Assembly (NCBI RefSeq): GCF_011045215.1
Contig: NZ_CP049201.1
DNA: 64,000 bases
Source of the DNA: Escherichia coli
GTDB taxonomy: Bacteria > Pseudomonadota > Gammaproteobacteria > Enterobacterales > Enterobacteriaceae
Direction: 5' to 3' (one strand)
Each line of letters starts with the position of its first letter. Positions within the stretch are counted from its first letter, which is position 1. This document shows positions 1 to 64,000 of this stretch, piece by piece. The position numbers were made by a program, and so were the translations under genes. The notes below the pieces were generated by a model, which had not been told where the DNA came from, did not search any database, and saw only the letters and a list, made by a program, of their open reading frames with translations.

Positions 1-21
1 CAACCAAAAAAGAAGGTCGTT

Positions 22-2001
22 ATGAATCGTTTTATTATGGCCAACAGTCAGCAATGTCTGGGTTGTCATGCTTGTGAAATCGCTTGTGTCATGGCTCACA
101 ATGATGAGCAACATGTCCTGAGCCAACATCATTTTCATCCCCGAATTACGGTTATCAAACATCAGCAGCAACGTAGTGCAGTGACCTGTCACCATTGTGA
201 AGATGCGCCCTGCGCCCGTAGCTGCCCTAATGGCGCAATCAGCCACGTTGATGACAGCATTCAGGTCAATCAGCAAAAGTGTATTGGCTGTAAATCCTGC
301 GTGGTGGCCTGTCCGTTTGGTACGATGCAAATCGTCCTGACACCCGTCGCAGCGGGCAAAGTTAAAGCCACGGCGCATAAATGCGACCTTTGTGCAGGGC
401 GCGAAAACGGTCCTGCCTGTGTCGAGAATTGCCCGGCGGACGCGCTGCAACTGGTCACTGATGCCGCACTCTCCGGCATGGCGAAATCCCGCCGCTTGCG
501 CACCGCACGTCAGGAACATCAACCGTGGCATGCCAGTACCGCTGCACAAGAAATGCCGGTAATGAGTAAAGTCGAACAAATGCAGGCAACGCCCGCGCGT
601 GGCGAGCCGGATAAACTGGCGATTGAAGTGCGCAAAACCGGTTTTGATGAAATTTATCTGCCATTCCGTGCCGATCAGGCACAACGGGAAGCCTCGCGCT
701 GCCTTAAATGCGGCGAGCACAGCGTTTGTGAATGGACCTGCCCGCTGCATAACCATATACCGCAGTGGATTGAACTGGTGAAAGCCGGAAACATCGACGC
801 CGCCGTCGAGCTTTCTCACCTGACCAACACCCTGCCGGAAATTACCGGACGCGTTTGTCCGCAAGACCGTTTGTGTGAAGGTGCCTGTACTATTCGCGAT
901 GAGCACGGTGCGGTAACTATCGGCAACATTGAACGCTACATTTCAGATCAGGCGTTGGCGAAAGGTTGGCGTCCTGACTTAAGCCATGTCACCAAAGTGG
1001 ACAAGCGGGTGGCGATTATCGGTGCTGGTCCGGCAGGGCTGGCCTGTGCGGATGTTCTGACCCGCAATGGCATGGCGGTGACGGTGTACGATCGCCATCC
1101 AGAAATCGGTGGCTTGCTCACTTTCGGCATTCCTTCTTTCAAACTGGATAAATCCCTGCTGGCACGCCGTCGGGAAATCTTCAGCGCGATGGGGATTCAC
1201 TTCGAACTCAATTGTGAAGTGGGTAAAGATGTCTCTTTGGATTCGCTTTTGGAACAATACGACGCGGTCTTCGTTGGCGTAGGCACTTACCGTTCCATGA
1301 AAGCGGGTTTACCCAATGAAGATGCGCCGGGCGTTTATGACGCGCTGCCGTTCCTCATCGCCAACACTAAACAGGTGATGGGGCTCGAAGAGCTACCGGA
1401 AGAGCCGTTTATCAATACCGCCGGACTTAACGTCGTGGTACTGGGCGGCGGCGACACCGCGATGGACTGTGTGCGTACTGCGCTGCGCCACGGCGCGAGT
1501 AACGTCACCTGCGCTTATCGTCGTGATGAAGCTAACATGCCAGGCTCGAAGAAAGAGGTGAAGAACGCCCGCGAAGAGGGGGCCAACTTCGAATTTAACG
1601 TCCAGCCGGTGGCGCTTGAGCTGAATGAACAAGGTCACGTTTGCGGGATTCGTTTCCTGCGTACGCGTCTTGGCGAGCCGGATGCCCAGGGGCGTCGGCG
1701 TCCAGTACCGGTGGAAGGCAGTGAATTTGTCATGCCAGCCGACGCGGTGATTATGGCGTTTGGCTTCAATCCGCACGGGATGCCGTGGCTGGAGTCGCAC
1801 GGTGTAACGGTAGACAAATGGGGCCGCATCATCGCGGATGTGGAAAGCCAGTACCGTTACCAGACCACCAATCCGAAAATCTTCGCCGGTGGCGACGCCG
1901 TGCGTGGTGCGGATCTGGTGGTTACCGCAATGGCAGAAGGACGTCATGCGGCACAGGGGATTATTGACTGGCTGGGGGTAAAATCAGTCAAATCTCACTG
2001 A
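22..2001 (+). CDS. aegA: Putative Fe-S oxidoreductase AegA (ferredoxin-like N-terminus fused to GltD-like NAD(P)H-binding domain)
   Basis: 659-aa ORF; repeated Cys-rich 4Fe-4S motifs (CxxCxxCxxxCP) followed by GAGPAG dinucleotide-binding motif; position upstream of nudK matches E. coli. Confidence 0.8.
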   Translation: MNRFIMANSQQCLGCHACEIACVMAHNDEQHVLSQHHFHPRITVIKHQQQRSAVTCHHCEDAPCARSCPNGAISHVDDSIQVNQQKCIGCKSCVVACPFGTMQIVLTPVAAGKVKATAHKCDLCAGRENGPACVENCPADALQLVTDAALSGMAKSRRLRTARQEHQPWHASTAAQEMPVMSKVEQMQATPARGEPDKLAIEVRKTGFDEIYLPFRADQAQREASRCLKCGEHSVCEWTCPLHNHIPQWIELVKAGNIDAAVELSHLTNTLPEITGRVCPQDRLCEGACTIRDEHGAVTIGNIERYISDQALAKGWRPDLSHVTKVDKRVAIIGAGPAGLACADVLTRNGMAVTVYDRHPEIGGLLTFGIPSFKLDKSLLARRREIFSAMGIHFELNCEVGKDVSLDSLLEQYDAVFVGVGTYRSMKAGLPNEDAPGVYDALPFLIANTKQVMGLEELPEEPFINTAGLNVVVLGGGDTAMDCVRTALRHGASNVTCAYRRDEANMPGSKKEVKNAREEGANFEFNVQPVALELNEQGHVCGIRFLRTRLGEPDAQGRRRPVPVEGSEFVMPADAVIMAFGFNPHGMPWLESHGVTVDKWGRIIADVESQYRYQTTNPKIFAGGDAVRGADLVVTAMAEGRHAAQGIIDWLGVKSVKSH

Positions 2002-2068
2002 TAGCCTGCGCAGACAAACCCGACTTCACAGCGTAAGATAATTGTTCATTTCGCGCTGTGGAGTCGGT

Positions 2069-2644
2069 ATGACGCAACAAATCACCCTCATTAAAGACAA
2101 AATTCTCTCCGATAACTATTTCACCCTGCACAACATTACTTACGATCTCACGCGCAAAGATGGCGAAGTTATCCGCCATAAACGTGAAGTTTACGATCGC
2201 GGTAATGGTGCGACGATCCTCCTGTACAACGCGAAGAAAAAGACCGTGGTTCTGATTCGTCAGTTCCGTGTCGCTACCTGGGTTAATGGCAATGAAAGCG
2301 GGCAGCTGATTGAAACCTGCGCCGGGCTGCTGGATAACGACGAACCGGAAGTGTGTATTCGCAAAGAAGCGATTGAAGAGACGGGCTATGAAGTGGGCGA
2401 AGTGCGCAAATTATTTGAACTGTATATGTCGCCAGGCGGTGTGACTGAGCTAATCCACTTTTTTATCGCCGAATACAGTGACAATCAGCGCGCTAACGCC
2501 GGTGGCGGTGTCGAAGATGAAGATATTGAAGTGCTCGAGCTGCCGTTCAGCCAGGCGCTGGAGATGATCAAAACCGGCGAGATACGTGACGGTAAGACGG
2601 TGTTATTGCTTAACTATTTGCAAACGTCACATTTAATGGACTGA
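2069..2644 (+). CDS. nudK: GDP-mannose pyrophosphatase (Nudix hydrolase)
   Basis: 191-aa product from internal ATG at 2069 (track ORF starts 2042); Nudix box region [11 protein letters not shown]; synteny aegA-nudK-ypfG. Confidence 0.85.
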
Positions 2645-2769
2645 AAAATAACAATAATATTTCGTTGTTTATTGTTGGCTCAATCCGACAAATCCGATTG
2701 AGCCGCGCTACCTGCGCAACGAAGATACGACTTGTGCTGTTTGTTTGAACTTCTGGGGTCGTACCGTCC

Positions 2770-3813
2770 ATGCGCTATCGCATTTTCCTTCTCTTTTTTT
2801 TCGCTTTGTTGCCGACGTCTTTGGTGTGGGCGGCACCAGCGCAACGGGCGTTTTCCGACTGGCAGGTCACCTGTAATAACCAAAACTTCTGCGTGGCGCG
2901 TAATACGGGCGATCATAATGGACTGGTGATGACCCTGAGCCGCAGCGCCGGGGCGCATACCGATGCCGTTTTACGTATTGAGCGCGGCGGGTTGAAGTCG
3001 CCGGATGCGTCTGAAGGGGAGATAGCGCCACGGCTGCTGTTAGATGGTGAGCCGTTGGCGTTAAGTGGTGACAAGTGGCGGATTTCACCATGGTTATTAG
3101 TAACCGATGATACGGCAACCATCACCGAGTTTTTGCAGATGATTCAGGAAGGGAAGGCGATCACCTTACGCGACGGCAATCAGACCATTTCTCTGAGTGG
3201 CTTAAAAGCGGCGTTGTTGTTTATTGATGCTCAGCAAAAGCGCGTTGGCAGTGAAACCGCCTGGATAAAGAAAGGGGACGAACCGCCGCTCAGCGTACCG
3301 CCAGCGCCTGCGTTGAAAGAGGTCGCGGTGGTTAACCCAACGCCGACGCCACTCTCACTCGAAGAACGTAACGATTTGCTGGATTATGGAAACTGGCGGA
3401 TGAATGGTCTGCGCTGCTCGCTTGATCCGTTACGTCGTGAGGTGAATGTCACTGCGCTGACTGATGATAAAGCGCTGATGATGATTAGCTGTGAGGCAGG
3501 GGCCTATAACACCATTGATTTGGCATGGATTGTGTCGCGTAAAAAGCCACTAGCCTCGCGCCCGGTTCGGTTGCGTTTGCCGTTCAACAACGGTCAGGAG
3601 ACGAATGAACTGGAACTGATGAACGCAACATTTGATGAGAAATCGCGTGAACTGGTGACCTTAGCGAAAGGGCGCGGATTAAGCGATTGTGGCATTCAGG
3701 CGCGCTGGCGCTTTGACGGTCAGCGTTTTCGCCTAGTGCGTTACGCCGCAGAACCGACCTGCGATAACTGGCATGGGCCAGATGCCTGGCCCACGTTGTG
3801 GATCACCCGTTAA
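2770..3813 (+). CDS. ypfG: Periplasmic protein YpfG (signal peptide, DUF-type)
   Basis: 347-aa ORF with N-terminal hydrophobic signal sequence; synteny between nudK and tktB. Confidence 0.7.
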   Translation: MRYRIFLLFFFALLPTSLVWAAPAQRAFSDWQVTCNNQNFCVARNTGDHNGLVMTLSRSAGAHTDAVLRIERGGLKSPDASEGEIAPRLLLDGEPLALSGDKWRISPWLLVTDDTATITEFLQMIQEGKAITLRDGNQTISLSGLKAALLFIDAQQKRVGSETAWIKKGDEPPLSVPPAPALKEVAVVNPTPTPLSLEERNDLLDYGNWRMNGLRCSLDPLRREVNVTALTDDKALMMISCEAGAYNTIDLAWIVSRKKPLASRPVRLRLPFNNGQETNELELMNATFDEKSRELVTLAKGRGLSDCGIQARWRFDGQRFRLVRYAAEPTCDNWHGPDAWPTLWITR

Positions 3814-3825
3814 ACAAAATAGCGG

Positions 3826-3905
3826 GACATGTAGGCCGGATAAGACGCTGTAGGCCGGATAAGACGCGTCAGCGTCGCATCCGGCAATCAGCGTCCGGCA
3901 ATCAG
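3826..3905. repeat. REP (repetitive extragenic palindromic) elements, at least two copies
   Basis: Repeated gtaggccggataagacgc units and gcatccggcaatcag units between convergent ypfG and tktB. Confidence 0.6.
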
Positions 3906-3921
3906 CATCTGCCGGTCAGTA

Positions 3922-5925
3922 TCAGGCATCTTTCACTCCCAGCACCTTATGCGCTTTTGCCACAATATTCTCGGCGGTAAAGCCAAAGAACGGGAACAGC
4001 TTATCCGCCGGAGCAGATTCCCCGTAACCCGTCATCCCGACAATTGCCCCTTTCAGACCAACATACTTGTACCAGTAATCGGCAATACCTGCTTCCACCG
4101 CCACGCGAGCCGCAACGTTAGAAGGCAACACCGACTCCCGATATTCCTCATCCTGGGCGTCGAAAATATCGGTCGAGGGCAGGGAAACTACGCGAACATT
4201 GCGACCTTCTCCCGCTAATTTCTCTGCCGCTTGCAGGGTGATTTCCATCTCTGAACCGGTGGCAATCAAAATAATATCTGGCTTACCGCCGCTGTCTTTC
4301 AGCACATAACCGCCACGAGCAATCTCTTTAACCTGATCCGGCGTACGTTCCACCTGGGCCAGATTCTGCCTGGAGAGAATCAGTGCCGTCGGTCCGTTGT
4401 GGCGCTCAACCGCCAGCTTCCAGCCCACCGCCGCTTCCACCTGATCGCACGGTCGCCAGGTGCTGAAATTTGGCGTTAAGCGCAGGCTGGCCAGTTGCTC
4501 AACAGCCTGGTGCGTCGGACCATCTTCGCCCAGGCCAATTGAGTCGTGGGTATAAACCATAATCTGCCGCGCTTTCATCAGTGCCGCCATCCGCGCGGCG
4601 TTACGGGCGTATTCAACAAACATCAGGAACGTCGCGGTATACGGCACAAAGCCACCGTGGTGCGCAATGCCATTGGCGATAGCGGTCATGCCAAATTCAC
4701 GCACCCCGTAGTGAATGTAGTTGCCCGCCGGATCTTCCTTCAGCGAAACAGAACCTTTCCAGATGGTCAGGTTGCTGGGAGCCAGATCCGCCGAACCGCC
4801 GAGCAGCTCCGGTAGTATCGGCCCGTAAGCGTTAAGCGTATTTTGCGAAGCCTTACGGGTAGCGATTTTCGCCGGATTCGCCTGCAACTCATTGATATAT
4901 TTCTGAGTCGTTTTCTCCCAGTCCTTCGGTAAACCACCGCTCATCCGACGGGTAAACTCTTCTGCCAGTTGCGGATGAGCCTTTTTATAGGCGGCAAACT
5001 TCTCATTCCAGCTCTGCTGCGCTTTTTCGCCTTTTTCGCGGGCATCCCAGGCGTGATAAATCTCTTTAGGGATCTCAAATGGCGGATGGTGCCAGCCCAG
5101 TTTTTGCCGTGCCAGCGCCACTTCTTCTTCCCCCAGCGGTGCGCCGTGCGCCTCTTCCTTACCTGCTTTATTCGGCGAACCAAAACCAATCACCGTACGG
5201 CAGATAATCAGCGACGGCTTATCTTTCACGCTTTGCGCTTCAAGGATCGCTTCCTTCACCGCCTGCGGATCGTGACCGTCGATTTCATGGATCACATGCC
5301 AGTGATAGGCTTCAAAACGTTTTGCCGTATCGTCGGTAAACCAGCCTTCGGTTTCTCCATCAATCGAAATACCGTTGTGATCGTAAAAACCAATCAGCTT
5401 GCCCAGTCCCAGCGTGCCCGCCAGCGAACAGACTTCGTGGGAAATACCTTCCATCAGGCAGCCGTCGCCCATAAACACATAGGTGAAGTGATCGACGATC
5501 TCATGGTCTGGCTGGTTAAACTGTGCAGCCAGCGTACGTTCCGCTATCGCCAGCCCGACGGCGTTCGCCAAACCTTGTCCAAGAGGACCGGTGGTGGTTT
5601 CAACTCCGGGCGTATAGCCGATTTCCGGGTGGCCAGGGGTTTTCGAATGCAGTTGACGAAAGTTCTTCAGCTCTTCCAGCGGCAGGTCGTAACCGGTCAG
5701 ATGCAGCAAACTGTAGAGCAGCATCGATGCGTGACCGTTGGAAAGAATAAAGCGGTCGCGATCATACCAGGTTGGGTCGGTAGGGTTATGTTTAAGAAAA
5801 TCGTTCCACAGCACTTCAGCAATATCAGCCATGCCCATCGGCGCGCCGGGATGACCAGAATTGGCTTTTTGTACCGCATCCATACTGAGTGCGCGAATCG
5901 CATTGGCAAGGTCTTTTCGGGACAT
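3922..5925 (-). CDS. tktB: Transketolase 2
   Basis: 667-aa product from ATG at 5925 ([14 protein letters not shown]...); TPP-binding transketolase motifs; co-located with talA as in the E. coli talA-tktB operon. Confidence 0.9.
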
Positions 5926-5944
5926 ATAACACTCCGTGGCTGGT

Positions 5945-6895
5945 TTATAGTTTGGCGGCAAGAAGATCTTCCAGTTTGCGTTGATCAACGGCGAACAGAC
6001 GAATGCCTTCAGACAGTTTTTCTACCGCCATCGCATCCTGATTGTGCTCCCAACGGAACTCCGCTTCGCTCATGGGAGCTGGGCGTGGGAACGTCTGAGA
6101 AGGTGGGATTAATTTACGTACCACTGGCGAAACTTTTTCCTGCAGCTCCTTCAGCAAATTCGGTGCGATAGTCAGTCGATCGCAGCCGGTTAAGGCGAGG
6201 ATTTGTTCGGTGCGACGGAAGCTCGCGCCCATCACAATGGTTTCATAGTGGTGTTGCTTATAGTAGTCGTAGATATTGCGCACCGATTTAACGCCCGGAT
6301 CTTCTTCCACCACATATGGGTCCATCGGCTTGCGTGCCTGATACCAGTCATAAATACGCCCGACAAACGGCGAAATCAGAAAAACGCCCGCTTCTGCACA
6401 GGCCCGCGCCTGTGCAAAAGAAAACAGCAGCGTCAGGTTGCAGTTAATACCTTCTTTTTCCAGCTCTTCTGCCGCGCGAATTCCTTCCCAGGTCGAAGCC
6501 AGTTTGATCAGAATGCGTGATTTCTCAACGCCTTGTTGCTGATACAAGTCCACCAGATGGCGCGCCTTCTCAATACTCTTTTCTTTATCAAAAGAGAGGC
6601 GTGCATCAACTTCTGTTGACACGCGACCGGGTACGATTTTGAGAATTTCAGCACCGAAATTGACCGCCAGTTTGTCACACGCTGCGACCACCTGTTGTTC
6701 CTGGGTCTTGCCATTTTTTTTACCCCAGGCGATAGCATCGTCTATTAAATGCTCATATTGTGATAATCCGGCAGCCTTGAGTAACAGCGAAGGATTGGTG
6801 GTGGCATCCTGGGGATGATAATGGCGAATGGACTCAATATCGCCGCTGTCTGCCACGACAGTGGTGAACTGTTTGATGCCGTCTAACTCGTTCAT
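5945..6895 (-). CDS. talA: Transaldolase A
   Basis: 316-aa ORF immediately upstream of tktB on the same strand; transaldolase family sequence. Confidence 0.9.
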
Positions 6896-7183
6896 AGGAA
6901 ATACTCCTTGAAAAGTAAAGTGTTAGATGAGTGCGTTAATTCACACTTCTGAGAAATTTCGCTAAACGCATCAAAAAAGCATAGCAGACAGGCATGGTAT
7001 TGCTGGATTAAGCAGGTAACATCAGTGTTATAGGATTATTACCAAAACATTATATTAATGGTGAGAGTTTGGACTTGCTCAAAGTCTGTAGACTCCGGCA
7101 AGGTAATAATGTGCGCCACGTTGTGGGCAGGGGCTGTTGCCCACACACTTTATTTGTGAACGTTACGTGAAAGGAACAACCAA

Positions 7184-9463
7184 ATGGATGACCAGTTAAA
7201 ACAAAGTGCACTTGATTTCCATGAATTTCCAGTTCCAGGGAAAATCCAGGTTTCTCCAACCAAGCCTCTGGCAACGCAGCGCGATCTGGCGCTGGCCTAC
7301 TCACCAGGCGTTGCCGCACCTTGTCTTGAAATCGAAAAAGACCCGTTAAAAGCCTACAAATATACCGCGCGCGGTAACCTGGTGGCGGTGATCTCTAACG
7401 GTACGGCGGTGCTGGGGTTAGGCAACATTGGCGCGCTGGCAGGCAAACCGGTGATGGAAGGCAAGGGCGTTCTGTTTAAGAAATTCGCCGGGATTGATGT
7501 ATTTGACATTGAAGTTGATGAACTCGACCCGGACAAATTTATTGAAGTCGTCGCTGCGCTCGAACCGACCTTCGGCGGAATCAACCTCGAAGACATTAAA
7601 GCGCCAGAATGTTTCTATATTGAACAGAAACTGCGCGAGCGGATGAATATTCCGGTATTCCACGACGATCAGCACGGCACGGCAATTATCAGCACTGCCG
7701 CCATCCTCAACGGCTTGCGCGTGGTGGAGAAAAACATCTCTGACGTGCGGATGGTGGTTTCCGGCGCGGGCGCCGCAGCAATCGCCTGTATGAACCTGCT
7801 GGTAGCGCTGGGTCTGCAAAAACATAACATCGTGGTTTGCGATTCAAAAGGCGTTATCTATCAGGGCCGTGAGCCAAACATGGCGGAAACCAAAGCCGCA
7901 TATGCGGTGGTGGATGACGGCAAACGTACCCTCGATGATGTAATTGAAGGCGCGGATATTTTCCTCGGCTGTTCCGGCCCGAAAGTGCTGACCCAGGAAA
8001 TGGTGAAGAAAATGGCTCGGGCACCAATGATCCTGGCGCTGGCGAACCCGGAACCGGAAATTCTGCCGCCGCTGGCGAAAGAAGTGCGTCCGGATGCCAT
8101 CATCTGTACCGGCCGTTCCGACTACCCGAACCAGGTGAACAACGTCCTTTGCTTCCCGTTCATCTTCCGTGGCGCGCTGGACGTTGGCGCAACCGCCATC
8201 AACGAAGAGATGAAACTGGCGGCGGTACGCGCGATTGCAGAACTGGCCCATGCGGAACAGAGTGAAGTGGTGGCTTCAGCGTATGGCGATCAGGATCTGA
8301 GCTTTGGTCCGGAATACATCATTCCAAAACCGTTTGATCCGCGCTTGATCGTTAAGATCGCTCCTGCGGTCGCGAAAGCGGCGATGGAGTCGGGCGTGGC
8401 GACGCGTCCGATTGCTGATTTCGACGTATACATCGACAAGCTGACTGAGTTCGTTTACAAAACCAACCTGTTTATGAAGCCGATTTTCTCCCAGGCTCGC
8501 AAAGCGCCGAAGCGCGTAGTTCTGCCGGAAGGGGAAGAGGCGCGCGTTCTGCATGCCACTCAGGAACTGGTAACGCTGGGACTGGCGAAACCGATCCTTA
8601 TCGGTCGTCCGAACGTGATCGAAATGCGCATTCAGAAACTGGGCTTGCAGATCAAAGCGGGCGTTGATTTTGAGATCGTCAATAACGAATCCGATCCGCG
8701 CTTTAAAGAGTACTGGACCGAATACTTCCAGATCATGAAGCGTCGCGGCGTCACTCAGGAACAGGCGCAGCGGGCGTTGATCAGTAACCCGACAGTGATC
8801 GGCGCGATCATGGTTCAGCGTGGCGAAGCCGATGCAATGATTTGCGGTACGGTGGGTGATTATCATGAACATTTTAGCGTGGTGAAAAATGTCTTTGGTT
8901 ATCGCGATGGCGTTCACACCGCAGGTGCCATGAACGCGCTGCTGCTGCCGAGTGGTAACACCTTTATTGCCGATACATATGTTAATGATGAACCGGATGC
9001 AGAAGAGCTGGCGGAGATCACCTTGATGGCGGCAGAAACTGTCCGTCGTTTTGGTATTGAGCCGCGCGTTGCTTTGTTGTCGCACTCCAACTTTGGTTCT
9101 TCTGACTGCCCGTCGTCGAGCAAAATGCGTCAGGCGCTGGAACTGGTCAGGGAACGTGCACCAGAACTGATGATTGATGGTGAAATGCACGGCGATGCAG
9201 CGCTGGTGGAAGCGATTCGCAACGACCGTATGCCGGACAGCTCTTTGAAAGGTTCCGCCAATATTCTGGTGATGCCGAACATGGAAGCTGCCCGCATTAG
9301 TTACAACTTACTGCGTGTTTCCAGCTCGGAAGGTGTGACTGTCGGCCCGGTGCTGATGGGTGTGGCGAAACCGGTTCACGTGTTAACGCCGATCGCATCG
9401 GTGCGTCGTATCGTCAACATGGTGGCGCTGGCCGTGGTAGAAGCGCAAACCCAACCGCTGTAA
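7184..9463 (+). CDS. maeB: NADP-dependent malic enzyme (malic enzyme domain fused to PTA-like domain)
   Basis: 759-aa ORF; N-terminal malic enzyme domain and C-terminal phosphotransacetylase-like domain; divergent from talA. Confidence 0.9.
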
Positions 9464-9755
9464 TTTTTTTTAACTCTCACGCTTACCCTGAATATTCAGG
9501 GTAAGCAGTTTAGCTGCAATATATTAGTAAAGCTTATTACTGAGTTTGCGAATAATAAAAAAAAGCAGTCTATATAATATCTCGATATTATTTTATTTAT
9601 ATTCATGCGTTGCATATGAAAGTTTATGCACCACAGCGAATATCTCTCCATTCTTAGTGATCTACCTCACCTTTTAAACGCGCTTGCCGAATTTTGTTAT
9701 TTACTCTGACGAAAAATTGTCACGATACACGCAAGTTTTTCACAGGCGGCGACTC
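9464..9755 (+). promoter_or_regulatory. AT-rich eut operon upstream control region (expected EutR-dependent promoter)
   Basis: 292-bp AT-rich non-coding stretch directly upstream of eutS; contains 26-bp perfect palindrome at 9481-9506; promoter assignment is from established knowledge of eut regulation, not a mapped site. Confidence 0.4.
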
Positions 9756-10091
9756 ATGGATAAAGAACGCATCATTCAGGAATTTGTGCCCGGCAAACAG
9801 GTCACGCTGGCGCATCTCATCGCGCATCCCGGCGAGGAACTGGCGAAGAAAATCGGCGTTCCGGATGCTGGCGCAATCGGCATTATGACGCTAACTCCTG
9901 GCGAAACGGCGATGATCGCCGGTGATTTAGCATTGAAAGCCGCCGATGTGCATATCGGTTTTCTCGACCGTTTTAGCGGCGCGCTGGTGATTTATGGCTC
10001 GGTGGGTGCAGTAGAAGAAGCGTTATCACAAACCGTCAGTGGTTTAGGTCGCTTATTAAATTATACGCTTTGTGAAATGACCAAAAGTTAA
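9756..10091 (+). CDS. eutS: Ethanolamine utilisation microcompartment shell protein EutS
   Basis: 111-aa product from internal ATG ([10 protein letters not shown]...); BMC-domain protein; first gene of eut cluster. Confidence 0.85.
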
Positions 10092-10103
10092 TACGAGGCA
10101 TTC

Positions 10104-10583
10104 ATGAAACGAATTGCGTTTGTGGGTACCGTCGGGGCAGGGAAAACAACGTTATTTAATGCGTTGCAGGGGAATTATACCCTCGCCAGAAAAACACAGG
10201 CCGTGGAATTTAATGATAAGGGCGATATTGATACGCCGGGTGAATATTTTAGCCATCCCCGCTGGTATCACGCCTTAATTACCACGCTACAGGATGTGGA
10301 CATGCTGATCTATGTCCACGGCGCGAATGACCCGGAAAGTCGGTTGCCTGCCGGGTTGCTGGATATTGGCGTCAGCAAACGGCAAATCGCCGTCATCAGT
10401 AAAACGGACATGCCAGATGCTGACGTCGCCGCAACGCGAAAGTTATTGCTTGAGACTGGCTTCGAAGAGCCGATTTTCGAGCTAAACAGCCACGACCCGC
10501 AAAGCGTGCAGCAACTGGTGGATTATCTGGCATCTCTCACCAAACAGGAGGAAGCAGGTGAAAAAACTCATCACAGCGAATGA
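10104..10583 (+). CDS. eutP: Ethanolamine utilisation GTPase/acetate kinase-like protein EutP
   Basis: 159-aa ORF with P-loop GTVGAGKTT; eut operon synteny. Confidence 0.85.
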   Translation: MKRIAFVGTVGAGKTTLFNALQGNYTLARKTQAVEFNDKGDIDTPGEYFSHPRWYHALITTLQDVDMLIYVHGANDPESRLPAGLLDIGVSKRQIAVISKTDMPDADVAATRKLLLETGFEEPIFELNSHDPQSVQQLVDYLASLTKQEEAGEKTHHSE

Positions 10584-11259
10584 TATTCGTGAAGCACACG
10601 CGCGCGGCGAACAGGCAATGTCCGTGGTTCTGCGCGCCAGCATTATTACCCCGGAAGCCCGTGAAGTGGCGGATCTACTGGGTTTTACCATCACCGAATG
10701 TGATGAATCGTCCCCGGTAACGGCGTCCGTTCCCGCCAGCGTGCCAGCCGATAAAACCGAAAGCCAGCGCATCCGCGAAACCATTATCGCCCAACTGCCG
10801 GAAGGCCAGTTTACCGAAAGCCTGGTCGCGCAGCTGATGGAAAAAGTGATGAGGGAAAAACAGTCGCTGGAGCAGGGTGCAATGCAGTCGAGCTTTAAAT
10901 CGGTGACCGGCAAAGGCGGCATCAAAGTGATTGATGGCAGCAGCGTCAAGTTTGGTCGTTTCGATGGCGCAGAGCCGCATTGCGTGGGCTTAACTGATCT
11001 TGTGACCGGAGACGACGGCAGCAGCATGGCCGCTGGTTTTATGCAGTGGGACAACGCATTCTTCCCGTGGACCCTGAACTACGACGAAATCGATATGGTG
11101 CTGGAAGGGGAGCTGCATGTTCGCCACGCAGGAGAAACCATGATCGCCAAAGCGGGCGATGTGATGTTTATCCCGAAAGGCTCCAGCATCGAATTTGGTA
11201 CGACATCCAGCGTGAAATTCCTGTATGTCGCCTGGCCGGCTAACTGGCAATCCCTATGA
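10558..11259 (+). CDS. eutQ: Ethanolamine utilisation protein EutQ (cupin-fold)
   Basis: 233-aa ORF overlapping eutP end; eut operon synteny. Confidence 0.85.
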   Translation: MKKLITANDIREAHARGEQAMSVVLRASIITPEAREVADLLGFTITECDESSPVTASVPASVPADKTESQRIRETIIAQLPEGQFTESLVAQLMEKVMREKQSLEQGAMQSSFKSVTGKGGIKVIDGSSVKFGRFDGAEPHCVGLTDLVTGDDGSSMAAGFMQWDNAFFPWTLNYDEIDMVLEGELHVRHAGETMIAKAGDVMFIPKGSSIEFGTTSSVKFLYVAWPANWQSL

Positions 11260-12059
11260 AAGATTTCATCACCGAAGCATGGCTAAGAGCGAACCATACG
11301 CTCAGCGAAGGCGCAGAGATCCATCTCCCTGCGGACAGTCGCCTGACGCCCTCTGCCCGGGAGTTACTGGAAAGCCGCCATCTGCGCATCAAGTTTATTG
11401 ACGAGCAGGGCCGCCTGTTTGTTGACGATGAGCAGCAGCAGCCACAGCCCGTTCACGGGCTGACCAGTAGCGATGAACATCCGCAGGCGTGCTGCGAACT
11501 GTGCCGCCAGCCGGTGGCAAAAAAGCCGGATACGCTGACTCATCTGTCGGCGGAAAAAATGGTTGCCAAAAGCGATCCGCGTCTGGGTTTTCGCGCGGTT
11601 CTCGACAGCACCATTGCGCTGGCTGTGTGGCTGCAAATTGAACTGGCGGAACCGTGGCAGCCGTGGCTGGCGGATATCCGTTCGCGTCTTGGCAACATTA
11701 TGCGTGCCGATGCGCTGGGGGAACCGCTGGGCGATCAAGCGATTGTCGGGCTTTCTGACGAAGATCTGCATCGGCTTTCTCACCAGCCGCTGCGCTATCT
11801 CGACCACGATCATCTGGTGCCGGAAGCCAGCCACGGGCGCGATGCTGCGTTGCTCAATCTGCTACGCACCAAAGTGCGGGAAACCGAAACCGTAGCGGCG
11901 CAGGTGTTTATCACCCGCAGCTTTGAAGTATTACGCCCGGACATCTTGCAGGCGCTGAACCGCCTTTCGAGCACGGTCTACGTGATGATGATCCTGAGCG
12001 TAACGAAGCAGCCGCTAACGGTGAAGCAGATCCAACAACGACTGGGGGAAACGCAATGA
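11256..12059 (+). CDS. eutT: Ethanolamine utilisation cobalamin adenosyltransferase EutT
   Basis: 267-aa ORF, 4-nt overlap with eutQ; eut operon synteny. Confidence 0.85.
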
Positions 12060-13072
12060 TTATTGAACGTTGTCGTGAACTGGCGTTGCGAGCGCCCGCC
12101 AGAGTGGTTTTTCCGGATGCGTTAGATCAACGTGTGCTGAAAGCTGCGCAATATTTACATCAACAAGGTCTGGCAACGCCCATTCTGGTCGCCAATCCGT
12201 TTGAACTTCGTCAGTTTGCGCTCAGTCATGGCGTAGCGATGGACGGGCTACAGGTTATTGATCCGCATGGCAACCTCGCAATGCGGGAAGAATTTGCTCA
12301 TCGCTGGCTGGCCCGCGCGGGCGAAAAAACGCCGCCGGATGCGCTGGAAAAACTTACCGATCCGCTGATGTTCGCCGCCGCAATGGTCAGCGCCGGTAAA
12401 GCGGATGTCTGTATCGCGGGCAACCTCTCTTCCACGGCGAATGTGCTGCGTGCCGGATTACGCATTATCGGCTTGCAGCCAGGCTGTAAAACGCTCTCAT
12501 CCATTTTCCTGATGCTGCCACAGTACAGCGGTCCGGCGTTGGGCTTTGCCGATTGCAGCGTGGTACCACAGCCGACGGCGGCGCAGCTGGCGGATATCGC
12601 GCTTGCCAGCGCCGAAACCTGGCGCGCCATCACCGGAGAAGAGCCGCGCGTGGCGATGCTGTCGTTTTCCAGTAACGGTAGCGCCCGTCACCCCTGCGTT
12701 GCCAATGTCCAGCAGGCGACAGAAATCGTCCGTGAGCGCGCACCAAAGCTGGTAGTCGATGGCGAGTTGCAGTTTGACGCCGCCTTCGTGCCGGAAGTGG
12801 CGGCGCAAAAAGCGCCTGCCAGCCCGCTACAGGGCAAGGCCAATGTGATGGTTTTTCCGTCGCTGGAAGCCGGAAATATTGGCTACAAAATCGCACAACG
12901 ACTCGGCGGATATCGTGCCGTCGGGCCATTGATACAAGGACTTGCCGCGCCGATGCACGATCTCTCTCGTGGTTGTAGCGTGCAGGAAATTATCGAGCTG
13001 GCGCTGGTGGCAGCTGTGCCGCGTCAGACAGAAGTAAACCGTGAAAGCAGTTTACAAACACTGGTTGAATGA
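12056..13072 (+). CDS. eutD: Phosphotransacetylase EutD
   Basis: 338-aa PTA-family ORF, 4-nt overlap with eutT; eut operon synteny. Confidence 0.85.
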
Positions 13073-13110
13073 ACGGTCCCGTTCTGGACCCTGATAAAGA
13101 GGAAAGCACA

Positions 13111-13404
13111 ATGGAAGCATTAGGAATGATCGAAACCCGGGGCCTGGTTGCACTGATTGAGGCTTCTGACGCGATGGTGAAAGCTGCGCGCGTCAAGCTG
13201 GTTGGTGTTAAGCAGATTGGCGGCGGCCTGTGTACTGCCATGGTTCGTGGTGATGTTGCAGCCTGTAAAGCGGCGACCGATGCCGGTGCCGCAGCGGCAC
13301 AGCGTATCGGCGAGCTGGTATCTGTACACGTTATCCCGCGTCCGCACGGCGACCTGGAAGAAGTGTTCCCGATCGGCCTGAAAGGCGATAGCAGCAACCT
13401 GTAA
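13111..13404 (+). CDS. eutM: Major BMC shell protein EutM
   Basis: 97-aa product from internal ATG ([26 protein letters not shown]...); canonical BMC-H domain. Confidence 0.9.
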
Positions 13405-13510
13405 TCACCCTGTGTGACGTCGATTCGGGCGTCACGCTCTCTCATTTTTCATTTTACCTTCCGCGGAGGGTAGGGGGAGCTTTTACCTGAAATACGCCAC
13501 GGAGGCGGGT

Positions 13511-13798
13511 ATGAAACTGGCAGTCGTCACTGGACAAATTGTTTGTACCGTACGCCATCACGGACTGGCGCATGACAAATTGCTGATGGTGGAAATGATT
13601 GATCCACAAGGTAATCCTGACGGGCAATGCGCCGTCGCCATCGACAATATTGGCGCGGGAACCGGGGAGTGGGTGTTACTGGTGAGTGGCAGTTCCGCCC
13701 GCCAGGCGCATAAAAGCGAAACGTCACCGGTCGATCTGTGCGTGATTGGCATTGTCGATGAGGTGGTGTCTGGCGGTCAGGTAATTTTCCACAAATAA
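13511..13798 (+). CDS. eutN: BMC vertex (pentamer) protein EutN
   Basis: 95-aa ORF MKLAVVTGQIVCTVRH...; EutN/CcmL family. Confidence 0.9.
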   Translation: MKLAVVTGQIVCTVRHHGLAHDKLLMVEMIDPQGNPDGQCAVAIDNIGAGTGEWVLLVSGSSARQAHKSETSPVDLCVIGIVDEVVSGGQVIFHK

Positions 13799-13809
13799 GG
13801 CAGAACATC

Positions 13810-15213
13810 ATGAATCAACAGGATATTGAACAGGTGGTGAAAGCGGTACTGCTGAAAATGCAAAGCAGTGACACGCCGCCCGCCGCCGTTCATGAGATGG
13901 GCGTTTTCGCGTCCCTGGATGACGCTGTTGCGGCAGCCAAAATTGCCCAGCAAGGGTTAAAGAGCGTGGCAATGCGCCAGTTAGCCATTGCTGCCATTCG
14001 TGAAGCAGGCGAAAAACACGCCAGAGATTTAGCGGAACTTGCCGTCAGTGAAACCGGCATGGGTCGCGTTGAAGATAAATTTGCCAAAAACGTCGCTCAG
14101 GCACGCGGCACGCCAGGCGTTGAGTGTCTCTCTCCGCAAGTGCTGACGGGCGACAACGGCCTGACTTTAATTGAAAACGCGCCATGGGGCGTGGTGGCTT
14201 CGGTGACGCCGTCCACTAACCCGGCGGCAACCGTAATTAATAACGCCATCAGCCTGATTGCCGCGGGCAACAGCGTCATTTTTGCCCCGCATCCGGCGGC
14301 GAAAAAAGTCTCCCAGCGGGCGATCACGCTGCTCAACCAGGCGATTGTTGCCGCAGGCGGGCCGGAAAACTTACTGGTTACTGTGGCAAATCCGGATATC
14401 GAAACCGCGCAACGCTTGTTCAAGTTTCCGGGTATCGGCATGCTGGTGGTGACCGGCGGCGAAGCGGTAGTAGAAGCGGCGCGTAAACACACCAATAAAC
14501 GTCTGATTGCCGCAGGCGCTGGCAACCCGCCGGTAGTGGTGGATGAAACCGCTGACCTCGCCCGTGCTGCTCAGTCCATCGTCAAAGGCGCGTCTTTCGA
14601 TAACAACATCATTTGTGCCGACGAAAAGGTACTGATTGTTGTTGATAGCGTAGCCGATGAACTGATGCGTCTGATGGAAGGCCAGCACGCGGTGAAACTG
14701 ACCGCAGAACAGGCGCAGCAGCTGCAACCGGTGTTGCTGAAAAATATCGACGAGCGCGGAAAAGGCACCGTCAGCCGTGACTGGGTTGGTCGCGACGCAG
14801 GCAAAATCGCGGCGGCAATCGGCCTTAAAGTTCCGCAAGAAACGCGCCTGCTGTTTGTGGAAACCACCGCAGAACATCCGTTTGCCGTGACTGAACTGAT
14901 GATGCCGGTGTTGCCCGTCGTGCGCGTCGCCAACGTGGCGGATGCCATTGCGCTAGCGGTGAAACTGGAAGGCGGTTGCCACCACACGGCGGCAATGCAC
15001 TCGCGCAACATCGAAAACATGAACCAGATGGCGAATGCTATTGATACCAGCATTTTCGTTAAGAACGGACCGTGCATTGCCGGGCTGGGGCTGGGCGGGG
15101 AAGGCTGGACCACCATGACCATCACCACGCCAACCGGTGAAGGGGTAACCAGCGCGCGTACGTTTGTCCGTCTGCGTCGCTGTGTATTAGTCGATGCGTT
15201 TCGCATTGTTTAA
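13810..15213 (+). CDS. eutE: Acetaldehyde dehydrogenase (CoA-acylating) EutE
   Basis: 467-aa aldehyde dehydrogenase family ORF in eut operon. Confidence 0.9.
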   Translation: MNQQDIEQVVKAVLLKMQSSDTPPAAVHEMGVFASLDDAVAAAKIAQQGLKSVAMRQLAIAAIREAGEKHARDLAELAVSETGMGRVEDKFAKNVAQARGTPGVECLSPQVLTGDNGLTLIENAPWGVVASVTPSTNPAATVINNAISLIAAGNSVIFAPHPAAKKVSQRAITLLNQAIVAAGGPENLLVTVANPDIETAQRLFKFPGIGMLVVTGGEAVVEAARKHTNKRLIAAGAGNPPVVVDETADLARAAQSIVKGASFDNNIICADEKVLIVVDSVADELMRLMEGQHAVKLTAEQAQQLQPVLLKNIDERGKGTVSRDWVGRDAGKIAAAIGLKVPQETRLLFVETTAEHPFAVTELMMPVLPVVRVANVADAIALAVKLEGGCHHTAAMHSRNIENMNQMANAIDTSIFVKNGPCIAGLGLGGEGWTTMTITTPTGEGVTSARTFVRLRRCVLVDAFRIV

Positions 15214-15223
15214 GGAGTAACAG

Positions 15224-16060
15224 ATGGCGCACGACGAACAATGGCTCACCCCACGTCTGCAAACGGCGGCAACGCTGTGTAACCAGACGCCCGCCGCGAC
15301 GGAATCTCCGCTGTGGCTGGGGGTGGATCTGGGCACCTGCGATGTGGTGTCGATGGTTGTCGACCGCGACGGTCAGCCAGTGGCGGTATGCCTCGACTGG
15401 GCCGATGTGGTTCGCGACGGCATCGTCTGGGATTTCTTCGGCGCTGTCACCATTGTTCGTCGCCATCTCGACACGCTCGAGCAGCAATTCGGTCGTCGTT
15501 TTAGCCATGCGGCGACTTCATTTCCTCCAGGTACGGACCCGCGTATTTCCATCAACGTGCTGGAATCTGCCGGACTGGAAGTGAGCCATGTGCTGGATGA
15601 GCCAACCGCAGTTGCGGATCTGCTGCAACTGGACAACGCCGGTGTAGTGGATATCGGCGGCGGCACTACCGGCATTGCCATCGTGAAAAAGGGCAAGGTG
15701 ACGTACTCGGCGGATGAAGCCACCGGCGGACATCACATCTCTCTGACTCTCGCCGGAAATCGCCGTATTTCGCTGGAAGAGGCGGAGCAGTACAAGCGCG
15801 GTCACGGTGACGAGATTTGGCCTGCGGTGAAACCGGTGTACGAAAAAATGGCGGACATTGTCGCCCGGCATATTGAAGGGCAGGGCATTACTGATTTATG
15901 GCTGGCGGGCGGCTCTTGTATGCAACCGGGCGTGGCGGAACTGTTTCGCAAACAATTCCCGGCGTTACAGGTGCATTTACCGCAGCACAGTTTGTTTATG
16001 ACCCCGCTGGCGATCGCCAGTAGTGGGCGAGAGAAAGCGGAGGGGCTATATGCAAAATGA
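15224..16060 (+). CDS. eutJ: Ethanolamine utilisation chaperone-like protein EutJ (actin/Hsp70-like ATPase fold)
   Basis: 278-aa ORF with DIGGGTTG motif; eut operon synteny. Confidence 0.85.
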   Translation: MAHDEQWLTPRLQTAATLCNQTPAATESPLWLGVDLGTCDVVSMVVDRDGQPVAVCLDWADVVRDGIVWDFFGAVTIVRRHLDTLEQQFGRRFSHAATSFPPGTDPRISINVLESAGLEVSHVLDEPTAVADLLQLDNAGVVDIGGGTTGIAIVKKGKVTYSADEATGGHHISLTLAGNRRISLEEAEQYKRGHGDEIWPAVKPVYEKMADIVARHIEGQGITDLWLAGGSCMQPGVAELFRKQFPALQVHLPQHSLFMTPLAIASSGREKAEGLYAK

Positions 16061-17237
16061 ATTGCAGACCGCGCTCTTTCAGGCGTTCGATACCCTGAAT
16101 CTGCAACGGGTAAAAACATTTAGCGTTCCACCGGTGACGCTTTGCGGTCCGGGCTCGGTGAGCAGTTGCGGACAGCAAGCGCAAACGCGTGGGCTGAAAC
16201 ATCTGTTCGTGATGGCAGACAGCTTTTTGCATCAGGCAGGGATGACCGCCGGGCTGACGCGTAGCCTGGCCGTTAAAGGTATCGCCATGACGCTCTGGCC
16301 ATGTCCGGTGGGCGAACCGTGCATTACCGACGTGTGTGCAGCCGTGGCGCAGTTGCGTGAGTCAGGTTGTGACGGGGTGATCGCATTTGGCGGCGGCTCG
16401 GTGCTGGATGCGGCGAAAGCCGTGGCGTTGCTGGTGACGAACCCGGATAGCACGCTGGCAGAGATGTCAGAAACCAGCGTTCTGCAACCGCGCTTGCCGC
16501 TGATTGCCATTCCAACTACCGCCGGAACCGGCTCTGAAACCACCAATGTAACGGTGATTATCGACGCGGTGAGCGGGCGCAAGCAGGTGTTAGCCCATGC
16601 CTCGCTGATGCCGGATGTGGCGATCCTCGACGCCGCATTGACCGAAGGTGTGCCGTCGCATGTCACGGCGATGACCGGCATTGATGCGTTAACCCATGCC
16701 ATTGAAGCATACAGCGCCCTGAACGCTACACCGTTTACCGACAGTCTGGCGATTGGTGCCATTGCGATGATTGGCAAATCGCTGCCGAAAGCGGTGGGCT
16801 ACGGTCACGACCTTGCCGCGCGCGAGAGCATGTTGCTGGCTTCATGTATGGCGGGAATGGCGTTTTCCAGTGCGGGTCTTGGGTTGTGCCACGCGATGGC
16901 GCATCAGCCGGGCGCGGCGCTGCATATTCCGCACGGTCTCGCGAACGCTATGTTGCTGCCAACGGTGATGGAGTTTAACCGGATGGTTTGTCGTGAACGC
17001 TTTAGTCAGATTGGTCGGGCACTGCGAACTAAAAAATCCGACGATCGTGACGCTATTAACGCGGTAAGTGAGCTGATTGCGGAAGTTGGGATTGGTAAAC
17101 GACTGGGCGATGTTGGCGCGACATCTGCGCATTACGGTGCATGGGCGCAGGCCGCGCAGGAAGATATTTGTCTGCGCAGCAACCCGCGTACCGCCAGCCT
17201 GGAGCAGATTGTCGGCCTGTACGCAGCGGCGCAATAA
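16050..17237 (+). CDS. eutG: Alcohol dehydrogenase EutG (iron-containing ADH family)
   Basis: 395-aa product from ATG at 16050 (MQNELQTALF...); Fe-ADH motifs; overlaps eutJ end. Confidence 0.85.
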   Translation: MQNELQTALFQAFDTLNLQRVKTFSVPPVTLCGPGSVSSCGQQAQTRGLKHLFVMADSFLHQAGMTAGLTRSLAVKGIAMTLWPCPVGEPCITDVCAAVAQLRESGCDGVIAFGGGSVLDAAKAVALLVTNPDSTLAEMSETSVLQPRLPLIAIPTTAGTGSETTNVTVIIDAVSGRKQVLAHASLMPDVAILDAALTEGVPSHVTAMTGIDALTHAIEAYSALNATPFTDSLAIGAIAMIGKSLPKAVGYGHDLAARESMLLASCMAGMAFSSAGLGLCHAMAHQPGAALHIPHGLANAMLLPTVMEFNRMVCRERFSQIGRALRTKKSDDRDAINAVSELIAEVGIGKRLGDVGATSAHYGAWAQAAQEDICLRSNPRTASLEQIVGLYAAAQ

Positions 17238-17420
17238 ATGCCGGATGCGACGCTTGCCGCGTCTTATCCGGCCTACGGGATTGCACATGTAGAGCGGATA
17301 AAGCGTTCACGCCGCATCCGCCAGTGGCGCGGTGCAATTGCCGGATGCGACGCTTGCCGCGTCTTATCCGGCCTACGGGATTGCACATGTAGTGCGGATA
17401 AGGCTTCACGCCGCATCCGC
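17238..17420. repeat. BIME/REP cluster (two near-identical ~85-bp units)
   Basis: Unit gccggatgcgacgcttgccgcgtcttatccggcctacgggattgcacatgtag...gcggataa..cacgccgcatccgc present twice between eutG and eutH. Confidence 0.7.
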
Positions 17421-17452
17421 TAATAAATAACAACTAACAGGGAGTAAAGGCG

Positions 17453-18679
17453 ATGGGAATTAACGAAATCATCATGTACATCATGATGTTCTTTATGCTG
17501 ATAGCTGCCGTAGACAGGATCCTGTCGCAGTTCGGCGGTTCTGCTCGTTTCCTCGGTAAGTTCGGTAAAAGTATCGAAGGATCAGGCGGTCAGTTCGAAG
17601 AAGGCTTTATGGCAATGGGCGCACTGGGCCTGGCGATGGTCGGTATGACCGCGCTGGCACCGGTACTGGCTCACGTACTCGGGCCGGTAATTATCCCGGT
17701 TTACGAAATGCTCGGCGCAAACCCGTCAATGTTCGCCGGAACGCTGCTGGCGTGCGATATGGGCGGCTTCTTCCTCGCCAAAGAGCTGGCGGGCGGCGAC
17801 GTAGCAGCGTGGCTATACTCTGGGTTAATTCTCGGGTCGATGATGGGGCCAACGATTGTGTTTTCCATTCCGGTGGCGCTCGGCATTATCGAACCTTCTG
17901 ACCGTCGTTATCTGGCGCTCGGCGTGCTGGCGGGCATTGTGACCATTCCGATTGGTTGTATCGCTGGTGGTCTGGTAGCTATGTACTCCGGTGTGCAGAT
18001 CAACGGCCAGCCGGTGGAATTCACTTTCGCCCTGATCCTGATGAACATGATCCCGGTGATCATTGTTGCGATTCTGGTGGCGCTGGGGCTGAAATTCATC
18101 CCGGAAAAAATGATCAACGGCTTCCAGATCTTCGCCAAATTCCTCGTTGCATTGATCACCCTCGGTCTTGCCGCTGCGGTAGTGAAATTCCTGCTTGGCT
18201 GGGAACTGATCCCCGGTCTGGATCCTATCTTTATGGCCCCTGGCGATAAACCCGGTGAGGTGATGCGCGCCATTGAAGTTATCGGTTCTATCTCCTGCGT
18301 TCTGTTAGGGGCGTATCCGATGGTGCTGCTGCTGACCCGCTGGTTTGAAAAACCGCTGATGAGCGTCGGTAAAGTGCTGAATATGAACAACATCGCGGCA
18401 GCCGGCATGGTGGCAACGCTTGCCAACAACATCCCGATGTTCGGCATGATGAAGCAGATGGATACCCGCGGCAAAGTCATCAACTGCGCCTTCGCCGTTT
18501 CTGCTGCTTTCGCCCTGGGCGACCACTTAGGGTTCGCCGCTGCCAACATGAATGCCATGATCTTCCCGATGATTGTCGGCAAGTTGATCGGCGGCGTAAC
18601 GGCGATTGGCGTGGCGATGATGCTGGTGCCAAAAGACGACGCGACCGCAGCTAAAACCGAAGCGGAGGCACAATCGTGA
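17453..18679 (+). CDS. eutH: Ethanolamine permease EutH
   Basis: 408-aa highly hydrophobic multi-pass membrane ORF in eut operon. Confidence 0.9.
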   Translation: MGINEIIMYIMMFFMLIAAVDRILSQFGGSARFLGKFGKSIEGSGGQFEEGFMAMGALGLAMVGMTALAPVLAHVLGPVIIPVYEMLGANPSMFAGTLLACDMGGFFLAKELAGGDVAAWLYSGLILGSMMGPTIVFSIPVALGIIEPSDRRYLALGVLAGIVTIPIGCIAGGLVAMYSGVQINGQPVEFTFALILMNMIPVIIVAILVALGLKFIPEKMINGFQIFAKFLVALITLGLAAAVVKFLLGWELIPGLDPIFMAPGDKPGEVMRAIEVIGSISCVLLGAYPMVLLLTRWFEKPLMSVGKVLNMNNIAAAGMVATLANNIPMFGMMKQMDTRGKVINCAFAVSAAFALGDHLGFAAANMNAMIFPMIVGKLIGGVTAIGVAMMLVPKDDATAAKTEAEAQS

Positions 18680-20079
18680 ACACTCGCCAGCTACTGAGCG
18701 TCGGTATCGATATCGGCACTACCACCACCCAGGTGATTTTCTCCCACCTGGAACTGGTTAACCGTGCGGCGGTGTCGCAGGTGCCGCGCTACGAATTCAT
18801 CAAACGCGAAATTAGCTGGCAAAGCCCGGTGTTCTTTACCCCTGTCGATAAACAGGGTGATTTAAAAGAAGCGGAACTGAAATCGCTGATTTTAGAGCAA
18901 TATCAGGCTGCGGGCATTGCACCGGAAAGCGTTGATTCTGGTGCCATCATCATCACCGGTGAAAGCGCGAAAACCCGCAATGCTCGCCCGGCGGTGATGG
19001 CGCTCTCTCAGTCGCTGGGCGATTTTGTCGTTGCCAGCGCCGGGCCGCACCTCGAATCCGTGATCGCCGGTCACGGAGCCGGGGCACAAACCCTTTCTGA
19101 ACAACGGCTGTGTCGGGTACTGAATATCGACATCGGCGGTGGCACCGCGAACTACGCCCTGTTCGATGCCGGAAAAATCAGCGGCACTGCCTGCCTCAAC
19201 GTCGGTGGTCGCCTGCTGGAAACCGACAGCCAGGGGCGCGTGGTTTACGCTCATAAACCGGGGCAGATGATTGTGGATGAGTGCTTCGGCGCAGGCACCG
19301 ACGCCCGTTCGCTGACCGGCGCGCAGCTGGTGCAGGTTACCCGGCGGATGGCAGAGCTGATTGTCGAAGTGATTGACGGAACGCTCTCGCCGCTCGCGCA
19401 GGCATTGATGCAAACCGGTTTGCTGCCCGCAGGTGTTACGCCCGAAATCATTACGCTTTCTGGCGGCGTGGGCGAATGTTATCGCCACCAGCCCGCCGAC
19501 CCGTTCTGTTTTGCCGATATTGGCCCGCTTCTGGCAACGGCGCTGCATGACCATCCGCGCCTGCGTGAGATGAACGTGCAGTTTCCGGCGCAAACCGTGC
19601 GTGCCACGGTGATTGGCGCGGGGGCACATACCCTTTCGCTCTCTGGCAGCACAATCTGGCTTGAGGGCGTACAACTGCCGCTGCGCAATTTGCCGGTGGC
19701 GATCCCGATTGATGAAACGGATCTGGTGAGTGCCTGGCAACAGGCGCTGATTCAACTGGATCTTGATCCCAAAACTGACGCGTACGTGCTGGCGCTTCCC
19801 GCCTCGCTGCCTGTGCGTTACGCCGCGGTACTGACGGTCATCAACGCGTTGGTCGATTTCGTCGCGCGTTTTCCGAATCCGCATCCCCTGCTGGTGGTGG
19901 CCGGGCAGGACTTTGGTAAAGCTCTGGGCATGTTGTTGCGCCCACAGCTACAACAACTCCCGTTGGCAGTCATTGACGAAGTGATTGTCCGCGCGGGGGA
20001 CTATATCGACATTGGTACGCCTCTTTTTGGCGGATCGGTTGTGCCGGTGACGGTGAAATCACTCGCATTTCCTTCCTGA
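18676..20079 (+). CDS. eutA: Ethanolamine ammonia-lyase reactivase EutA
   Basis: 467-aa ORF, 4-nt overlap with eutH; eut operon synteny; followed by the inserted element. Confidence 0.9.
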   Translation: MNTRQLLSVGIDIGTTTTQVIFSHLELVNRAAVSQVPRYEFIKREISWQSPVFFTPVDKQGDLKEAELKSLILEQYQAAGIAPESVDSGAIIITGESAKTRNARPAVMALSQSLGDFVVASAGPHLESVIAGHGAGAQTLSEQRLCRVLNIDIGGGTANYALFDAGKISGTACLNVGGRLLETDSQGRVVYAHKPGQMIVDECFGAGTDARSLTGAQLVQVTRRMAELIVEVIDGTLSPLAQALMQTGLLPAGVTPEIITLSGGVGECYRHQPADPFCFADIGPLLATALHDHPRLREMNVQFPAQTVRATVIGAGAHTLSLSGSTIWLEGVQLPLRNLPVAIPIDETDLVSAWQQALIQLDLDPKTDAYVLALPASLPVRYAAVLTVINALVDFVARFPNPHPLLVVAGQDFGKALGMLLRPQLQQLPLAVIDEVIVRAGDYIDIGTPLFGGSVVPVTVKSLAFPS

Positions 20080-20172
20080 ATACTGTAGTTATCAGGCGTG
20101 GCGCTGGGTTGCGGGGTGTTAGTGGGATTATATCCGGCTGTGTATCCGGTCGGGGTGATTGGTCTGTATAGC

Positions 20173-20194
20173 AAAACCCGGCGCGGGGCCGGGT
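20173..20194 (-). terminator. Intrinsic terminator (minus-strand orientation)
   Basis: On minus strand reads ACCCGGCCCCGCGCCGGGTTTT: GC stem CCCGGC/GCCGGG followed by U-run, 7 nt after stop of the 20201-20761 gene; identical copy at 21822-21843. Confidence 0.6.
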
Positions 20195-20200
20195 GAACTA

Positions 20201-20761
20201 TCATTCAGGGAACAAGTTGATTTGAAGCAAACTGCCAATGTATTTACCAGTGCTTTTAATTTTTCGCTTTGATGGCTTACACGAATTCAGGTTGACACCA
20301 GCCTGGCTAGATATTGGCTTGTATTGCCGCTCCGCCAGTACGATCAGGTCTGCCGCGTCTTTTAGCTTTCCATCGTTAGCCAGTTCCAATGCTCGATCCG
20401 CCATTTGCCCGCATTGTTGAATCAGCTTAAGTTGCGATACCTCCAGTCGCAATTGCTGGATTCGTTCTACCACTTTCGCCCTAATGCGCTTAGTTTCACG
20501 CATTCCCATTCTTAATGCCTGGTTGCCAGTAAGTGAGTAAACCTCTTTTTCTTTCCTGAAGTTTGCGGCTTTACCGTCAGCTTGGACGCGCATTTTATGC
20601 GCTTCCAAGAATTCGCCCTCCAATTCATCCCTGATCTTCGCGTTGAATCTGTCGTTCTTGAGTTCATTTAACCCTTCCGCCTTGCGGATCTGGTTGATTA
20701 ACTCCAACAATTCATCACTGCGGATACGCCACTCGCTATCAACCTGTACCAAGTCAAACAT
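20201..20761 (-). CDS. Hypothetical phage protein (186 aa from ATG with GGGAG RBS; coiled-coil, possibly regulatory)
   Basis: ORF with good RBS upstream of internal ATG at 20761 (track start 20854 is TTG); no confidently recognised domain. Confidence 0.55.
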   Translation of the reverse strand: MFDLVQVDSEWRIRSDELLELINQIRKAEGLNELKNDRFNAKIRDELEGEFLEAHKMRVQADGKAANFRKEKEVYSLTGNQALRMGMRETKRIRAKVVERIQQLRLEVSQLKLIQQCGQMADRALELANDGKLKDAADLIVLAERQYKPISSQAGVNLNSCKPSKRKIKSTGKYIGSLLQINLFPE

Positions 20762-20924
20762 GTTGTTGCTCCCGTTTTGCTGCCATAGGGCAACGGCTCG
20801 CCAGCCTTTATCACCTCCTTTAGTTGTTGCGATTCTTAACTGAATGGTTATCAAAACGCTGCGTTAATATCATTGATATGTATCAAATTTGTTTTGTGAC
20901 GCGACAATGCCTTGTGAATATCAA

Positions 20925-20949
20925 TAAAAAACCCAGCGCTATGGCTGGG
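20925..20949 (-). terminator. Intrinsic terminator (minus-strand orientation)
   Basis: Minus strand CCCAGCcatagcGCTGGG followed by UUUUUU, 45 nt downstream of stop of 20995-21723 gene. Confidence 0.5.
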
Positions 20950-20994
20950 CTTCTCTTGATGGCTGGTTTTGTAGCTAATCGTTGGCTTTAAGGG

Positions 20995-21723
20995 TTAAGC
21001 AACAATATTAATCCCGCTCCTTGTCGCTGCCTCTTTGGCAATTTTCCCCTCGTCCTCCAGTTTAGCTAACGCCTTGTACATCCAGTGGCGGCCCGGTGCG
21101 CCATGCAGCTTGCCATCTTTGCCGATCTTACCGAACGCATGTAACGCCAAATCGTCGATAGTCCCCTTGTATCCGCCTTGCTCCTTAAGCCATTGCTCAA
21201 GCTGTTCTACTTTGAATTTTGCCGGACGTCCGCCAGCCGCTTTTTGTTGTTTAGCTGGTTCTTCTGCAATATCGCTTTTGTTGTTTAAGTCCGTCATGAC
21301 TGGTTCTCCTACAATAGCGTCGCCCTTGGTCTCGATTTGTTGATTAACTGGTTTGTCTACAATATCGATTTTGTTGTTTAGCTGGTTTTTCAACATATCA
21401 ATCTCAGCCTTTAGCGCCTCGTTTTCTCTGGCTAGTTCTTCGCAACGCTTGATAAATTTTTGTTCCATGCCGTCCGGGCTATCAACGTGCGCCGTACCCA
21501 TTACGATCTTCCCGTTGCTATCGAAGATGACAGCTTGCCAACCGACTGCGGCGAGCATTTTAAACACATCATCAGCGGTCTTGTTTGTTGTATCGCGACG
21601 CCCTTTAAACTTGTGGCTAGCAGCGCCTTTGCCTTTGAAGCCCATTGCCTCAGCGACATCTTGCCGCGTCATCTTGCGAGCGCGCTTGTTCATGCCTAAC
21701 TCAACCCAATCCATGTATTCCAT
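20995..21723 (-). CDS. Hypothetical phage protein with internal tandem peptide repeats (242 aa)
   Basis: ORF with GAGGT RBS; DNA and protein contain imperfect tandem repeats (LNNKIDIVDKPVNQQ / LNNKSDIAEEPAKQQ); basic N-terminal region possibly DNA-binding. Confidence 0.6.
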   Translation of the reverse strand: MEYMDWVELGMNKRARKMTRQDVAEAMGFKGKGAASHKFKGRRDTTNKTADDVFKMLAAVGWQAVIFDSNGKIVMGTAHVDSPDGMEQKFIKRCEELARENEALKAEIDMLKNQLNNKIDIVDKPVNQQIETKGDAIVGEPVMTDLNNKSDIAEEPAKQQKAAGGRPAKFKVEQLEQWLKEQGGYKGTIDDLALHAFGKIGKDGKLHGAPGRHWMYKALAKLEDEGKIAKEAATRSGINIVA

Positions 21724-21821
21724 ACATTACCTCATTTTGTCGCTAAACGTTTTGCTTTCTAATTTATCAACAAAAAAGCGGGTGATGGTAGCCGCTTTGA
21801 TGGGGAAGTTGACAGGGATCA

Positions 21822-21843
21822 AAAACCCGGCGCGGGGCCGGGT
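21822..21843 (-). terminator. Intrinsic terminator (minus-strand orientation), identical copy of 20173-20194
   Basis: Same 22-bp sequence aaaacccggcgcggggccgggt; 18 nt downstream of stop of AlpA-like gene 21861-22091. Confidence 0.6.
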
Positions 21844-21860
21844 ATTAGCAAGTTAGATGA

Positions 21861-22091
21861 TTACTGGGTATCGCTGTCAGAAAGTAGTCCAATTGATTTA
21901 AAGAATTTCATCACATCCTGATAGCGATACATGACGCCCCGCCCGGTTCCCAGCACATCAACAGGGTCGGGGAATGGAGTTCCGTTCTGTTCCCATTTCT
22001 TACGCCACGAATAAAACGTTCCCCTGCTAATTCCGCCCAGCATCCGGCAGATGGCAGGGCGGCTAAGAAGGATTACTTCATTTTTATCCAT
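21861..22091 (-). CDS. AlpA-family phage transcriptional regulator / excisionase-like HTH protein (76 aa)
   Basis: Motif LSRPAICRMLGGISRGTFYSWRKK...FPDPV typical of AlpA/Xis-type HTH; GGGAGA RBS. Confidence 0.6.
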   Translation of the reverse strand: MDKNEVILLSRPAICRMLGGISRGTFYSWRKKWEQNGTPFPDPVDVLGTGRGVMYRYQDVMKFFKSIGLLSDSDTQ

Positions 22092-22110
22092 TGTTTAATC
22101 TCCCGTGTGT

Positions 22111-22299
22111 TTATTTTGCGTAGATTAAGGCAAATGCTCTTTTGGCTTTGCTTAGTTCGTATTCGCGTTTTTCTATGATTGCCATCAGTTCTTGTGCGGT
22201 GGCTGGCACGCCCGCTCTTATCAGCGCAATCTTAGTATCCATAGCGCACACTCTTTCACGCACCATATCGAAGATAATTTCCGCTCTATCGTGTTTCAT
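22111..22299 (-). CDS. Small hypothetical protein (62 aa)
   Basis: ORF with strong GAGGTGA RBS 5 nt upstream of ATG; 19 bp upstream of AlpA-like gene, likely co-transcribed. Confidence 0.5.
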   Translation of the reverse strand: MKHDRAEIIFDMVRERVCAMDTKIALIRAGVPATAQELMAIIEKREYELSKAKRAFALIYAK

Positions 22300-22648
22300 G
22301 ATTTCACCTCATATTTGTTGCTAAACCTTGTAAACCCTTGTTTGACTACAAAATACACCTGGTTAAGCGACTGATAAAATGATTTAGGTCAATTTATTGG
22401 TTGATGATTTATGTCTGATTGGATTTGTCTACAAATGGCAGGTTAGTCAACAAATGATGAAACCAGGGAATGGCGGTTATAATGTCAGCGGGGATTGTGA
22501 GAAAGGCCCGGGTAGGTTGCTAACTGCCTGGGCCTTTATTTTTGGCGCGTGTACGTGAAATCTGGAAAATTTGCAGGGTAGTTGTTGAGGGATTTTTCGC
22601 GTAGGAGCGTGAAGGGTCCGCCAGTCATCGCCCTGACGTAGCGGTGAA

Positions 22649-23050
22649 TTACTTGCGAGGCTCACCCATCGGCCAGGCACCTTCATTGCGACGATAACCA
22701 ATCCGGTACTCTTCCGGCAGCGGCAAGCCCTGCTCACGATATGGACGCAGATCGAAGCCAAAAACAGGATCGTCGTCGTAGGCGAGGAATAGCCCGGCAG
22801 GCTCTGCCACGCGTTCGATAATCAGTTCCCCATCTTCAACGAAGAAGATCAGATTATCGCGAAAGTCCGTTACCTCACTGACGTGATAACATTCGGCATG
22901 TGCGTCCAGCCAGGCTTCTCGGTATTCCTGAATCTCGGCTTCTGACCATGTTGAAACAGGACGCTCCCAAATTCCCAGGCTGGATTTGCCCTGGCGGGAG
23001 AATAATTTTGCCTCTTTGCTCTGCTCTGGTTTTCTGTTTAAAAAGCTCAT
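22649..23050 (-). CDS. Hypothetical protein (133 aa)
   Basis: ORF with AAGGAGAA RBS; no recognised domain. Confidence 0.55.
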   Translation of the reverse strand: MSFLNRKPEQSKEAKLFSRQGKSSLGIWERPVSTWSEAEIQEYREAWLDAHAECYHVSEVTDFRDNLIFFVEDGELIIERVAEPAGLFLAYDDDPVFGFDLRPYREQGLPLPEEYRIGYRRNEGAWPMGEPRK

Positions 23051-23186
23051 TATTCTTCTCCTTTGAACGGATTGTTCTTGCTCTCTAATAACTTAGCGCG
23101 ACCCAGTAACGTCCGGGCAAGCGCCTCCGCCTTCCTTAGCCTAAGCCCTGCGTCTTCTGCGTCCAGATCTACATTCCTGATAGCCT

Positions 23187-23450
23187 CTACAGCCTGCTCC
23201 GCTGCGTCCGGGCGTGAATCCACTTAAATATGCCGATATGCTCACGAAAGTCTGGATGCTCATATTGCCAGCGGCAGATTGTTCTGAAGCTCGGCATGTC
23301 AGGCATGTTGCCAATCTCTCTGAGACTATGGCCTTCAGCTACCAGCAAGCAGATTTCTTCAGCGATAGCGACCCCATACTTAGCGCTTTTTCTGCTTAAA
23401 CTTGTGACATCAACAGGTAAGTTATTGATTTCTTTATCATCACCCTTCAT
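23187..23450 (-). CDS. Small HTH protein resembling the DNA-binding domain of phage terminase small subunits (87 aa)
   Basis: Motif AEGHSLREIGNMPDMPSFRTICRWQYEHPDFRE resembles TerS-type HTH; GGGGGTAA RBS; family assignment is from memory and tentative. Confidence 0.4.
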   Translation of the reverse strand: MKGDDKEINNLPVDVTSLSRKSAKYGVAIAEEICLLVAEGHSLREIGNMPDMPSFRTICRWQYEHPDFREHIGIFKWIHARTQRSRL

Positions 23451-23525
23451 AATTACCCCCGAATTGATAGCGAATTGATAGCGAATTACCCCGAATTACC
23501 CCCGAATTACCCCCGAATCACCATC
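23451..23525. repeat. Tandem array of about 6.5 copies of an 11-bp unit (AATTACCCC(C)G x4 and AATTGATAGCG x2)
   Basis: Directly visible: aattaccccc g aattgatagc g aattgatagc g aattacccc g aattaccccc g aattaccccc g aatcaccatc, exactly filling the gap between the 93-aa gene stop and the 87-aa gene start. Confidence 0.85.
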
Positions 23526-23527
23526 AT

Positions 23528-23809
23528 TTAACCCTCGCCTACGTCTGCGTCGATGCTTGCTAACTGGCTGTGTAGATCGCGTTCAATCATTTTTACCTTT
23601 TTCACAAAATCCCTTTCCTCGGCGGTGGCGGGCGCGCCCTGGGCTATGTTTTTCGTGAGGTCGTGGAAAGTGCCGAAAACATAAAGGGAGAACAGCCTTA
23701 ATTGTTGCCGCTTCATTGGCAAATCACTGTTGCTATGTTTGATCTCAGCGACGCCTTTCGAAATAACACGGGCCATCCCATGACAAATTCTTAACGTAAG
23801 CGCAGACAT
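23528..23809 (-). CDS. Hypothetical protein (93 aa)
   Basis: ORF with GGGGAG RBS; no recognised domain. Confidence 0.5.
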   Translation of the reverse strand: MSALTLRICHGMARVISKGVAEIKHSNSDLPMKRQQLRLFSLYVFGTFHDLTKNIAQGAPATAEERDFVKKVKMIERDLHSQLASIDADVGEG

Positions 23810-23930
23810 GATATTTACTCCCCGACTGGTATAATGAACGTGGTTTTAAACGTTGCTATTTGCTAACCATTTAATCTGTTAACTCAATTTCGCATTGTTG
23901 GCCCGGCACGAACACCGGGCTTTTCTTTAC

Positions 23931-24272
23931 CTATTCGAAATAGCTTCCAATATCCGGTGTCCGGGTATCAGTTTTCCGGGTCGGCTCGAAGTACGATTCC
24001 AGATCCGGCGTTTTCGGCCCACGCTGGGCGTTGGCGGCGGGTTGCTTTTCTTCTGGCTGTTCCGGCTGTTTACTACCAAATCGGCGCTCCAGTTGGTCCA
24101 TCAGCACTACCATCATTTCCTGGACCAGCTTTTCATCGGCTTTATCAAGGTTCTCCAATACCATCGCCATCCCTTTGCGGAATTTAAGCTCAGCGTCGTC
24201 CGGTTCCGGTGCTGATTCGTTTGCTTTAACTGCCAGGGCGATCCGGCGTTTTGCTTCATCCAAAAAATTCAT
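23931..24272 (-). CDS. Hypothetical acidic protein ending in repeated SYFE motif (113 aa)
   Basis: ORF with GGGGGAA RBS overlapping stop of upstream gene; C-terminus ...DLESYFEPTRKTDTRTPDIGSYFE. Confidence 0.5.
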   Translation of the reverse strand: MNFLDEAKRRIALAVKANESAPEPDDAELKFRKGMAMVLENLDKADEKLVQEMMVVLMDQLERRFGSKQPEQPEEKQPAANAQRGPKTPDLESYFEPTRKTDTRTPDIGSYFE

Positions 24273-24277
24273 TTTGT

Positions 24278-24721
24278 TTATTCCCCCATGTGGAAATAGT
24301 CATCTAAGCGGCGATTAAACTCGTCGCTGCCATCGAAATATTCACGGATACTTTTATTGACCAGATCATCACCGTCGAAATACTGGCGCGTGAAATCGTC
24401 CAATTCCCCATCGAAGTATTGACGTGTGAAATCGTCTAATTCCCCTTCAAAATATTGACGCGCATCAGGCGCTCTGTTTGGCGCTGTAGCAATCTCAGAT
24501 TGATTGCCCTGTAACTTATCGACGTTTGCTAAATACACGCCCAGTGAGCTGTTTGTTCCCATTACCGCAAGCATTTTCCGGCGATCTGCCATGTTCGGCG
24601 CGAGCGATGATAATTGAGCTTTAATTTTGTCCACTTCCTGATTAACAATACGGTCAATCAGTGGTTGATTCGTGCGAATAATTTCCTGTGCCAACTGGCG
24701 AATATATTCTTTGCGTGTCAT
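24278..24721 (-). CDS. Hypothetical protein with C-terminal tandem RQYF(D/E)GELDDFT repeats (147 aa)
   Basis: ORF with GGAGAT RBS; encoded by about 3.5 tandem 36-bp DNA repeats near 24330-24465. Confidence 0.55.
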   Translation of the reverse strand: MTRKEYIRQLAQEIIRTNQPLIDRIVNQEVDKIKAQLSSLAPNMADRRKMLAVMGTNSSLGVYLANVDKLQGNQSEIATAPNRAPDARQYFEGELDDFTRQYFDGELDDFTRQYFDGDDLVNKSIREYFDGSDEFNRRLDDYFHMGE

Positions 24722-24739
24722 TTCTTATCTCCGTTCATC

Positions 24740-25123
24740 TCATTTCTGTAAAAAACCCATACCGTGGCCCAGGCGATTTGAAATTTTCCCGGCAAGCATC
24801 CGGCGAATATGTTTTTCGTTGATGATGTCGTGAGTGACCGGATCTTCACCTTTCATACATTCCGGCATCTGGTCAAACAATACGGAAGCGCCTTCATCAA
24901 TAATCTCAGTTAAGACTGCTGGCAGCATATTAATGATGCGTTCTGCTTCGTCGTTCATTGCTTTATCGAACGCTTTTTTATCCATTGCTTCGGCGGATGG
25001 TTTGTAATTGTCGCCAGTCAGGTTAAGGTAAGTGTTGTTTGGGTGATACATGGCATTCACTCCTTTTACTTTGATTGTTGCGATTTCTTTGTTTTTGTTA
25101 ATTGTGGTGCCTTTGACTTTCAT
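24740..25123 (-). CDS. Hypothetical protein (127 aa)
   Basis: ATG overlaps stop of HNH gene (ATGA), suggesting translational coupling; no recognised domain. Confidence 0.5.
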   Translation of the reverse strand: MKVKGTTINKNKEIATIKVKGVNAMYHPNNTYLNLTGDNYKPSAEAMDKKAFDKAMNDEAERIINMLPAVLTEIIDEGASVLFDQMPECMKGEDPVTHDIINEKHIRRMLAGKISNRLGHGMGFLQK

Positions 25124-25539
25124 GCTGCTTCTTCCTTCAATAATTGTGGCAATTTGCCTGTTAGTTCGATTTCTTCATTAATAGATGCAAGTAACTGTCT
25201 CAGTTTGCGATGTAATAGCTGGTGACGCTCTCTCGGCATTTTTACCAGGTTGCTTAAGCGGTTATTCTGCGGATCGTAGTCCCGGTGATGGATATCATAT
25301 TTTCGCTCATCGTAAACACCGTAGCACCATAACCAGGCAGCCTTTTCTATTGTCATGCAGGTACGTTTTCCGTTGCTTAAACAAATGGTTATACTCAGGT
25401 GACCGCGATGTTTTTCGTTTAAGCTGCCTTTAATTACCTGGCCTGTGCTGCGGTTGTGAAATAAACCAGTTTCAGGGTCGTAGTGATATTTCTGTCGTAA
25501 TATATCAACTGATAACCGTAGTCTTGTAAGATTGTCCAT
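25120..25539 (-). CDS. HNH homing-type endonuclease (139 aa)
   Basis: Motif YDIHHRDYDPQNNRLSNLVKMPRERHQ (HH...N...N...H) typical of phage HNH nucleases; GAGGTAG RBS. Confidence 0.7.
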   Translation of the reverse strand: MDNLTRLRLSVDILRQKYHYDPETGLFHNRSTGQVIKGSLNEKHRGHLSITICLSNGKRTCMTIEKAAWLWCYGVYDERKYDIHHRDYDPQNNRLSNLVKMPRERHQLLHRKLRQLLASINEEIELTGKLPQLLKEEAA

Positions 25540-25571
25540 GATGTTCTACCTCAATGTGATTGCTGTGTTAA

Positions 25572-25757
25572 TTATCTTTCTTCTTGTGGCCTATTCAGCC
25601 AGGCCTCGATCTCGCTACGCCAGAATAATAAACGACAATTTCGCGGCGTAAATGGTTGGGGTATTGTCTTATCTTTTAATAGCCATCTTCGAATCGTTCT
25701 TGTTGATACCCCCGCTATTAATGCGAAAGCTCGCAGATCTATAACTTCATCTCTCAT
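25572..25757 (-). CDS. AlpA-like HTH regulator (61 aa from ATG with GAGGT RBS)
   Basis: Sequence LIAGVSTRTIRRWLLKDKTIPQPF...WRSEIEAWL matches AlpA/Xis-type HTH pattern; track ORF start 25862 is a TTG extension. Confidence 0.55.
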   Translation of the reverse strand: MRDEVIDLRAFALIAGVSTRTIRRWLLKDKTIPQPFTPRNCRLLFWRSEIEAWLNRPQEER

Positions 25758-26537
25758 GTTCTTACCTCGATTAAAAAGGACCGCCCCCAGGGAAAGAAGA
25801 AAGAGGAAAGAGGAAAGAGGAAAAACTTCCTGGAGGCGGGTAATTCGGATTCCTTGAATCAATATCCCATGTGATACTTAATATTATAAAGGGCGGCGGG
25901 CTATGTCGCTATTTTTGCCATAGTGTGACACCATTAATTTATTAACAAAAAGTGCTATTTATTAAATCTTTTTTCGGCAGGTGCAAGAAAAATAATTGCG
26001 ACACGGTAGGGTAGCGGGCGATAATAATCATGTAAGGAGTAGCCACCTTACGCCTCCAAATGTGATCGATAAAAATAATAGTCTCAATTCTTTCTCCCGC
26101 TTCTCGGCGGTTTTTTTGCCTGCAATCACACATCAAAAAAACACATCGAATTGATATGCCTTTAAAACGCAATATAACGCATTTTGACGGCCTTAATTTT
26201 TGCCTATCCACTCGGAAGCGTAAGCCTGTTTTGATTCGTCTGGCGTGGAATGGTGCGGCGGTAATATCAGATCTCAGCGTTCTGTGTGGTGGGATGGAAT
26301 AGCCTGGCAGGATCTGCGTGTGATTTCATTCATCCAACCTTGGATGAATGGTCCGATCTGGTCAGTAGTCCGGCACAAATAAAAAGCGCCTGCGGGCGTA
26401 GCAGACGCTTTGTGTACAGGCTTATCAGTACGGGATGTGCACGAATGATTATACCACCCTCAGAAAAACGTTTGCTTTTGCACTTAAACGGATAAGTGGT
26501 ATTTCTTGGTCTTCATTGGTTTTAGCTCACCATAGGC

Positions 26538-26765
26538 TCATTTAGGTGCGCCCCTGTCGATAATTCGGTACATGTTCTCGGTATATCTCCCGTTAATCAC
26601 CGTTCTGGTAACAACAATCACACCGTTTTCCTCCAGAAAGGCAATGGCCCGCTTCACTCCCTGGCGGCTTACACCGGATAGCTGCGCCAGCCTGTCAATG
26701 GAGATGTTGTATTTGTCCGGCTGGCTTGTCAGGATCTGGAATACCGCTCGTGCTGTTTTCGTCAT
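26538..26765 (-). CDS. Small winged-helix DNA-binding protein (75 aa), candidate regulator
   Basis: Sequence ISIDRLAQLSGVSRQGVKRAIAFLEENGVIV has HTH character; divergent from the plus-strand cassette; RBS weak. Confidence 0.45.
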   Translation of the reverse strand: MTKTARAVFQILTSQPDKYNISIDRLAQLSGVSRQGVKRAIAFLEENGVIVVTRTVINGRYTENMYRIIDRGAPK

Positions 26766-27037
26766 GGCAAAAACTCATTGAAATTGGATACCCTTAGAAC
26801 GCTCTCAAACGCTCCGTAATGCGATGAGAATTTTACCTAAGCAAGTGTAGCTCTTTATTAGTTTTATGATGCCGTAGGCCGATAGAAGGTGCGCTCTCTG
26901 AAGTTTCATTGTCTATCAGTGGTGGGTAATGCTGCCTTTACTATTGGCGTCAAGAAAATCACTGGTGTAGATTGGGCGAATAGTTTACTATTCAAACAAG
27001 GCACAATGGCCTTAGCGGATTGATGTCAGGAGATACC

Positions 27038-27385
27038 ATGTCAAAAATAGTTACTTTGTTTGCGACTAAGCGAGAAGGGAAATCCCTTTCTGTGCGCACT
27101 CGTAAGCCAAAAGCTATGACTGGCTTGCGTAAAACAAATCGTCTGACGCATCTTGACGCGTTAGCGTATCGACTAGGATACCAGTTGGTGCGCGGTAAAA
27201 GTGTCATGTTTCGCTACACTGCTACTCTCGATCACGAAGAAAACAAAGTGATGAATGCGGCCTCGCCTATGGCTGTACCACGAGTAAAAAAAATGACGTT
27301 CACACAAGCGTGTGATTTATCAAAAGATTTATTCGATTCACGAGAAGAACGCTTAAAGAGTGTAAGCTTTGATGGTCCAGAATGA
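27038..27385 (+). CDS. Basic 115-aa protein, candidate partner (antitoxin or regulator) of downstream YafO-like gene
   Basis: ATG at 27038 preceded by AGGAGA RBS; stop overlaps start of next gene by 14 nt; basic N-terminus and acidic C-terminus; no recognised family. Confidence 0.5.
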   Translation: MSKIVTLFATKREGKSLSVRTRKPKAMTGLRKTNRLTHLDALAYRLGYQLVRGKSVMFRYTATLDHEENKVMNAASPMAVPRVKKMTFTQACDLSKDLFDSREERLKSVSFDGPE

Positions 27386-27887
27386 ATTTATTGGTAAGGT
27401 CTACAGTGATAACAAGTTTAAAACAAACGATGAATTAAAGAGCTTTAAGGATTCGTTTATTTATCATTGGAGATATGGACATCATCCTGATTTTGGAAAG
27501 GATACTCTTTTCCATAAACCCCCGTGTGTATATCCTATCCATTTACGTAAAGTCCATGTAAATATTGGTCTTTATACCAATCAGTACGGCTATAGCGGGA
27601 CAGAACAATGCTGGGATGACTGGTCTACTGGTCGTTATGGTCCCGGTGGTTTCGAAAAAGTTACCCCTACATCTGATGCTTATCTTATATACGCTGTATG
27701 TAAAAATAGAAATGCTGGCGTGTTAGACTTCTGGTTTCCTCCCGCACACAAAAACGCTGAGTTCGAATCCTCTGTACAGTTTGTGGCTGAGATGGCTGAT
27801 AAGTTTTATGAGTCTATCAAGGCGGACCCGATGCCGCGCGATCAGAATCCTTGGCATACGGGGTATATAGTTAAAAAACCAGCCTGA
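27372..27887 (+). CDS. YafO-family toxin-like protein (171 aa)
   Basis: Motifs F-I-Y-H-W-R-Y-G...PDFGKDTLF, YPIHLRKVHVN and SDAYLIYAV line up with recalled YafO motifs (FISYKRDG...PDIFGRDALY, ERVAHIHLAN, DEAHLVYCQG); similarity judged from memory, not computed. Confidence 0.45.
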   Translation: MVQNEFIGKVYSDNKFKTNDELKSFKDSFIYHWRYGHHPDFGKDTLFHKPPCVYPIHLRKVHVNIGLYTNQYGYSGTEQCWDDWSTGRYGPGGFEKVTPTSDAYLIYAVCKNRNAGVLDFWFPPAHKNAEFESSVQFVAEMADKFYESIKADPMPRDQNPWHTGYIVKKPA

Positions 27888-28438
27888 TCCACGCAATACT
27901 GATTGTTTTTGGCCTTGTATGGTGTGGTCTGATTTGAGGCAAAATTATTTAATCCCTTAAAAAACTAACTTCAAAAGACTAAAACCAGGGGGATGGTCCC
28001 TCTCGCTCCGCTCCAGGTACCATCCCTGTCGGGATGGGTTTATTGTAGAGTTAAAATTAATTACTCACATCGTCACACCTTGCGAAAGTTTTGCTCAATT
28101 ATCATTCAAACATAGCACAAAAAATATTCGATTTAGTTAGTGTGCACTGACTTTTTTATCAATTTACTTTCATTCGAAAGTCATGGGTTAAATATTAATC
28201 ATCTGGCTGTGGCACGCATGGATTCACCGAGGGTATTTTGGACCATTTGGTCAAAATTCATAAGTACATGATTTCATGGTGATTTATTTTTCTGTATCTT
28301 GCTTTCATTCGAAAGTGGAAACGAAGAATTGGCAATTTATTGATTCAGATCATTGACATTGCATATTTGTGGCGGTTGTCACGGTTGTTTTTTGAGCGCT
28401 TCAACCGTCGATATTGAGTATAAACCCGGCCTTATAGT

Positions 28439-29644
28439 TCACGGTTCAAGTGGATTACCGTCACCAGCCAATATTGAATCAATAGCGTCGGCGTAATCCT
28501 GCATCATTGCTCGCCGTTGCTTCAGGTAGGCCGCCTGGTTATAAACGCCGCGCACACCTTTCGGGACGTGGGCCAATTGGATTTCGATCCAGTCTGGTGA
28601 GTATCTGCCAGACTCATTAAGCGCCGTTGAAAAGGTGGTCCGCCAGCCATGACCAGTGGCAATGGATTTATAGCCGATCCTCTCAAGCGCCTTCAGTATC
28701 GCGCTGGCTGAAAGTGGCTTATCCATGAATCGACCAGGGAAGACGAAAGCACTGTATCCGCTCCTTGTAAACTGGTCCTGTAATAGCTCCACCGCCTGCC
28801 GTGATAGCGGGACCACATGCGGGCGGCGGGCCTTCATGACTTCAGCGGGCAATGTGATTGTTGCGTCCTCCAGGTTTATCCATTCCCAACGGCACAAACG
28901 CAGTTCTGCGGTCCTTAATGCCGTTAATATAAGCAAACGTATTGCCGTCTGAATCTGGACGCTCCCGGCCCTCTCAAGGGCTTTGTAGAAGGCCGGAATT
29001 TCACTAATCGGTATCCACGCGTTGTGACCAGGTCGGCGGGCCTTCAGTGCCGTATCAAGATCTGCAACCGGATTCCTCGTTACCAGTTCGGTGATAACGG
29101 CAAACTTGAAGATCTCACCGATGCGCTGGCGTAGCTTGCGGGCCTGCTCCGGTGCGGTACGTTCTTTCTTCTGGAGTAATGCCAGCACGTCACGGGCGGT
29201 TATATCGACAATCGACCGCTTGCCAAGTACCGGATAGACGTCTTTTTCTAGGGCCGATCTGACCTGTTTTGCATAGGATTCCGACCACCCTCCAACCCTA
29301 GTAGCAAACCAGTCTTCCGCCACCTTCTTAAATCCTGCCGCCATGTTGAGCGCATCAATGGCTTTTTCCTTGCGGGCTTGTTCCACTGGGTTAATTCCAT
29401 TGGCAATAAGGGATCTGCTCTCCGTGGCGCGCCTGCGTGCTTCTTTGAGTGTGATTAGCGGGTAAACACCAATAGCCTGCAAAAACTCTCGTTTATTCAA
29501 CCAATACCTGAATCGCCAGTATTTCGAACCGTTGGGATGCACCAGCAAAAACAGCCCCGGCGTCAGTGAATCGGTGAGTTTATAGGGCTTGTCCTGCGGC
29601 TGTGCGGCGTCTATGGCCTTTGCTGTGAGTGGTGTCTTGCTCAA
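28439..29644 (-). CDS. intZ: Tyrosine-type site-specific integrase (prophage integrase)
   Basis: 401-aa ORF with phage integrase features (N-terminal arm-binding domain, C-terminal catalytic region with ...HGWRTT...); sits at the element end beside eutB as intZ does in E. coli K-12; start appears to be TTG. Confidence 0.8.
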   Translation of the reverse strand: MSKTPLTAKAIDAAQPQDKPYKLTDSLTPGLFLLVHPNGSKYWRFRYWLNKREFLQAIGVYPLITLKEARRRATESRSLIANGINPVEQARKEKAIDALNMAAGFKKVAEDWFATRVGGWSESYAKQVRSALEKDVYPVLGKRSIVDITARDVLALLQKKERTAPEQARKLRQRIGEIFKFAVITELVTRNPVADLDTALKARRPGHNAWIPISEIPAFYKALERAGSVQIQTAIRLLILTALRTAELRLCRWEWINLEDATITLPAEVMKARRPHVVPLSRQAVELLQDQFTRSGYSAFVFPGRFMDKPLSASAILKALERIGYKSIATGHGWRTTFSTALNESGRYSPDWIEIQLAHVPKGVRGVYNQAAYLKQRRAMMQDYADAIDSILAGDGNPLEP

Positions 29645-29832
29645 AACCGGATACCTTGATTTAACGACTGGATAACCCCGATCATGTATCCGGCGCGTTC
29701 GGTTGCGTTCGGCAGGATAAGTAACGGGCGTATTAAGTGGAACACCTTACAGGACAAGGGCTAACGATGAAATAGAATTGTTTGCAGGCTGTGAGAAATG
29801 TTAATCGTCACTTCTTCCTGAGGGAACGACTT

Positions 29833-31194
29833 ATGAAACTAAAGACCACATTGTTCGGCAATGTATATCAGTTTAAGGATGTAAAAGAGGTGCTGGCTAA
29901 AGCCAACGAACTGCGTTCGGGGGATGTGCTGGCGGGCGTCGCAGCGGCAAGCTCACAGGAGCGCGTGGCGGCAAAGCAGGTGTTGTCGGAAATGACCGTA
30001 GCGGACATCCGCAATAATCCGGTGATTGCCTATGAAGATGACTGCGTGACGCGGCTGATTCAGGACGATGTTAACGAAACGGCCTACAACCAGATTAAAA
30101 ACTGGAGCATCAGCGAACTGCGTGAGTATGTGCTGAGCGATGAAACCAGCGTGGACGACATTGCCTTTACCCGCAAAGGGCTGACCTCGGAAGTGGTCGC
30201 GGCGGTAGCGAAGATTTGCTCCAACGCGGACCTGATCTACGGCGCGAAGAAAATGCCGGTAATCAAAAAGGCCAATACCACCATCGGTATTCCGGGCACC
30301 TTCAGCGCCCGTTTGCAGCCAAATGACACTCGTGACGACGTGCAAAGTATCGCCGCGCAAATCTACGAAGGGCTTTCCTTCGGGGTGGGCGATGCGGTGA
30401 TCGGCGTTAACCCGGTGACTGACGACGTGGAAAACTTAAGCCGCGTGCTGGATACCATTTATGGCGTGATCGACAAATTCAACATCCCAACTCAGGGCTG
30501 CGTACTGGCGCACGTCACCACTCAGATCGAAGCGATTCGTCGTGGCGCACCAGGCGGGCTGATTTTCCAGAGTATCTGTGGCAGTGAAAAAGGGCTGAAA
30601 GAGTTTGGCGTGGAACTTGCGATGCTCGACGAAGCGCGCGCAGTGGGTGCAGAGTTCAACCGTATCGCCGGGGAAAACTGCCTCTACTTCGAAACCGGAC
30701 AAGGTTCAGCGCTATCCGCTGGCGCTAACTTCGGCGCAGACCAGGTGACGATGGAAGCACGTAACTATGGGCTGGCGCGTCATTACGATCCGTTTATCGT
30801 CAACACCGTGGTCGGCTTTATTGGGCCGGAGTATCTCTACAACGACCGCCAGATTATCCGTGCGGGCTTAGAAGATCACTTTATGGGCAAGCTGAGCGGC
30901 ATCTCTATGGGCTGTGACTGCTGTTACACCAACCACGCTGACGCTGACCAGAACCTCAACGAAAACCTGATGATCCTGCTCGCCACCGCAGGCTGCAACT
31001 ACATCATGGGGATGCCGTTGGGCGATGACATCATGCTCAACTACCAGACCACGGCCTTCCACGACACTGCCACTGTGCGTCAGTTACTCAACCTGCGCCC
31101 GTCACCGGAGTTTGAACGCTGGCTGGAAAGCATGGGCATTATGGCAAACGGTCGCTTGACCAAACGGGCGGGCGATCCGTCACTGTTCTTCTGA
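29833..31194 (+). CDS. eutB: Ethanolamine ammonia-lyase large subunit
   Basis: 453-aa product from ATG at 29833 (MKLKTTLFGNVYQFKDVKEV...); EutB family. Confidence 0.9.
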   Translation: MKLKTTLFGNVYQFKDVKEVLAKANELRSGDVLAGVAAASSQERVAAKQVLSEMTVADIRNNPVIAYEDDCVTRLIQDDVNETAYNQIKNWSISELREYVLSDETSVDDIAFTRKGLTSEVVAAVAKICSNADLIYGAKKMPVIKKANTTIGIPGTFSARLQPNDTRDDVQSIAAQIYEGLSFGVGDAVIGVNPVTDDVENLSRVLDTIYGVIDKFNIPTQGCVLAHVTTQIEAIRRGAPGGLIFQSICGSEKGLKEFGVELAMLDEARAVGAEFNRIAGENCLYFETGQGSALSAGANFGADQVTMEARNYGLARHYDPFIVNTVVGFIGPEYLYNDRQIIRAGLEDHFMGKLSGISMGCDCCYTNHADADQNLNENLMILLATAGCNYIMGMPLGDDIMLNYQTTAFHDTATVRQLLNLRPSPEFERWLESMGIMANGRLTKRAGDPSLFF

Positions 31195-31214
31195 TGACGC
31201 GGAGATAACACATC

Positions 31215-32102
31215 ATGGATCAAAAACAGATTGAAGAAATTGTACGCAGCGTGATGGCGTCAATGGGACAAACGGCCACCGCGCCGTCAGAAGCAAAGTG
31301 CACCACCACCACCTGTGCGGCACCGGTGACCTCGGAAAGCTGCGCGCTGGATTTAGGTTCTGCGGAAGCAAAAGCGTGGATTGGTGTTGAAAACCCACAT
31401 CGTGCGGATGTGTTAACAGAACTGCGTCGCAGCACCGTGGCCCGCGTTTGTACCGGTCGTGCCGGTCCGCGTCCGCGTACCCAGGCGTTGCTGCGTTTCC
31501 TGGCCGATCACTCTCGTTCGAAAGATACCGTACTTAAAGAAGTGCCGGAAGAGTGGGTGAAAGCGCAGGGCTTGCTGGAAGTACGCTCTGAAATTAGCGA
31601 CAAAAATCTCTACCTGACTCGCCCGGATATGGGCCGCCGCCTGTGTGCAGAAGCTGTTGAAGCGCTGAAAGCACAGTGTGTTGCTAATCCGGACGTACAG
31701 GTCGTTATTTCTGATGGCCTGTCAACTGATGCCATCACTGTGAACTACGAAGAGATCCTGCCGCCGCTGATGGCGGGCCTGAAACAGGCCGGGCTGAAAG
31801 TCGGCACGCCATTCTTTGTTCGTTATGGTCGCGTGAAGATTGAAGATCAGATCGGTGAGATCCTCGGCGCGAAAGTGGTGATCCTGCTGGTGGGGGAACG
31901 TCCGGGGTTAGGGCAGTCAGAAAGCCTCTCCTGCTACGCCGTTTACTCGCCGCGTATGGCGACCACCGTTGAGGCCGATCGCACCTGTATCTCTAACATT
32001 CACCAGGGCGGCACGCCGCCGGTTGAAGCCGCAGCCGTCATTGTGGATTTGGCGAAACGTATGCTGGAGCAGAAAGCATCCGGCATCAACATGACCCGAT
32101 AA
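31215..32102 (+). CDS. eutC: Ethanolamine ammonia-lyase small subunit
   Basis: 295-aa ORF immediately downstream of eutB. Confidence 0.9.
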
Positions 32103-32111
32103 GGAGGCATC

Positions 32112-32771
32112 ATGCCAGCTTTAGATTTGATTCGACCGTCTGTCACCGCTATGCGGGTGATTGCCTCCGTTAACGCCGATTTTGCGCGTGAACTGAAATT
32201 GCCGCCGCATATTCGTAGCCTCGGTCTGATTTCTGCCGACTCCGATGACGTCACCTACATTGCCGCTGATGAAGCGACCAAGCAGGCGATGGTGGAAGTG
32301 GTGTATGGCCGCTCGCTGTATGCGGGCGCTGCACACGGCCCGTCACCGACTGCCGGTGAAGTGCTGATTATGCTTGGTGGGCCAAACCCGGCGGAAGTGC
32401 GTGCAGGTCTGGATGCGATGGTTGCGCATATTGAAAATGGCGCAGCTTTCCAGTGGGCTAATGACGCGCAAGATACGGCATTCCTGGCACATGTAGTTTC
32501 GCGTACCGGTTCTTATCTCTCATCAACCGCCGGGATCACGCTTGGCGATCCGATGGCGTATCTGGTGGCACCGCCGCTGGAAGCGACCTATGGCATTGAT
32601 GCAGCCCTGAAGTCTGCCGACGTACAGCTGGTGACCTATGTCCCGCCACCGTCTGAAACCAACTACTCGGCAGCATTTTTAACCGGTAGCCAGGCAGCGT
32701 GTAAAGCAGCCTGTAACGCCTTTACCGATGCAGTGCTGGAAATCGCGCGTAATCCAATCCAGCGTGCGTAA
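32112..32771 (+). CDS. eutL: BMC shell protein EutL (tandem BMC domain)
   Basis: 219-aa ORF; eut operon synteny. Confidence 0.9.
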
Positions 32772-32783
32772 CGGAGGTTGCCG

Positions 32784-33284
32784 ATGATCAATGCACTGGG
32801 ATTGCTGGAAGTGGACGGCATGGTCGCTGCGATAGATGCAGCGGATGCCATGCTCAAAGCAGCTAACGTTCGTCTGCTCAGTCACGAAGTGCTTGACCCT
32901 GGTCGCTTAACGCTGGTGGTGGAAGGCGATCTGGCGGCGTGTCGTGCGGCGCTGGACGCAGGTTGTGCTGCCGCGATGCGTACCGGGCGTGTCATCAGCC
33001 GTAAGGAGATCGGTCGGCCAGACGATGACACCCAGTGGCTGGTTACTGGCTTTAACCGCCAGCCGAAGCAACCCGTAAAGGAACCCGACGCGCCAGTTAT
33101 CGTCGCGGAATCTGCTGACGAGTTGTTGGCGCTGTTAACATCAGTACGTCAGGGAATGACGGCAGGAGAAGTGGCTGCCCACTTTGGCTGGCCGCTGGAA
33201 AAAGCCAGAAATGTGCTCGAACAGCTCTTTTCTGCCGGGACGTTACGTAAACGCAGTAGTCGTTATCGTCTCAAGCCCCATTAA
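32784..33284 (+). CDS. eutK: BMC shell protein EutK
   Basis: 166-aa product from ATG at 32784 (MINALGLLEVDGMVAA...); BMC domain plus C-terminal extension. Confidence 0.85.
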   Translation: MINALGLLEVDGMVAAIDAADAMLKAANVRLLSHEVLDPGRLTLVVEGDLAACRAALDAGCAAAMRTGRVISRKEIGRPDDDTQWLVTGFNRQPKQPVKEPDAPVIVAESADELLALLTSVRQGMTAGEVAAHFGWPLEKARNVLEQLFSAGTLRKRSSRYRLKPH

Positions 33285-33329
33285 CCTGTCGGAGGTGCCG
33301 GGTGTCCTACAACACCCGGCATTAACATC

Positions 33330-34382
33330 ATGAAAAAGACCCGTACAGCCAATTTGCACCATCTTTATCATGAACCCTTACCCGAAAACCTGAAGCTCAC
33401 GCCGAAGGTCGAAGTGGATAATGTTCATCAACGACAGACAACGGATGTCTATGAACATGCTTTGACGATTACCGCCTGGCAGCAGATTTACGATCAGCTG
33501 CATCCGGGCAAGTTTCATGGTGAATTTACGGAAATTCTACTCGATGATATTCAGGTTTTTCGTGAATACACCGGTCTGGCGCTGCGTCAGTCGTGTCTGG
33601 TCTGGCCGAACTCGTTCTGGTTTGGCATTCCGGCGACGCGCGGTGAGCAGGGATTTATCGGTTCGCAATGTCTGGGAAGCGCAGAAATAGCGACGCGCCC
33701 TGGTGGAACCGAGTTTGAATTAAGTACGCCGGACGATTACACGATCCTGGGCGTAGTGCTTTCTGAAGATGTCATCACCCGTCAGGCTAACTTTTTGCAT
33801 AATCCGGATCGGGTATTACATATGTTGCGTAGCCAGTCGGCGCTGGAAGTGAAAGAGCAGCATAAAGCCGCGCTGTGGGGCTTTGTCCAACAGGCGCTGG
33901 CGACGTTTTGCGAGAACCCGGAAAATCTTCATCAGCCTGCAGTGCGAAAAGTGCTGGGGGATAATTTGCTAATGGCGATGGGGGCGATGCTGGAAGAAGC
34001 GCAACCAATGGTGACGGCGGAAAGCATCAGTCATCAGAGTTACCGTAGATTACTTTCCCGCGCCCGTGAATATGTGCTGGAAAACATGTCCGAACCGGTG
34101 ACGGTGCTGGATTTGTGTAATCAACTGCATGTCAGCCGCCGCACGCTACAAAACGCGTTTCACGCTATTTTAGGCATTGGCCCAAACGCGTGGCTGAAAC
34201 GCATTCACCTGAACGCCGTACGCCGCGAACTGATAAGCCCGTGGTCGCAAAGCACAACGGTAAAAGACGCCGCCATGCAGTGGGGATTCTGGCATCTGGG
34301 GCAATTTGCCACGGATTACCAGCAGCTGTTTGCCGAGAAGCCGTCGTTGACGTTGCATCAGCGGATGCGGGAATGGGGGTGA
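33330..34382 (+). CDS. eutR: AraC-family transcriptional activator of the eut operon
   Basis: 350-aa ORF with C-terminal AraC-type HTH; last gene of eut cluster. Confidence 0.85.
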
Positions 34383-34387
34383 GGGAG

Positions 34388-35290
<903 letters not shown>

Positions 35291-36160
35291 TTATCGCTTT
35301 TTCGAATGTGCTTTCTGGTTGTCGAACCAGTGGAAATAACTGATCACGCCTTCAGCAATCGCTGTGGCGATTTTCTGACGAAACGCCGCCGTGCCTAACA
35401 GTCGCTCTTCTTCCGGGTTGGTGATAAACGAGGTTTCCACCAGCACCGAAGGAACCGACGGCGATTTCAACACCACAAACGCGGCTTGTTCGGTGTTGCG
35501 GCTGTGCAGTTTATGCACCGGCTTAATCTTTTTCAGAATATGCGAGCCGAGCGTCAGGCTGTTTTTAATAGTATCGGTTTGCACCAGATCAAACAGCACT
35601 TGCTGCAATAGATGATCCTTGTCAGTCGCCTTTTTACCGGCAACTTCATCGGCGCGGTTTTCGCGTTCAGACAGGTATTTCGCCATTGCGCTACTTGCCC
35701 CACGGTTAGAGAGGGCAAATACCGAAGCACCGGCAGCTTTCGGGTTGGTAAAGCCATCGGCATGAATTGACATAAACAGATCTGCGCCATGTTTATGGGC
35801 GATTTCAACGCGATCGTAAAGTGGGATAAACGTATCGCCAGAACGCGTTAAACGCGCATCAATCCCATGATTACGCAAAATGGAACGGACGTTTTTAGCA
35901 ATCGCCAGCACCACATGTTTTTCTTTCGAACCGTTGCGCCCGATCGCTCCAGTATCAATCCCGCCGTGGCCTGGATCGAGAACAACGACACGTTTGCCGC
36001 CAGATTTTTTAGCTTTCGGCTTGCTGTGTCCGTTGCTGGTTTTTAAAGGTTCGTCTTTGGCGATGGCTTGCGACATTCCTGACAACGTCAGGGCAGCCAA
36101 ACCGGCTTTCAGCACCTGGCGGCGCGAAGTGAGTGTTTTTAGTGGTTTAAAAGTGCTCAT
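35291..36160 (-). CDS. amiA: N-acetylmuramoyl-L-alanine amidase AmiA
   Basis: 289-aa ORF with Tat-type signal (SRRQVLKAGLAAL) and amidase_3 domain; upstream of hemF on same strand. Confidence 0.9.
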   Translation of the reverse strand: MSTFKPLKTLTSRRQVLKAGLAALTLSGMSQAIAKDEPLKTSNGHSKPKAKKSGGKRVVVLDPGHGGIDTGAIGRNGSKEKHVVLAIAKNVRSILRNHGIDARLTRSGDTFIPLYDRVEIAHKHGADLFMSIHADGFTNPKAAGASVFALSNRGASSAMAKYLSERENRADEVAGKKATDKDHLLQQVLFDLVQTDTIKNSLTLGSHILKKIKPVHKLHSRNTEQAAFVVLKSPSVPSVLVETSFITNPEEERLLGTAAFRQKIATAIAEGVISYFHWFDNQKAHSKKR

Positions 36161-36373
36161 ACGGCCTGAGTTGTAATAATAAAGTTCCAGATGTTATATC
36201 GTATCGCGTAATCCGTTACGACCGTTTGCTGTTGAGAATTGTTTTACTTTTCATTTCAATAGTTGACAACTCCCCATTATGCCACTTTTTCAACCGATTT
36301 TCGTCAGATATTGGCTAATTCGACCGTTCACGCCATAATCAGCCTTTTAACCCGCAAAAAGGTAACGAATACC

Positions 36374-36799
36374 ATGGAGATACGCGTATTTCGCCAGGAA
36401 GATTTCGAAGAGGTCATCACCCTTTGGGAGCGTTGCGACTTGCTGCGTCCGTGGAACGATCCGGAAATGGACATCGAGCGTAAGATGAACCATGACGTCA
36501 GTTTGTTTCTGGTCGCTGAGGTAAACGGTGAAGTGGTCGGAACGGTGATGGGCGGTTATGACGGGCATCGCGGGTCTGCTTATTATCTTGGCGTGCATCC
36601 AGAGTTTCGTGGGCGTGGGATTGCCAATGCGTTGCTTAATCGGCTGGAGAAAAAGCTGATTGCTCGTGGCTGCCCGAAAATTCAGATCAATGTGCCGGAA
36701 GATAACGACATGGTGCTCGGAATGTATGAACGCCTGGGATATGAACACGCCGACGTGCTGAGTCTGGGTAAGCGTTTGATTGAAGATGAAGAGTACTGA
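36374..36799 (+). CDS. ypeA: GNAT-family acetyltransferase
   Basis: 141-aa product from ATG at 36374 ([14 protein letters not shown]...); GNAT motif [10 protein letters not shown]. Confidence 0.8.
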
Positions 36800-37235
36800 G
36801 TTCCATCCTGTCCATTATGATGCGCACGGACGCCTGCGTTTACCCTTGCTCTTCTGGCTTGTGCTATTGCTTCAGGCGCGAACCTGGGTGCTGTTTGTCA
36901 TTGCCGGTGCGTCGCGTGAGCAGGGTACTGCGCTGCTAAATCTGTTTTATCCCGATCACGATAATTTCTGGCTGGGGCTGATTCCTGGCATTCCGGCGGT
37001 GCTGGCGTTTTTGTTGAGCGGTCGGCGGGCTACGTTTCCTCGCACCTGGCGTGTACTCTATTTTCTGTTGCTGTTGGCGCAGGTGGTTTTACTTTGCTGG
37101 CAACCGTGGCTGTGGCTGAACGGTGAATCCGTTAGCGGTATCGGTCTGGCGCTGGTAGTGGCGGATATTGTGGCGTTAATCTGGCTGCTGACCAATCGAC
37201 GTTTACGCGCTTGTTTTAATGAAGTAAAAGAATAA
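36786..37235 (+). CDS. yfeZ: Inner membrane protein YfeZ
   Basis: 149-aa hydrophobic ORF from ATG at 36786 overlapping ypeA stop; synteny. Confidence 0.7.
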
Positions 37236-37295
37236 CGGCACTTTTTGGTGAATTTGCACTCCAAGCAACGTTATTGAATAACCAAAGGAAGTGAG

Positions 37296-37871
37296 ATGAA
37301 ATCGCTGCGTTTAATGTTATGCGCTATGCCATTGATGCTGACCGGCTGTTCCACGATGTCGTCAGTTAACTGGTCTGCCGCTAACCCGTGGAACTGGTTT
37401 GGGTCGTCCACCAAAGTGAGCGAGCAGGGCGTTGGTGAATTAACGGCGTCCACACCACTGCAAGAACAAGCCATTGCCGATGCGCTTGATGGCGATTATC
37501 GCCTGCGCAGCGGAATGAAAACCGCGAACGGCAACGTGGTGCGCTTTTTTGAAGTGATGAAGGGCGACAACGTGGCGATGGTGATTAACGGCGATCAAGG
37601 CACGATTAGTCGCATTGACGTGCTGGATAGCGATATTCCTGCTGACACCGGTGTTAAAATCGGTACACCGTTTAGCGACCTTTACAGCAAAGCATTTGGC
37701 AATTGCCAAAAAGCTGATGGTGATGATAATCGTGCCGTCGAATGTAAAGCCGAAGGCAGTCAACATATTAGCTACCAGTTCAGCGGGGAATGGCGTGGTC
37801 CTGAAGGGTTAATGCCTTCGGACGATACCCTGAAAAACTGGAAAGTCAGTAAAATTATCTGGCGGCGTTAA
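37296..37871 (+). CDS. yfeY: Lipoprotein YfeY
   Basis: 191-aa ORF with lipoprotein signal (LMLTGCSTMS); synteny. Confidence 0.75.
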   Translation: MKSLRLMLCAMPLMLTGCSTMSSVNWSAANPWNWFGSSTKVSEQGVGELTASTPLQEQAIADALDGDYRLRSGMKTANGNVVRFFEVMKGDNVAMVINGDQGTISRIDVLDSDIPADTGVKIGTPFSDLYSKAFGNCQKADGDDNRAVECKAEGSQHISYQFSGEWRGPEGLMPSDDTLKNWKVSKIIWRR

Positions 37872-37882
37872 TTTGCGTCTGA

Positions 37883-38866
<984 letters not shown>

Positions 38867-38889
38867 GCGTTTCTGATTCATTGATTAAA

Positions 38890-38917
38890 GGCCAGGCAGT
38901 AACATTACTGACTGGCC
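38890..38917. terminator. Bidirectional intrinsic terminator between convergent yfeX and yfeW
   Basis: GGCCAG-loop-CTGGCC hairpin flanked by AAA on one side and TTTTT on the other. Confidence 0.5.
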
Positions 38918-38923
38918 TTTTTA

Positions 38924-40228
38924 TTACTTTTGCTTTAACGCCGCATACACCTGATCAACTACCCAACCATACGTTGCAATCGGCAGCTGACCGCTTTCGA
39001 ACATATTGGGATTCTTTTGCGGATCGGCAACCGGCGAATGTGGCTTGTTGCTTAACATCACAATCGCCATATGATTCACCGGATCGATAACGGTCACCGT
39101 TCCGGTCCAGCCAGTGTGACCGTAGGTTTGCGGGCTTGCCAGCGTGCCAAACGTCGGCGTCATGGTGGCATTACCATTCACGCGCCAGCCGAGGCCAAAA
39201 GTGGCATCTTCCTTAGAGCTGGTGGTGAACATCTTCACCGTTTCCGCACTGAACAGCTGCACATCGCCATAGCCCCCGCCGTTCAGCATCGTTTGCATTA
39301 ACACCGCAATATCGCCGGTATTGGAAAACAAACCTGCGTGCCCGGAAACGCCGCCCATCGAATAAAAGGCTTTTTCATCGTGCACCTGACCCCAGAGAGT
39401 GGAGGTGCGGATATTCGGGAAGTGGATCACGCCATCGCGGGTATTGCCGTTCAATTCCGTGGCGGCAATTTGCTGCGGTTTAAAGCCTTTCAGCAGCGGG
39501 TTAAATACCGTATGTGTCAGGCCGAGCGGGCGATAAATCGACTCTTCAACATAGCGGTCAAGCGGCTGACCGGTGACCGACTCGACGATAAATCCAAGCA
39601 GCATATAATCGACATCACTGTAAATATGCTTGCTGCCGGGCTGATACTCCAGCGGCGTGCGCTTGATCATCTCCAGCGTCTGGCCTTTATCCTGGGAATA
39701 TAACGCGCCCGCGACCGCTTTATTCGGATATTGTGGGTCCGCCGGGAAACCGCCGCTGTGATGCAGCAGGTCAGAAATCCGCAGCGTGTTTTTGCCTTTG
39801 ATGGTGTCATTTGGACTATCGGCAAATCCCGGAATATATTTCGCAATCCGATTGTCAGGATGCAGCTTACCTTCGCTCATCAGCTTTTGCAGAGCAAAGT
39901 TAGTGGCGTACATCTTGGTATTGGAAGCCAGGTCATACAGCGTCCCGGTGGTGGCTTTGACAGGCTGTTCCATCAATACGCTGCCATCGTACTTTTTCGC
40001 CGCTCCCCAGGCTTTGCGATACACAATCTGATTATCTTTTATAATCAGCAGGTTTACGCCGGGATAACCGGCGTCCACTTGCTGGCTAATCCAGCGATCC
40101 ATCTGGTTAAGCCGTTCGACGTTGAACCCTGCTTTCTCTGGCGAACTTTCTGTCAGAACAGGGTATTTTGCGGCGCTGACGCTACAACTAACAGCCAGCA
40201 GAGAAAGATAGAGCATTGTCCGTTTCAT
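38924..40228 (-). CDS. yfeW: Penicillin-binding protein 4B-like serine beta-lactamase-fold protein
   Basis: 434-aa product from ATG at 40228 (MKRTMLYLSLLAVSCSVSA signal); beta-lactamase/PBP fold. Confidence 0.8.
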   Translation of the reverse strand: MKRTMLYLSLLAVSCSVSAAKYPVLTESSPEKAGFNVERLNQMDRWISQQVDAGYPGVNLLIIKDNQIVYRKAWGAAKKYDGSVLMEQPVKATTGTLYDLASNTKMYATNFALQKLMSEGKLHPDNRIAKYIPGFADSPNDTIKGKNTLRISDLLHHSGGFPADPQYPNKAVAGALYSQDKGQTLEMIKRTPLEYQPGSKHIYSDVDYMLLGFIVESVTGQPLDRYVEESIYRPLGLTHTVFNPLLKGFKPQQIAATELNGNTRDGVIHFPNIRTSTLWGQVHDEKAFYSMGGVSGHAGLFSNTGDIAVLMQTMLNGGGYGDVQLFSAETVKMFTTSSKEDATFGLGWRVNGNATMTPTFGTLASPQTYGHTGWTGTVTVIDPVNHMAIVMLSNKPHSPVADPQKNPNMFESGQLPIATYGWVVDQVYAALKQK

Positions 40229-40232
40229 GATA

Positions 40233-41657
<1,425 letters not shown>

Positions 41658-41660
41658 GAG

Positions 41661-42557
41661 TTATTCCTTGTCTAAAACCTTGCGAATAAAGCCGCCGTGT
41701 TGATCCAGGCGTTTTTTAGCTTCTGCGGCATCGAGATTTTTCAGCACCATCACAATGGCCGTTTTACAGTTGCGCTCGCAGGCAATTAACGCCGCTTCCG
41801 CTTGCTCTGCGCTACATCCGGTAGCGTTTTTGACGATATTGACCTGGCGCACGTGCAGTTTTTCGTTGGTGGCGACCACATCGACCATCAGGTTGCCGAA
41901 CACTTTGCCGGATTTAATCATCAGCCCGGTGGAGAGCATATTGAGCACCAGTTTCTGCGCTGTGCCTGCTTTCATTCGCGAAGAACCAGTGACCACTTCG
42001 GCACCTACAATCGGTGTAATGGCAAACTCGGCGGTGGTTGAAACGGCACTCCCCGGATTACAGGAAATTCCCACTGTACGGCAGCCGAGCTGGCGTGCAT
42101 ATTCCAGTCCGGCAATTACATACGGCGTGCGACCACTGGCCGCAATACCAACCACCACATCCTGCGCGGTTAAGTCGATGTTTTTCAAATCATTAACACC
42201 GCCTTCCCGGCTATCTTCAGCGCCTTCCACCGCGTGCTGAATGGCATATTCGCCGCCAGCAATTAATCCAACTACCAGACCCGGTTTCACGCCGTAGGTG
42301 GGCGGACATTCGCTGGCATCCAGAATCCCCAGACGACCGGATGTTCCCGCACCGAGATAAATCAGACGACCGCCGCCGCTTACCTGGGCGTGGATAACAT
42401 CGATCGCCGCGGCGATATCCGGCAGTACGCGCTCAACGGCAAGCGGTACGGTTTTATCTTCATCGTTGATAATCCGGCACATTTCCAGCGTCGATACGCG
42501 GTCAATTTCAGCCGAGGCGGCGTTGGAGCCTTCAGTAATCATCTTTTCAAGTTGCAT
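41661..42557 (-). CDS. murQ: N-acetylmuramic acid 6-phosphate etherase
   Basis: 298-aa SIS-domain ORF; murQP operon synteny. Confidence 0.9.
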
Positions 42558-42720
42558 CGGTGGTGACCTTACTATTTACGATCAAATAATTGCAGATGTA
42601 TGGAATCATATATCCCGAATTGACAGACTTAAAGGAATCATTGAGTCTACACTCGCAGAGTGTGAAGAGCGTCATAAGAACTTAAGCGGAATTTTTGCTG
42701 CCAGCCCAGGAGAGTGGAAG

Positions 42721-43578
42721 ATGTTGTACCTGACGAAAATACGCAATGCGGAAAGTGAATTTACCGAGAACGAGCAAAAAATTGCTGACTTTCTGCGGGC
42801 CAACGTGAGTGAGCTGAAATCCGTCTCTTCGCGCAAGATGGCGAAACAGCTCGGCATCAGCCAGTCGAGTATTGTGAAGTTTGCCCAGAAGCTCGGCGCA
42901 CAAGGATTTACTGAATTGCGTATGGCGTTAATAGGCGAATACAGTGCCAGCCGGGAGAAAACGAATGCCACGGCGCTGCACCTGCACAGTTCGATTACCA
43001 GTGATGATTCGCTGGAAGTGATCGCCCGTAAACTGAATCGCGAAAAAGTGCTGGCGCTGGAGCAAACCTGCGCGTTGTTTGACTTCGCGCGGCTGCAAAA
43101 AATCATTGAGGTCATCAGTAAAGCACCGTTTATCCAGATAACGGGCCTGGGCGGATCGGCGCTGGTGGGGCGCGATCTGTCGTTCAAACTGATGAAAATT
43201 GGCTATCGCGTGGCCTGCGAAGCCGACACGCACGTACAAGCCACCGTTTCCCAGGCGTTGAAAAAAGGTGATGTACAAATCGCTATCTCTTACAGCGGCA
43301 GTAAAAAAGAGATTGTCTTGTGCGCAGAAGCGGCACGAAAGCAGGGGGCAACGGTGATTGCCATTACTTCTCTGGCTGACTCTCCGCTGCGGCGGCTGGC
43401 GCATTTCACGCTCGATACCGTTTCTGGCGAAACCGAATGGCGTAGCTCGTCGATGTCTACCCGCACGGCGCAAAATTCTGTTACCGATTTACTGTTTGTT
43501 GGCCTTGTGCAACTCAATGATGTGGAGTCATTGAAAATGATTGAGCGCAGCAGTGAGCTAACACAACGCCTGAAATGA
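42721..43578 (+). CDS. murR: RpiR/MurR-family transcriptional regulator of murQP
   Basis: 285-aa product from ATG at 42721 ([14 protein letters not shown]...); HTH plus SIS domain; divergent from murQ. Confidence 0.85.
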
Positions 43579-43706
43579 TGCATAAAGCAGCGACTGGATT
43601 GAGATTTTCCTGAATTAGTGAGCTGATCCGCAGCAATATTTTGTTTATCCTGTATTTTCAGAGGGAATGGAGTGTAACGCTCTGTATTAACAAGGAGAGC
43701 ATTAAA

Positions 43707-44498
43707 ATGGGTAAACTCACGGGCAAGACAGCACTGATTACGGGCGCATTGCAGGGAATTGGCGAAGGAATTGCCAGAACTTTTGCGCGTCATGGCGCAA
43801 ACCTAATCTTGCTGGATATCTCCCCTGAGATCGAAAAGCTGGCGGACGAACTGTGTGGTCGTGGTCATCGCTGTACGGCGGTTGTCGCCGATGTGCGTGA
43901 CCCGGCGTCGGTAGCCGCAGCTATCAAACGCGCGAAGGAAAAAGAAGGGCGCATTGATATCCTGGTGAATAACGCAGGCGTTTGTCGTCTGGGCAGTTTC
44001 CTCGATATGAGCGATGACGATCGCGATTTCCATATTGACATCAATATTAAAGGCGTATGGAACGTCACGAAGGCGGTGCTGCCGGAGATGATTGCCCGCA
44101 AAGATGGTCGCATTGTGATGATGTCTTCGGTCACTGGCGATATGGTGGCCGATCCGGGTGAAACGGCGTACGCCTTAACGAAAGCGGCGATTGTTGGCCT
44201 GACAAAATCGCTGGCGGTGGAGTATGCGCAGTCTGGTATTCGCGTTAACGCCATATGCCCTGGATACGTTCGCACACCAATGGCGGAAAGCATTGCCCGC
44301 CAGTCGAACCCGGAAGATCCAGAGTCGGTGCTGACTGAAATGGCAAAAGCAATCCCGCTGCGTCGCCTCGCCGATCCGCTGGAAGTCGGCGAACTGGCGG
44401 CCTTCCTCGCATCGGATGAATCCAGCTATTTAACCGGTACACAGAATGTGATTGATGGCGGCAGCACACTGCCGGAGACGGTTAGCGTCGGTATCTGA
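43707..44498 (+). CDS. ucpA: Short-chain dehydrogenase/reductase
   Basis: 263-aa product from ATG at 43707 with AAGGAGAG RBS; SDR motifs TGALQGIG and YxxxK. Confidence 0.85.
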   Translation: MGKLTGKTALITGALQGIGEGIARTFARHGANLILLDISPEIEKLADELCGRGHRCTAVVADVRDPASVAAAIKRAKEKEGRIDILVNNAGVCRLGSFLDMSDDDRDFHIDINIKGVWNVTKAVLPEMIARKDGRIVMMSSVTGDMVADPGETAYALTKAAIVGLTKSLAVEYAQSGIRVNAICPGYVRTPMAESIARQSNPEDPESVLTEMAKAIPLRRLADPLEVGELAAFLASDESSYLTGTQNVIDGGSTLPETVSVGI

Positions 44499-44655
44499 TT
44501 CACCTCTGTTTCCTCCCTGCATGTGTGGGGAGGATTTCGTCTTATTCCCTTTTCAACTTCCAAATCACCAAACGGTATATAAAACCGTTACTCCTTTCAC
44601 GTCCGTTATAAATATGATGGCTATTAGAAAGTCATTAAATTTATAAGGGTGCGCA

Positions 44656-45672
44656 ATGGCCGTTAACTTACTGAAAAAGAACTCACTCGCGCTGGTCGCT
44701 TCTCTGCTGCTGGCGGGCCATGTACAGGCAACGGAACTGCTGAACAGTTCTTATGACGTCTCCCGCGAGCTGTTTGCCGCCCTGAACCCGCCGTTTGAAC
44801 AGCAATGGGCCAAAGATAACGGCGGCGACAAACTGACGATAAAACAATCTCATGCCGGGTCATCAAAACAGGCGCTGGCAATTTTGCAGGGCTTAAAAGC
44901 CGACGTTGTCACTTATAACCAGGTGACCGACGTACAAATTCTGCACGATAAAGGCAAGCTTATCCCGGCGGACTGGCAGTCGCGCCTGCCGAATAATAGC
45001 TCGCCGTTCTACTCCACCATGGGCTTCCTGGTGCGTAAGGGCAACCCGAAGAATATCCACGACTGGAACGACCTGGTGCGCTCCGACGTGAAACTGATTT
45101 TCCCGAACCCGAAAACGTCCGGTAACGCGCGTTATACCTACTTGGCAGCATGGGGCGCAGCGGATAAAGCTGACGGTGGCGACAAAGCCAAAACCGAACA
45201 GTTTATGACCCAGTTCCTGAAAAACGTTGAAGTGTTCGATACCGGCGGTCGTGGCGCGACCACCACCTTTGCCGAGCGCGGCCTGGGCGATGTGCTGATC
45301 AGCTTCGAGTCGGAAGTGAACAACATCCGCAAACAGTATGAAGCGCAGGGCTTTGAAGTGGTGATTCCGAAAACCAACATTCTGGCGGAATTCCCGGTGG
45401 CGTGGGTTGATAAAAACGTGCAGGCCAACGGTACGGAAAAAGCCGCCAAAGCCTACCTGAACTGGCTCTACAGCCCGCAGGCGCAAACCATCATCACCGA
45501 CTATTACTACCGCGTGAATAACCCGGAAGTCATGGACAAACTGAAAGATAAATTCCCTCAGACCGAGCTGTTCCGCGTGGAAGACAAATTTGGCTCCTGG
45601 CCGGAAGTGATGAAAACCCACTTCACCAGCGGCGGCGAGTTAGACAAGCTGTTAGCGGCGGGGCGTAATTAA
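44656..45672 (+). CDS. cysP: Thiosulfate/sulfate ABC transporter periplasmic binding protein
   Basis: 338-aa ORF with signal peptide; first gene of cysPUWAM. Confidence 0.9.
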
Positions 45673-46505
45673 TGTTTGCAGTTTCTTCAAGACGCGTGCT
45701 GCCGGGCTTTACCTTAAGCCTCGGCACCAGTCTGCTGTTTGTGTGCCTGATATTGCTGCTGCCGCTTTCCGCGCTGGTGATGCAGCTTTCTGAGATGAGC
45801 TGGGCGCAGTACTGGGAAGTGATCACCAACCCGCAGGTGGTCGCGGCCTACAAAGTGACGCTGCTGTCGGCGTTTGTGGCATCAATTTTTAACGGCGTTT
45901 TCGGCCTGCTGATGGCGTGGATTTTAACCCGTTATCGCTTTCCGGGCCGCACGCTGCTTGATGCGCTGATGGATTTACCCTTTGCGCTGCCAACGGCAGT
46001 CGCCGGTTTAACGCTGGCCTCGCTCTTTTCCGTGAACGGTTTTTACGGTGAATGGCTGGCGAAGTTTGATATCAAAGTCACCTACACCTGGCTTGGGATT
46101 GCGGTGGCGATGGCCTTTACCAGCATTCCGTTTGTGGTGCGTACCGTGCAGCCGGTGCTGGAAGAGTTAGGCCCGGAATATGAAGAAGCGGCAGAAACGC
46201 TTGGCGCAACGCGCTGGCAGAGTTTCTGCAAAGTGGTGCTGCCGGAACTTTCTCCGGCGCTGGTGGCGGGCGTGGCGTTGTCGTTTACCCGTAGTCTTGG
46301 TGAGTTTGGCGCGGTGATATTTATCGCCGGGAACATCGCCTGGAAGACGGAAGTGACGTCGCTGATGATTTTTGTGCGCTTGCAGGAGTTTGATTACCCG
46401 GCGGCGAGCGCGATTGCTTCGGTGATCCTCGCGGCATCTCTGCTGCTGCTGTTCTCAATTAACACTCTGCAAAGTCGCTTTGGTCGGCGTGTGGTAGGTC
46501 ATTAA
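45672..46505 (+). CDS. cysU: Sulfate/thiosulfate ABC transporter permease
   Basis: 277-aa membrane ORF overlapping cysP stop. Confidence 0.9.
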   Translation: MFAVSSRRVLPGFTLSLGTSLLFVCLILLLPLSALVMQLSEMSWAQYWEVITNPQVVAAYKVTLLSAFVASIFNGVFGLLMAWILTRYRFPGRTLLDALMDLPFALPTAVAGLTLASLFSVNGFYGEWLAKFDIKVTYTWLGIAVAMAFTSIPFVVRTVQPVLEELGPEYEEAAETLGATRWQSFCKVVLPELSPALVAGVALSFTRSLGEFGAVIFIAGNIAWKTEVTSLMIFVRLQEFDYPAASAIASVILAASLLLLFSINTLQSRFGRRVVGH

Positions 46506-47380
46506 TGGCGGAAGTTACCCAATTGAAGCGTTATGACGCGCGCCCGATTAACTGGGGCAAATGGTTTCTAATTGGCATCGGGATGCTGGTATCGGCGTTC
46601 ATTCTGCTGGTGCCGATGATTTATATCTTCGTACAGGCGTTCAGCAAAGGGCTGATGCCTGTTTTACAGAATCTGGCCGATCCGGATATGCTGCACGCCA
46701 TCTGGCTGACGGTGATGATCGCGCTGATTGCCGTACCGGTAAACTTGGTGTTCGGCATTCTGCTGGCCTGGCTGGTGACGCGCTTTAACTTCCCTGGACG
46801 CCAGTTACTGCTGACGCTACTGGACATTCCGTTTGCCGTATCGCCGGTGGTTGCCGGTCTGGTGTATCTGCTGTTCTACGGCTCTAACGGCCCGCTGGGC
46901 GGCTGGCTGGATGAACATAATCTGCAAATTATGTTCTCCTGGCCGGGAATGGTGCTGGTCACCATCTTTGTGACGTGTCCGTTTGTGGTGCGCGAGCTGG
47001 TACCGGTGATGTTAAGCCAGGGCAGCCAGGAAGACGAAGCGGCGATTTTGCTTGGCGCGTCTGGCTGGCAGATGTTTCGCCGCGTCACATTGCCGAACAT
47101 TCGCTGGGCGCTGCTTTATGGCGTGGTGTTGACCAACGCCCGCGCAATTGGCGAGTTTGGCGCGGTGTCGGTGGTTTCCGGCTCGATTCGCGGCGAAACC
47201 CTGTCGCTGCCGTTACAGATTGAATTGCTGGAGCAGGACTACAACACCGTCGGCTCCTTTACCGCCGCCGCGCTGTTGACGCTGATGGCGATTATCACCC
47301 TGTTTTTAAAAAGTATGTTGCAGTGGCGCCTGGAGAATCAGGAAAAACGCGCACAGCAGGAGGAACATCATGAGCATTGA
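46505..47380 (+). CDS. cysW: Sulfate/thiosulfate ABC transporter permease
   Basis: 291-aa membrane ORF overlapping cysU stop. Confidence 0.9.
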
Positions 47381-48467
47381 GATTGCCAATATTAAGAAGT
47401 CGTTTGGTCGCACCCAGGTGCTGAACGATATCTCACTGGATATTCCTTCAGGTCAGATGGTCGCGTTGCTGGGGCCGTCCGGTTCCGGGAAAACCACGCT
47501 GCTGCGCATTATCGCTGGGCTGGAGCATCAAACCAGCGGGCATATTCGCTTCCACGGCACCGACGTGAGCCGCCTGCACGCACGTGATCGTAAAGTCGGT
47601 TTCGTGTTCCAGCATTACGCGCTGTTCCGCCATATGACGGTGTTCGACAATATCGCTTTTGGCCTGACGGTGCTGCCACGTCGCGAGCGCCCGAATGCCG
47701 CGGCGATCAAAGCGAAAGTGACAAAATTGCTGGAGATGGTGCAGCTTGCTCATCTGGCGGATCGTTATCCGGCACAGCTTTCCGGCGGCCAGAAACAGCG
47801 CGTGGCGCTGGCGCGCGCGCTGGCTGTGGAACCGCAAATTCTGCTGCTTGATGAACCGTTTGGCGCGCTGGATGCGCAGGTGCGTAAAGAGCTGCGTCGC
47901 TGGCTGCGTCAACTGCATGAAGAGCTGAAATTCACCAGCGTGTTCGTGACCCACGACCAGGAAGAAGCGACCGAAGTAGCTGATCGTGTAGTGGTGATGA
48001 GCCAGGGCAATATCGAGCAGGCTGATGCGCCGGACCAGGTATGGCGCGAACCAGCGACCCGTTTTGTGCTCGAGTTTATGGGCGAAGTGAACCGCCTGCA
48101 GGGAACCATTCGCGGCGGGCAGTTCCATGTTGGCGCACATCGCTGGCCGCTGGGCTACACACCTGCGTATCAGGGGCCGGTGGATCTCTTCCTGCGCCCG
48201 TGGGAAGTGGATATCAGCCGCCGTACCAGTCTCGATTCGCCGCTGCCGGTACAGGTACTGGAAGCCAGCCCGAAAGGTCACTACACCCAATTAGTGGTGC
48301 AGCCGCTGGGGTGGTACAACGAACCGCTGACGGTCGTGATGCATGGCGACGATGCCCCGCAGCGTGGCGAGCGTTTATTCGTTGGTCTGCAACATGCGCG
48401 GCTGTATAACGGCGACGAGCGTATCGAAACCCGCGATGAGGAACTTGCTCTCGCACAAAGCGCCTGA
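47370..48467 (+). CDS. cysA: Sulfate/thiosulfate ABC transporter ATP-binding protein
   Basis: 365-aa ORF with Walker [10 protein letters not shown] and LSGGQ signature. Confidence 0.9.
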
Positions 48468-48541
48468 TAGGTTGAGTGAATGTTAAACGCCCGGAGGCGC
48501 TTCCCGCGATCCGGGTTTTTTAATGGCAAGGTTTGTAACCT

Positions 48542-48577
48542 GTAGGCCTAATAAGACGCGCAAGCGTCGCATCAGGC
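48542..48577. repeat. REP element
   Basis: gtaggcctaataagacgcgcaagcgtcgcatcaggc between cysA and cysM, preceded by terminator-like hairpin CCCGGA...TCCGGG-TTTTTT near 48490-48521. Confidence 0.5.
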
Positions 48578-48600
48578 AACACCACGTATGGACAGAGATC

Positions 48601-49512
48601 GTGAGTACATTAGAACAAACAATAGGCAATACGCCTCTGGTGAAGTTGCAGCGAATGGGGCCGAATAACGGCAGTGAAGTGTGGTTAAAACTGGAAGGCA
48701 ATAACCCGGCAGGTTCGGTGAAAGATCGTGCGGCGCTTTCGATGATCGTCGAGGCGGAAAAGCGCGGGGAAATTAAACCGGGTGATGTGTTAATCGAAGC
48801 CACCAGTGGTAACACCGGCATTGCGCTGGCAATGATTGCCGCGCTTAAAGGCTATCGCATGAAATTGCTGATGCCCGACAACATGAGTCAGGAACGCCGT
48901 GCGGCAATGCTGGCATACGGTGCGGAACTGATTCTTGTCACCAAAGAGCAGGGCATGGAAGGTGCGCGCGATCTGGCGCTGGAGATGGCGAATCGTGGTG
49001 AAGGAAAGCTGCTCGATCAGTTCAATAATCCCGATAACCCTTACGCCCATTACACCACTACCGGGCCGGAAATCTGGCAGCAGACTGGCGGGCGCATTAC
49101 CCATTTTGTCTCCAGCATGGGAACAACCGGCACTATCACCGGCGTTTCACGCTTTATGCGCGAACAATCCAAACCGGTGACCATTGTTGGCCTGCAGCCG
49201 GAAGAGGGCAGTAGCATTCCCGGCATTCGCCGCTGGCCTGCGGAATATCTGCCGGGGATTTTCAACGCTTCTCTGGTGGATGAGGTGCTGGATATTCATC
49301 AGCGCGATGCGGAAAACACCATGCGCGAACTGGCGGTGCGGGAAGGAATATTCTGTGGCGTCAGCTCCGGCGGCGCGGTTGCCGGAGCACTGCGGGTGGC
49401 AAAAGCTAACCCTGGCGCGGTGGTGGTGGCGATCATCTGCGATCGTGGCGATCGCTACCTTTCCACCGGGGTGTTTGGGGAAGAGCATTTTAGTCAGGGG
49501 GCGGGGATTTAA
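48601..49512 (+). CDS. cysM: Cysteine synthase B (O-acetylserine sulfhydrylase B)
   Basis: 303-aa product from GTG at 48601 (VSTLEQTIGNTPLVK...); PLP-dependent enzyme family. Confidence 0.9.
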   Translation: MSTLEQTIGNTPLVKLQRMGPNNGSEVWLKLEGNNPAGSVKDRAALSMIVEAEKRGEIKPGDVLIEATSGNTGIALAMIAALKGYRMKLLMPDNMSQERRAAMLAYGAELILVTKEQGMEGARDLALEMANRGEGKLLDQFNNPDNPYAHYTTTGPEIWQQTGGRITHFVSSMGTTGTITGVSRFMREQSKPVTIVGLQPEEGSSIPGIRRWPAEYLPGIFNASLVDEVLDIHQRDAENTMRELAVREGIFCGVSSGGAVAGALRVAKANPGAVVVAIICDRGDRYLSTGVFGEEHFSQGAGI

Positions 49513-49514
49513 GA

Positions 49515-49883
49515 TTATTGCGCAGGCACCGTTTTATCCGTCTGCGCAATTAACGCATGTAAAAAAGGCTGTGCGTTCTCATCGCTCTTACCGGGCATCT
49601 TCACAATATACGGCTTCCCGGTAATCGATGACGACGAAGCAACCTTATCAATAAACTGCTCGGCAGTGTCAATGCGGTTTCGGGTGTTGCCCAGCTTCAG
49701 ACGCAGATGAGAAACCGCTTCATCGCAGCTATGTTCATCACCGTTGCGCACAAATATCAAATCCTTTTTCTGTGCTAATCCCTCCAGCATGGCGTTGATG
49801 CGGGCTTCTTCATGGGCAGTTAACTTCGCGTAAGCGGGGAGTGTCATTAGTAGTGTAATGACCAGACAAATGATTTTCTTCAT
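49515..49883 (-). CDS. yfeK: Small secreted protein (signal peptide)
   Basis: 122-aa ORF with N-terminal signal [19 protein letters not shown]; position between cysM and pdxK; symbol from remembered synteny and less certain. Confidence 0.5.
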
Positions 49884-49974
<91 letters not shown>

Positions 49975-49987
49975 GAGAAAAAATTAA

Positions 49988-50839
49988 ATGAGTAGTTTGT
50001 TGTTGTTTAACGATAAGAGCAGGGCGCTGCAGGCGGATATCGTCGCCGTGCAGTCGCAGGTGGTTTACGGCAGCGTGGGCAACAGCATTGCCGTGCCTGC
50101 TATCAAACAGAACGGCCTGAATGTCTTTGCCGTGCCGACGGTATTGCTGAGCAATACGCCGCATTATGACACTTTCTACGGTGGTGCGATTCCGGACGAA
50201 TGGTTTAGCGGCTATTTGCGTGCGCTTCAGGAGCGTGATGCGCTGCGCCAACTTCGTGCTGTAACCACGGGCTATATGGGAACGGCATCGCAAATCAAAA
50301 TCCTTGCCGAGTGGCTGACTGCGCTACGCAAAGACCATCCTGACCTATTGATCATGGTCGATCCGGTGATTGGCGATATTGATAGCGGAATTTATGTCAA
50401 ACCTGACCTTCCCGAGGCGTATCGACAATATTTACTGCCGCTGGCGCAGGGAATTACCCCCAATATCTTTGAGCTGGAAATCCTGACCGGTAAAAATTGC
50501 CGCGATCTCGACAGTGCCATTGCTGCCGCAAAAAGTCTGCTTTCAGACACATTAAAATGGGTGGTGATTACCAGCGCCTCCGGTAATGAAGAAAATCAGG
50601 AGATGCAGGTGGTGGTGGTCACTGCCGACAGCGTGAATGTCATTTCCCATTCACGGGTAAAAACCGACCTGAAAGGGACTGGCGACCTGTTTTGTGCTCA
50701 GCTTATCAGTGGTTTGCTGAAAGGAAAGGCGTTAACCGATGCAGTGCACCGAGCGGGGTTGCGCGTACTGGAAGTGATGCGCTACACCCAGCAGCATGAG
50801 AGCGATGAATTGATTTTGCCGCCGCTGGCGGAAGCATAA
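49988..50839 (+). CDS. pdxK: Pyridoxal/pyridoxine/pyridoxamine kinase
   Basis: 283-aa [35 protein letters not shown]...; ribokinase-like PdxK family. Confidence 0.85.
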
Positions 50840-50867
50840 AAAAATGGCGCCGATGGGCGCCATTTTT
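50838..50867. terminator. Bidirectional intrinsic terminator between convergent pdxK and crr
   Basis: AAAAA-ATGGCGCC-gatg-GGCGCCAT-TTTTT perfect hairpin flanked by A and T runs. Confidence 0.6.
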
Positions 50868-50881
50868 CACTGCGGCAAGAA

Positions 50882-51391
50882 TTACTTCTTGATGCGGATA
50901 ACCGGGGTTTCACCCACGGTTACGCTACCGGACAGTTTGATCAGTTCTTTGATTTCGTCCATGTTGGAGATAACAACCGGAGTCAGGGTAGACTTGGCTT
51001 TCTCTTCCAGCAGCGGCAGATCAAATTCAATGACAGTATCGCCAACTTTCACGCGCTGACCTTCTTCAGCAATACGCTTGAAGCCTTCGCCTTTCAGTTC
51101 AACGGTGTCGATACCGAAGTGGACGAACAGTTCAACGCCGCTATCAGATTCGATAGAGAATGCGTGGTTGGTTTCAAAGATTTTACCAATGGTGCCGTCT
51201 ACAGGCGCGACCATTTTGTTACCCGTTGGTTTGATAGCAATACCATCACCAACGATTTTTTCCGCAAAAACGACATCCGGCACGTCTTCGATATTGACGA
51301 TCTCGCCAGAGAGCGGAGCAATGATCTCAATAGTTCCGGTATCCTTCTTGTCGTCGGAAACCAGAGATTTCAGTTTATCGAACAAACCCAT
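50882..51391 (-). CDS. crr: PTS glucose-specific EIIA component
   Basis: 169-aa [42 protein letters not shown]...; matches Crr. Confidence 0.95.
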
Positions 51392-51431
51392 GATCTTCTC
51401 CTAAGCAGTAAATTGGGCCGCATCTCGTGGA

Positions 51432-53159
51432 TTAGCAGATTGTTTTTTCTTCAATGAACTTGTTAACCAGCGTCATTAACTCGTCCGTTGTCGGTTGAGC
51501 AAGAGCCTGCTCTGCTAACACCTTCGCATCTTCGAAGTTCGTGTTACGGATAATCTTCTTAATGCGCGGGATAGAAATGGCGCTCATAGAGAATTCGTCC
51601 AGACCCATCCCCAGCAACAGAAGTGTAGCACGTTCATCGCCAGCAAGCTCACCACACATGCCAGTCCATTTGCCTTCAGCATGAGAAGCATCAATAACTT
51701 GCTTGATCAAGTTCAGCACGGACGGTGACATTGGCTGGTAAAGGTGTGAAATCATATCATTACCACGGTCAACTGCCAGAGTGTACTGCGTTAAATCATT
51801 GGTGCCGATACTAAAGAAATCAACTTCTTTGGCTAAATGACGTGCAATTGTTGCGGCAGCCGGTGTTTCCACCATTACGCCGATTTCAATTGACTCGTCA
51901 AACGCTTTACCTTCGTCGCGCAGTTCCTGTTTGTAGATTTCGATCTCTTTGCGCAGTGCACGCACTTCTTCAACAGAGATGATCATCGGGAACATAATGC
52001 GCAATTTACCGAAAGCCGAGGCACGCAGGATAGCGCGGAGCTGATCGCGCAGGATCTCTTTACGATCCATCGCGATACGGATAGCGCGCCAGCCGAGGAA
52101 CGGGTTCTCTTCTTTCGGGAAGTTCATGTATGGCAGCTCTTTGTCGCCGCCGATGTCCATGGTACGAACGATAACCGCCTGCGAGCCACACGCTTCAGCC
52201 ACTGCTTTGTAAGCAGCAAACTGTTCTTCTTCAGTGGGCAGCGCGTCGCGGTCCATGAACAGGAACTCAGTACGATACAGACCAACGCCTTCAGCGCCGT
52301 TACGCTCAGCACCTTCAACGTCACGAACCGTACCAATGTTAGCGCACACTTCTACCTGGTGACCGTCCAGCGTAATAGCTGGCAGATCTTTCAGTTTAGC
52401 AAGCTCTGCTTTTTCAGAAGCCACTTGCTCCTGAACAGCGCGCATTTTATCAATAACTTCGTTGGTTGGATTGACGTAAACCTGATTATTTACGGCATCC
52501 AGAATCAGATAGTCGTCATTTTTCACCTGAGAGGTGACGCTACCGGTACCCACGATAGCAGGCAGTTCCAGAGAACGCGCCATGATAGAGGTGTGGGAAG
52601 TACGGCCACCCGCGTCGGTGATGAAACCCAGCACCTTCTTCAGGTTCAGCTGTGCGGTTTCGGACGGCGTCAGGTCAGCGGCAACCAGAATGACTTCATC
52701 CTGAATGGCGCTCAGGTCGATAATCTTCAGGCCCAGGATGTTGCGCAGCAGGCGCTTACCGATATCACGTACGTCAGCCGCACGTTCTTTCAGGTATTCA
52801 TCATCCAGCTCTTCCAGGGCAGAAGCCTGACCTTCGATAACTTCATGAGCAGCTGCGTCAGCTGTCATGTGCTTATCTTTAATCAGGGCTATGATTTCCT
52901 GCTCCAGCTCCTCATCTTCGAGCAGCATAATATGCCCTTCAAAGATGGCTTCTTTTTCTTCACCGAACGTTTCACCAGCTTTCGTTTTGATCGTTTCCAG
53001 CTGGGCTGATGCCTTGGCACGACCGCTCAGAAAACGTTCAACTTCCTGATCAACCTGGTCGGCAGAAATTTTTTTCCGGTCAATGACAATTTCGTCTTCT
53101 TTCAGAAGCAGAGCTTTACCGAAAGCGATACCCGGGGATGCTAAAATGCCTGAAATCAT
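51432..53159 (-). CDS. ptsI: PTS enzyme I
   Basis: 575-aa [22 protein letters not shown]...; PEP-utilising enzyme family; ptsHI-crr synteny. Confidence 0.95.
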
Positions 53160-53203
53160 AACCCTACCTTACTTGTGACTGATTTTTAAAAGAACCCGGG
53201 AAA

Positions 53204-53461
53204 TTACTCGAGTTCCGCCATCAGTTTAACCAGATGTTCAACCGCTTTCTGCTCGTCTTCGCCTTCTGCGGAGATAGTCACAACGGTACCTTGAGTCAGG
53301 CCCAGAGTCTGCAGTTTAAACAGGCTTTTCGCGCTGGCGCTTTTGCCGTTGGAAGTCACAGTAATTTCAGAAGTGAAGCCCTTAGCTTCTTTTACAAACT
53401 GGGCAGCAGGGCGGGTGTGCAGACCGTTCGGAGCGGTAATGGTAACTTCTTGCTGGAACAT
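53204..53461 (-). CDS. ptsH: PTS phosphocarrier protein HPr
   Basis: 85-aa [32 protein letters not shown]...; active-site His15 context. Confidence 0.95.
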
Positions 53462-53794
53462 TGTATTTCCCCAACTTATAGGTTTAGTGTTGTGGAACTA
53501 AAGTCTAGCCTGGCGGTTCGACTTTAGCCTGTATTGTTAGCGCCAGTTTTTAACAGACGCGACGCACGAAGAGCGCAATACAGTCCATTGCTGGCGGGTG
53601 TTGACCGCTGACGTTTCGTACGTCATTAAACATTATGCCGCTAAAGGAAGAATTGAACCAAATCATAAAATCGATTCAGCTTTGGCTTTTCCTGTAACGA
53701 TTAATTTCGCGCATCAAAATAATTAGTCTGGTTAAATACCAGTTCCGACAGGCTGAATCAATGCCAGGAGGGGCGAAAGTTTGAAGCAGGCCAC

Positions 53795-53822
53795 AAAAAA
53801 GCACCTAAAAAGGTGCTTTTTT
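53795..53822. terminator. Intrinsic terminator downstream of cysK
   Basis: AAAAAA-GCACCT-aaaa-AGGTGC-TTTTTT hairpin about 25 nt after cysK stop. Confidence 0.5.
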
Positions 53823-53844
53823 ACGCATTTTTAACAAGCTGGCA

Positions 53845-54816
53845 TTACTGTTGCAATTCTTTCTCAGTGAAGAGATCGGCAAACAATGCGGTGCTTAAAT
53901 AACGCTCACCCGATGATGGTAGAATAACCACAATATTCTTGTTGGTAAAGCTTTCATCTTCTTGTAGTTTCAACGCCGCGGCAACAGCTGCTCCAGAAGA
54001 GATACCTGCAAGAATACCTTCTTCTTCCATTAGACGACGGGCGGTAGAAATGGCTTCTTCATTGGTGATGCCAATGACTTTATCGACCAGCTTGAGATCG
54101 AGGTTAGCCGGGATAAAACCAGCGCCAATACCCTGAATTTTATGCGGGCCAGGTTTAATCTCTTCACCTGCCAGCGCCTGGGCGATAACTGGAGAATCGG
54201 TTGGCTCAACGGCGACAGAGATAAGATCGGTCTTTCCTTTGGTGCCTTTAATGTAGCGGCTGACGCCAGTCAGCGTACCGCCAGTCCCAACGCCAGCAAT
54301 AAATACATCAACCTGACCGTCGGTATCTTCCCAGATCTCCGGACCGGTGGTCTTTTCGTGAATTTCAGGGTTTGCCGGATTGCTGAATTGTTGCAGCAGC
54401 AGGTATTTCTCTGGATTGCTGGCGACAATTTCTTCTGCTTTTTGGATTGCGCCTTTCATGCCTTTAGCACCTTCGGTCAGCACCAGGTTTGCACCTAACG
54501 CTTTCAGCAGCTTGCGGCGTTCAATACTCATGGTTTCTGGCATGGTCAGGGTGAGTTTGTAACCGCGAGCGGCAGCTACATAGGCCAGTGCAATCCCGGT
54601 ATTACCGCTGGTCGGTTCAACCAGTTCAACGCCTGGTTTCAGCACGCCGCGCTTTTCGGCATCCCAAATCATGTTGGCACCGATACGGCACTTAACGCTG
54701 AAGCTGGGGTTACGAGATTCCACCTTCGCCAGAATGCGTCCGTTACCGATGCGATTCAGGCGAACCAGCGGCGTGTGACCGATAGTCAGCGAGTTATCTT
54801 CAAAAATCTTACTCAT
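53845..54816 (-). CDS. cysK: Cysteine synthase A (O-acetylserine sulfhydrylase A)
   Basis: 323-aa [47 protein letters not shown]...; matches CysK. Confidence 0.95.
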
Positions 54817-55000
54817 GGCCTGTCCTTAACTGTATGAAATTGGGATACAACAGGTAGCATACCCGCTCAGAGAATATGCGGAAGTAAGGATTTAGCATAT
54901 CTATATACAGAAGGGAAATAATGACATGCAAGATGGAATAAGGGGCGGCATAAGCCACCCCTGTTTCACACAAACGGTTTACAAAATAACCGGTAGATTG

Positions 55001-55762
55001 TTACCGCCACATCGCGTGTTTATCGCGATAGCAATCGACCCACATCGCCGTCGCGCCACAAACGGCAACGGGCATGATGAACAGATTAAGCAGCGGGATC
55101 ATCGTAAACAGGCTGGTTAAAGCACCAAACTGCATATTGGTGATTTTGCGTGTGCGCAGGGCGGTGCGCATCTCTTTAAACGGTACTTTGTGGTTATCGA
55201 AGGGGTAATCGCAATACTGGATGGCTAACATCCAGGCGCTAAACAGGAACCACAGTACCGGCGCGACGGTTTGCCCAATACCAGGGATGAAGTAAAGAAT
55301 TAGCAATACAATTGCGCGTGGCAGATACCAGGCAAATTTTTGCCATTCGCGTTTCATGATTCGCGGCACATCTTTCATGATACCGAAAATCCCGGTATCT
55401 GGCGGTGTAGCGCCAGTCAATCGTGCTTCCAGTTGTTCAGCCAATAAACCGTTGAACGGAGCGGCAATCCAGTTAGCAATCGTTGAGAAGAAATAGCCAA
55501 ACACTAACAGCACAGAGATGACAGCCAGAGGCCACAACAGATAGCTCAGCCATTGTAACCAGTCCGGAACATAACTCATGAGAGTCGGGATCCAGACATC
55601 GAGTTGCGTAAAGAGCCACCAGAATGCGCCCCCCATCAACAAAATATTGACCAGCAGCGGTAAAATAACGAAACGCCGAATCCCAGGTTGCGAGACGAGC
55701 TTCCAGCCTTGCGCAAAATAGTAAAAACCGCTGCGTGGGGCAGATGTGAATGATGAAACCAT
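55001..55762 (-). CDS. cysZ: Sulfate transporter CysZ
   Basis: 253-aa multi-pass membrane ORF; divergent from zipA; synteny. Confidence 0.85.
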
Positions 55763-55991
55763 AATCAGGATGAGCTCCTTTTGACCAATCCCAGGAAAAT
55801 TGTGCGTATTTTACCGGGTAATTGCGCAATGGACAGTTAGGATATGTTCGAAAAAACAGCAAAAAGCACGATTTCATCTATCTTTGTGCTGTGAAAGTTA
55901 ATAGTGCACTTGCACTTGAGGTAATCGGCAAATACTCTTAGTGAGTAAATGTTTGCCGTGGTGGCAAGGTGTTAGAACAACAGAGAATATA

Positions 55992-56990
55992 ATGATGCAG
56001 GATTTGCGTCTGATATTAATCATTGTTGGCGCGATCGCCATAATCGCTTTACTGGTACATGGTTTCTGGACCAGCCGTAAAGAACGATCTTCTATGTTCC
56101 GCGATCGGCCATTAAAACGAATGAAGTCAAAACGTGACGACGATTCTTATGACGAGGATGTCGAAGATGATGAGGGCGTTGGTGAGGTTCGTGTTCACCG
56201 CGTGAATCATGCCCCGGCTAACGCCCAGGAGCATGAGGCTGCTCGTCCGTCGCCGCAACACCAGTACCAACCGCCTTATGCGTCTGCGCAGCCGCGTCAA
56301 CCGGTCCAGCAGCCGCCTGAAGCGCAGGTACCGCCGCAACATGCTCCGCGTCCAGCGCAGCCGGTGCAGCAACCCGTGCTGCAGCCTGCCTATCAGCCGC
56401 AGCCTGAACAGCCGTTGCAGCAGCCAGTTTCGCCACAGGTCGCGCCAGCGCCGCAGCCAGTGCATTCAGCACCGCAACCGGCACAACAGGCTTTCCAGCC
56501 TGCAGAACCCGTAGCGGCACCACAGCCTGAGCCTGTAGCGGAACCGGCTCCAGTCATGGATAAACCGAAGCGCAAAGAAGCGGTGATTATCATGAACGTC
56601 GCGGCGCATCACGGTAGCGAGCTAAACGGTGAACTGCTTCTTAACAGCATTCAACAAGCGGGCTTCATTTTTGGCGATATGAATATTTACCATCGTCATC
56701 TTAGCCCGGATGGCAGCGGCCCGGCGTTATTCAGCCTGGCGAATATGGTGAAACCGGGAACCTTTGATCCTGAAATGAAGGATTTCACTACTCCGGGTGT
56801 CACTATCTTTATGCAGGTACCGTCTTACGGTGACGAGCTGCAGAACTTCAAGCTGATGCTGCAATCTGCGCAGCATATTGCCGATGAAGTGGGCGGTGTC
56901 GTGCTTGACGATCAGCGCCGTATGATGACTCCGCAGAAATTGCGCGAGTATCAGGACATCATCCGCGAAGTTAAAGACGCCAACGCCTGA
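55992..56990 (+). CDS. zipA: Cell division protein ZipA
   Basis: Product from ATG at 55992 ([26 protein letters not shown]...) with N-terminal TM helix, Pro/Gln-rich linker and C-terminal FtsZ-binding domain. Confidence 0.85.
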
Positions 56991-57021
56991 TACACTTAAG
57001 GCAAATTAACTCCTCTTCGAA

Positions 57022-57043
57022 CCCCCGCTTGTCGGGGGTTTTT
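57022..57043 (+). terminator. Intrinsic terminator-like hairpin between zipA and ligA
   Basis: CCCCCG-cttgt-CGGGGG followed by TTTTT, 18 nt before ligA ATG. Confidence 0.5.
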
Positions 57044-57051
57044 AGCATTGA

Positions 57052-59076
<2,025 letters not shown>

Positions 59077-59077
59077 G

Positions 59078-59296
59078 ATGGAAAAAGAGCAGCTGATTGA
59101 AATAGCCAATACGATAATGCCGTTTGGCAAATACAAAGGGCGTCGCTTAATCGACCTGCCGGAGGAGTATCTGCTGTGGTTTGCCCGCAAAGATGAGTTC
59201 CCGGTAGGGAAGCTCGGTGAGCTAATGCAAATCACGCTGCTGATTAAAACCGAGGGGCTGACGCAACTGGTCCAGCCCCTGAAGCGTCCGCTTTAA
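59078..59296 (+). CDS. ypeB: Small protein YpeB (DUF3820)
   Basis: 72-aa product from ATG 1 nt after ligA stop (MEKEQLIEIANTIMPFGKYKGRRLIDLPEEYLLWF...). Confidence 0.7.
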   Translation: MEKEQLIEIANTIMPFGKYKGRRLIDLPEEYLLWFARKDEFPVGKLGELMQITLLIKTEGLTQLVQPLKRPL

Positions 59297-60291
59297 GCTT
59301 TATCGGTGCTGCTTTCCTGCTGCGCCTGTAACTGTTCGGTCTGGCGTTTGTATCGACGCGCCAGCACCGCACAGACCATCAATTGGATCTGATGGAAAAT
59401 CATCAGGGGCAGCACCATCATACCGATCACCGATGTGGGGAACAGAATGTTTGCCATCGGGATGCCATTTGCCAGACTCTTTTTCGAACCACAAAAGACG
59501 ATAGTAATTTCATCTGCCTTATTGAAGCCCAGTCGGCGTGCCATAAAGACGTTAACTACAATCACGATAGCCAGAAGAACGCAGCTGACCACCACGATAA
59601 ACAGCAATGATCCCCAGCCAACTTTATGCCAGATACCATTAACGACGGCTTCGCTGAACGCTGTATAAACCACCAACAGAATGGACGTCTGGTCAGTTTT
59701 CGCAATCCATTTTTTATTGCGCGACACCCAGTCACCAATCCACGGCCGGGAAAGATGCCCCAACACAAACGGCAGCAGCAGTTGCAGCATAATTTTACCG
59801 ACCTGCTCAAGGCTGCCCCCTGCACCGTGAACATTCATCACCAGACCAACCAGCAATGGTGAAAGGAAAATCCCCAGCAGGCTGGATGCTGACGCAGAAC
59901 AAACCGCCGCCGCGACGTTACCGCCCGCCATTGACGTGAAGGCGATTGCAGACTGCACGGTAGCCGGGAGAATGCACAAGTAGAGAAAACCGGAGTAGAG
60001 CATCGGGTCGACATTTACCGGTTTCCACCAGGCAAACAGTACACCCAGAATCGGAAACAGCACGAAGGTGCTGCACATTACCCACAAATGCAGTCGCCAG
60101 TGACCACCGCCAGCAATAATCGCCTCACGCGACAACTTCGCGCCGTGCATAAAGAACAGCAGGGCAATAGCTGCGGTGGTCAGATTTTCAAAGAAGGGGA
60201 CGAAATCGCCTCTGGCCGGAAAGAAAGAGGCCAGCAACACCACCGTGATCAGGGTTAAGGTGAAAGGATCGAGGATACGAAAAAGTTTCAT
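59293..60291 (-). CDS. yfeH: Bile acid:sodium symporter-family membrane transporter
   Basis: 332-aa multi-pass membrane ORF; divergent from yfeR. Confidence 0.8.
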   Translation of the reverse strand: MKLFRILDPFTLTLITVVLLASFFPARGDFVPFFENLTTAAIALLFFMHGAKLSREAIIAGGGHWRLHLWVMCSTFVLFPILGVLFAWWKPVNVDPMLYSGFLYLCILPATVQSAIAFTSMAGGNVAAAVCSASASSLLGIFLSPLLVGLVMNVHGAGGSLEQVGKIMLQLLLPFVLGHLSRPWIGDWVSRNKKWIAKTDQTSILLVVYTAFSEAVVNGIWHKVGWGSLLFIVVVSCVLLAIVIVVNVFMARRLGFNKADEITIVFCGSKKSLANGIPMANILFPTSVIGMMVLPLMIFHQIQLMVCAVLARRYKRQTEQLQAQQESSTDKA

Positions 60292-60380
60292 AAAGACTCC
60301 AGATGATCGATGGTTCTATTGTGCTTCTTCCAGTTTGAGAAATAAAATTGATTTATTGCATCCATTCATGAAGAAAACAG

Positions 60381-61307
60381 ATGAATTATTCTTTAAAACA
60401 ATTAAAGGTTTTCGTCACAGTAGCGCAGGAGAAAAGTTTTAGTCGTGCAGGAGAGCGTATCGGCCTGAGCCAGTCGGCAGTAAGTCACAGTGTGAAGGAG
60501 CTGGAAAATCATACTGGTGTTCGCCTGCTGGACAGAACCACGCGTGAAGTGGTGCTTACAGATGCAGGGCAGCAGTTGGCTTTGCGTCTTGAGCGACTGC
60601 TGGATGAACTTAACAGCACGTTGCGCGATACCGGGCGTATGGGGCAACAACTGAGCGGAAAAGTTCGGGTCGCTGCCAGCCAGACCATTTCCGCGCATCT
60701 TATTCCGCAATGCATTGCTGAAAGCCATCGCCGCTATCCAGATATTCAGTTTGTCCTGCACGATCGTCCGCAGCAGTGGGTGATGGAAAGTATTCGCCAG
60801 GGAGATGTCGACTTTGGCATCGTCATCGATCCAGGCCCAGTGGGCGATCTGCAATGTGAAGCGATTCTTTCCGAGCCTTTCTTTCTGCTTTGCCATCGTG
60901 ATAGCGCTTTGGCCGTGGAAGATTATGTACCCTGGCAGGCATTACAGGGAGCGAAATTGGTGTTGCAGGATTACGCGTCAGGCAGCCGACCGCTGATTGA
61001 CGCAGCGCTGGCGCGCAATGGTATTCAGGCGAATATTGTGCAGGAGATTGGACATCCGGCGACGCTGTTCCCGATGGTAGCCGCAGGCATCGGCATCAGT
61101 ATTCTTCCCGCACTGGCGCTACCATTGCCTGAAGGTAGCCCACTGGTGGTAAAGCGCATTACGCCGGTTGTTGAACGCCAGTTGATGCTGGTGCGCAGGA
61201 AGAACCGTTCACTTTCCACCGCCGCTGAAGCGTTATGGGACGTGGTACGAGACCAGGGCAATGCGCTAATGGCTGGTCGGGAAGGGGATCCGTTGTATCA
61301 GATATAG
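60381..61307 (+). CDS. yfeR: LysR-family transcriptional regulator
   Basis: 308-aa ORF with N-terminal LysR HTH ([38 protein letters not shown]) and substrate-binding domain. Confidence 0.8.
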
Positions 61308-61639
61308 ATATCGATATGAGTCGTATTTTCAACAGGATTTAGAAGGGATACATTCAGAGACAAACGCTGCTCTTTCTCCTGCGCCTTTTCTGCCTGCTGT
61401 CTCTGCAACTGCGCCAGTTGTGTTTCCAGTAGGGTGATTTGCTGTTGAATCAATTCGGCCTGTTTTTGTTTGTCTTCAGCACTGCCGCCAGTGTCTACAA
61501 TCTCTTTAATTTGTTGAGTGAGTTTGATGATTTGCTGACTTATCCGCGCGATTTGTGAAGCAACATCGCTACCTTGTGATGCCCTGTTACTACTCTGTGT
61601 TTGTATGGAAGGAATTGAAGTTGAAGAGATAGTGGCCAT
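61298..61639 (-). CDS. FlxA-like coiled-coil protein (113 aa)
   Basis: Ser/Gln-rich N-terminus followed by Q/L-rich coiled coil ([25 protein letters not shown]), resembling FlxA-family proteins; overlaps yfeR stop by 10 nt; family call is from memory. Confidence 0.45.
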
Positions 61640-61715
61640 TGTTCAGTCCTCGTCACTGTACGAGGTAATATCGGTAGAAGAACAAGGAACTTGAGAAGAA
61701 AAATCAATCTTACAG

Positions 61716-61775
61716 ATCGCAGATAGCAAAAAAGCGCCTTTAGGGCGCTTTTTTACATTGGTGGGTCGTGCAGGA
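61716..61775. repeat. Duplicated copy of the lysV 3-prime end plus its terminator (60-bp direct repeat; second copy at 61872-61931 is the native one)
   Basis: atcgcagatagcaaaaaagcgcctttagggcgcttttttacattggtgggtcgtgcagga occurs twice 156 bp apart; the last 17 nt are the tRNA-Lys acceptor/T-arm end. Confidence 0.75.
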
Positions 61776-61914
61776 TGACTCGCTTCGCTCGCCCTTCGGG
61801 CCGTCGCCGCGAGCGGCTCCGTTGTTTCGCTACGCTCAACTCAAACCTGCTGCAGGTTCGAATCTTTGAGTATCGCAGATAGCAAAAAAGCGCCTTTAGG
61901 GCGCTTTTTTACAT

Positions 61915-61990
61915 TGGTGGGTCGTGCAGGATTCGAACCTGCGACCAATTGATTAAAAGTCAACTGCTCTACCAACTGAGCTAACGACCC
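61915..61990 (-). tRNA. lysV: tRNA-Lys (anticodon UUU)
   Basis: Reverse complement gives GGGTCGTTAGCTCAGTTGGTAGAGCAGTTGACTTTTAATCAATTGGTCGCAGGTTCGAATCCTGCACGACCCACCA, 76 nt with CCA; last gene of val-val-val-lys tRNA operon. Confidence 0.9.
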
Positions 61991-61994
61991 GAAG

Positions 61995-62070
61995 TGGTGG
62001 GTGATGACGGGATCGAACCGCCGACCCCCTCCTTGTAAGGGAGGTGCTCTCCCAGCTGAGCTAATCACCC
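61995..62070 (-). tRNA. valY: tRNA-Val (anticodon UAC)
   Basis: Reverse complement gives GGGTGATTAGCTCAGCTGGGAGAGCACCTCCCTTACAAGGAGGGGGTCGGCGGTTCGATCCCGTCATCACCCACCA; third of three identical copies in transcription order. Confidence 0.85.
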
Positions 62071-62116
62071 ACTTCGGTATTTCACATTTTTACAAGAAAT
62101 TTAGCTGGTGAGAAAG

Positions 62117-62192
62117 TGGTGGGTGATGACGGGATCGAACCGCCGACCCCCTCCTTGTAAGGGAGGTGCTCTCCCAGCTGAGCTAATCACCC
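62117..62192 (-). tRNA. valX: tRNA-Val (anticodon UAC)
   Basis: Identical 76-nt tRNA-Val sequence; middle copy. Confidence 0.85.
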
Positions 62193-62238
62193 ACTTCGGT
62201 ATTTCACATTTTTACAAGAAATTTAGCTGGTGAGAAAG

Positions 62239-62314
62239 TGGTGGGTGATGACGGGATCGAACCGCCGACCCCCTCCTTGTAAGGGAGGTGCTCTCCCAGC
62301 TGAGCTAATCACCC
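62239..62314 (-). tRNA. valU: tRNA-Val (anticodon UAC)
   Basis: Identical 76-nt tRNA-Val sequence; promoter-proximal copy, divergent from gltX. Confidence 0.85.
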
Positions 62315-62572
62315 CCGCTGTGTGGAGTCGCATTATAGGGAGAGTTCAAAATGAGTCAACGCATTTTCTAAAGAAATTGTTCGTTCGTCGTAAATTTAAG
62401 CAAGATGATCGCAAAACAGACCGTGTTGCGCAATTTGTCAACGAAAACAATAATGCGTAAGGTTGCAACCCGAACTACATTGAGGAATCAGGCGGGAGTG
62501 ATAGAATATCGCCCACTCAATTTTTCCAGGATTTGCCGGTTGTCGGCATCTTTCTAAACGTAAGGCCATTTC

Positions 62573-63988
62573 ATGAAAATCAAAACTCGCTTCGCGCCAA
62601 GCCCAACAGGCTATCTGCACGTTGGCGGCGCGCGTACTGCTCTTTACTCCTGGCTTTTTGCACGTAACCACGGCGGTGAGTTCGTGCTGCGTATTGAAGA
62701 CACCGATCTTGAGCGTTCCACGCCGGAAGCTATCGAAGCCATTATGGATGGCATGAACTGGCTGAGCCTGGAGTGGGATGAAGGTCCGTACTACCAGACC
62801 AAACGTTTTGATCGCTACAACGCGGTGATCGATCAGATGCTGGAAGAGGGCACAGCTTATAAATGTTATTGCTCTAAAGAGCGCCTGGAAGCGCTGCGCG
62901 AAGAGCAAATGGCGAAAGGTGAGAAGCCGCGTTATGACGGTCGCTGCCGCCACAGTCATGAGCATCACGCTGATGATGAGCCGTGTGTCGTACGTTTTGC
63001 TAACCCGCAGGAAGGTTCTGTTGTTTTTGACGATCAGATCCGTGGTCCGATCGAGTTCAGCAACCAGGAACTGGACGATCTTATTATCCGCCGTACCGAT
63101 GGTTCCCCAACCTATAACTTCTGTGTGGTTGTCGATGACTGGGATATGGAAATCACCCACGTTATCCGTGGCGAAGACCATATCAACAACACGCCACGCC
63201 AGATCAACATTCTTAAAGCCCTGAAAGCGCCGGTACCGGTTTACGCGCACGTTTCTATGATCAACGGCGATGACGGCAAAAAACTGTCCAAACGTCACGG
63301 GGCAGTCAGCGTAATGCAGTATCGTGATGACGGTTATTTGCCAGAAGCACTGCTGAACTATCTGGTGCGTCTGGGCTGGTCCCACGGCGATCAGGAAATC
63401 TTCACTCGTGAAGAGATGATCAAATACTTCACTTTGAATGCCGTCAGCAAATCTGCCAGTGCGTTCAACACCGACAAGCTGCTGTGGCTGAACCATCACT
63501 ACATTAACGCGCTGCCGCCGGAGTATGTTGCTACTCACTTACAGTGGCACATTGAGCAGGAAAATATCGATACCCGTAACGGCCCGCAGCTGGCTGATCT
63601 GGTGAAACTGCTGGGCGAACGCTGCAAGACGCTGAAAGAGATGGCACAGAGCTGCCGTTATTTCTACGAAGATTTTGCTGAGTTCGATGCCGACGCCGCG
63701 AAAAAACATCTGCGTCCGGTAGCGCGTCAGCCGCTGGAAGTGGTTCGTGACAAACTGGCCGCGATTACTGACTGGACCGCTGAAAACGTTCATCACGCTA
63801 TTCAGGCGACGGCGGATGAGCTGGAAGTGGGTATGGGTAAAGTTGGTATGCCGCTGCGTGTCGCCGTAACCGGTGCGGGGCAGTCTCCAGCACTGGATGT
63901 TACCGTTCACGCGATCGGTAAGACACGTAGCATTGAGCGTATCAACAAAGCGCTGGCCTTTATTGCTGAACGCGAAAACCAGCAGTAA
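62573..63988 (+). CDS. gltX: Glutamyl-tRNA synthetase
   Basis: 471-aa [52 protein letters not shown]... with HVGG (HIGH) and KLSKR (KMSKS) class I motifs. Confidence 0.95.
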
Positions 63989-64000
63989 TTAGCGTGTAAA

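Follow-up and report, generated by a model that had tools for sequence, protein, structure and literature searches.

Two small winged-helix proteins of an Escherichia coli IntZ-type island: a candidate AlpA-like regulator and a candidate helper-phage-type excisionase

In the E. coli PICI EcCIMP1, alpA is the master regulator, while the product of a second gene, alpA_1, is Xis-like and substitutes for the Xis of the helper phage Kapi1 (Pick et al. 2025, PMC11773190). The AlpA of PICIs is a helper-induced, self-activating master activator, and Vis of satellite P4 is an AlpA-like RDF/regulator (PMC6092414). P4 also encodes the E (epsilon) antirepressor, which acts on the C repressor of bacteriophage P2 (references in PMC2995052). 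For the K-12 cryptic prophage CPZ-55, an 8-bp duplication, TCAGGAAG, was reported (PMC6379469); satellite status of the CPZ-55/IntZ-type island family is undocumented within the literature searched.

Within the 64,000 nucleotides of DNA analysed here (the window), a 9.7-kb CPZ-55/IntZ-type integrative island sits between eutA and eutB of E. coli. It carries, on the minus strand, the two small ORFs that the first-pass annotation had located at 21861-22091 and 25572-25757, whose products we call P1 and P2. With a probability of roughly 0.55, P2 is an AlpA-like master regulator of the island and P1 a phage-type RDF/excisionase aimed at a helper; this estimate covers the whole reading, in which the two proteins are remote relatives in the excisionase/AlpA/MerR-like superfamily with different jobs. 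The biochemical activities of P1 and P2 are all ones that we infer.

Ends, gene content and decay of the island

Sequence comparison indicates that the ends of the island are common to relatives at eutA/eutB and relatives at yghO. Outside the P1 and P2 genes and their signals, the island has the following features.

20072-20079: left 8-bp att core/target duplication, CTTCCTGA, with the eutA stop codon inside
20080-29821: island proper
20176-20194, minus strand: intrinsic terminator after the last island gene
20201-20854, minus strand: p217, antirepressor-like protein (PHROG Ant families), last island gene
20995-21723, minus strand: p242, HTH protein, with its own terminator at 20955-20926
22502-22537: strong hairpin with a 14-bp stem
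23050-23450, minus strand: terS-like gene (Sf6_terminase/phrog_1482), with a 1-nt deletion near 23210
23451-23519, minus strand: phased 11-bp direct repeats abutting the terS-like start codon on its upstream side
25120-25539, minus strand: HNH endonuclease, gene 2 of the long operon
26538-26765, minus strand: wHTH75, 75-aa winged-helix protein (HTH_11/HTH_36)
27020-27887, plus strand: accessory pair p121 and p172, YafO-toxin-like (phrog_1651, 9e-43)
28439-29644, minus strand: IntZ-type tyrosine integrase, P4-like with an arm-binding domain, 99% identical to K-12 IntZ
29814-29821: right att core copy, CTTCCTGA, 12 nt upstream of the eutB start

The p121 and p172 genes are the only ones on the plus strand, and the match of the pair to YafO_toxin (21.5 bits) lies under the cutoff. 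The wHTH75 protein resembles the N-terminal domain of phage replication initiators and its gene is followed by a terminator (26411-26383); no replication gene was found in the island. Equivalents of p242 in relatives are labelled XRE-family regulators by PGAP, and p242 itself had no match in Pfam or phage searches. The p217 protein is 37% identical to Ant1 of bacteriophage P1 over 116 aa and also matches Ant proteins of Stx phages. The terminator after it contains a 22-nt sequence identical to the terminator that follows P1 and to TERM_5 of phage mEp021. In all, terminator-like hairpins lie at 26411-26383, 22537-22502, 21843-21825, 20955-20926 and 20194-20176. P1 and P2 sit in transcriptionally separate units, as anticipated by the proposal of two separate modules.

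The terS-like gene is an intact 133-aa ORF in relatives. The repeat array upstream of it reads (AATTCGGGGGT)x3, (AATTCGCTATC)x2 and then AATTCGGGGGT; relatives have differing numbers of copies, and different repeats accompany the other terS alleles. In relatives, the hairpin at 22502-22537 marks the end of the long operon, just 3' of the tape-measure gene; the window lacks the adjoining 2.49-kb tape-measure segment (4112-6602 of relative L001), which has been deleted. With a frameshift in the terS-like gene and the tape-measure gene deleted, this island copy is probably not mobilisable. Among the relatives compared, the island family is highly mosaic.

Fold, family and operon context of P2, and its remote kinship with P1

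The AF2 models of P1 (pLDDT 83.6) and P2 (85.9) have one common beta-alpha1-alpha2-beta-(beta)-alpha3 winged-helix topology, and each is predicted with good confidence to fold like excisionases and AlpA, as a small MerR-like winged helix. Structure searches place them near excisionases, AlpA-named proteins, BldC, MerR N-domains and TerS DNA-binding domains, in keeping with the earlier description of both as small AlpA/Xis-type HTH proteins. The top PDB match of P1 is the GIsul2 excisionase 8c3t (prob 0.96, TMt 0.70), deposited under the name 'AlpA family phage regulatory protein', while the best matches of P2 are TerS DNA-binding domains, BldC, RdfS, P2 Cox and Pukovnik Xis. Since TerS DNA-binding domains and lambda gpNu1 (6hn7_B, 1j9i, 7lwr) are among the fold matches, P1 might be thought a packaging-related DNA-binding protein of the gpNu1/TerS type. 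That is extremely improbable, as these matches reflect the generic MerR-like fold and rank under an excisionase, the phage homologues of P1 lie in the early-left operon beside int, far from the packaging genes, and the island has a separate terS-like gene.

Strict membership in the AlpA family, which the first-pass annotation had assigned to both proteins, did not survive the profile search that it had itself named as decisive: neither P1 nor P2 matched Pfam PF05930 (AlpA) at E<=0.1, versus 83.9 bits for the K-12 AlpA control. The L001 orthologue of P2 scored 15.2 bits against a threshold of 21. P1 scored 28.9 bits on HTH_23, and P2 20.3 bits on HTH_17, under the family cutoff of 27; among 59 P2-like proteins, HTH_17 was matched by 53 and PF05930 by nine. 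Profile-to-profile comparison reaches further, the P2-family profile aligning with K-12 AlpA over its full length (hhalign 94.8%, E 5e-8), and at this level P2 and its relatives are remote AlpA homologues. The P1 and P2 families are likewise linked (hhalign 93.5%, E 2e-7). Pairwise BLASTP of the two proteins gives an E of only 0.04, their homology showing at the profile level alone, and the idea of a single duplicated regulator is not supported; no direct link between P1 and AlpA was found in profile comparison. P1 matches the Gifsy-1 Xis profile (NF033499) weakly (18.5 bits, cutoff 60).

The gene and signals of P2 are as follows.

25572-25757, minus strand: P2, 61-aa HTH_17/AlpA-like protein of predicted winged-helix fold, ORF intact
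25773-25840, minus strand: leader hairpin with a CT-rich loop (arms 25839-25829 and 25791-25781), then a T-run
25883-25888, minus strand: -10 element TATAAT (in TATAATATTAAGTATCA) of a putative P2/operon promoter, with a weak -35

P2 starts at the ATG at 25757, preceded by GAGGT, and the starts of its positional orthologues agree. It opens a long leftward operon that continues with the HNH and terS-like genes and, in intact relatives, includes neck and tape-measure genes; the expectation that each of the two proteins would head or end a block is borne out here for P2. All 11 full-length island relatives examined have a P2-type gene, always as gene 1 of the operon. There are at least five P2 alleles, only 27-49% identical, while the Int proteins of the island relatives are 90-99% identical. 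The TATAAT of the putative promoter is conserved in five allele types; it is missing from a consensus promoter scan because its -35 is weak. In the window, the leader hairpin and T-run directly precede the P2 Shine-Dalgarno sequence, and every P2 allele has an equivalent, with differing stems; the hairpin of L001 has a dG of -18.2 and a z of -6.8, whereas the window's own has a long loop and a z-score that is not significant. A profile built from P2 and five positional orthologues retrieved 1339 proteins at E<=1e-3, and the window's P2 keeps all family-invariant residues. P2 alleles differ rather little in the recognition helix (xxRTIxRW), so a shared DNA target may exist, for example the IntZ att arms. 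By analogy with the AlpA of Gram-negative PICIs, P2 most likely switches the long operon on, which would happen after helper-phage activity, once transcription passes the leader. P2 may perhaps also aid excision by IntZ.

A P1 cassette matched to phages of the mEp021 group

P1 belongs to a short two-gene unit with p62.

21825-21843, minus strand: intrinsic terminator closing the p62-P1 unit (dG -13.3 kcal/mol)
21861-22091, minus strand: P1, 76-aa protein of predicted MerR-like winged-helix fold, ORF intact
21919-22087, minus strand: phage-matched cassette, P1 codons 1-57 (~170 bp, DNA-binding part)
22111-22299, minus strand: p62, 62-aa protein

P1 starts at the ATG at 22091, with GGGAG 8 nt upstream, and is the last gene of its unit, which is closed by a terminator identical over 24-25 nt to mEp021 TERM_5. 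P1 has 34 close homologues and, like P2 with its wide family, is no mere chance ORF; it is found in only half of the island relatives; in islands it is always accompanied by p62, for which profile and phage searches gave no family or phage match. In the island it lies 6.3 kb from int, in the same orientation, and does not co-vary with it.

The closest counterpart of P1 is phage-borne. Gene mEp021_02 of phage mEp021 (86.5% amino-acid and 86% nucleotide identity) overlaps the phage int convergently at the prophage end, and homologues in mEp044, MagusPhagus, Salmonella phage Oslo and Proteus phage Pm34 hold the same int-adjacent position. In these phages, the identities of the Xis-like protein and of Int move together (47/51%, 94/92% and 41-46/41-42%). 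Position, co-variation and fold suggest an RDF role for mEp021_02; the word excisionase does not occur in the mEpimmI paper, and a search for a P1-type binding motif common to the mEp021 att arms and any target found none, the k-mer test being negative. The islands carry two P1 alleles that are 56% identical in the DNA-binding part, one resembling phage type I (86%) and the other phage type II (78-79%), yet islands with different P1 alleles have IntZ proteins that are 93% identical to one another and only 25-27% identical to the integrases of the mEp phages. The P1 allele thus tracks the phage integrase type and not that of the island, which argues that P1 is an excisionase of the helper-phage type and not a second regulator of the island.

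The matched segment has sharp edges. On its upstream side, the p62 gene is 100% identical, and on its downstream side the C-terminal codons and terminator are ~90-100% identical, with p62 97-100% identical between relatives whose P1 is just 56% identical, while the last ~19 P1 codons are island-specific and common to both island alleles. By these comparisons, the islands and temperate phages of the mEp021 (mEpimmI) group have swapped the ~170-bp cassette. Of a fusion of two ancestral elements, as once suggested for this locus, there is no sign; the swapped cassette is seen instead. The island family and mEp021 further share homologues of TerS-N, tape-measure and gp10-like proteins, a terminator and an exact 27-nt string.

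The island-specific tail bears on whether P1 is simply the island's own IntZ excisionase beside a transcriptional activator P2, the classical Xis and AlpA division. Lambda Xis contacts Int through its C-terminal tail, and the tail of P1 could mean that P1 has an island partner, for instance IntZ; the excisionase-like fold of P1, whose top PDB match is itself an excisionase, and the weak Gifsy-1 Xis match also fit. We nevertheless consider this division unlikely, since half of the relatives lack P1 despite having the same ends and an Int 90-93% identical, the two divergent P1 alleles match two phage integrase types under a nearly constant IntZ, and K-12 CPZ-55 excises at low frequency without P1 and P2 (PMC3105296).

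Both proteins could instead be transcription regulators of the island, P2 for the packaging/structural operon and P1 for the left accessory module (p242 and p217). Terminators do separate the blocks, and superfamily members such as AlpA, Vis, PrtN and BldC are often transcription factors (PMC6092414), but in prophages the closest relatives of P1 lie at the end that carries int, and they vary in step with Int, and the p242 and p217 genes are retained in relatives without P1. Moreover, as P1 is last in its unit, with the terminator directly after it, it ends that unit and heads no block; such a pair of regulators therefore seems improbable.

Given the frameshift and deletion in the window's copy, the mosaicism of the family and the loss of both genes from K-12 CPZ-55, the cassette might also have no function and simply be left over from recombination of the island with mEp-type prophages, in a decaying element where neither protein matters. 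This is very unlikely. P1 is under purifying selection in island and phage contexts alike (dN/dS 0.09-0.15, with 0.11-0.15 for this P1 against island and phage copies), two different phage-matched alleles have been kept in one island position, each with p62 as its partner, and P2 retains its invariant residues and a confidently predicted fold.

For P1, then, we favour a role directed at the helper. A near-copy of the likely mEp021-type excisionase in the island hints that the island manipulates its helper phage. P1 most likely acts on the Int/att system of the helper, not on IntZ. It could help a resident helper to excise or keep an incoming one from integrating, perhaps together with the antirepressor-like p217. 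A point against this is that helper phages already encode a P1-type protein themselves.

Comparison with described systems

K-12 CPZ-55 (intZ, yffL-yffS) has an integrase 99% identical, the same att site and the same 8-bp duplication, but it is shorter (6.8 kb), has decayed differently and lacks P1- and P2-type genes; only the terS-like gene (yffO) and a p93 fragment are recognisably common. Satellite P4 likewise combines an AlpA-like protein with an antirepressor that derepresses a helper prophage, though p217 has no sequence relationship to P4 epsilon and would face another helper group, and the primase and capsid-size genes of P4 are absent from this island.

The excisionases GIsul2 Xis (8c3t), TorI (1z4h), RdfS (8dgl), Pukovnik Xis (4j2n) and Gifsy-1 Xis (NF033499) have the same fold, and the phage homologues of P1 resemble excisionases in their int-adjacent position and co-variation with Int; the sequence similarity of these named excisionases to P1 is, however, marginal. 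The AlpA proteins of CP4-57 and Gram-negative PICIs (PF05930) share with the proteins described here the small size, the MerR-like winged-helix fold and the pattern FP-x-P ... W/F ... E-I/V-x-x-W/F, and P2 is, like them, the product of the first gene of an island operon, but relatives of P2 fall under the PF05930 threshold and the window's P2 and P1 are unmatched.

EcCIMP1 differs in that both its genes are annotated as AlpA family, whereas neither P1 nor P2 reaches PF05930; its alpA adjoins int, while P2 is 2.7 kb away; its alpA_1 is on the opposite strand, while P1 is co-oriented; it has a primase, while no replication gene was found here; and its helper is the P22-like Kapi1, while the P1 alleles match two integrase types of the mEp021 group. 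The likeness is that EcCIMP1 too, as a small phage satellite, has two AlpA/Xis-type proteins that do different things, the master regulator in a conserved regulatory position and the helper-Xis-like protein at the far end, an arrangement that P2 and P1 would parallel.

The island in the eut operon and its gene blocks

The two small winged-helix proteins considered here, P1 (76 aa) and P2 (61 aa), are encoded by a CPZ-55/IntZ-type island (20080-29821) between eutA and eutB. Its ends were set by alignment with relatives at the same site and with one relative in yghO. The eut site and the 8-bp duplication at the ends are those published for the K-12 cryptic prophage CPZ-55 (PMC6379469), and the GC content is 0.41-0.48 in the island versus about 0.55-0.6 in its surroundings. 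The eutH of this chromosome is 100% identical to that of some strains. Proteins named p plus a number are island proteins designated by length in amino acids.

Features of the island and its flanks (window coordinates, strand)
13.8-20.08 kb: eutE/J/G/H/A, left of the island
20072-20079 and 29814-29821: 8-bp direct repeat CTTCCTGA, island ends
20173-20194 and 21822-21843: 22-nt terminator AAAACCCGGCGCGGGGCCGGGT, two exact copies, closing the island and the P1 unit
minus strand: p217 (Ant-like), last island gene, terminator after it
minus strand: p242 (HTH), with its own terminator
21861-22091, minus: P1, closed by terminator 21843-21825
22111-22299, minus: p62, upstream partner of P1
23050-23450, minus: terS-like gene, followed by p133 and then a hairpin (22537-22502)
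23451-23519: phased 11-bp direct-repeat array, directly upstream of the terS-like start codon
25120-25539, minus: HNH, followed by four small ORFs of unknown function
25572-25757, minus: P2, promoter and leader upstream, followed by HNH
25773-25888: -10 element, leader and hairpin/T-run of P2 (in the related islands L001, L002 and L005: 9307-9420, 10406-10520 and 7531-7650)
25888-25883, minus: -10 element TATAATATTAAGTATCA, upstream of P2, common to all alleles
26538-26765, minus: 75-aa winged-helix protein, followed by terminator 26411-26383
27020-27887, plus: accessory pair p121 and p172 (overlapping genes), adjoining int
28439-29644, minus: integrase, 99% identical to K-12 IntZ
29.83-34.4 kb: eutB/C/L/K/R, right of the island

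The gene map and terminators bear out the first-pass annotation in that each regulator heads or ends a separate gene block, P2 heading a long block and P1 ending a two-gene block; the idea of two modules holds. Outside these blocks, p172 carries the PGAP name YafO-family toxin at a Pfam score of 21.5 (cutoff 25), and has a strong match to phrog_1651 (9e-43); the p121/p172 pair is probably accessory toxin-antitoxin or defence cargo. The 75-aa protein resembles the N-terminus of initiators, and p62 and p242 gave no phage or family matches. Elsewhere in the window, several overlapping ORFs in the eutG-eutH intergenic region (~17060-17430) repeat one peptide (…CRMRRLPRLIRPTGLHM), which suggests tandem REP/BIME-type repeats, and a tRNA cluster at 61915-62314 on the minus strand holds tRNA-Lys(UUU) and three tRNA-Val(UAC).

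Megablast against 5426 complete E. coli genomes shows related islands in 456 of them, and only one relative covers at least 80% of this island (93.8% identity), so the family is both common and highly mosaic. The closest relative, L001 (NZ_CM143725.1, island 1501-13965), sits in yghO, not at the eutA/eutB site, and carries a short eut-derived core at its ends. This points to a unit of about 12 kb that moves whole and can use a second site.

The copy in the window has lost parts that its relatives retain. Compared with three intact relatives, its terS-like gene (Sf6_terminase family) has a 1-nt deletion near 23210, where the relatives read CACGCCCAGGACG and the window CACGCCC-GGACG; the gene is an intact 133-aa ORF in L001 and in the loci L004, L006 and L007. 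A 2.49-kb segment with a tape-measure gene (L001 4112-6602), found in most relatives, is cleanly absent at window 22300-22650. Profile searches of all island proteins and of the relatives' extra ORFs found no primase, helicase or initiator domain. This island copy is probably immobile, though P1 and P2 are intact. A tape-measure gene of its own is unusual for a 12-kb integrative island.

The 11-bp repeats upstream of the terS-like gene vary in copy number among relatives sharing the terS allele, and other terS alleles come with other repeats, such as GTTAGCG x4 in L002. These repeats may be a TerS binding (pac-like) site or an autoregulatory site. The motif CGAATTACCC occurs once upstream of P2 and three times upstream of terS. 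It was considered as a P2 operator and rejected, as the arrays co-vary with the terS allele and not with P2, and the copy upstream of P2 is absent in relatives; a TerS-related site is the more likely reading.

Family membership and fold of P1 and P2

Both proteins had been assigned to the AlpA family, with failure of either one in a profile search named as the refutation. Membership of PF05930 (Phage_AlpA) was taken as its curated gathering threshold of 21 bits. In the Pfam profile search, neither P1 nor P2 matched PF05930 at E<=0.1, while the K-12 AlpA control scored 83.9 bits; the L001 orthologue of P2 reached 15.2 bits, below the threshold. Strict membership thus fails for both. P2 matches HTH_17 at 20.3 bits (cutoff 27). 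P1 clears the HTH_23 cutoff (28.9 bits against 24.6), and its match to HTH_17 is at E 0.048 only. NCBIfam gave sub-threshold matches only, to Gifsy-1 Xis for P1 and to the TIGR01764 excisionase domain for P2. PHROGs assigns P2 to phrog_66, annotated 'excisionase and transcriptional regulator' (1.5e-7); the family that it gives for P1 is labelled 'DNA binding protein'.

The HTH_23 match of P1 might be read as evidence against an excisionase fold. An exhaustive profile search, with P2 and five positional orthologues as query, yielded 1339 relatives; among 59 small single-domain P2-like relatives, 53 match HTH_17, 9 match PF05930 and 26 match HTH_23. Since 26 of these 59 match HTH_23 too, the label does not discriminate, and that objection was rejected.

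Profile-profile comparison connects the P2 family to K-12 AlpA over its full length (hhalign 94.8%, E 5e-8, 56 columns) and the P1 family to the P2 family (93.5%, E 2e-7). Compared directly with AlpA, the P1 family gave no significant match (8%, 23 columns only), so its connection to AlpA runs only via the P2/HTH_17 family. Pairwise, P1 and P2 match only at E 0.04.

At the level of fold, the AlpA assignment stands. AlphaFold (AF2) models of P1 and P2 (pLDDT 83.6 and 85.9, respectively) share one topology, strand-helix-turn-helix-wing-helix, which is that of small (50-80 aa) MerR-like winged-helix proteins. Among solved structures, P1 comes closest to the GIsul2 excisionase (8c3t), whose deposited name is 'AlpA family phage regulatory protein'; TorI, RdfS, BldC, gpNu1 and other TerS DNA-binding domains also match. 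Its viral matches are headed by proteins that carry the name excisionase, AlpA or PrtN. The best matches of P2 are TerS DNA-binding domains, BldC, RdfS, P2 Cox and Pukovnik Xis. P1 and P2 are two remote relatives within one superfamily, not recent duplicates. If the roles proposed below are right, the labels 'AlpA family' and 'HTH domain protein' mask two or more functional classes.

A probable core regulator and a phage-type cassette

A P2-type gene is present in all 11 full-length relatives examined (11 of 12 loci overall), is absent only from the short K-12 CPZ-55, and is first in its operon in every case. Such genes go unannotated in some genomes, including O157:H7; three RefSeq genomes lack the annotation (L013 9470-9646, L014 ~8971-9158 and L015, the O157:H7 locus, 6155-6331). 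At least five alleles exist; their identity to the window's copy is 27-49%, against 90-99% for Int. The nearest relative of the window's allele is the O157-type allele at 49%; a word-indexed search of a 5.8-billion-cluster collection returned no close match, and P2 had no match among 50,697 phage genomes.

A leader of about 100 nt follows the -10 element of P2 and ends in a hairpin and T-run directly before the Shine-Dalgarno sequence. The hairpin stems vary in sequence by allele and keep their complementarity. Covariation was assessed on seven sequences (about five alleles), and RNAalifold kept only four base pairs. Because the leader alignment is ambiguous with so few alleles, per-allele folds were relied on. 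The L001-type hairpin folds at -18.2 kcal/mol (z -6.8) and that of L002 at z -3.3; in the window's own leader, CT-rich repeats enlarge the loop and the fold falls short of significance. The hairpin could work as an attenuator or be acted on by helper antitermination. The boxA of nutL/nutR2 (GCTCTTTAAAAATCCGG) was recovered in mEp021, a temperate phage of the mEpimmI group; no convincing nut site for an N-type protein of the helper was found in the P2 leaders, which resemble it loosely in some alleles and not at all in the window. The processive antiterminator AlpA of P. aeruginosa was likewise set aside as a model for P2, as it is a Q-like protein with its HTH around residues 128-142 (PMC9371919) and shares only the name. 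Given its position and family, P2 is most likely the island's core AlpA-like regulator, with a role in activating island transcription like that of PICI AlpA (PMC6092414). It may also contribute to IntZ excision, since relatives such as P4 Vis have both functions.

P1 matches only 10 records among the 50,697 phage genomes, the best (86.5% identical) being mEp021, mEp515 and mEp554. In mEp021, the early-left operon ends with the homologue, mEp021_02 (76 aa), which is convergent with int and overlaps the 3' end of int at the prophage end. The same arrangement is found in mEp044, MagusPhagus, Salmonella phage Oslo (homologue unannotated, L010 ~3001-3210) and Proteus phage Pm34, and in a prophage adjoining a PAS/GGDEF gene, consistent with ydaM, the published site of type I integrases (PMC11893012). 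Across phages, the identities of the small protein and Int track each other (47/51%, 94/92% and 41-46/41-42%). Lying beside int and co-varying with it, the phage homologues of P1 behave as expected of a recombination directionality factor.

The island alleles of P1 follow the phages rather than IntZ. The window's P1 pairs with phages of integrase type I (86%), and the 78-aa allele found in L001-type islands pairs with phages of type II (78-79%). These two alleles are 56% identical where the IntZ proteins are 93% identical; both IntZ proteins are only 25-27% identical to any of these phage integrases. In nucleotide sequence, the divergence between the two island alleles sits within a stretch of about 170 bp (21919-22087, codons 1-57). 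On one side of it the p62 gene is 100% identical, and on the other the C-terminal codons and the terminator reach about 90-100% in 30-nt windows. With dN/dS of 0.11-0.15, P1 evolves under purifying selection.

Neither P1 nor P2 is present wherever IntZ is and co-varies with it. P1, always alongside p62, is carried by only 6 of 12 loci and so cannot be the general directionality factor of IntZ; K-12 CPZ-55, without P1 and P2, still excises at low frequency (PMC3105296). The 10- and 11-mers shared by the mEp021 att region and the island were counted in search of candidate P1 sites in the att arms; their number was at shuffle expectation, with no excess. From sequence, structure prediction and comparative context, the best-supported reading of P1 is a helper-matched, phage-type excisionase cassette. 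The suggestion that the island arose by fusion of two ancestral elements does not hold; a core regulator accompanied by a phage excisionase cassette is the best reading.

Links to a candidate helper phage and comparison with known satellites

Several further features connect the islands to mEp021. The terS-like protein is similar to mEp021 TerS in its N-terminal part, the ends of the 729-aa tape-measure protein of intact relatives (phrog_1538, 1e-105) are 60-65% identical to the mEp021 counterpart, and mEp021_59 has a gp10/Neck1-like counterpart in L002 at 45% identity. The terminator AAAACCCGGCGCGGGGCCGGGT is identical to the mEp021 feature annotated TERM_5 (mEp021 record 24296-24312), just upstream of the holin gene; it may correspond to 't5', which the mEpimmI paper (PMC11893012) gives as a terminator demonstrated by experiment. 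A 27-nt exact string containing a small palindrome, GCTTGGACGCGCATTTTATGCGCTTCC, lies within p217 (window 20580-20606; also L001 2002 and L013) and recurs in non-coding sequence about 130 nt upstream of terS (mEp021 record 26738-26764). It is limited to one p217 allele and could be a packaging site, a regulatory site or a recombination scar. The antirepressor-like p217 itself is 37% identical to Ant1 of phage P1.

The CPZ-55/IntZ islands, long filed as an E. coli K-12 'cryptic prophage', are possibly an unrecognised satellite family of mEp021 (mEpimmI) phages whose left end is a helper-manipulation module, a reading to which we give roughly a 30% chance. Under this scenario, the left end would pair an excisionase cassette, swapped to fit the integrase type (I or II) of the local helper, with an antirepressor; the island could drive a resident helper prophage into excision and derepression, or prevent an incoming helper from lysogenising. 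Intact islands would additionally supply their own terS-like, neck and tape-measure proteins. If the reading of P1 and P2 given above is correct, the two regulators become a division of labour between island control and helper targeting, with P2 running the island and P1 acting on the recombination system of the helper phage. The matching of Xis cassette allele to helper integrase type would then show in compact genomic form which element parasitises which. The reading also suggests that K-12 CPZ-55 is a decayed satellite, not a decayed phage, and makes mEp021 and mEp044, which grow on K-12, helper candidates. In the literature searched, nothing relevant was found on CPZ-55, intZ or eut-site elements as satellites, or on E. 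coli satellites with tape-measure genes.

Gram-negative PICIs are recognised by int with an adjacent alpA, unidirectional genes, a length of 10-15 kb and the lack of capsid and lysis genes (Fillol-Salom 2018; PMC10111431). The island shares the size, int and mostly unidirectional genes, and is without capsid, portal, TerL and lysis genes. However, its AlpA-like gene is neither adjacent to int nor a member of PF05930. Where these elements have a pri-rep primase/replication module and an ori, the island proteins and the relatives' extra ORFs showed only the 75-aa wHTH that resembles the N-terminus of initiators. A putative helper-type Xis accompanied by the antirepressor-like p217 has two known parallels. 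One is P4, whose epsilon antirepressor derepresses its helper (references cited in PMC2995052). The other is EcCIMP1 (PMC11773190), where alpA acts as master regulator while alpA_1 is similar to the helper Xis and can replace it. P2 and P1 would be a variant of this alpA/alpA_1 arrangement and would carry the one experimental precedent, alpA_1 of EcCIMP1, over to another, widespread island family (456/5426 genomes).

Follow-up and report, generated by a model that had tools for sequence, protein, structure and literature searches.

A candidate small convergent RNA unit in the CPZ-55-type islands between eutA and eutB of Escherichia coli

The island between eutA and eutB

The window, that is, the whole 64-kb stretch of Escherichia coli DNA analysed here, carries eutG, eutH and eutA (18676-20079) on the plus strand, followed by an island of about 9.6 kb in which nearly all genes are encoded on the minus strand. 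The last gene of the island is the integrase gene intZ (28439-29644), after which eutB resumes on the plus strand (29782 onward). The insertion site is that of the K-12 cryptic prophage CPZ-55, between eutA and eutB, where CPZ-55 is inserted directly after the eutA stop codon (PMC6379469). Among the island genes are a small-terminase-like fragment, an HNH endonuclease, an AlpA/excisionase-like protein and a replication-initiator-like HTH fragment. The only clear plus-strand gene of the island (27369-27887) encodes a YafO-family toxin, according to the annotation in strain C41, and has its own plus-strand terminator at 28020-28037.

Several traits of the island family recall satellites: it encodes an integrase, the small-terminase-like YffO, an HNH endonuclease and an AlpA-like protein, with no capsid genes seen. 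Many strains additionally encode a tape-measure-like protein of 726 aa (phrog_1538, E = 9e-103; locus L002, 6346-8526). In its gene content, the eutA/eutB island family (20080-29700 in the window; locus L004 for K-12 CPZ-55) looks like a phage satellite; no paper treating CPZ-55 as a satellite was found in the literature. In the yffM-yffL spacer of K-12 (L004, 7274-7361), GGCAACTTTTGACCCACC stands in a tandem array of four copies spaced 23-24 bp apart; the array resembles the iterons of replication origins and is absent from the window.

The left-hand module of the island encodes proteins of 62, 76 (HTH), 242 and 217 aa, with weak anti-repressor matches in PHROG. When a link of this module to toxin-antitoxin or defence systems was sought, only the HTH and the weak anti-repressor matches emerged, PADLOC and NCBIfam returning nothing usable. 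The module varies among islands (yffQRS in K-12, others elsewhere), so that the intergenic gap at its right end marks where the conserved core gives way to variable sequence. In related islands, the 726-aa tape-measure-like gene lies just upstream of this gap; it is absent from the window, where the 133-aa ORF bordering the gap is 90% identical to the C41 gene that precedes the tape-measure-like gene. On the minus strand, an identical 19-nt hairpin (ACCCGGCCCCGCGCCGGGT) occurs twice in the left-hand module, at 21825-21843 after the 76-aa gene and at 20176-20194 after the 217-aa gene; both copies are followed by a T-run, and the same pair is found in strain C41.

The gap itself spans 22300-22648 (349 bp in the ORF list) between two ORFs on the minus strand, one of 62 aa (22111-22299) and one of 133 aa (22649-23050), as an earlier note on this DNA, made from the sequence alone, had indicated with its figure of 350 bp. 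That note had also described a plus-strand-oriented hairpin with a T-run directly downstream and a TATAAT hexamer, and the letters agree in each case: GGCCCGGGTAGG (22505-22516), the loop TTGCTAA (22517-22523) and CTGCCTGGGCC (22524-22534) are followed directly on the 3' side by TTTATTTTT (22535-22543), and TATAAT stands at 22478-22483 on the plus strand. When the flanking A/T pairs are counted, the plus-strand stem-loop extends over 22502-22537, comprising 14 pairs (8 G-C) and an 8-nt loop, with the first three residues of the T-run (22535-22543, plus strand) pairing with the AAA that forms the other half of the stem base.

Proposed promoter, hairpin and predicted RNA in the window and its relatives

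The hairpin at 22502-22537 ranks first among the terminator-like sites in 20000-25000 and is the sole such site on either strand in 22250-22700, where 0.4 would be expected from shuffled sequences. The plus-sense RNA of 22490-22543 folds at -27.2 kcal/mol (z = -4.57), and none of 200 shuffles folded as well; the minus-sense RNA of the same unit folds at -16.4 kcal/mol.

The hexamer at 22478-22483 is a perfect -10 element for the proposed plus-strand promoter and is identical in 15 of the 16 distinct unit sequences compared, the sole departure being TATAGT in L019. It stands 18-41 nt upstream of every hairpin, and TATA[A/G]T is kept across three unrelated upstream contexts (window-type, K-12-type and L019-type). 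Only six plus-strand TATAAT hexamers occur in the 64-kb window, so that for a given site the probability of finding one that starts 15-80 nt upstream is about 0.7%; the only two in the island lie upstream of its two best plus-strand terminators. The -35-like hexamer, ATGATG (22454-22459, plus strand), lies 18 bp upstream of the -10 and is weak, with only 3/6 consensus positions in the window against 4/6 for the ATGATA found at this position in many relatives. The copy in strain C41, which has the window-type context, reads ATGATA-18-TATAAT and scores 10/12. The same score is reached in the yffP-yffQ spacer of K-12, whose promoter-like site, CTGAAA-16-TGaTATAAT, has an extended -10 and an upstream context unrelated to that of the window. 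In the window copy, the -35 (3/6) missed the threshold of the promoter scanner and no promoter was called there; the window promoter is the weakest link in the argument, because one base change (ATGATG) takes its score below that threshold.

In the K-12 yffP-yffQ spacer, the -10 and hairpin constitute the only sigma-70-like and the only terminator-like site on either strand. Purified RpoD holoenzyme was reported by genomic SELEX to bind this spacer in vitro (PMC3946193). The RpoD motif given by the authors, CTCACA-16-TATCAC, sits over the -10 of the unit on the opposite strand, the strand having been set from gene direction together with an in-silico search (PMC3946193).

If +1 is placed by the usual 7-nt distance from the -10, near 22490, the promoter and the terminator define a predicted plus-strand RNA of about 54 nt (22490-22543; unit 1 hereafter). 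Alignment and folding delimit an unpaired 5' segment, GGGGATTGTGAG (22490-22501, plus strand), whose start depends on this placement; in the fold, the 12 unpaired nucleotides at the 5' end read GGGGAUUGUGAG and are followed by the hairpin and the U-tail. In the alignment, the start region GATTGTGAG / GAUUGUGAG is invariant among units of this type, and GGGGAUUGUGAGAAAGGCCCGGG is a stretch of the predicted unit-1 RNA. The predicted RNA lies wholly within the gap and overlaps no coding sequence or ribosome-binding site, in which it departs from the classical antisense RNAs of phages; this speaks against the reading favoured below. Its predicted length in relatives is 52-59 nt, and 67 nt in the second allele described below.

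Matches to the gap were obtained in 304 of 5,426 complete E. coli genomes, and a metagenome scan for the unit returned 12 loci; the gap DNA had no match in phage records, nor in viral contigs and one-genome-per-species contigs, the last two being searched by exact-pattern scans. Judging from these searches, the unit seems to be restricted to some E. coli strains. In K-12 MG1655, the yffP-yffQ spacer matches 22470-22639 of the window at 92% identity, with an identical promoter-to-terminator part. The comparison set was composed of 27 loci (cited by L numbers), which reduce to 16 distinct unit versions.

Within the ten distinct type-A units, all 140 stem cells are paired in the plus sense. Four stem pairs vary yet remain paired, two of them because both partners changed (in L023, from C-G to G-C and from C-G to U-A), and pairing falls to 32-64% when the partner columns are slid as a control. 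Read in the minus sense, 110 of the same 140 cells are paired and 30 are lost, because G.U pairs, which account for two invariant pairs and all one-sided variants, turn into A.C mismatches. Fold energies of all 14 variants range from -20 to -28.6 kcal/mol in the plus sense versus -7 to -18 kcal/mol in the minus sense, and a d'Aubenton-Carafa-type score, computed for nine unit-1 variants, lies between +2.9 and +29.8 on the plus strand and between -8 and -48 on the minus strand in all nine. The plus-strand orientation proposed earlier is therefore supported, since the stem pairs fully, folds better and scores positive only in the plus sense; the hairpin does not qualify as a bidirectional terminator, for which a stable hairpin and a U-tract would be needed in both senses.

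Four different hairpins occupy one and the same position: type A, type B (L003; strain C41), type C (L005 and L010) and a second allele (L020, L026 and L027). At least three replacements of the hairpin by other sequences have taken place, always right after the conserved start region, and a T-run is found on the plus strand in every variant (TTTGTTT, TTTTGTTCT, TTTGTTTAT or TTTGTTTTT). The second allele occurs in 12 genomes, ATCC 8739 among them. It retains the K-12-type promoter and a terminator and differs in its body, a 67-nt sequence that includes a 5' hairpin and a U-rich linker; it lacks the exact start region, a point against the reading favoured below. Conservation of the -10 in three contexts and the succession of four hairpins after one start region support the pairing of the terminator with a promoter. 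Comparison among relatives shows a structure selected in the plus-sense RNA, and a predicted promoter and terminator that travel together through sequence replacements. The unit is a fixed part of the CPZ-55-type islands between eutA and eutB.

A permissive scan of 15000-30000 with the Rfam 15 covariance models found no family that matches the unit, the matches in this interval being REP/naRNA4 at about 17.2-17.4 kb and one at chance level (E = 0.89). The former are REP-type elements on both strands (17183-17373; Rfam naRNA4, best 65.3 bits), which are ordinary E. coli intergenic repeats. In NC_000913.3, the K-12 spacer copy of the unit carries no annotated RNA gene. Nothing is listed at 256323x-256325x in the supplement of a K-12 3'-end study, the text of which may be incomplete, and two studies of transcription start sites and an sRNA prediction built on RIL-seq, whose supplements may also be incomplete, had no entry under the coordinates or flanking genes where these were searched; silence of island transcription in laboratory culture may be one account of the absent entries. 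In the literature, the sequence of the unit was found in no paper and no sRNA was linked to yffP or yffQ. A search for trans targets by RNA duplex energy covered the island, the 64-kb window and, for the second allele, the island of ATCC 8739; it yielded nothing above shuffled seeds, the sole pairing partner above shuffled background being the antisense strand of the locus itself; the duplex with 23590-23615 (plus strand), at -22.3 kcal/mol, was within that background.

Neighbouring repeats and further plus-strand units

Immediately downstream of the terminator, a second conserved block (block 2, 22546-22612) repeats the start region in direct orientation and degenerate form (GCAGGGTAGTTGTTGAGGGA), about 90 bp downstream of the original, and L018 has a near-exact copy (GGGGGATTGTGAGGAAG). 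No conserved RNA structure was detected in block 2 (-3.2 kcal/mol, no covariation), and in L025 the block is present without the promoter-terminator unit. As a sequence feature, the repeat is as compatible with a protein-binding site as with an RNA seed; because block 2 has no conserved fold and can stand alone, a DNA-binding role is possible alongside the RNA unit.

On the other side of unit 1, a minus-strand promoter-like site for the module of the 62-aa gene, TAGACA-16-AATCAT (22404-22431), was identified by consensus match only and lies in divergent orientation to the proposed plus-strand promoter. A 13-14-bp motif, TTWGWCWACAAAT, is present in four copies over 22313-22456 (direct at 22341, 22424 and 22443, inverted at 22313-22326), which are kept in relatives and look like operators lying between and around two divergent promoters. 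One arm of a 12-nt inverted repeat (22293-22304 and 22452-22463, 92% complementary) falls at the start codon of the 62-aa gene and the other at the -35 region of the plus-strand promoter. It is predicted that this repeat could mask the start codon in read-through minus-strand RNA, and that transcripts from the module's own promoter would lack its upstream arm.

The motif TATCCGGY is concentrated in the island, which contains 7 of the 16 copies in the window against 2.9 expected by chance for the window as a whole. The island copies, at 20131, 20143, 23951, 26673, 29229, 29646 and 29687, are found near both ends and after the second unit described next, and those outside the island are part of REP elements. 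Several relatives carry TATCCGGY in tandem directly after the unit-1 terminator (beginning with TATCCGGTATCCGGTATCCGGTA; L020, 1445-1500). The copies are possibly arm-type integrase sites or regulator sites.

A second plus-strand unit (23808-23929) is made up of a promoter-like element, ATGATA-16-TGgTATAAT (23808-23835), an AU-rich body of about 85 nt and a terminator found in the terminator scan, GGCCCGGCACGAACACCGGGCT (23900-23921, plus strand) followed by TTTCTTT. It occupies the 121-bp gap between the minus-strand ORFs 23528-23809 and 23931-24272, is kept in L001, L002, L003, L006 and L010, and is absent from K-12. In L002, its stem changes from GG..CC to AA..TT, and in the minus sense its tail has no U-run. 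A third candidate (25996-26118, plus strand) has TTGCGA-18-GATAAT (GATAAT at 26020-26025) and, after it, a hairpin at the 5' side (GTAAGGAGTAGCCACCTTAC), a linker rich in A and U and a candidate plus-strand terminator, CCGCTTCTCGGCGG (26097-26110) followed by T7. It is antisense to a doubtful 89-aa ORF (25942-26211), and a related copy with a different 5' hairpin occurs in ATCC 8739 (L027, 14236-14321). The second unit has no Rfam match, and the DNA of all three units was unmatched in phage records. Because further units of the same design occur in the island, a chance origin of unit 1 is very unlikely, and these arrangements suggest that the island family makes recurrent use of small convergent units.

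Proposed role, alternatives and known systems

We hold with moderate confidence that the hairpin is the terminator of a self-contained plus-strand RNA unit of about 54 nt, convergent with the core operon and probably opposing its read-through in cis. The reading put forward in the earlier note, a short antisense or small RNA or else a barrier to convergent transcription, is supported by the comparative evidence. In the mechanism that we propose, a sigma-70 promoter with its -10 at 22478-22483 would start an RNA near 22490, which would consist of the 12-nt unpaired 5' end, the 14-pair hairpin and the U-tail, and end near 22541-22543. At the border of the variable module, the unit would face the minus-strand core operon, comprising the small-terminase-like gene, the HNH gene and others, whose transcripts should run through it because no minus-strand terminator lies between 22649 and the next gene. 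The convergent promoter would oppose this read-through by polymerase collision, and the RNA, being fully complementary to the read-through transcript, could form a duplex with it and lead to its cleavage. The left-hand module, with its own promoter and operator-like repeats, would thereby be insulated from the core operon. Opposition to read-through into this variable module is probably the function of the unit, as far as it can be inferred; alternatively, the RNA could act in trans on helper-phage or host messages.

A different, though unlikely, explanation is that the hairpin serves only as a barrier to host eut transcription, the TATAAT having another role or none. The island sits inside the plus-strand eut operon, flanked by eutA and eutB on that strand, so that induced eut transcription enters antisense to every island gene on the minus strand. 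Because a T-run on the plus strand is missing from the hairpin at 20176-20194, close to eutA, 22502-22543 is the first strong plus-strand terminator encountered from eutA, and strand-specific selection would suit any plus-strand transcript, not just one begun at 22490. A barrier of this kind would however be expected at the edge of the island, whereas the hairpin lies 2.4 kb inside and leaves the whole left module exposed. It would also leave unexplained the -10 kept 19 bp upstream in three contexts, the replacement hairpins always placed right after the same start region and the two other plus-strand terminators with a consensus -10 of their own. The two roles are compatible and do not exclude each other. 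Slightly less likely again is a role of the element at the DNA level, as a site for recombination or for the binding of a protein where core and module meet, for instance the small-terminase-like protein, the integrase, an excisionase or a regulator; the hairpin and the -10 would then be secondary. The repetition of the start region in block 2, which has no conserved RNA fold, the left-module breakpoints just upstream of the -10 and the enrichment of TATCCGGY in the island, directly 3' of the hairpin in several relatives, are all in keeping with such a site. A DNA site does not, however, predict the strand-specific conservation of a stem with G.U pairs, the compensatory changes or the unrelated replacement hairpins, all with a plus-strand T-run; it could coexist with the RNA unit.

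We consider it improbable that the hairpin is a terminator, possibly a bidirectional one, of the minus-strand operon ending at 22649, with the plus-strand T-run being incidental. No other minus-strand terminator-like site exists between 22649 and the next gene, the AAA upstream of the stem becomes UUUCUC in the minus sense, and types A (window), B and C fold at -16 to -18 kcal/mol in that sense; against this stand the 30 of 140 stem cells that are unpaired in the minus sense, a fold of only about -7 kcal/mol in the common variants L002, L006 and L008, negative minus-strand scores in all scored variants, and a minus-sense tail that is at best TTTTATCTT, whereas the plus tail is always T-rich. 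A small plus-strand protein of 34 codons, from ATGATG at 22454 to 22558, is very improbable and was rejected as a candidate, even though the ORF exists (as part of 22397-22558) and its first 16 or so codons are conserved in relatives. In strain BMH-17-0027 the frame is shifted by a 1-base insertion that lengthens the G-run by one G, and the C-terminal half changes completely with the hairpin type; because the frame shifts and the end of the ORF varies in this way, the unit is regarded as non-coding. The context of the start codon is moreover missing from the K-12 copy, a strong ribosome-binding site is absent, and the terminator would fall inside the ORF itself. A Q-type antitermination unit (PR'-tR') was likewise rejected, as only minus-strand genes lie downstream in the window and in the relatives, and so was a replication-origin reading, the large upstream gene in the relatives being tape-measure-like and no primase.

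Returning to the convergent RNA unit, a broader scheme, which we regard as speculative and rather unlikely, would have at least three constitutive convergent cassettes (near 22478-22543, 23808-23929 and 25996-26118) jointly silence or insulate the long minus-strand operons until a helper phage arrives. If this were true, the island would possess an immunity based on RNA and collision, unlike the protein repressors of known PICIs or the processed CI RNA of P4. If the RNA of unit 1 is made, the K-12 cryptic prophage CPZ-55 contains an unannotated small RNA gene in its yffP-yffQ spacer, and the eut-inserted island family would control its operons by small convergent transcription units. Should the unit only stop host eut read-through, it would still help to explain the polarity of the insertion on eutBCLK.

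Small antisense RNAs with their own promoters are known from temperate phages. The OOP RNA of phage lambda is a 77-nt antisense RNA with its own constitutive promoter and an intrinsic terminator, which overlaps the 3' end of the cII coding sequence. Unit 1 resembles it as a predicted short RNA with its own intrinsic terminator, directed against the surrounding operon of a mobile element and expected to pair with the passing mRNA. Unlike OOP, it overlaps no ORF, and it has no sequence or Rfam similarity. In phage P22, the sar RNA of the immI region is an antisense RNA of about 69 nt which covers the ribosome-binding site of ant. The likeness here lies in a predicted small convergent RNA within the operon of a temperate element, in the proposed interference between convergent promoters and in the setting, the left module of the window having an anti-repressor-like gene (weak PHROG matches). 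The predicted RNA of unit 1 differs from sar in covering only an intergenic stretch upstream of the promoter-like site of the module, and no homology between the two was found.

The 6S RNA of lambda and StxS of Stx phages are short terminated transcripts from late promoters, with late genes downstream on the same strand to which the Q antiterminator opens the way. In these systems, as in unit 1, a terminator within tens of bases of the promoter would give a short RNA by default, but unit 1 has no plus-strand genes downstream. The CI RNA of P4 and the C4 RNA of P1 and P7 are processed from a sense transcript and act on repeated target sites. Unlike them, unit 1 is predicted to be independently transcribed and convergent, and it has no Rfam match or repeated complementary target above background; what it is proposed to share with them is that a small RNA of a satellite or prophage restrains the element's own operon. 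Taken with these systems, the features at the locus point to an unannotated small convergent RNA unit of a known kind in a prophage-like element.

Follow-up and report, generated by a model that had tools for sequence, protein, structure and literature searches.

The window, that is, the whole 64,000-nt stretch of the Escherichia coli contig NZ_CP049201.1 analysed here, contains an island inserted between eutA and eutB (Table 1), whose borders are formed by CTTCCTGA at positions 20072–20079 and 29815–29822. The eutA/eutB site and an 8-bp duplication have been reported for the cryptic prophage CPZ-55 (PMC6379469). The island belongs to the CPZ-55 family: like the K-12 element, it combines the eutA/eutB insertion, the CTTCCTGA duplication and an IntZ integrase with a homologue of K-12 yffO (b2446), referred to below as the terS-like gene. 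Besides the genes listed in Table 1, it contains a toxin gene of the YafO type (paired with the gene upstream of it), a winged-HTH protein of 75 aa weakly similar to initiator N-termini, an AlpA-like HTH protein, a weak anti-repressor-like protein, a 242-aa coiled-coil ORF whose homologues in relatives are annotated as HTH-domain or XRE-family proteins, two small genes (one of them HTH_23), and five small ORFs without a family. The 93-aa gene next to the repeat array had no family match. Pfam and PHROG-type family matching identified none of the island's genes as a large terminase, portal or capsid gene, in agreement with the original prediction that no large terminase lies nearby, and no primase, helicase or other replication gene was recognised.

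Table 1. Positions of the island and of its features discussed in the text (numbering of the window).
Feature	Position	Strand	Description
Whole island, 9.7 kb	20080..29822		Between eutA (stop at 20079) and eutB; CPZ-55 integration site
Deletion junction, 110 bp	22507..22616		Replaces ~2.86 kb of L011 (tape-measure-like gene and 74-aa gene)
Partner gene, 133 aa	22649..23050	minus	Its ATG overlaps the stop codon of the intact terS-like gene (TAATG)
Full terS-like gene footprint	23050..23450	minus	401 nt in the window versus 402 nt in relatives
57-aa ORF	23050..23223	minus	The last 52 codons in the original frame, for the second half of helix 66–92 and for helix 101–126
87-aa ORF, ATG start	23187..23450	minus	Codons 1–80 of the terS-like (yffO-family) gene and 7 out-of-frame codons
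Six head-to-tail 11-bp units	23451..23522	minus (gene strand)	Candidate terminase recognition site
93-aa gene	23528..23809	minus	Directly upstream of the array; 60–84% identity across island classes
HNH_3 homing-endonuclease-type gene, 139 aa	25120..25539	minus	In some family islands only
IntZ-type tyrosine integrase, 401 aa	28439..29644	minus	

The 87-aa ORF is preceded by a GGGGG Shine-Dalgarno sequence 7 nt 5′ of its ATG and is closed by a premature stop at 23187–23189. Its product runs from a disordered N-terminal arm through the three helices of the HTH to the middle of a long helix. As the reference for its reading frame we used locus L001 of E. coli CFIAFB20180540, the closest complete E. 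coli genome, in which the equivalent gene is annotated as a 133-aa ‘terminase small subunit-like protein’. The DNA alignment of the window with L001 (97% identity) revealed one base that is absent from the window, GCCC[A]GGAC, between positions 23210 and 23209. Repairing this frameshift affords a 133-aa product, and the remainder of the gene is retained in the original frame as the 57-aa ORF, which ends in TAATG and thereby overlaps the start of the next gene. All the recovered homologues are 133–144 aa in length, and an intact 133-aa gene was present in 10 of 10 contigs with an exactly identical downstream partner protein. The exact 87-aa sequence (QIF12726.1/WP_164475558.1) is on record from a single contig of 5.41 Mb, and hundreds of contigs carry 133-aa members of its 90% cluster. 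The 1-bp deletion is private to the window, truncates the protein at codon 81 within the first long helix, and uncouples the translation of the downstream partner gene. As the frameshift lies inside helix 66–92, the 87-aa product keeps the HTH and lacks the oligomerisation hairpin. Judged from these alignments, the ORF represents the 5′ part of a yffO-family gene that has become a pseudogene, not a natural 87-aa protein; hence the ORF itself was correctly called in the original prediction, and its description as a natural stand-alone protein was not. For annotation of the window, the 87-aa ‘protein’ should be recorded as a truncation product, with the locus as a pseudogene of the terS-like gene.

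The repaired codons 81–133 differ from those of L001 by seven synonymous and no non-synonymous substitutions, which implies that the lesion is either very recent or an assembly error. The latter explanation, in which the strain truly has an intact 133-aa gene, is a question separate from that of function, and we regard it as unlikely. It would account for the singleton status of the 87-aa allele and for the silent pattern of the out-of-frame part, and a second 1-nt indel lies 290 bp away, where a run of five G in the array is shortened (GGGGG to GGGG). On the other side, the absent base is located outside any long homopolymer (GCCC[A]GG), every chromosomal gene in the ~54 kb that flank the island in the window yields a full-length ORF, and the island has suffered an independent 2.9-kb deletion that fits real decay. 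For these three reasons we favour a real mutation. The deletion has removed the tape-measure-like gene, and a hairpin with a 14-bp stem (22502–22537) is found at its junction. Given both the frameshift in the oligomerisation helix and the loss of ~2.9 kb, the copy in the window is probably not a working module; it is most likely a recently inactivated, decaying and non-functional member of its family.

To which protein family the gene belongs was clear from the profile searches. The 87-aa ORF matched Pfam PF20901 (Sf6_terminase) with 44.3 bits (E = 2e-11; gathering cut-off, 27 bits), its residues 28–71 aligning with profile positions 4–47 of 106, and it matched PHROG 1482 ‘terminase small subunit’ with E = 8e-12; NCBIfam gave no match for it. 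The 133-aa allele scored 45.3 bits against PF20901 and covered profile positions 4–91 of 106. The predicted resemblance to a terminase small subunit was therefore borne out, and the HMM searches did not lead to an unrelated HTH family such as a transposase N-terminus, the alternative that had been considered. When a profile of ten family members was searched against the PDB sequences, Sf6 gp1 alone was retrieved (3HEF, 4DYC, 4DZJ, and 4DZP; E = 6e-9), with query residues 23–107 aligned to Sf6 residues 12–96 of 140.

The structure of the intact protein was predicted with AlphaFold2 from a 21-sequence alignment (mean pLDDT 83.6; above 90 over residues 25–125). The model consists of a disordered arm (residues 1–21), three short helices (27–38, 43–47, and 55–64) that form the predicted HTH with pLDDT above 90, and two long helices (66–92 and 101–126). 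Foldseek against the PDB matched this model to Sf6 gp1 chains only (probability 1.0, TM-score 0.51–0.58, 109 aligned columns, 27–28% identity). The other Foldseek matches in the PDB were noise. The two long helices, which constitute the oligomerisation core, are present in the intact 133-aa alleles and absent from the frameshifted ORF of the window. Thus, the intact gene encodes a 133–144-aa terminase small subunit of the Sf6 type, with an arm, a three-helix HTH and a two-helix hairpin matching the Sf6 gp1 core, and what had been taken for a bare DNA-binding domain is, in its intact form, a near-complete small terminase.

By sequence family and predicted fold, the island protein resembles Sf6 gp1 (PDB 3HEF, 4DYC/4DYQ) in both the HTH and the two-helix oligomerisation core, and R48 of Sf6 gp1, the residue mutated in 4DZP, aligns with R60, which is invariant in the family. 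At the same time, the two proteins share only ~27% identity, and the island protein differs in having a 20-residue disordered N-terminal extension, in ending before the beta-barrel stalk and the C-terminal tail, and in being encoded without a neighbouring large terminase, portal or capsid gene. Consistent with this, the AlphaFold2 model contains no beta strands and no stalk. In an alignment with phage homologues, all the island alleles stop within ~15 residues of a conserved K..P motif, whereas the phage proteins continue with ‘KKYG’ and 25–60 further residues, a region corresponding to the stalk and the C-terminal moiety (PMC9611059). According to the same review, the tail of the P22 small terminase is required for binding the large terminase, and the small terminases of HK97, T4 and P74-26 likewise have no barrel (PMC9611059). 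As such barrel-less small terminases exist in phages, the missing barrel does not disqualify the island protein from a terminase role.

A HMMER search of 1.84 billion representative sequences returned 1791 matches at E ≤ 1e-3, and those below 1e-30 were confined to the family's own representative and two neighbours of 138 and 144 aa. The remainder consisted mostly of phage small terminases, in many of which the HTH domain occurs in two to four copies. Among phage proteins, the nearest relatives belong to Bordetella BPP-1 and Pseudomonas phages, at ~31% identity; when the terS-like protein was searched by tblastn against 50,697 phage records, no coliphage reached E = 1e-3. Scanning the GTDB species representatives with the island-type alignment gave nothing that tblastn confirmed. 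Within E. coli, the K-12 yffO product matched the family profile with E = 2.5e-36 and PF20901 with 37.5 bits. YffO shows ~50% identity and falls into another allele class, and its island is shorter (6.8 kb), has no upstream 11-bp array, and carries the 197-aa YffP as the partner in place of the 133-aa protein. A 2023 paper had already reported the homology of YffO to Sf6 gp1 (PMC10380284). Since that report and the NCBI name ‘terminase small subunit-like protein’ precede our analysis, the bare homology to Sf6 is not new.

The original prediction also suggested a search against Rpp-type families, and no resemblance to Rpp emerged. Rpp (RppA/B/C, from the PICI EcCICFT073) is a small HTH protein with a proposed role in redirecting packaging, encoded by an E. 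coli island that has no terminase of its own. It has a winged HTH (MerR/lambda Nu1-like) and a coiled-coil dimer, and heterodimerises with lambda TerS at cos sites (PMC6739421). The island protein has instead the Sf6 ring-type fold, no sequence or fold similarity to Rpp was detected, and the Rpp structures 6HLK and 6HN7 were absent from both the PDB sequence search (E up to 10) and the Foldseek list. Moreover, the island has no PICI primase/replication module: of the PICI order of integrase, AlpA-type regulator and primase, it has the integrase and an AlpA-like HTH protein, without a recognised primase.

Immediately upstream of the terS-like gene, the predicted tandem array was recovered as six 11-bp units, which read in order on the gene strand GATTCGGGGGT, AATTCGGGGGT, AATTCGGGGT, AATTCGCTATC, AATTCGCTATC, and AATTCGGGGGT; by chance, 0.01 such patterns would be expected in the window. 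The GGGGG ribosome-binding site of the gene is provided by the last unit. Analysis of the relatives showed that the arrays have 4–8 copies, always with a period of 11 bp and always ending at the ribosome-binding site, that they abut the start codon in most alleles, and that near-identical islands differ from one another, with 4 to 6 copies. Three core types were distinguished, AATTCG, TTAGCG and TCAGAG, and the TTAGCG arrays (L002, L021, L023, and L025–L028) contain 5–8 units, whereas those of L006 and L009 combine GGGGTCAGAGA with TTAGCGA (up to 7.7 units). No array was found within 140 bp upstream of the gene in the allele classes of the K-12 type and the 136–140-aa type. The array was rejected as an RNA element (no Rfam match; fold z = 0.11 against shuffled sequence) and as a promoter (no promoter-like site on the gene strand).

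Our hypothesis of covariation between the array type and the predicted recognition helix (residues 55–64) failed when four further alleles were examined. P0003 and P0005 have the helix-3 region of the window, in P0005 with one substitution just upstream of the helix, yet they possess TTAGCG arrays. In our sample, the array type follows the N-terminal arm: 13 of 13 AATTCG loci have the arm SRKSAKYGVAI, and all 6 class-A alleles with TTAGCG arrays have RKR[A/T]KYT[I/V]AL (compare RKSAKYGVAI with RKRAKYTIAL). Because the sequence encoding the arm adjoins the array, so that a breakpoint inside the gene suffices, linkage explains this association equally well.

These observations bear on an alternative in which the array is not the site of the neighbouring protein, being an iteron-type origin or a site of another island, helper or host protein, with the adjacency incidental or regulatory. 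It would agree with the different cores found beside an identical helix 3, with the TTAGCG core shared by terS-like alleles that are only ~46% identical, and with the allele classes without an array. It would also agree with the finding that tandem 11-bp arrays with such cores are common in viral contigs generally; an IMG/VR scan that required three copies of either core at 11-bp spacing gave 60 loci. Nevertheless, we consider it very unlikely, in view of the invariant position of the array at the 5′ end of the gene in three allele classes and of the fact that no replication initiator was recognised beside the array. In one of the scanned contigs, the environmental phage contig L042, a TTAGCG 11-bp array is located ~200 bp downstream of a genuine Sf6-type small-terminase gene (PF20901, E = 7e-17) and precedes ORFs of 447 and 713 aa, both without a Pfam match. 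This proximity is suggestive, but it is a single case that is not statistically significant. Neither the window array nor the TTAGCG-type array had a match in the phage collection.

To place the island among its relatives, we compared it by megablast with 5,426 complete E. coli genomes and inspected eight annotated loci. The results revealed a mosaic but syntenic family of 10–13-kb islands at eutA/eutB, with the same gene order in at least 20 loci, in which the terS-like gene is a core gene. In nearly all members, the partner gene is followed by a ~727-aa gene that matches tape-measure families (PHROG 1538, E = 1e-105), and some members also carry a gene of the HK97-gp10 family. The tape-measure-like protein is only 34–43% identical to assorted siphovirus tape measures. 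The original claim that the element has no structural genes is thus correct for the window and incorrect for its relatives. As in the island of the window, genes for a large terminase, portal or capsid are absent from the relatives examined. The HNH gene was considered as a cos-cleavage partner and judged unlikely, being of the HNH_3 homing-endonuclease type and only variably present.

One member of the family is inserted in yghO and not at the eut site, with an integrase 93% identical and CTTCCTGA at its left junction, and K-12 CPZ-55 has been reported to excise at low frequency (PMC3105296). Against the 50,697 phage records, the only nucleotide match of the island was a 200-bp HTH gene in phages mEp021 and mEp515. 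Within the operon, the segment of the terS-like gene and the partner gene is the most divergent, with 31–67% and 17–57% identity, respectively, as against 60–93% for the two upstream genes. The terS-like gene is under purifying selection (dN/dS 0.04–0.2). The conserved synteny, the second site, the excision, the lack of a phage match beyond that HTH gene and the purifying selection lead us to favour a self-standing family of elements over chance remnants of a known prophage. The literature that we searched refers to the CPZ-55 family only as cryptic or ‘grounded’ prophages.

The same data weigh on the view that the protein is a cryptic-prophage relic or a domesticated DNA-binding protein, i.e., a former small terminase that is now a regulator (for example, an autoregulator) or a neutral remnant. 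The overlap of the array with the ribosome-binding site would suit autoregulation, the island of the window is decaying, and no packaged copies were found in IMG/VR, where peptide and DNA scans of the viral contigs for class-A alleles gave zero copies. However, the architecture is conserved and restricted in size, the ORFs are intact and under the above selection across hundreds of genomes, allelic diversification affects exactly the cassette of terS-like and partner genes, and the islands are unrelated at the nucleotide level to known phages. In addition, the second integration site indicates recent mobility, and head-to-tail repeats spaced by one helical turn would be better suited to a ring or filament binder than to a dimeric repressor. 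We therefore hold this view to be improbable, though it retains some weight.

In the staphylococcal islands SaPI1 and SaPIbov1, the island-encoded small terminase TerS_S, which is not accompanied by a large one, redirects the motor of the helper phage to a site of the island. The terS-like protein would most likely work like TerS_S, although the two belong to unrelated sequence families and hosts, and the CPZ-55-type island has no capsid-remodelling genes. By this analogy, we propose that the intact gene encodes a satellite-type small terminase subunit with the array as its candidate recognition site, through which the large terminase of a helper would be recruited and the island packaged, the copy in the window having been inactivated; the case for and against this proposal appears to us evenly balanced. 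The intact protein would assemble into a ring, as Sf6 gp1 does, and the ring would bind the 11-bp head-to-tail array 5′ of its own gene, where sites one helical turn apart could suit the successive, identically oriented HTH domains. The array-bound ring might then recruit the large terminase of the helper phage, leading to packaging of island DNA instead of, or alongside, phage DNA, in a small-subunit swap of the SaPI type.

In favour of this proposal, the intact relatives carry a small terminase without a large one, although the gene is broken in the window. The original notion of a packaging-redirecting satellite is accordingly supported at the level of an integrase-bearing family with a small terminase under purifying selection and an adjoining array, and not for the copy in the window, which is frameshifted and has lost ~2.9 kb. 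Against the proposal, the family has neither the beta-barrel stalk nor the C-terminal tail of the phage homologues. No helper phage was found either, as the phage records searched contained no close phage small terminase, no such arrays and no island-wide match.

The absence of the stalk could instead point to interference: the stalk-less protein would co-assemble, via its hairpin, with the Sf6-type small terminase of a helper, and the mixed rings would change the DNA specificity or poison the packaging of the phage, the island being mainly anti-phage. The early end of all island alleles relative to their phage homologues would fit such a decoy, Rpp demonstrates that E. coli islands can hijack a phage small terminase by mimicry (PMC6739421), and the cassette of terS-like and partner genes is hypervariable, as an arms-race module would be. 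However, several genuine phage small terminases are stalk-less too (PMC9611059), the phage records include no coliphage whose small terminase is a close Sf6-type one and might serve as the partner, no match to the PADLOC defence families was obtained, and the protein is dissimilar to Rpp, as described above. Taken together, these points make interference a rather remote explanation in our judgement. The partner protein had no Pfam, PHROG or PADLOC match; its AlphaFold2 model was moderate (pLDDT 72), and Foldseek against BFVD returned noise only. It was found in E. coli only, and 1359 blocks of the assembly collection list it.

Extending the packaging proposal to the whole family, we tentatively suggest that the CPZ-55 islands represent an undescribed class of E. 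coli phage satellites, which would carry a stalk-less, ring-type small terminase of the Sf6 family and in which an exchangeable cassette of array, arm and partner protein would set the packaging specificity, and intact members with the tape measure and the HK97-gp10-like connector would hijack both the packaging and the tail assembly of a siphovirus helper; we think this broader reading somewhat doubtful. A similar gene content has been described for the EPIP satellites of Mycolicibacterium, which are reported to encode a terminase small subunit, a tape measure and head-tail connector proteins (bioRxiv 10.64898/2025.12.02.691453). The likeness lies in the terS-like, HK97-gp10-like and tape-measure-like genes of intact CPZ-55-family islands, whereas EPIPs belong to another phylum and have a serine integrase and capsid and scaffold genes, and the island of the window has lost its tape-measure-like gene. 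Tape measure proteins were stated in a December 2025 preprint to be essentially unknown in satellites. Two other candidates for comparison were rejected: PICMIs as the closest family, since they have no terS according to the paper describing them, and EcCIMP1, which has no identifiable terminase gene.

In the literature searched, we did not find the diagnosis of the frameshift, the stalk-less architecture of all the island alleles, the allele-linked 11-bp arrays, or the CPZ-55 family as a candidate satellite with terS-like and tape-measure-like genes. The family is a good lead, with the feature of the window itself being a pseudogene and packaging a role that we infer. If the packaging reading is true, one of the nine classic ‘cryptic prophages’ of K-12 would have to be regarded as a degenerate satellite, a means of transfer could be assigned to a widespread island family, and E. 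coli would possess, besides Rpp, a second and structurally different solution to satellite packaging. The islands would also provide a natural series of array/arm variants with which DNA recognition by ring-type small terminases could be studied, a process still described as ‘elusive and controversial’ in a 2022 review (PMC9611059).

A tape-measure-like gene (~727 aa) was found in nearly every relative of the island, and some of these relatives additionally carry an HK97-gp10-family gene. The island in the window has no tape-measure-like gene, and the junction at 22507-22616 stands in its place. Genes for a tail tube, a capsid or a large terminase are present in none of the relatives. According to a recent preprint, almost no satellites with tape measure proteins are known.

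Islands of this type are not confined to the site between eutA and eutB. In E. coli CFIAFB20180540 (L001), the island (NZ_CM143725.1 776644-789154) is inserted in yghO, with the left junction CTTCCTGA. The island type is the same and its integrase is 93% identical; the insertion suggests that the integrase has recently moved the island into a secondary site.

Besides the integrase, the island in the window carries a 76-aa HTH_23 gene, whose counterpart in phages mEp021 and mEp515 adjoins the integrase; it is the sole nucleotide match between the island and any phage record, and may be of the excisionase type. The YafO-family toxin gene (172 aa) is overlapped by an upstream gene of 121 aa; this pair lies on the strand opposite to the remaining island genes and is present only in part of the island family.

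Features of the island, its relatives and an environmental viral contig
Feature	Location	Strand	Remarks
Tape-measure-like gene	L001:6533-8722; L002:3832-6021; L011:3714-5894		PHROG 1538, E=1e-105
HTH_23 gene	window 21861..22091	minus	DNA ~87% identical to mEp021/mEp515 gene
YafO-family toxin gene and upstream gene	window 27020..27887	plus	toxin gene: PHROG 1651, E=9e-43
AGGTGGGTCAAAAGTTGCCGTTA repeat	L003:4454-4543 (K-12 CPZ-55, between yffL and yffM)		3.9 copies
AGGTGGGTCAAAAGTTGCCGTTA repeat	L008:11153-11218		2.9 copies
CTCTTAGCGGA units	L042:738-765		three 11-bp units
36-bp tandem repeat	window 24375-24462, within ORF 24278..24721	minus	2.4 copies
AAAACCCGGCGCGGGGCCGGGT hairpin sequence	window 20173-20194; 21822-21843		two identical copies
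AAAACCCGGCGCGGGGCCGGGT hairpin sequence	window 20928		degenerate third copy
GGAAAGA repeat	window 25791-25823, 5′ end of listed ORF 25572..25862		4.7 copies of 7 bp

Units of the 11-bp sequence CTCTTAGCGGA were also found in an environmental viral contig (L042, IMGVR_UViG_3300004692_000308), with a fourth copy 80 bp beyond the three listed. The array there is flanked by a genuine Sf6-family small-terminase gene and by two ORFs of 447 aa and 713 aa, which resemble a large terminase and a portal, although Pfam gives no match for either.

For yffO, the K-12 homologue of the terS-like gene, a study using SELEX and EMSA reported that the quinone oxidoreductase QorA specifically binds a 27-nt fragment of the mRNA with a Kd of ~7 uM (PMC10380284).

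Several small repeats were noted as well. Some islands carry an iteron-like 23-bp direct repeat, AGGTGGGTCAAAAGTTGCCGTTA, near the integrase end, which is absent from the island in the window. The 36-bp tandem repeat lies in the gene for a 147-aa protein of unknown function, in which it gives rise to a reiterated motif of 12 residues, DDFTRQYFDGEL; relatives (L001, L002, L005, L008 and L010) have kept the repeat. The GGAAAGA repeat precedes the AlpA-like HTH of ORF 25572..25862, for which an internal Met serves as the start. The 22-nt GC-rich hairpin-forming sequence AAAACCCGGCGCGGGGCCGGGT is intergenic, at the island end nearest eutA, and its copies may be terminators.

Follow-up and report, generated by a model that had tools for sequence, protein, structure and literature searches.

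What function is served by a series of short head-to-tail repeats that occupies the gap directly before a gene for a small-terminase (TerS)-like protein on an Escherichia coli genomic island? Iterons typically stand head to tail and recur about once per turn of the helix, and a preliminary description of the window, that is, of the whole 64,000-nucleotide stretch of DNA analysed here, had proposed two readings: sites bound by an oligomeric protein, for instance the pac site of a small terminase, or iterons bound by a replication initiator. The terminase part of that proposal now has considerable comparative support, while the iteron part is contradicted by the location of the array away from replication genes. 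We consider the array to be, with a probability of roughly 0.55, a terminase-ring wrapping or packaging-recognition site (pac or cosB-like) of the satellite’s own TerS-like protein. A terminase-ring site is the most likely reading because relatives keep the spacing at the same spot while the sequence changes.

The array, its neighbouring genes and the island

The array lies between two minus-strand genes, and in gene sense its units follow one another in the order A A A′ B B A (Table 1), where A is ATTCGGGGGTA and B is ATTCGCTATCA. Period-11 tandem repeats of two unit types are present as first described, but the series is not strictly precise because one unit, A′ (ATTCGGGGTA), is an A unit that has lost one G and is 10 bp long. 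The array had also been said to fill the entire gap, and it does span the distance from stop to start, except for 9 nt beside the stop codon that are not a repeat unit: the stop TAA (23530-23528) is followed by a 9-nt leader, ATGATGGTG (23527-23519), before the first A unit. At the other end, the last A unit is followed by ATT and then by the ATG at 23450, which places the end of the array 3 nt from the start of the TerS-like gene. Tandem Repeats Finder reported one period-11 row at 23460-23487 with 100% matches and a second at 23482-23522 with 93% matches and 3% indels. Exact-unit searches of the 64-kb window found three A and two B units at the array, and neither unit anywhere else in it. 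The B unit has the core TCGCTA, which equals TAGCGA read on the opposite strand; compared in the same direction, the two are separated by two substitutions. In the last unit, a G-run at -10 to -6 from the ATG fits, as read from the sequence, a Shine-Dalgarno role, and relatives have GGAGG or GGGGG at the same spot; as had been suggested, this unit probably also supplies the TerS-like gene with its ribosome-binding site.

In a power spectrum of A/T versus G/C, the array has a peak at 10.5-11 bp with a power reached by 0 of 2000 shuffles, and it ranks first among 12,784 sliding 80-bp windows of the 64 kb for 10.5-11-bp phasing. The repeat matches and the phasing statistics therefore confirm the array, with small corrections. 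An ordinary chromosomal promoter region of the window, at ~36266-36360, carries phased A-tracts too.

Other kinds of repeat locus were considered and rejected. CRISPR arrays need 23-55-bp repeats with unique spacers; here, units of 10-11 bp adjoin one another directly without spacers, in agreement with the preliminary description. For a structured RNA, there is no Rfam match at the array, and the folding of the region is no better than that of shuffled sequence (z = +0.6). Copy number varies, as it would at a phase-variable contingency locus, but the array is non-coding and has no promoter across it. A G-quadruplex was rejected as well, for AABBA-like alleles contain no more than three G-runs, and G-runs are missing from other clades.

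Table 1. Positions of the array units, the genes of the island and the island itself within the window, with unit sequences given in gene sense.
Feature	Position	Strand	Sequence or basis
Gap array	23451-23527	-	
Unit A	23518-23508	-	ATTCGGGGGTA
Unit A	23507-23497	-	ATTCGGGGGTA
Unit A′, 10 bp	23496-23487	-	ATTCGGGGTA
Unit B	23486-23476	-	ATTCGCTATCA
Unit B	23475-23465	-	ATTCGCTATCA
Unit A (last)	23464-23454	-	ATTCGGGGGTA
TerS-like gene, Sf6 gp1 / YffO family, 133 aa if intact	23050..23450	-	PF20901, phrog_1482, 3HEF/4DYQ
Upstream gene, 93 aa, YffN position	23528..23809	-	Alignment; stop codon abuts array
Downstream gene, 133 aa, YffP position	22649..23050	-	Alignment; start overlaps TerS-like stop
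AlpA-like HTH gene, 61 aa from ATG	25572..25757	-	Heads co-directional block containing array
HNH endonuclease gene	25120..25539	-	phrog_99, E = 9e-11; PF13392 in relatives
IntZ-type tyrosine integrase	28439..29644	-	Homologues annotated intZ, eutA/eutB flanking
CPZ-55-family island, ~9.7 kb, approximate	20072..29814	-	BLAST alignment to intact relative L002
Deletion junction, ~2.49 kb lost	22617..22626	.	Alignment of window with L002

The gene that follows the array is, judging from its profile matches, a true homologue of the Sf6-gp1-type TerS. The intact protein matches the Pfam family Sf6_terminase (PF20901, E = 1.3e-11, residues 28-112) and phrog_1482 (terminase small subunit), and the family profile matches the Sf6 gp1 structures 3HEF and 4DYQ (E = 6e-9, residues 23-107) in the part that comprises the N-terminal HTH domain and the oligomerisation helices. 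Eight complete E. coli genomes carry the gene intact, and it is under strong purifying selection across the family, with dN/dS of 0.04-0.29 and dS > 1 between clades. The copy in the window is a pseudogene by alignment with relatives: a 1-bp deletion near 23209-23210 (GCCC-GGAC in the window versus GCCCAGGAC in relatives) leaves an 87-aa ORF at 23187-23450, and what had been taken for an 87-aa TerS-like protein is a truncated product of a 133-aa gene. Beyond the family, no relatives of the TerS-like protein were found in viral contigs or in GTDB species-representative genomes, and tblastn against phage genomes returned only TerS proteins of Bordetella and Pseudomonas phages at ~30% identity. 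In three real phages with such distantly related TerS, a phased element near terS is absent.

Among the three proteins encoded by the conserved trio, a DNA-binding domain is recognised in the TerS-like one only. The upstream, YffN-position gene is conserved in most of the family; its product is predicted to be a generic three-helix bundle (AlphaFold pLDDT 90.7), for which a fold search of the PDB gave no significant match. The downstream, YffP-position gene is conserved in the family, and its predicted alpha+beta fold (pLDDT 80.9) has neither a family match nor a fold match in the PDB.

The island, whose extent was taken from BLAST of the window against two relatives (L002 and L001), sits at the intZ site between eutA and eutB; a search for att repeats at its ends was negative. 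The AlpA-like homologue in L002 matches phrog_66 (excisionase / transcriptional regulator), other relatives match HTH_17 or Phage_AlpA, and the HNH endonuclease gene is variable cargo that only some relatives carry. Window positions 22293-22626 align with 5646-5975 of L002 and positions 22617-25053 with 8467-10895, such that a deletion of ~2.49 kb has removed the entire tape-measure gene of intact relatives. With this deletion, the frameshift in the terS-like gene and the one-base loss from a unit, the copy in the window is, as far as its sequence tells, a decaying and non-functional relic.

The island family and the gap before its terS-like genes

Intact copies of the family encode an integrase, small HTH proteins, an AlpA-like regulator, further HTH and Ant-like proteins and several small genes annotated without function, together with a YafO toxin pair in some and an HNH endonuclease sometimes, and the order of upstream gene, array, TerS-like gene and downstream gene is conserved. 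They also encode a tail tape-measure protein of 726-790 aa (phrog_1538, E = 1e-105). Capsid and large-terminase (TerL) genes were found in no member of the family, and a TerS-like gene without an adjacent TerL gene is consistent with a satellite that borrows the TerL of its helper. In addition to chromosomal islands, the family includes an 11,404-bp circle without integrase and non-mobilizable plasmids of 8.9-9.6 kb with a serine recombinase. The cryptic prophage CPZ-55 of E. coli K-12 is a member as well, in which yffN-yffO-yffP is the trio. The family is rare, its three subtypes being present in 8, 6 and 17 of 5,426 complete E. coli genomes, and is apparently confined to E. coli-type genomes except for a yffL-yffS copy on a Klebsiella pneumoniae plasmid. 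Like PICIs, its members have an integrase, an AlpA-type regulator and a packaging-redirection-type gene, lack capsid and TerL genes and measure ~10-11 kb; by gene content, the CPZ-55-like family looks like a phage satellite.

When clades are sorted by the identity of their TerS to that of L002, the gap before the terS-like gene takes different forms. The window clade (the window and L001-L008) has A/B units that are identical in all copies save the A′ of the window. Copy number, whose comparison across strains had been suggested earlier, yields 5 alleles among 9 sequences (AABBA, AAABBA, AABBBA, AAAABBA and, in the window, AAA′BBA), with the unit core and the period kept and with the last unit, the ribosome-binding site and the ATG constant in all. 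That the units of this clade are perfectly identical may be due in part to homogenisation of the repeats and not to selection.

In the clade with 70-91% TerS identity (L009, L011, L013, L014 and L016-L019), 5-8 units consist of a TTAGCGA core and a variable 4-nt spacer. Of the spacings between units, 39 measure 11 bp and 6 measure 10 bp. Core positions are retained by 41-48 of the 53 units, and the spacer is close to random; the core persists despite dS > 1 between clades. Several of these arrays end in, or adjoin, a TAAC-GGGGG-TAAAT element that carries the ribosome-binding site and resembles the A unit of the window, and the A-B-A layout of the window therefore has counterparts in relatives. 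A similar flank-centre-flank order is seen in the clade with 42% TerS identity (L025-L027), which has seven units of 10-11 bp, TCAGAGAGGGG and TTAGCGAGGGG. Searches of IMG/VR viral contigs for a helper-phage site with either unit type gave nothing for type II and, for type I, 3 matches that are unrelated coincidences.

In the clades with 37-50% TerS identity (L023, L028, the plasmids L037 and L038, and K-12 CPZ-55), the gap has no exact repeats, only A/T tracts phased every ~10.5 bp. It is the top-ranked phased 80-bp window in each locus, with a phasing that 0 of 2000 shuffles reached in L023 and L028, and in K-12 the 117-bp gap between yffN and yffO has the strongest 10.5-bp phasing of the CPZ-55 locus. 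All intact relatives examined, to as low as 37% TerS identity, thus have a 10-11-bp periodic element of ~55-117 bp before the terS-like gene, made of TTAGCGA units, of TTAGCGA together with TCAGAGA units, or of phased A/T tracts, be it in chromosomal islands, in the 11.4-kb circle or in the two small plasmids. The exception is the rearranged plasmid L039, in which a phased array is not followed by a TerS-like gene. From this comparison, position, a 10-11-bp period and a length of 55-117 bp are the conserved features, and the sequence itself, in the relatives aligned, is not conserved. Rather than being absent or hypervariable in related elements, the array is present there with its core and period conserved, which supports a function.

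The same comparison bears on the view that replication slippage gave rise to the array as a neutral, functionless minisatellite, its position before terS being an accident of descent. Such an origin would accord with the polymorphic copy number among close relatives and with the perfect unit copies of the window clade, which look as they would after recent slippage. However, the same gap is periodic in clades whose synonymous sites in terS are saturated and whose units differ or are not exact repeats, variation in the units is confined to the 4-nt spacer with the core kept, and the imperfect 99-bp array of the L013 type is identical in all six complete genomes that carry it, from strains of six countries. 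We regard a neutral origin as very unlikely.

The array is moreover linked to the gene that follows it. L004-L008 differ from the window in the upstream gene (67-69% identical), but their terS-like gene is 98% identical and their array units are identical, and a mosaic breakpoint therefore lies upstream of the array. L025 presents the converse, with an upstream protein 66% identical to that of the window, a TerS of 42% and a different array. On these identities, the array is co-inherited with the TerS-like gene across recombination breakpoints.

This linkage also concerns the iterons of an island replication origin, to which a replication initiator would bind. Besides the head-to-tail arrangement and the period of about one helical turn, such a role could draw on the DUF5906 primase-helicase that some members of the family encode and on the DEAD helicase and DnaD/HTH_36 protein of others. 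Yet in relatives that have any replication genes, these lie 3-4 kb and several genes from the array, which is always directly before the terS-like gene; window-type elements have no recognisable replication initiator; and the units fill a gap between two coding regions, leaving no room for an A+T-rich unwinding element. Because the array never adjoins the replication genes of relatives, the iteron reading is unsupported, and we consider it highly improbable.

Candidate roles of the array

In the mechanism that we infer for a terminase-ring site, the TerS-like protein would assemble into a ring like that of gp1, its HTH domains facing outward at intervals of about one turn of the helix. Units that recur once per turn would let the DNA wrap the ring with roughly one unit per subunit, the complex of ring and DNA would recruit the large terminase of the helper phage, and the excised island would be packaged instead of, or alongside, the helper phage. 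The homology of the protein and the position, periodicity, conservation and linkage to terS of the array are the observations from which this mechanism starts. As is characteristic of pac and cosB sites, the array stands beside a small-terminase gene and consists of repeated or bent-type DNA with helical-turn phasing, and several phages encode TerS beside their own pac site. TerS rings have a circumference of ~300 Å with adjacent HTH motifs about one B-DNA turn apart, and ~100 bp could wrap such a ring (PMC4737164). An array of 5-8 once-per-turn sites fits this geometry.

The position of the array relative to the start codon allows it to be seen instead as an operator, through which the TerS-like protein, AlpA or another regulator of the island or the helper would set the transcription or translation of the TerS-like and downstream genes; this may include autorepression, as a protein bound to the last unit could occlude the ribosome-binding site. 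The array abuts the start codon with a Shine-Dalgarno-like G-run in its last unit, HTH proteins commonly bind direct repeats, and several HTH proteins are encoded by the island. On the other hand, a promoter scan found no sigma-70-like promoter on the gene strand within or beside the array, the genes around the gap form a co-directional block in which stop and start are 67-117 bp apart, the region folds as RNA, as given above, no better than shuffled sequence, and 5-11 phased sites are far beyond the need of an operator. We hold this unlikely, although an operator role could coexist with a packaging role.

Since periodic A/T tracts replace exact units in some clades, the array might alternatively be architectural bent DNA, recognised by a host nucleoid protein (IHF, Fis or H-NS) or a helper-phage protein rather than by the island’s TerS-like protein, and serving possibly as a decoy for the helper terminase or as a silencing site. 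CPZ-55, L023, L028 and the plasmid clades conserve the phasing of A/T tracts, not a motif, and the promoter region noted above is phased as well. The type I arrays and that of L025, however, have weak or no A/T phasing and nevertheless keep the TTAGCGA core at 11-bp spacing, which points to base-specific recognition, and co-inheritance of the array with the terS-like gene likewise speaks against a protein from elsewhere. Bent DNA of this kind seems to us quite unlikely.

For the terminase-ring site itself, the question arises whether the protein has changed along with the units. The putative recognition helix, SFRTICRW, is found with A/B arrays and with TTAGCGA arrays alike, and no covariation of the TerS recognition helix with unit type was found across the family. 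What sets the window clade apart is no more than S22, G26 and I29, three residues on the N-terminal border of the DNA-binding domain, a distinction that goes back to one evolutionary event. K-12 YffO, whose likeness to Sf6 gp1 has already been noted along with its HTH and AT-hook (PMC10380284), keeps a GRP AT-hook that a 4-residue deletion has removed from the window clade. The hook and the A/T phasing of the arrays do not covary strictly, as L025 has the hook without A/T phasing and the window clade has AATT phasing without the hook. It has been shown for the TerS of Bacillus phage SF6 that its DNA-binding domains, when isolated, have a low affinity for DNA and hardly prefer one sequence over another (PMC4737164); a sequence-defined unit is therefore not a known need of ring terminases. 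Our confidence in a terminase-ring site is held at about 0.55 because of the low sequence specificity of the ring terminases studied to date, the three phages without an array, the mismatch between helix and unit type, and plasmid L039.

A more elaborate version of the terminase-ring site can be put forward, which taken with all its parts we regard as doubtful. The array would be a minimal docking track with one unit per subunit, with a single HTH of an octamer like gp1 seated on each 11-bp unit. The unit types, one with a G-run and one with a TAGCGA core, which are arranged flank-centre-flank across clades, would be read by two specificities, possibly those of a mixed ring of the satellite’s TerS-like protein and the helper’s TerS, comparable by analogy to redirection of the Rpp type. 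On this view, K-12 CPZ-55, the small plasmids and the rest of the family would together make up a class of E. coli satellites that has not yet been described and that supplies its own tail tape-measure protein. If a docking track with a mixed ring were true, it would constitute a packaging signal usable by the satellite only.

Comparison with known packaging systems

In phage lambda, the cosB sites R3-I1-R2-R1, which the small terminase gpNu1 binds, are immediately upstream of the Nu1 gene. Like the units of the array, which are candidate TerS-binding elements, those of cosB fill the space before the small-terminase gene in several copies, and DNA bending is part of cosB. Lambda cosB differs in having three 16-bp R elements of mixed orientation, an IHF site and a dimeric winged-helix gpNu1, whereas the array has 5-8 head-to-tail units of 10-11 bp, or phased A/T tracts, before the gene of an Sf6-gp1-type protein, and no cosN-like nicking site was identified with it. 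The pac site of phage P1, recognised by PacA/PacB, is made of clustered hexanucleotide repeats, 6-bp Dam-methylatable motifs in two clusters. It shares with the array, as a candidate packaging site, the many short direct repeats; unlike the GATC-type motifs of P1, the units of the array contain no GATC.

The pac sites of Sf6 and P22-type phages are inside the terS gene and are not tandem arrays, in contrast to the tandem series that precedes the terS-like gene here. The TerS-like protein itself resembles Sf6 gp1 (3HEF, 4DYQ) over the HTH and oligomerisation helices, at an identity of only ~25-30%. SaPI/PICI satellites have their own TerS and their own pac site, and PICIs of E. coli use Rpp. 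Like these, the CPZ-55-like island is small, has no capsid or large-terminase gene and encodes its own small-terminase-type protein, presumably redirecting the motor of the helper; it differs in the Sf6-type protein family and in the tail tape-measure gene of intact members, of which the satellite papers found make no mention. K-12 CPZ-55 (intZ, yffL-yffS) has in common with the window island the intZ site at eutA/eutB and the trio, but has phased A/T tracts instead of exact units and retains the AT-hook in YffO.

A resemblance in terms of wrapping is found at the pac sites of SPP1 and SF6 (pacL-pacC-pacR; box a, b and c), where direct repeats and bent DNA span the promoter and start of terS (PMC4737164). 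Both systems have direct repeats at the start of terS, and a wrap of ~100 bp around the TerS ring has been proposed there. The SPP1 repeats are few, dispersed and dispensable for binding by the isolated DNA-binding domain, whereas the units of the array adjoin one another in a nearly perfect tandem series and share a defined, conserved core.

How ring terminases choose viral DNA is a standing question, given that the pac sites known so far are diffuse and that DNA-binding domains in isolation attach to nearly any DNA. The CPZ-55-like family pairs a homologue of Sf6 gp1 with a compact, countable and periodic candidate site, and its natural variants, with 5-8 units, two unit types, 10- or 11-bp spacing or A/T tracts only, provide a ready series for testing the wrapping model. 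With these comparisons, the “cryptic prophage” CPZ-55 (yffN-yffO-yffP) becomes part of a satellite-like family of islands, circles and small plasmids, in which some members have a tape-measure gene. Literature searches returned no paper on this array, no experiments on the family and no paper that treats CPZ-55 as a satellite, and the host family, K-12 CPZ-55 included, appears to be uncharacterised and satellite-like. Repeated binding elements of small terminases are already known as a class of feature; what appears to be undescribed is an unbroken, almost perfect series of 11-bp units, of two types and with natural copy-number alleles, before a TerS of the Sf6 type.

Tape-measure gene and variable cargo

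Intact members of the family are small elements that combine an integrase, AlpA, the TerS-like gene and a tail tape-measure gene, the last encoding a protein of 726-790 aa whose closest phage matches reach just 30-43% identity. No capsid, tail-tube or TerL genes are present in the intact members that carry this gene, and no description of a satellite that encodes a tape-measure protein itself was found in the literature searched. The gene has been deleted from the window copy, leaving a junction at about 22617-22626. The HNH endonuclease gene, which is variable cargo, occurs in the window copy and some relatives; L002 and the other intact relatives closest to the window copy lack it.

Features of the window and of two related loci (L002, an intact relative; L040, a CPZ-55-type locus on a Klebsiella pneumoniae plasmid)
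Feature	Location	Details
34-bp tandem repeat	window 21332-21399	2.1 copies, 83% matches; within 242-aa HTH-protein gene
36-bp tandem repeat	window 24375-24462	within 147-aa ORF; encodes YFDGELDDFTRQ about three times
HNH endonuclease gene	window 25120-25539	between alpA and small genes
Heptamer repeat (TCTTTCC)	window 25791-25823	4.7 copies, gene sense
tRNA cluster	window 61915-62314	Lys(ttt), then three Val(tac) genes
Tail tape-measure gene	L002 5999-8188	phrog_1538, E = 1e-105
yffN-yffO-yffP	L040 2515-4007	
yffN-yffO gap	L040 2884-3000	117 bp

Other repeats and phased stretches

Within the island, the TCTTTCC heptamers lie in the alpA-like leader, about 30-65 nt 5' of the start codon and 3' of a TATAAT-like hexamer; the island may thus have a second repeat with a regulatory role. 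The 34-bp repeat contains the inverted motif TTGTTGA...TCAACAA. Outside the island, the second-strongest 10.5-11-bp A/T phasing in the window falls at about 36266-36360, an ordinary chromosomal intergenic (promoter) region. What Tandem Repeats Finder lists as a 122-bp tandem repeat is produced by the tRNA cluster, which is ordinary chromosomal content.

Circular and plasmid-borne members

The family also includes an 11,404-bp circular contig without an integrase (L011 / L012) and the E. coli plasmids pRHB29-C22_2 and pRHB34-C15_2 (L037 and L038; 8.9-9.6 kb, non-mobilizable, with a serine recombinase). The circle and both plasmids have all kept the upstream gene, the phased gap, the TerS-like gene and the downstream gene. 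In a rearranged 8-kb plasmid record (L039), a phased element at 3330-3450 comprises three TTAGCGA-type units with phased A/T tracts on its flanks; a truncated 83-aa TerS-like gene lies 5' of it, and no intact one lies downstream.

TerS-like residues and the K-12 prophage CPZ-55

At TerS-like residues 22-26 (alignment A4), four residues, GRPT, are missing from both the window clade, with its A/B-unit arrays, and the type I clade, with TTAGCGA units. The lost residues form an AT-hook-like GRP motif, and GRP is still present in YffO and in the relatives' proteins P0010, P0011 and P0014. The window clade is set apart from type I by S22, G26 and I29, which lie at the DNA-binding domain's edge.

The cryptic prophage CPZ-55 of E. 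coli K-12 is a member of this family, and YffO is its TerS-like protein. The yffN-yffO gap shows the strongest 10.5-bp phasing anywhere in the locus. In L040 the yffL-yffS block is carried by a Klebsiella pneumoniae IncFIA/IncR plasmid.

Follow-up and report, generated by a model that had tools for sequence, protein, structure and literature searches.

A conserved hairpin facing against the genes of an Escherichia coli eutA/eutB island is most likely the terminator of a small unannotated RNA gene

The 64-kb stretch of Escherichia coli DNA analyzed here (the window) carries, in the spacer between two minus-strand genes of an island, a plus-strand hairpin that is real and that most likely ends the transcript of a small RNA gene missing from the annotation. 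An earlier note on this DNA, made from its letters alone, had recognized the hairpin and its tail; what its author overlooked is a plus-strand sigma-70 promoter (ATGATA-16-TGgTATAAT, 23808–23835) that lies 65 nt before the stem. With this dedicated, invariant promoter upstream, the hairpin is better explained as the 3′ end of a discrete sRNA gene of ~87 nt than as a general antisense stop. We consider it rather likely that a real, independent plus-strand unit is present, and our preferred explanation, which we hold to be probable, is that the hairpin terminates a conserved cis-antisense sRNA unit with its own promoter; the specific regulatory outcome is proposed with lower confidence than the unit itself. 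If expressed, this would be an unannotated sRNA gene, absent from both Rfam and the RefSeq annotation. The coordinates of the features are collected in Table 1.

Table 1. Positions of the spacer, its flanking genes and the elements of the predicted RNA unit in the window.
Feature	Position	Strand	Basis or remark
113-aa gene, stop abutting the terminator	23931..24272	−	ORF list
93-aa YffM-family gene, directly downstream of the spacer	23528..23809	−	ORF list; 37% identity to K-12 YffM
Spacer, presumed cis target, 121 nt	23810..23930	−	Sequence, ORF list
−35-like hexamer ATGATA	23808..23813	+	Overlaps the start codon of the 93-aa gene (23809–23807, minus)
Extended −10 TGgTATAAT	23827..23835	+	Promoter scan, invariance across 16 variants
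Predicted non-coding RNA, ~87 nt	~23842..23928	+	Start 7 nt past the −10 (± 2 nt), end within the T-run
Possible long-range helix 1, AACGUUGC (23849–23856) with GCAUUGUU (23892–23899)	23849..23899	+	RNAalifold consensus
Terminator stem-loop: GGCCCGG, 8-nt loop, CCGGGCU	23900..23921	+	Fold, conserved pairing
T-run TTTTCTTT (U-tail)	23921..23928	+	On the plus side in all variants

Results

The hairpin is oriented as a plus-strand terminator

The earlier note had placed a stem of GCCCGG (23901–23906) and CCGGGC (23915–23920) around the loop cacgaaca (23907–23914), with the tail TTTTCTTT directly 3′ of the stem and the end of the T-run 3 nt before the stop codon of the minus-strand 113-aa gene (cta on the plus strand, TAG on the minus strand, 23931–23933), and the window contains all of these elements exactly as described. 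A possible G23900–U23921 pair would lengthen the stem to seven pairs, six of them G–C. Together with its tail, the hairpin folds at −13.0 kcal/mol, compared with −6.3 ± 2.0 kcal/mol in shuffled sequences, 1 of 200 of which was as good (z = −3.4). A scan of positions 20000–30000 returned 27 terminator-like sites in the 10 kb (11.1 ± 3.3 in shuffles), among which the hairpin at 23901 ranks third; one terminator-like hairpin is thus not rare by itself, and it is conservation, not the motif, that argues against chance.

The flanks of the hairpin define its direction. After the hairpin the minus strand reads CAACAAUGCG, in the window as in its variants, and as this is no U-run the plus-strand orientation of the terminator is correct. 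The A-run expected 5′ of the stem of a bidirectional terminator is also missing, the sequence there being CGCATTGTTG, which is conserved in the variants. T occupies 7–8 of the 8 tail positions in all 16 variants (TTTTCTTT, TTTTTCTT, TTTCTTTT, and TTTTTTCT), giving a U-tail with 4–6 consecutive U broken by C, and the terminator loop varies freely in both sequence and length. The C that interrupts the U-tail and the fairly large 8-nt loop were counted against our preferred explanation. With a G+C-rich stem-loop, a U-run 3′ of the stem and pairing held in evolution, the hairpin has the sequence features by which an intrinsic terminator would be recognized.

A promoter upstream defines a predicted RNA of ~87 nt

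The promoter (ATGATA-16-TATAAT plus TG) has 10 of 12 matches and is the top promoter match in the 20000–30000 scan; TGNTATAAT sites occur just twice in the 64 kb when both strands are searched. Among the variants the −35 hexamer is poorly conserved (ATGATA or ATGTGT), so the promoter probably depends on its −10 and TG elements. In the commonest variant TG abuts TATAAT instead of standing one base away, which was also counted against the preferred explanation. The length from promoter to terminator is 87–93 nt in all variants, despite many indels. No conserved start codon or ORF was found in the plus-strand RNA across the variants; a small ORF on this strand was considered and rejected, as the sole start in the window copy opens 8 codons and is not conserved. 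At the gathering threshold, no family in Rfam 15 matches the predicted RNA, and a permissive Rfam search (E up to 10) returned Trp-leader alone, at 15.6 bits against a gathering score of 41, with just the terminator aligned.

The RNAalifold consensus includes a possible long-range helix (helix 1), formed between AAC(G/A)UUGC near the 5′ end and GC(A/G)UUGUU just 5′ of the terminator. It is 96.7% paired across 13 variants, with changes that proceed through G–U only and no double substitutions, and there is moderate support for helix 1 as the closing element of an AU-rich, weakly structured body. Single-sequence folds of this body disagree, with z values from −1.2 to −3.4 and no well-supported conserved fold; the terminator is the sole robust structural part of the RNA.

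Promoter, pairing, and spacing are retained among diverged spacers

Spacers were collected from ten genome variants, from nine assemblies reached via homologues of the 93-aa protein and from the circular pRHB34-C15_2, and the resulting comparison set consists of 16 distinct intergenic versions, all from E. coli elements, with pairwise identities of 52–97% (median 68%). Related sequence is present in just 31–34 of 5,426 complete E. coli genomes; carriers of the unit include C41 (NZ_CP127252), OW1E2 (NZ_CP067245) and O157:H7 PV15-279. The longest block that is invariant across the 16 versions is TATAAT; the next is CATG, which on the opposite strand holds the start codon of the 93-aa gene. The stem and the plus-side T-run are kept in 16/16 homologous versions, and the terminator helix is 98.9% paired with two independent compensatory changes, G–C to A–U in the E47/O157 version and G–C to C–G in the PK13 type. 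In a sliding control the pairing falls from 97.8% to 32–44%, and the covariation of the whole structure (terminator helix plus helix 1) was equalled by 4 of 500 shuffles. The 17 cells with G–U pairs suit the plus strand only, the minus-strand equivalent being an A–C mismatch; as the variable pairs are mostly G–U on the plus strand and A–C on the minus strand, the plus strand is indicated as the folded RNA. The earlier proposal of a plus-strand terminator that ends antisense transcripts is therefore supported by conservation and by strand-specific G–U pairing, although a general stop to long antisense RNAs is the weaker reading.

A covariance model trained on 13 variants recovers exactly one copy in each island. 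It places the copy of the window at 23840–23928 (91.5 bits) and picks up the copy of pRHB34-C15_2, on which it was not trained, at 56.6 bits; it finds no copy in K-12 or in the strain designated L137. The unit always lies directly upstream of the YffM-like gene, even where its other neighbor is exchanged: the gene on that side is the 113-aa gene, an unrelated 60-aa gene (L008–L010, L135/6) or a 141-aa gene (pRHB34-C15_2). In L137 promoter and hairpin are absent together. The L137 locus (Logan ERR3985288_194, 1355–1515) has an HNH gene that ends 5 nt before the YffM-like gene, with the entire spacer missing, and provides a ready-made natural comparison strain. The CPZ-55 element of K-12 has a YffM homologue and no sRNA unit.

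Every homologue comes from E. coli; the sequences have a common ancestry, and some of their conservation is inherited. Species-representative genomes scanned with TTTCGCRTTGTTNNCCCSG gave 100 chance matches and no true homologues, suggesting that the unit is not widespread beyond E. coli strains. A metagenome scan with a degenerate promoter/terminator pattern, which was too loose, gave 120 matches that were all due to chance, and a scan of viral contigs for the conserved 3′-terminal part of the 113-aa gene yielded 0 matches.

The divergent circular relative pRHB34-C15_2 (L142, CP057168.1) comprises 9,003 bp and was deposited as a non-mobilizable E. coli plasmid. It carries HTH, HNH, YffM-like, and small-terminase-like genes together with an intact sRNA unit, and a serine recombinase replaces IntZ. 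The record may represent a related island in excised or episomal form.

Setting of the unit in a CPZ-55-type island

In the window, eutA ends at 20079 and is followed by a 9.6-kb island in which all protein genes lie on the minus strand; the island ends with an IntZ-type integrase (28439–29644), after which eutB follows. Related islands in other E. coli strains occupy the same eutA/eutB site, with intZ annotated, and in K-12 the cryptic prophage CPZ-55 lies there. The island genes encode AlpA-like HTH proteins, an HNH endonuclease, an Sf6-type small-terminase-like protein, and anti-repressor-like proteins, to which fuller relatives add an HK97 gp10-like protein and a 730-aa tape-measure-like protein. 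Judged by gene content alone, this island of the CPZ-55 family looks like a phage satellite; we found no paper in the literature that classifies a CPZ-55-type island.

Homologues of the 113-aa protein, whose gene lies upstream of the spacer, form 260 clusters, every one from E. coli, and the protein matched nothing in Pfam or PHROGs. For the 93-aa YffM-family protein, searches of Pfam, PHROGs, and PDB sequences were empty; AlphaFold2 predicts a three-helix bundle (pLDDT 91), with fold matches to generic helical bundles only. The ORF at 23187–23450, after the YffM-like gene, matches the Sf6 small-terminase family. Both the 113-aa protein and the 147-aa protein encoded next to it (24278–24721, minus) have C-terminal repeated acidic-aromatic motifs (DLESYFE...DIGSYFE; RQYF(E/D)GELDDFT three times, then REYFDG and DDYF), which suggest repeated short docking peptides; the 147-aa protein also has no Pfam or PHROG matches.

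Two adjoining tandem arrays of 11-nt repeats occupy 23460–23522 (CGAATTGATAG, 2.5 copies, and CGAATTACCCC, 3.8 copies), in the gap that separates the end of the YffM-like gene from the beginning of the small-terminase-like gene. They might serve as a packaging site or as an array bound by a protein; in K-12, 23-nt repeats of unrelated sequence (four copies) precede yffM. Relative to the C41 copy, the small-terminase-like gene (23050–23450, minus) has a 1-nt deletion at ~23209 that leaves ORFs of 87 and 57 aa in place of 133 aa, and the 2.2-kb tape-measure-like gene of the relatives is absent from the window (22300–22650). The island of the window is thus decaying. Despite the decay, its sRNA unit is 99.3% identical to the C41 copy.

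Discussion

A predicted cis-antisense RNA at the entry to packaging-type genes

As the protein genes of the island are all on the minus strand, the predicted RNA is perfectly complementary to the 121-nt spacer, and this full complementarity makes a cis-antisense role the best guess. At the sequence level it has several features of an antisense sRNA: a promoter of its own on the opposite strand, short length, no coding capacity, and its own terminator. It spans the gap between two same-strand genes 121 nt apart whose co-transcription we infer: a promoter scan and a reading of the variant sequences gave no convincing or conserved candidate for a minus-strand promoter inside the spacer, so that the 113-aa and 93-aa genes are probably co-transcribed. 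By duplex energies, the sole strong pairing partner of the RNA within the island is the cis site.

The mechanism that we propose runs as follows. Sigma-70 transcription would start near 23842 from the extended −10 TGgTATAAT, and RNA polymerase would halt in the T-run at ~23925–23928, releasing a non-coding RNA of ~87 nt. This RNA would pair with the spacer of the minus-strand message to create an RNase III substrate, as is known for lambda OOP and GadY; alternatively, pairing might cost the message the ribosome standby region upstream of its Shine-Dalgarno sequence, a familiar mode of control. Polymerases entering the packaging-type genes would also be impeded by convergent transcription from the promoter, located over the start codon of the YffM-like gene. 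The net effect, as long as the island is quiescent, would be that the packaging-type genes are held down or are uncoupled from the genes upstream. The Shine-Dalgarno sequence of the 93-aa gene (GGGGAG, 23823–23818) is located within the spacer of the sRNA promoter, 19 nt outside the predicted duplex, which starts 33 nt upstream of the YffM-like start codon. Given this gap of 19 nt, simple occlusion of the ribosome-binding site in the style of P22 sar is unlikely.

If expressed, the RNA would represent an unannotated sRNA family at the entry to the YffM-like/small-terminase block, in a little-studied island family that occupies the eutA/eutB site in ~0.6% of complete E. coli genomes. The unit, whose TATAAT lies outside any coding sequence, would offer a handle on how satellite-like islands silence their packaging-type genes, and it illustrates how ‘orphan’ terminators that oppose the reading direction of a mobile element's genes can point to hidden antisense genes.

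Comparison with known RNA regulators

The lambda OOP RNA is a 77-nt antisense RNA with a constitutive promoter and an intrinsic terminator; it overlaps the 3′ end of its target gene and the intergenic region and acts through duplex formation and RNase III cleavage. The predicted 87-nt RNA resembles OOP in being short, in having its own promoter and terminator and in lying on the opposite strand of a mobile-element operon. However, OOP overlaps the end of the cII coding sequence, whereas the 87-nt RNA ends 3 nt before it would reach the upstream stop codon, and the two are unrelated by sequence, by Rfam and in their target genes. The sar RNA of phage P22 is antisense to the arc-ant spacer, has its promoter where the downstream gene begins, and controls that gene. 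It shares with the unit described here a promoter that fires against the operon and an RNA complementary to the spacer between two genes (co-transcribed by inference in our case), but sar covers the ant ribosome-binding site and the predicted duplex of the 87-nt RNA ends 19 nt upstream of the Shine-Dalgarno sequence, so the mechanism would have to differ, with processing, a standby-site block or transcriptional interference as the candidates. GadY of E. coli is encoded in cis opposite the gadX-gadW spacer, where its pairing directs the processing of the two-gene message with a positive effect on gadX. Both GadY and, by prediction, the 87-nt RNA are antisense to an intergenic region within an operon; GadY is an Rfam family, which the 87-nt RNA does not match.

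Two further comparisons concern satellites. The CI RNA of satellite phage P4 is processed from a sense leader and pairs with the seqA/seqC repeats to cause early termination. It is likewise an RNA regulator in an E. coli satellite that limits its own operon, a role that for the 87-nt RNA is predicted; CI is a sense leader product, whereas the 87-nt RNA would be antisense with its own predicted promoter, and the island has no repeated complementary sites of the P4 CI type beyond chance (segments of ≥10 nt). SviR, an sRNA of the Vibrio cholerae satellite PLE, acts in trans through defined seeds against targets in phage ICP1 and also affects the processing of PLE's own messages (Dunham, Angermeyer and Seed, bioRxiv 10.1101/2022.04.08.487710). 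What the two share is that each, by prediction in our case, is a small RNA from an island of phage-satellite type and is maintained throughout its element family. The differences are that no trans target was found for the 87-nt RNA in the window, the island or the phage records, that host and element family are unrelated, and that the satellite status of the present island is deduced from gene content. The kind of regulator is therefore familiar, and the sRNA gene proposed here is most likely a modest new example; as this kind is well known, its general significance is modest too.

Alternative explanations

The same sRNA might do its main work in trans, perhaps with Hfq, on helper-phage or host messages, with the overlap of the spacer being incidental. 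Its 3′ half (UUAAUCUGUUAACUCAAUUUCGCAUUGUUGG) is more conserved than its 5′ half and crosses a mosaic boundary at ~23871, an AU-rich, weakly structured RNA beside a terminator is typical of trans-acting sRNAs, and there is a precedent for a satellite sRNA acting on satellite as well as phage messages (Dunham et al., bioRxiv 10.1101/2022.04.08.487710). We nevertheless consider a primarily trans-acting role unlikely: ten-mer complementarity in the 64-kb window gave 10 and 7 matches where ~4.8 were expected, with nothing conserved beyond chance; duplex energies against the 5′ regions of the other island genes, the putative leader RNA and the sister RNA (see below) revealed no significant partner, save for a trivial palindromic stem–stem match; and 50,697 phage records contain no related sequence. 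A 14-nt stretch of eutA (18821–18834, plus; AAAGCCCGGTGTTC) is the reverse complement of the terminator 3′ arm and part of the loop, but the part that matches the loop is unique to the window variant, so the match is probably due to chance. Alternatively, the hairpin could be a general plus-strand insulator against long antisense RNAs or eutA read-through, with TATAAT conserved for some other reason. The island splits the eut operon, so that read-through from eutA must come in on the plus strand; plus-strand terminator-like sites recur across the island, and antisense 3′ ends have been mapped by Term-seq inside CPZ-55 of K-12 (PMC7815308). An insulator as such leaves the invariant −10 at a fixed 87–93 nt before the hairpin unaccounted for, as well as the joint presence or absence of promoter and hairpin and the retention of the unit in the 9-kb circular relative, which lacks an adjoining eutA. 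Read-through from eutA, which the earlier note had offered as one source of the terminated transcripts, is not needed and is without specific support; such transcripts would have to run through 3.8 kb and past at least three other plus-strand terminator-like sites, meeting stronger ones (e.g., 22502–22537) first. Insulation as the principal function is thus quite unlikely in our judgment, although it would be compatible with the cis-antisense explanation as a secondary role.

The hairpin could also serve the minus-strand message, as a 3′ stabilizer or processing site or as a partial barrier before the packaging-type genes, given that it folds on the minus strand too (−14.1 kcal/mol) and lies 3–15 nt past the minus-strand stop codon in most variants. 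No variant has a minus-strand U-run after the hairpin, and one base pair that is G–U in 9 of 13 variants, along with several pairs of helix 1, would be an A–C mismatch on the minus strand. Moreover, the hairpin persists when the upstream gene is swapped for unrelated ones, and a minus-strand function does not explain the invariant TATAAT; a role of this kind is very unlikely. In particular, the condition by which the earlier note would have given up its own reading—a hairpin that acts solely as a 3′ stabilizer of the minus-strand mRNA—is disfavored, as the hairpin is kept where the upstream gene differs and several of its plus-strand G–U pairs become A–C on the other strand. Finally, promoter-like and terminator-like motifs may have been juxtaposed by chance, without function, and appear conserved through recent common ancestry. 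Terminator-like motifs are indeed common here (27 in 10 kb) and the homologues all come from one species, but TATAAT, the stem pairing with its compensatory changes and the spacing have been retained while the flanks diverged to 52% identity, and we regard chance as an extremely improbable explanation.

Other promoter and terminator pairs in the island

The earlier note had linked the hairpin to a second one near 22505 as signs of recurrent plus-strand termination. This link is reasonable, but the two are better explained as antisense units with promoters of their own than by read-through from eutA. The 22505 hairpin (stem 22502–22537, then ATTTTTGG) has a plus-strand TATAAT at 22478–22483, ~19 nt upstream, and the sister unit (22478–22546, plus) has a predicted RNA of ~57 nt. 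With the yffP-yffQ spacer of K-12, in which the motif reads TGaTATAAT, the region shares 92% identity; its counterparts lie at ~2563239–2563300 (minus) in K-12 (NC_000913.3) and at 7240–7300 in locus L132. In L137, C-to-T changes in the sister stem keep U–G pairs on the plus strand only. Genomic SELEX has located a site for the RpoD holoenzyme in the K-12 yffP-yffQ spacer, and the motif assigned to it (CTCACA-16-TATCAC) is on the opposite strand and coincides with the position of the sister TATAAT (Shimada et al. 2014, PMC3946193). Term-seq of K-12 under three growth conditions detected no 3′ end at the sister homologue at ~2563239 (Adams et al. 2021, PMC7815308), so such units may be silent or weak.

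The same K-12 Term-seq data contain strong antisense 3′ ends within CPZ-55 at 2560302 (minus) and 2561657 (minus) of NC_000913.3 (Adams et al. 2021, PMC7815308), from which it follows that antisense units exist in this element family. One of these ends, opposite yffL, has a classic terminator (CCCCCGG...CCGGGGGCTTTTATTT), and the other faces yffM/yffN; both sequences are absent from the window, and the sites are not homologous to the sRNA unit.

The second TGGTATAAT of the window is on the minus strand (26456–26448) and is followed 30 nt on by a strong terminator (26411–26383, then TTATTTG). The resulting unit (26456–26375, minus) has a predicted leader-like RNA of ~65 nt before the AlpA-like/HNH operon, is conserved with compensatory stem changes in five related loci (L001, L002, L004, L005, and L007) and could be a constitutively terminated leader that needs antitermination. 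A further site at 25996–26118 (plus) combines a promoter-like GCGACA-16-GATAAT (25998–26025) with a short hairpin and a T7 run (26097–26117), in the regulatory gap between two HTH genes. It is conceivable that at least three conserved promoter-plus-terminator units (the present one, 22478–22546, and 26456–26375) jointly gate the packaging-type genes, and that one or more of their RNAs may act on helper-phage messages, as SviR does for PLE; we think this scenario quite unlikely, but if true it would amount to an RNA-based layer of satellite–helper control undescribed in E. coli satellites. Elsewhere in the window, ordinary Rfam matches were obtained to an naRNA4/REP-type element in the eut region (17292–17373, plus) and to a Val-Val-Val-Lys tRNA cluster with RtT (61759–62314, minus).
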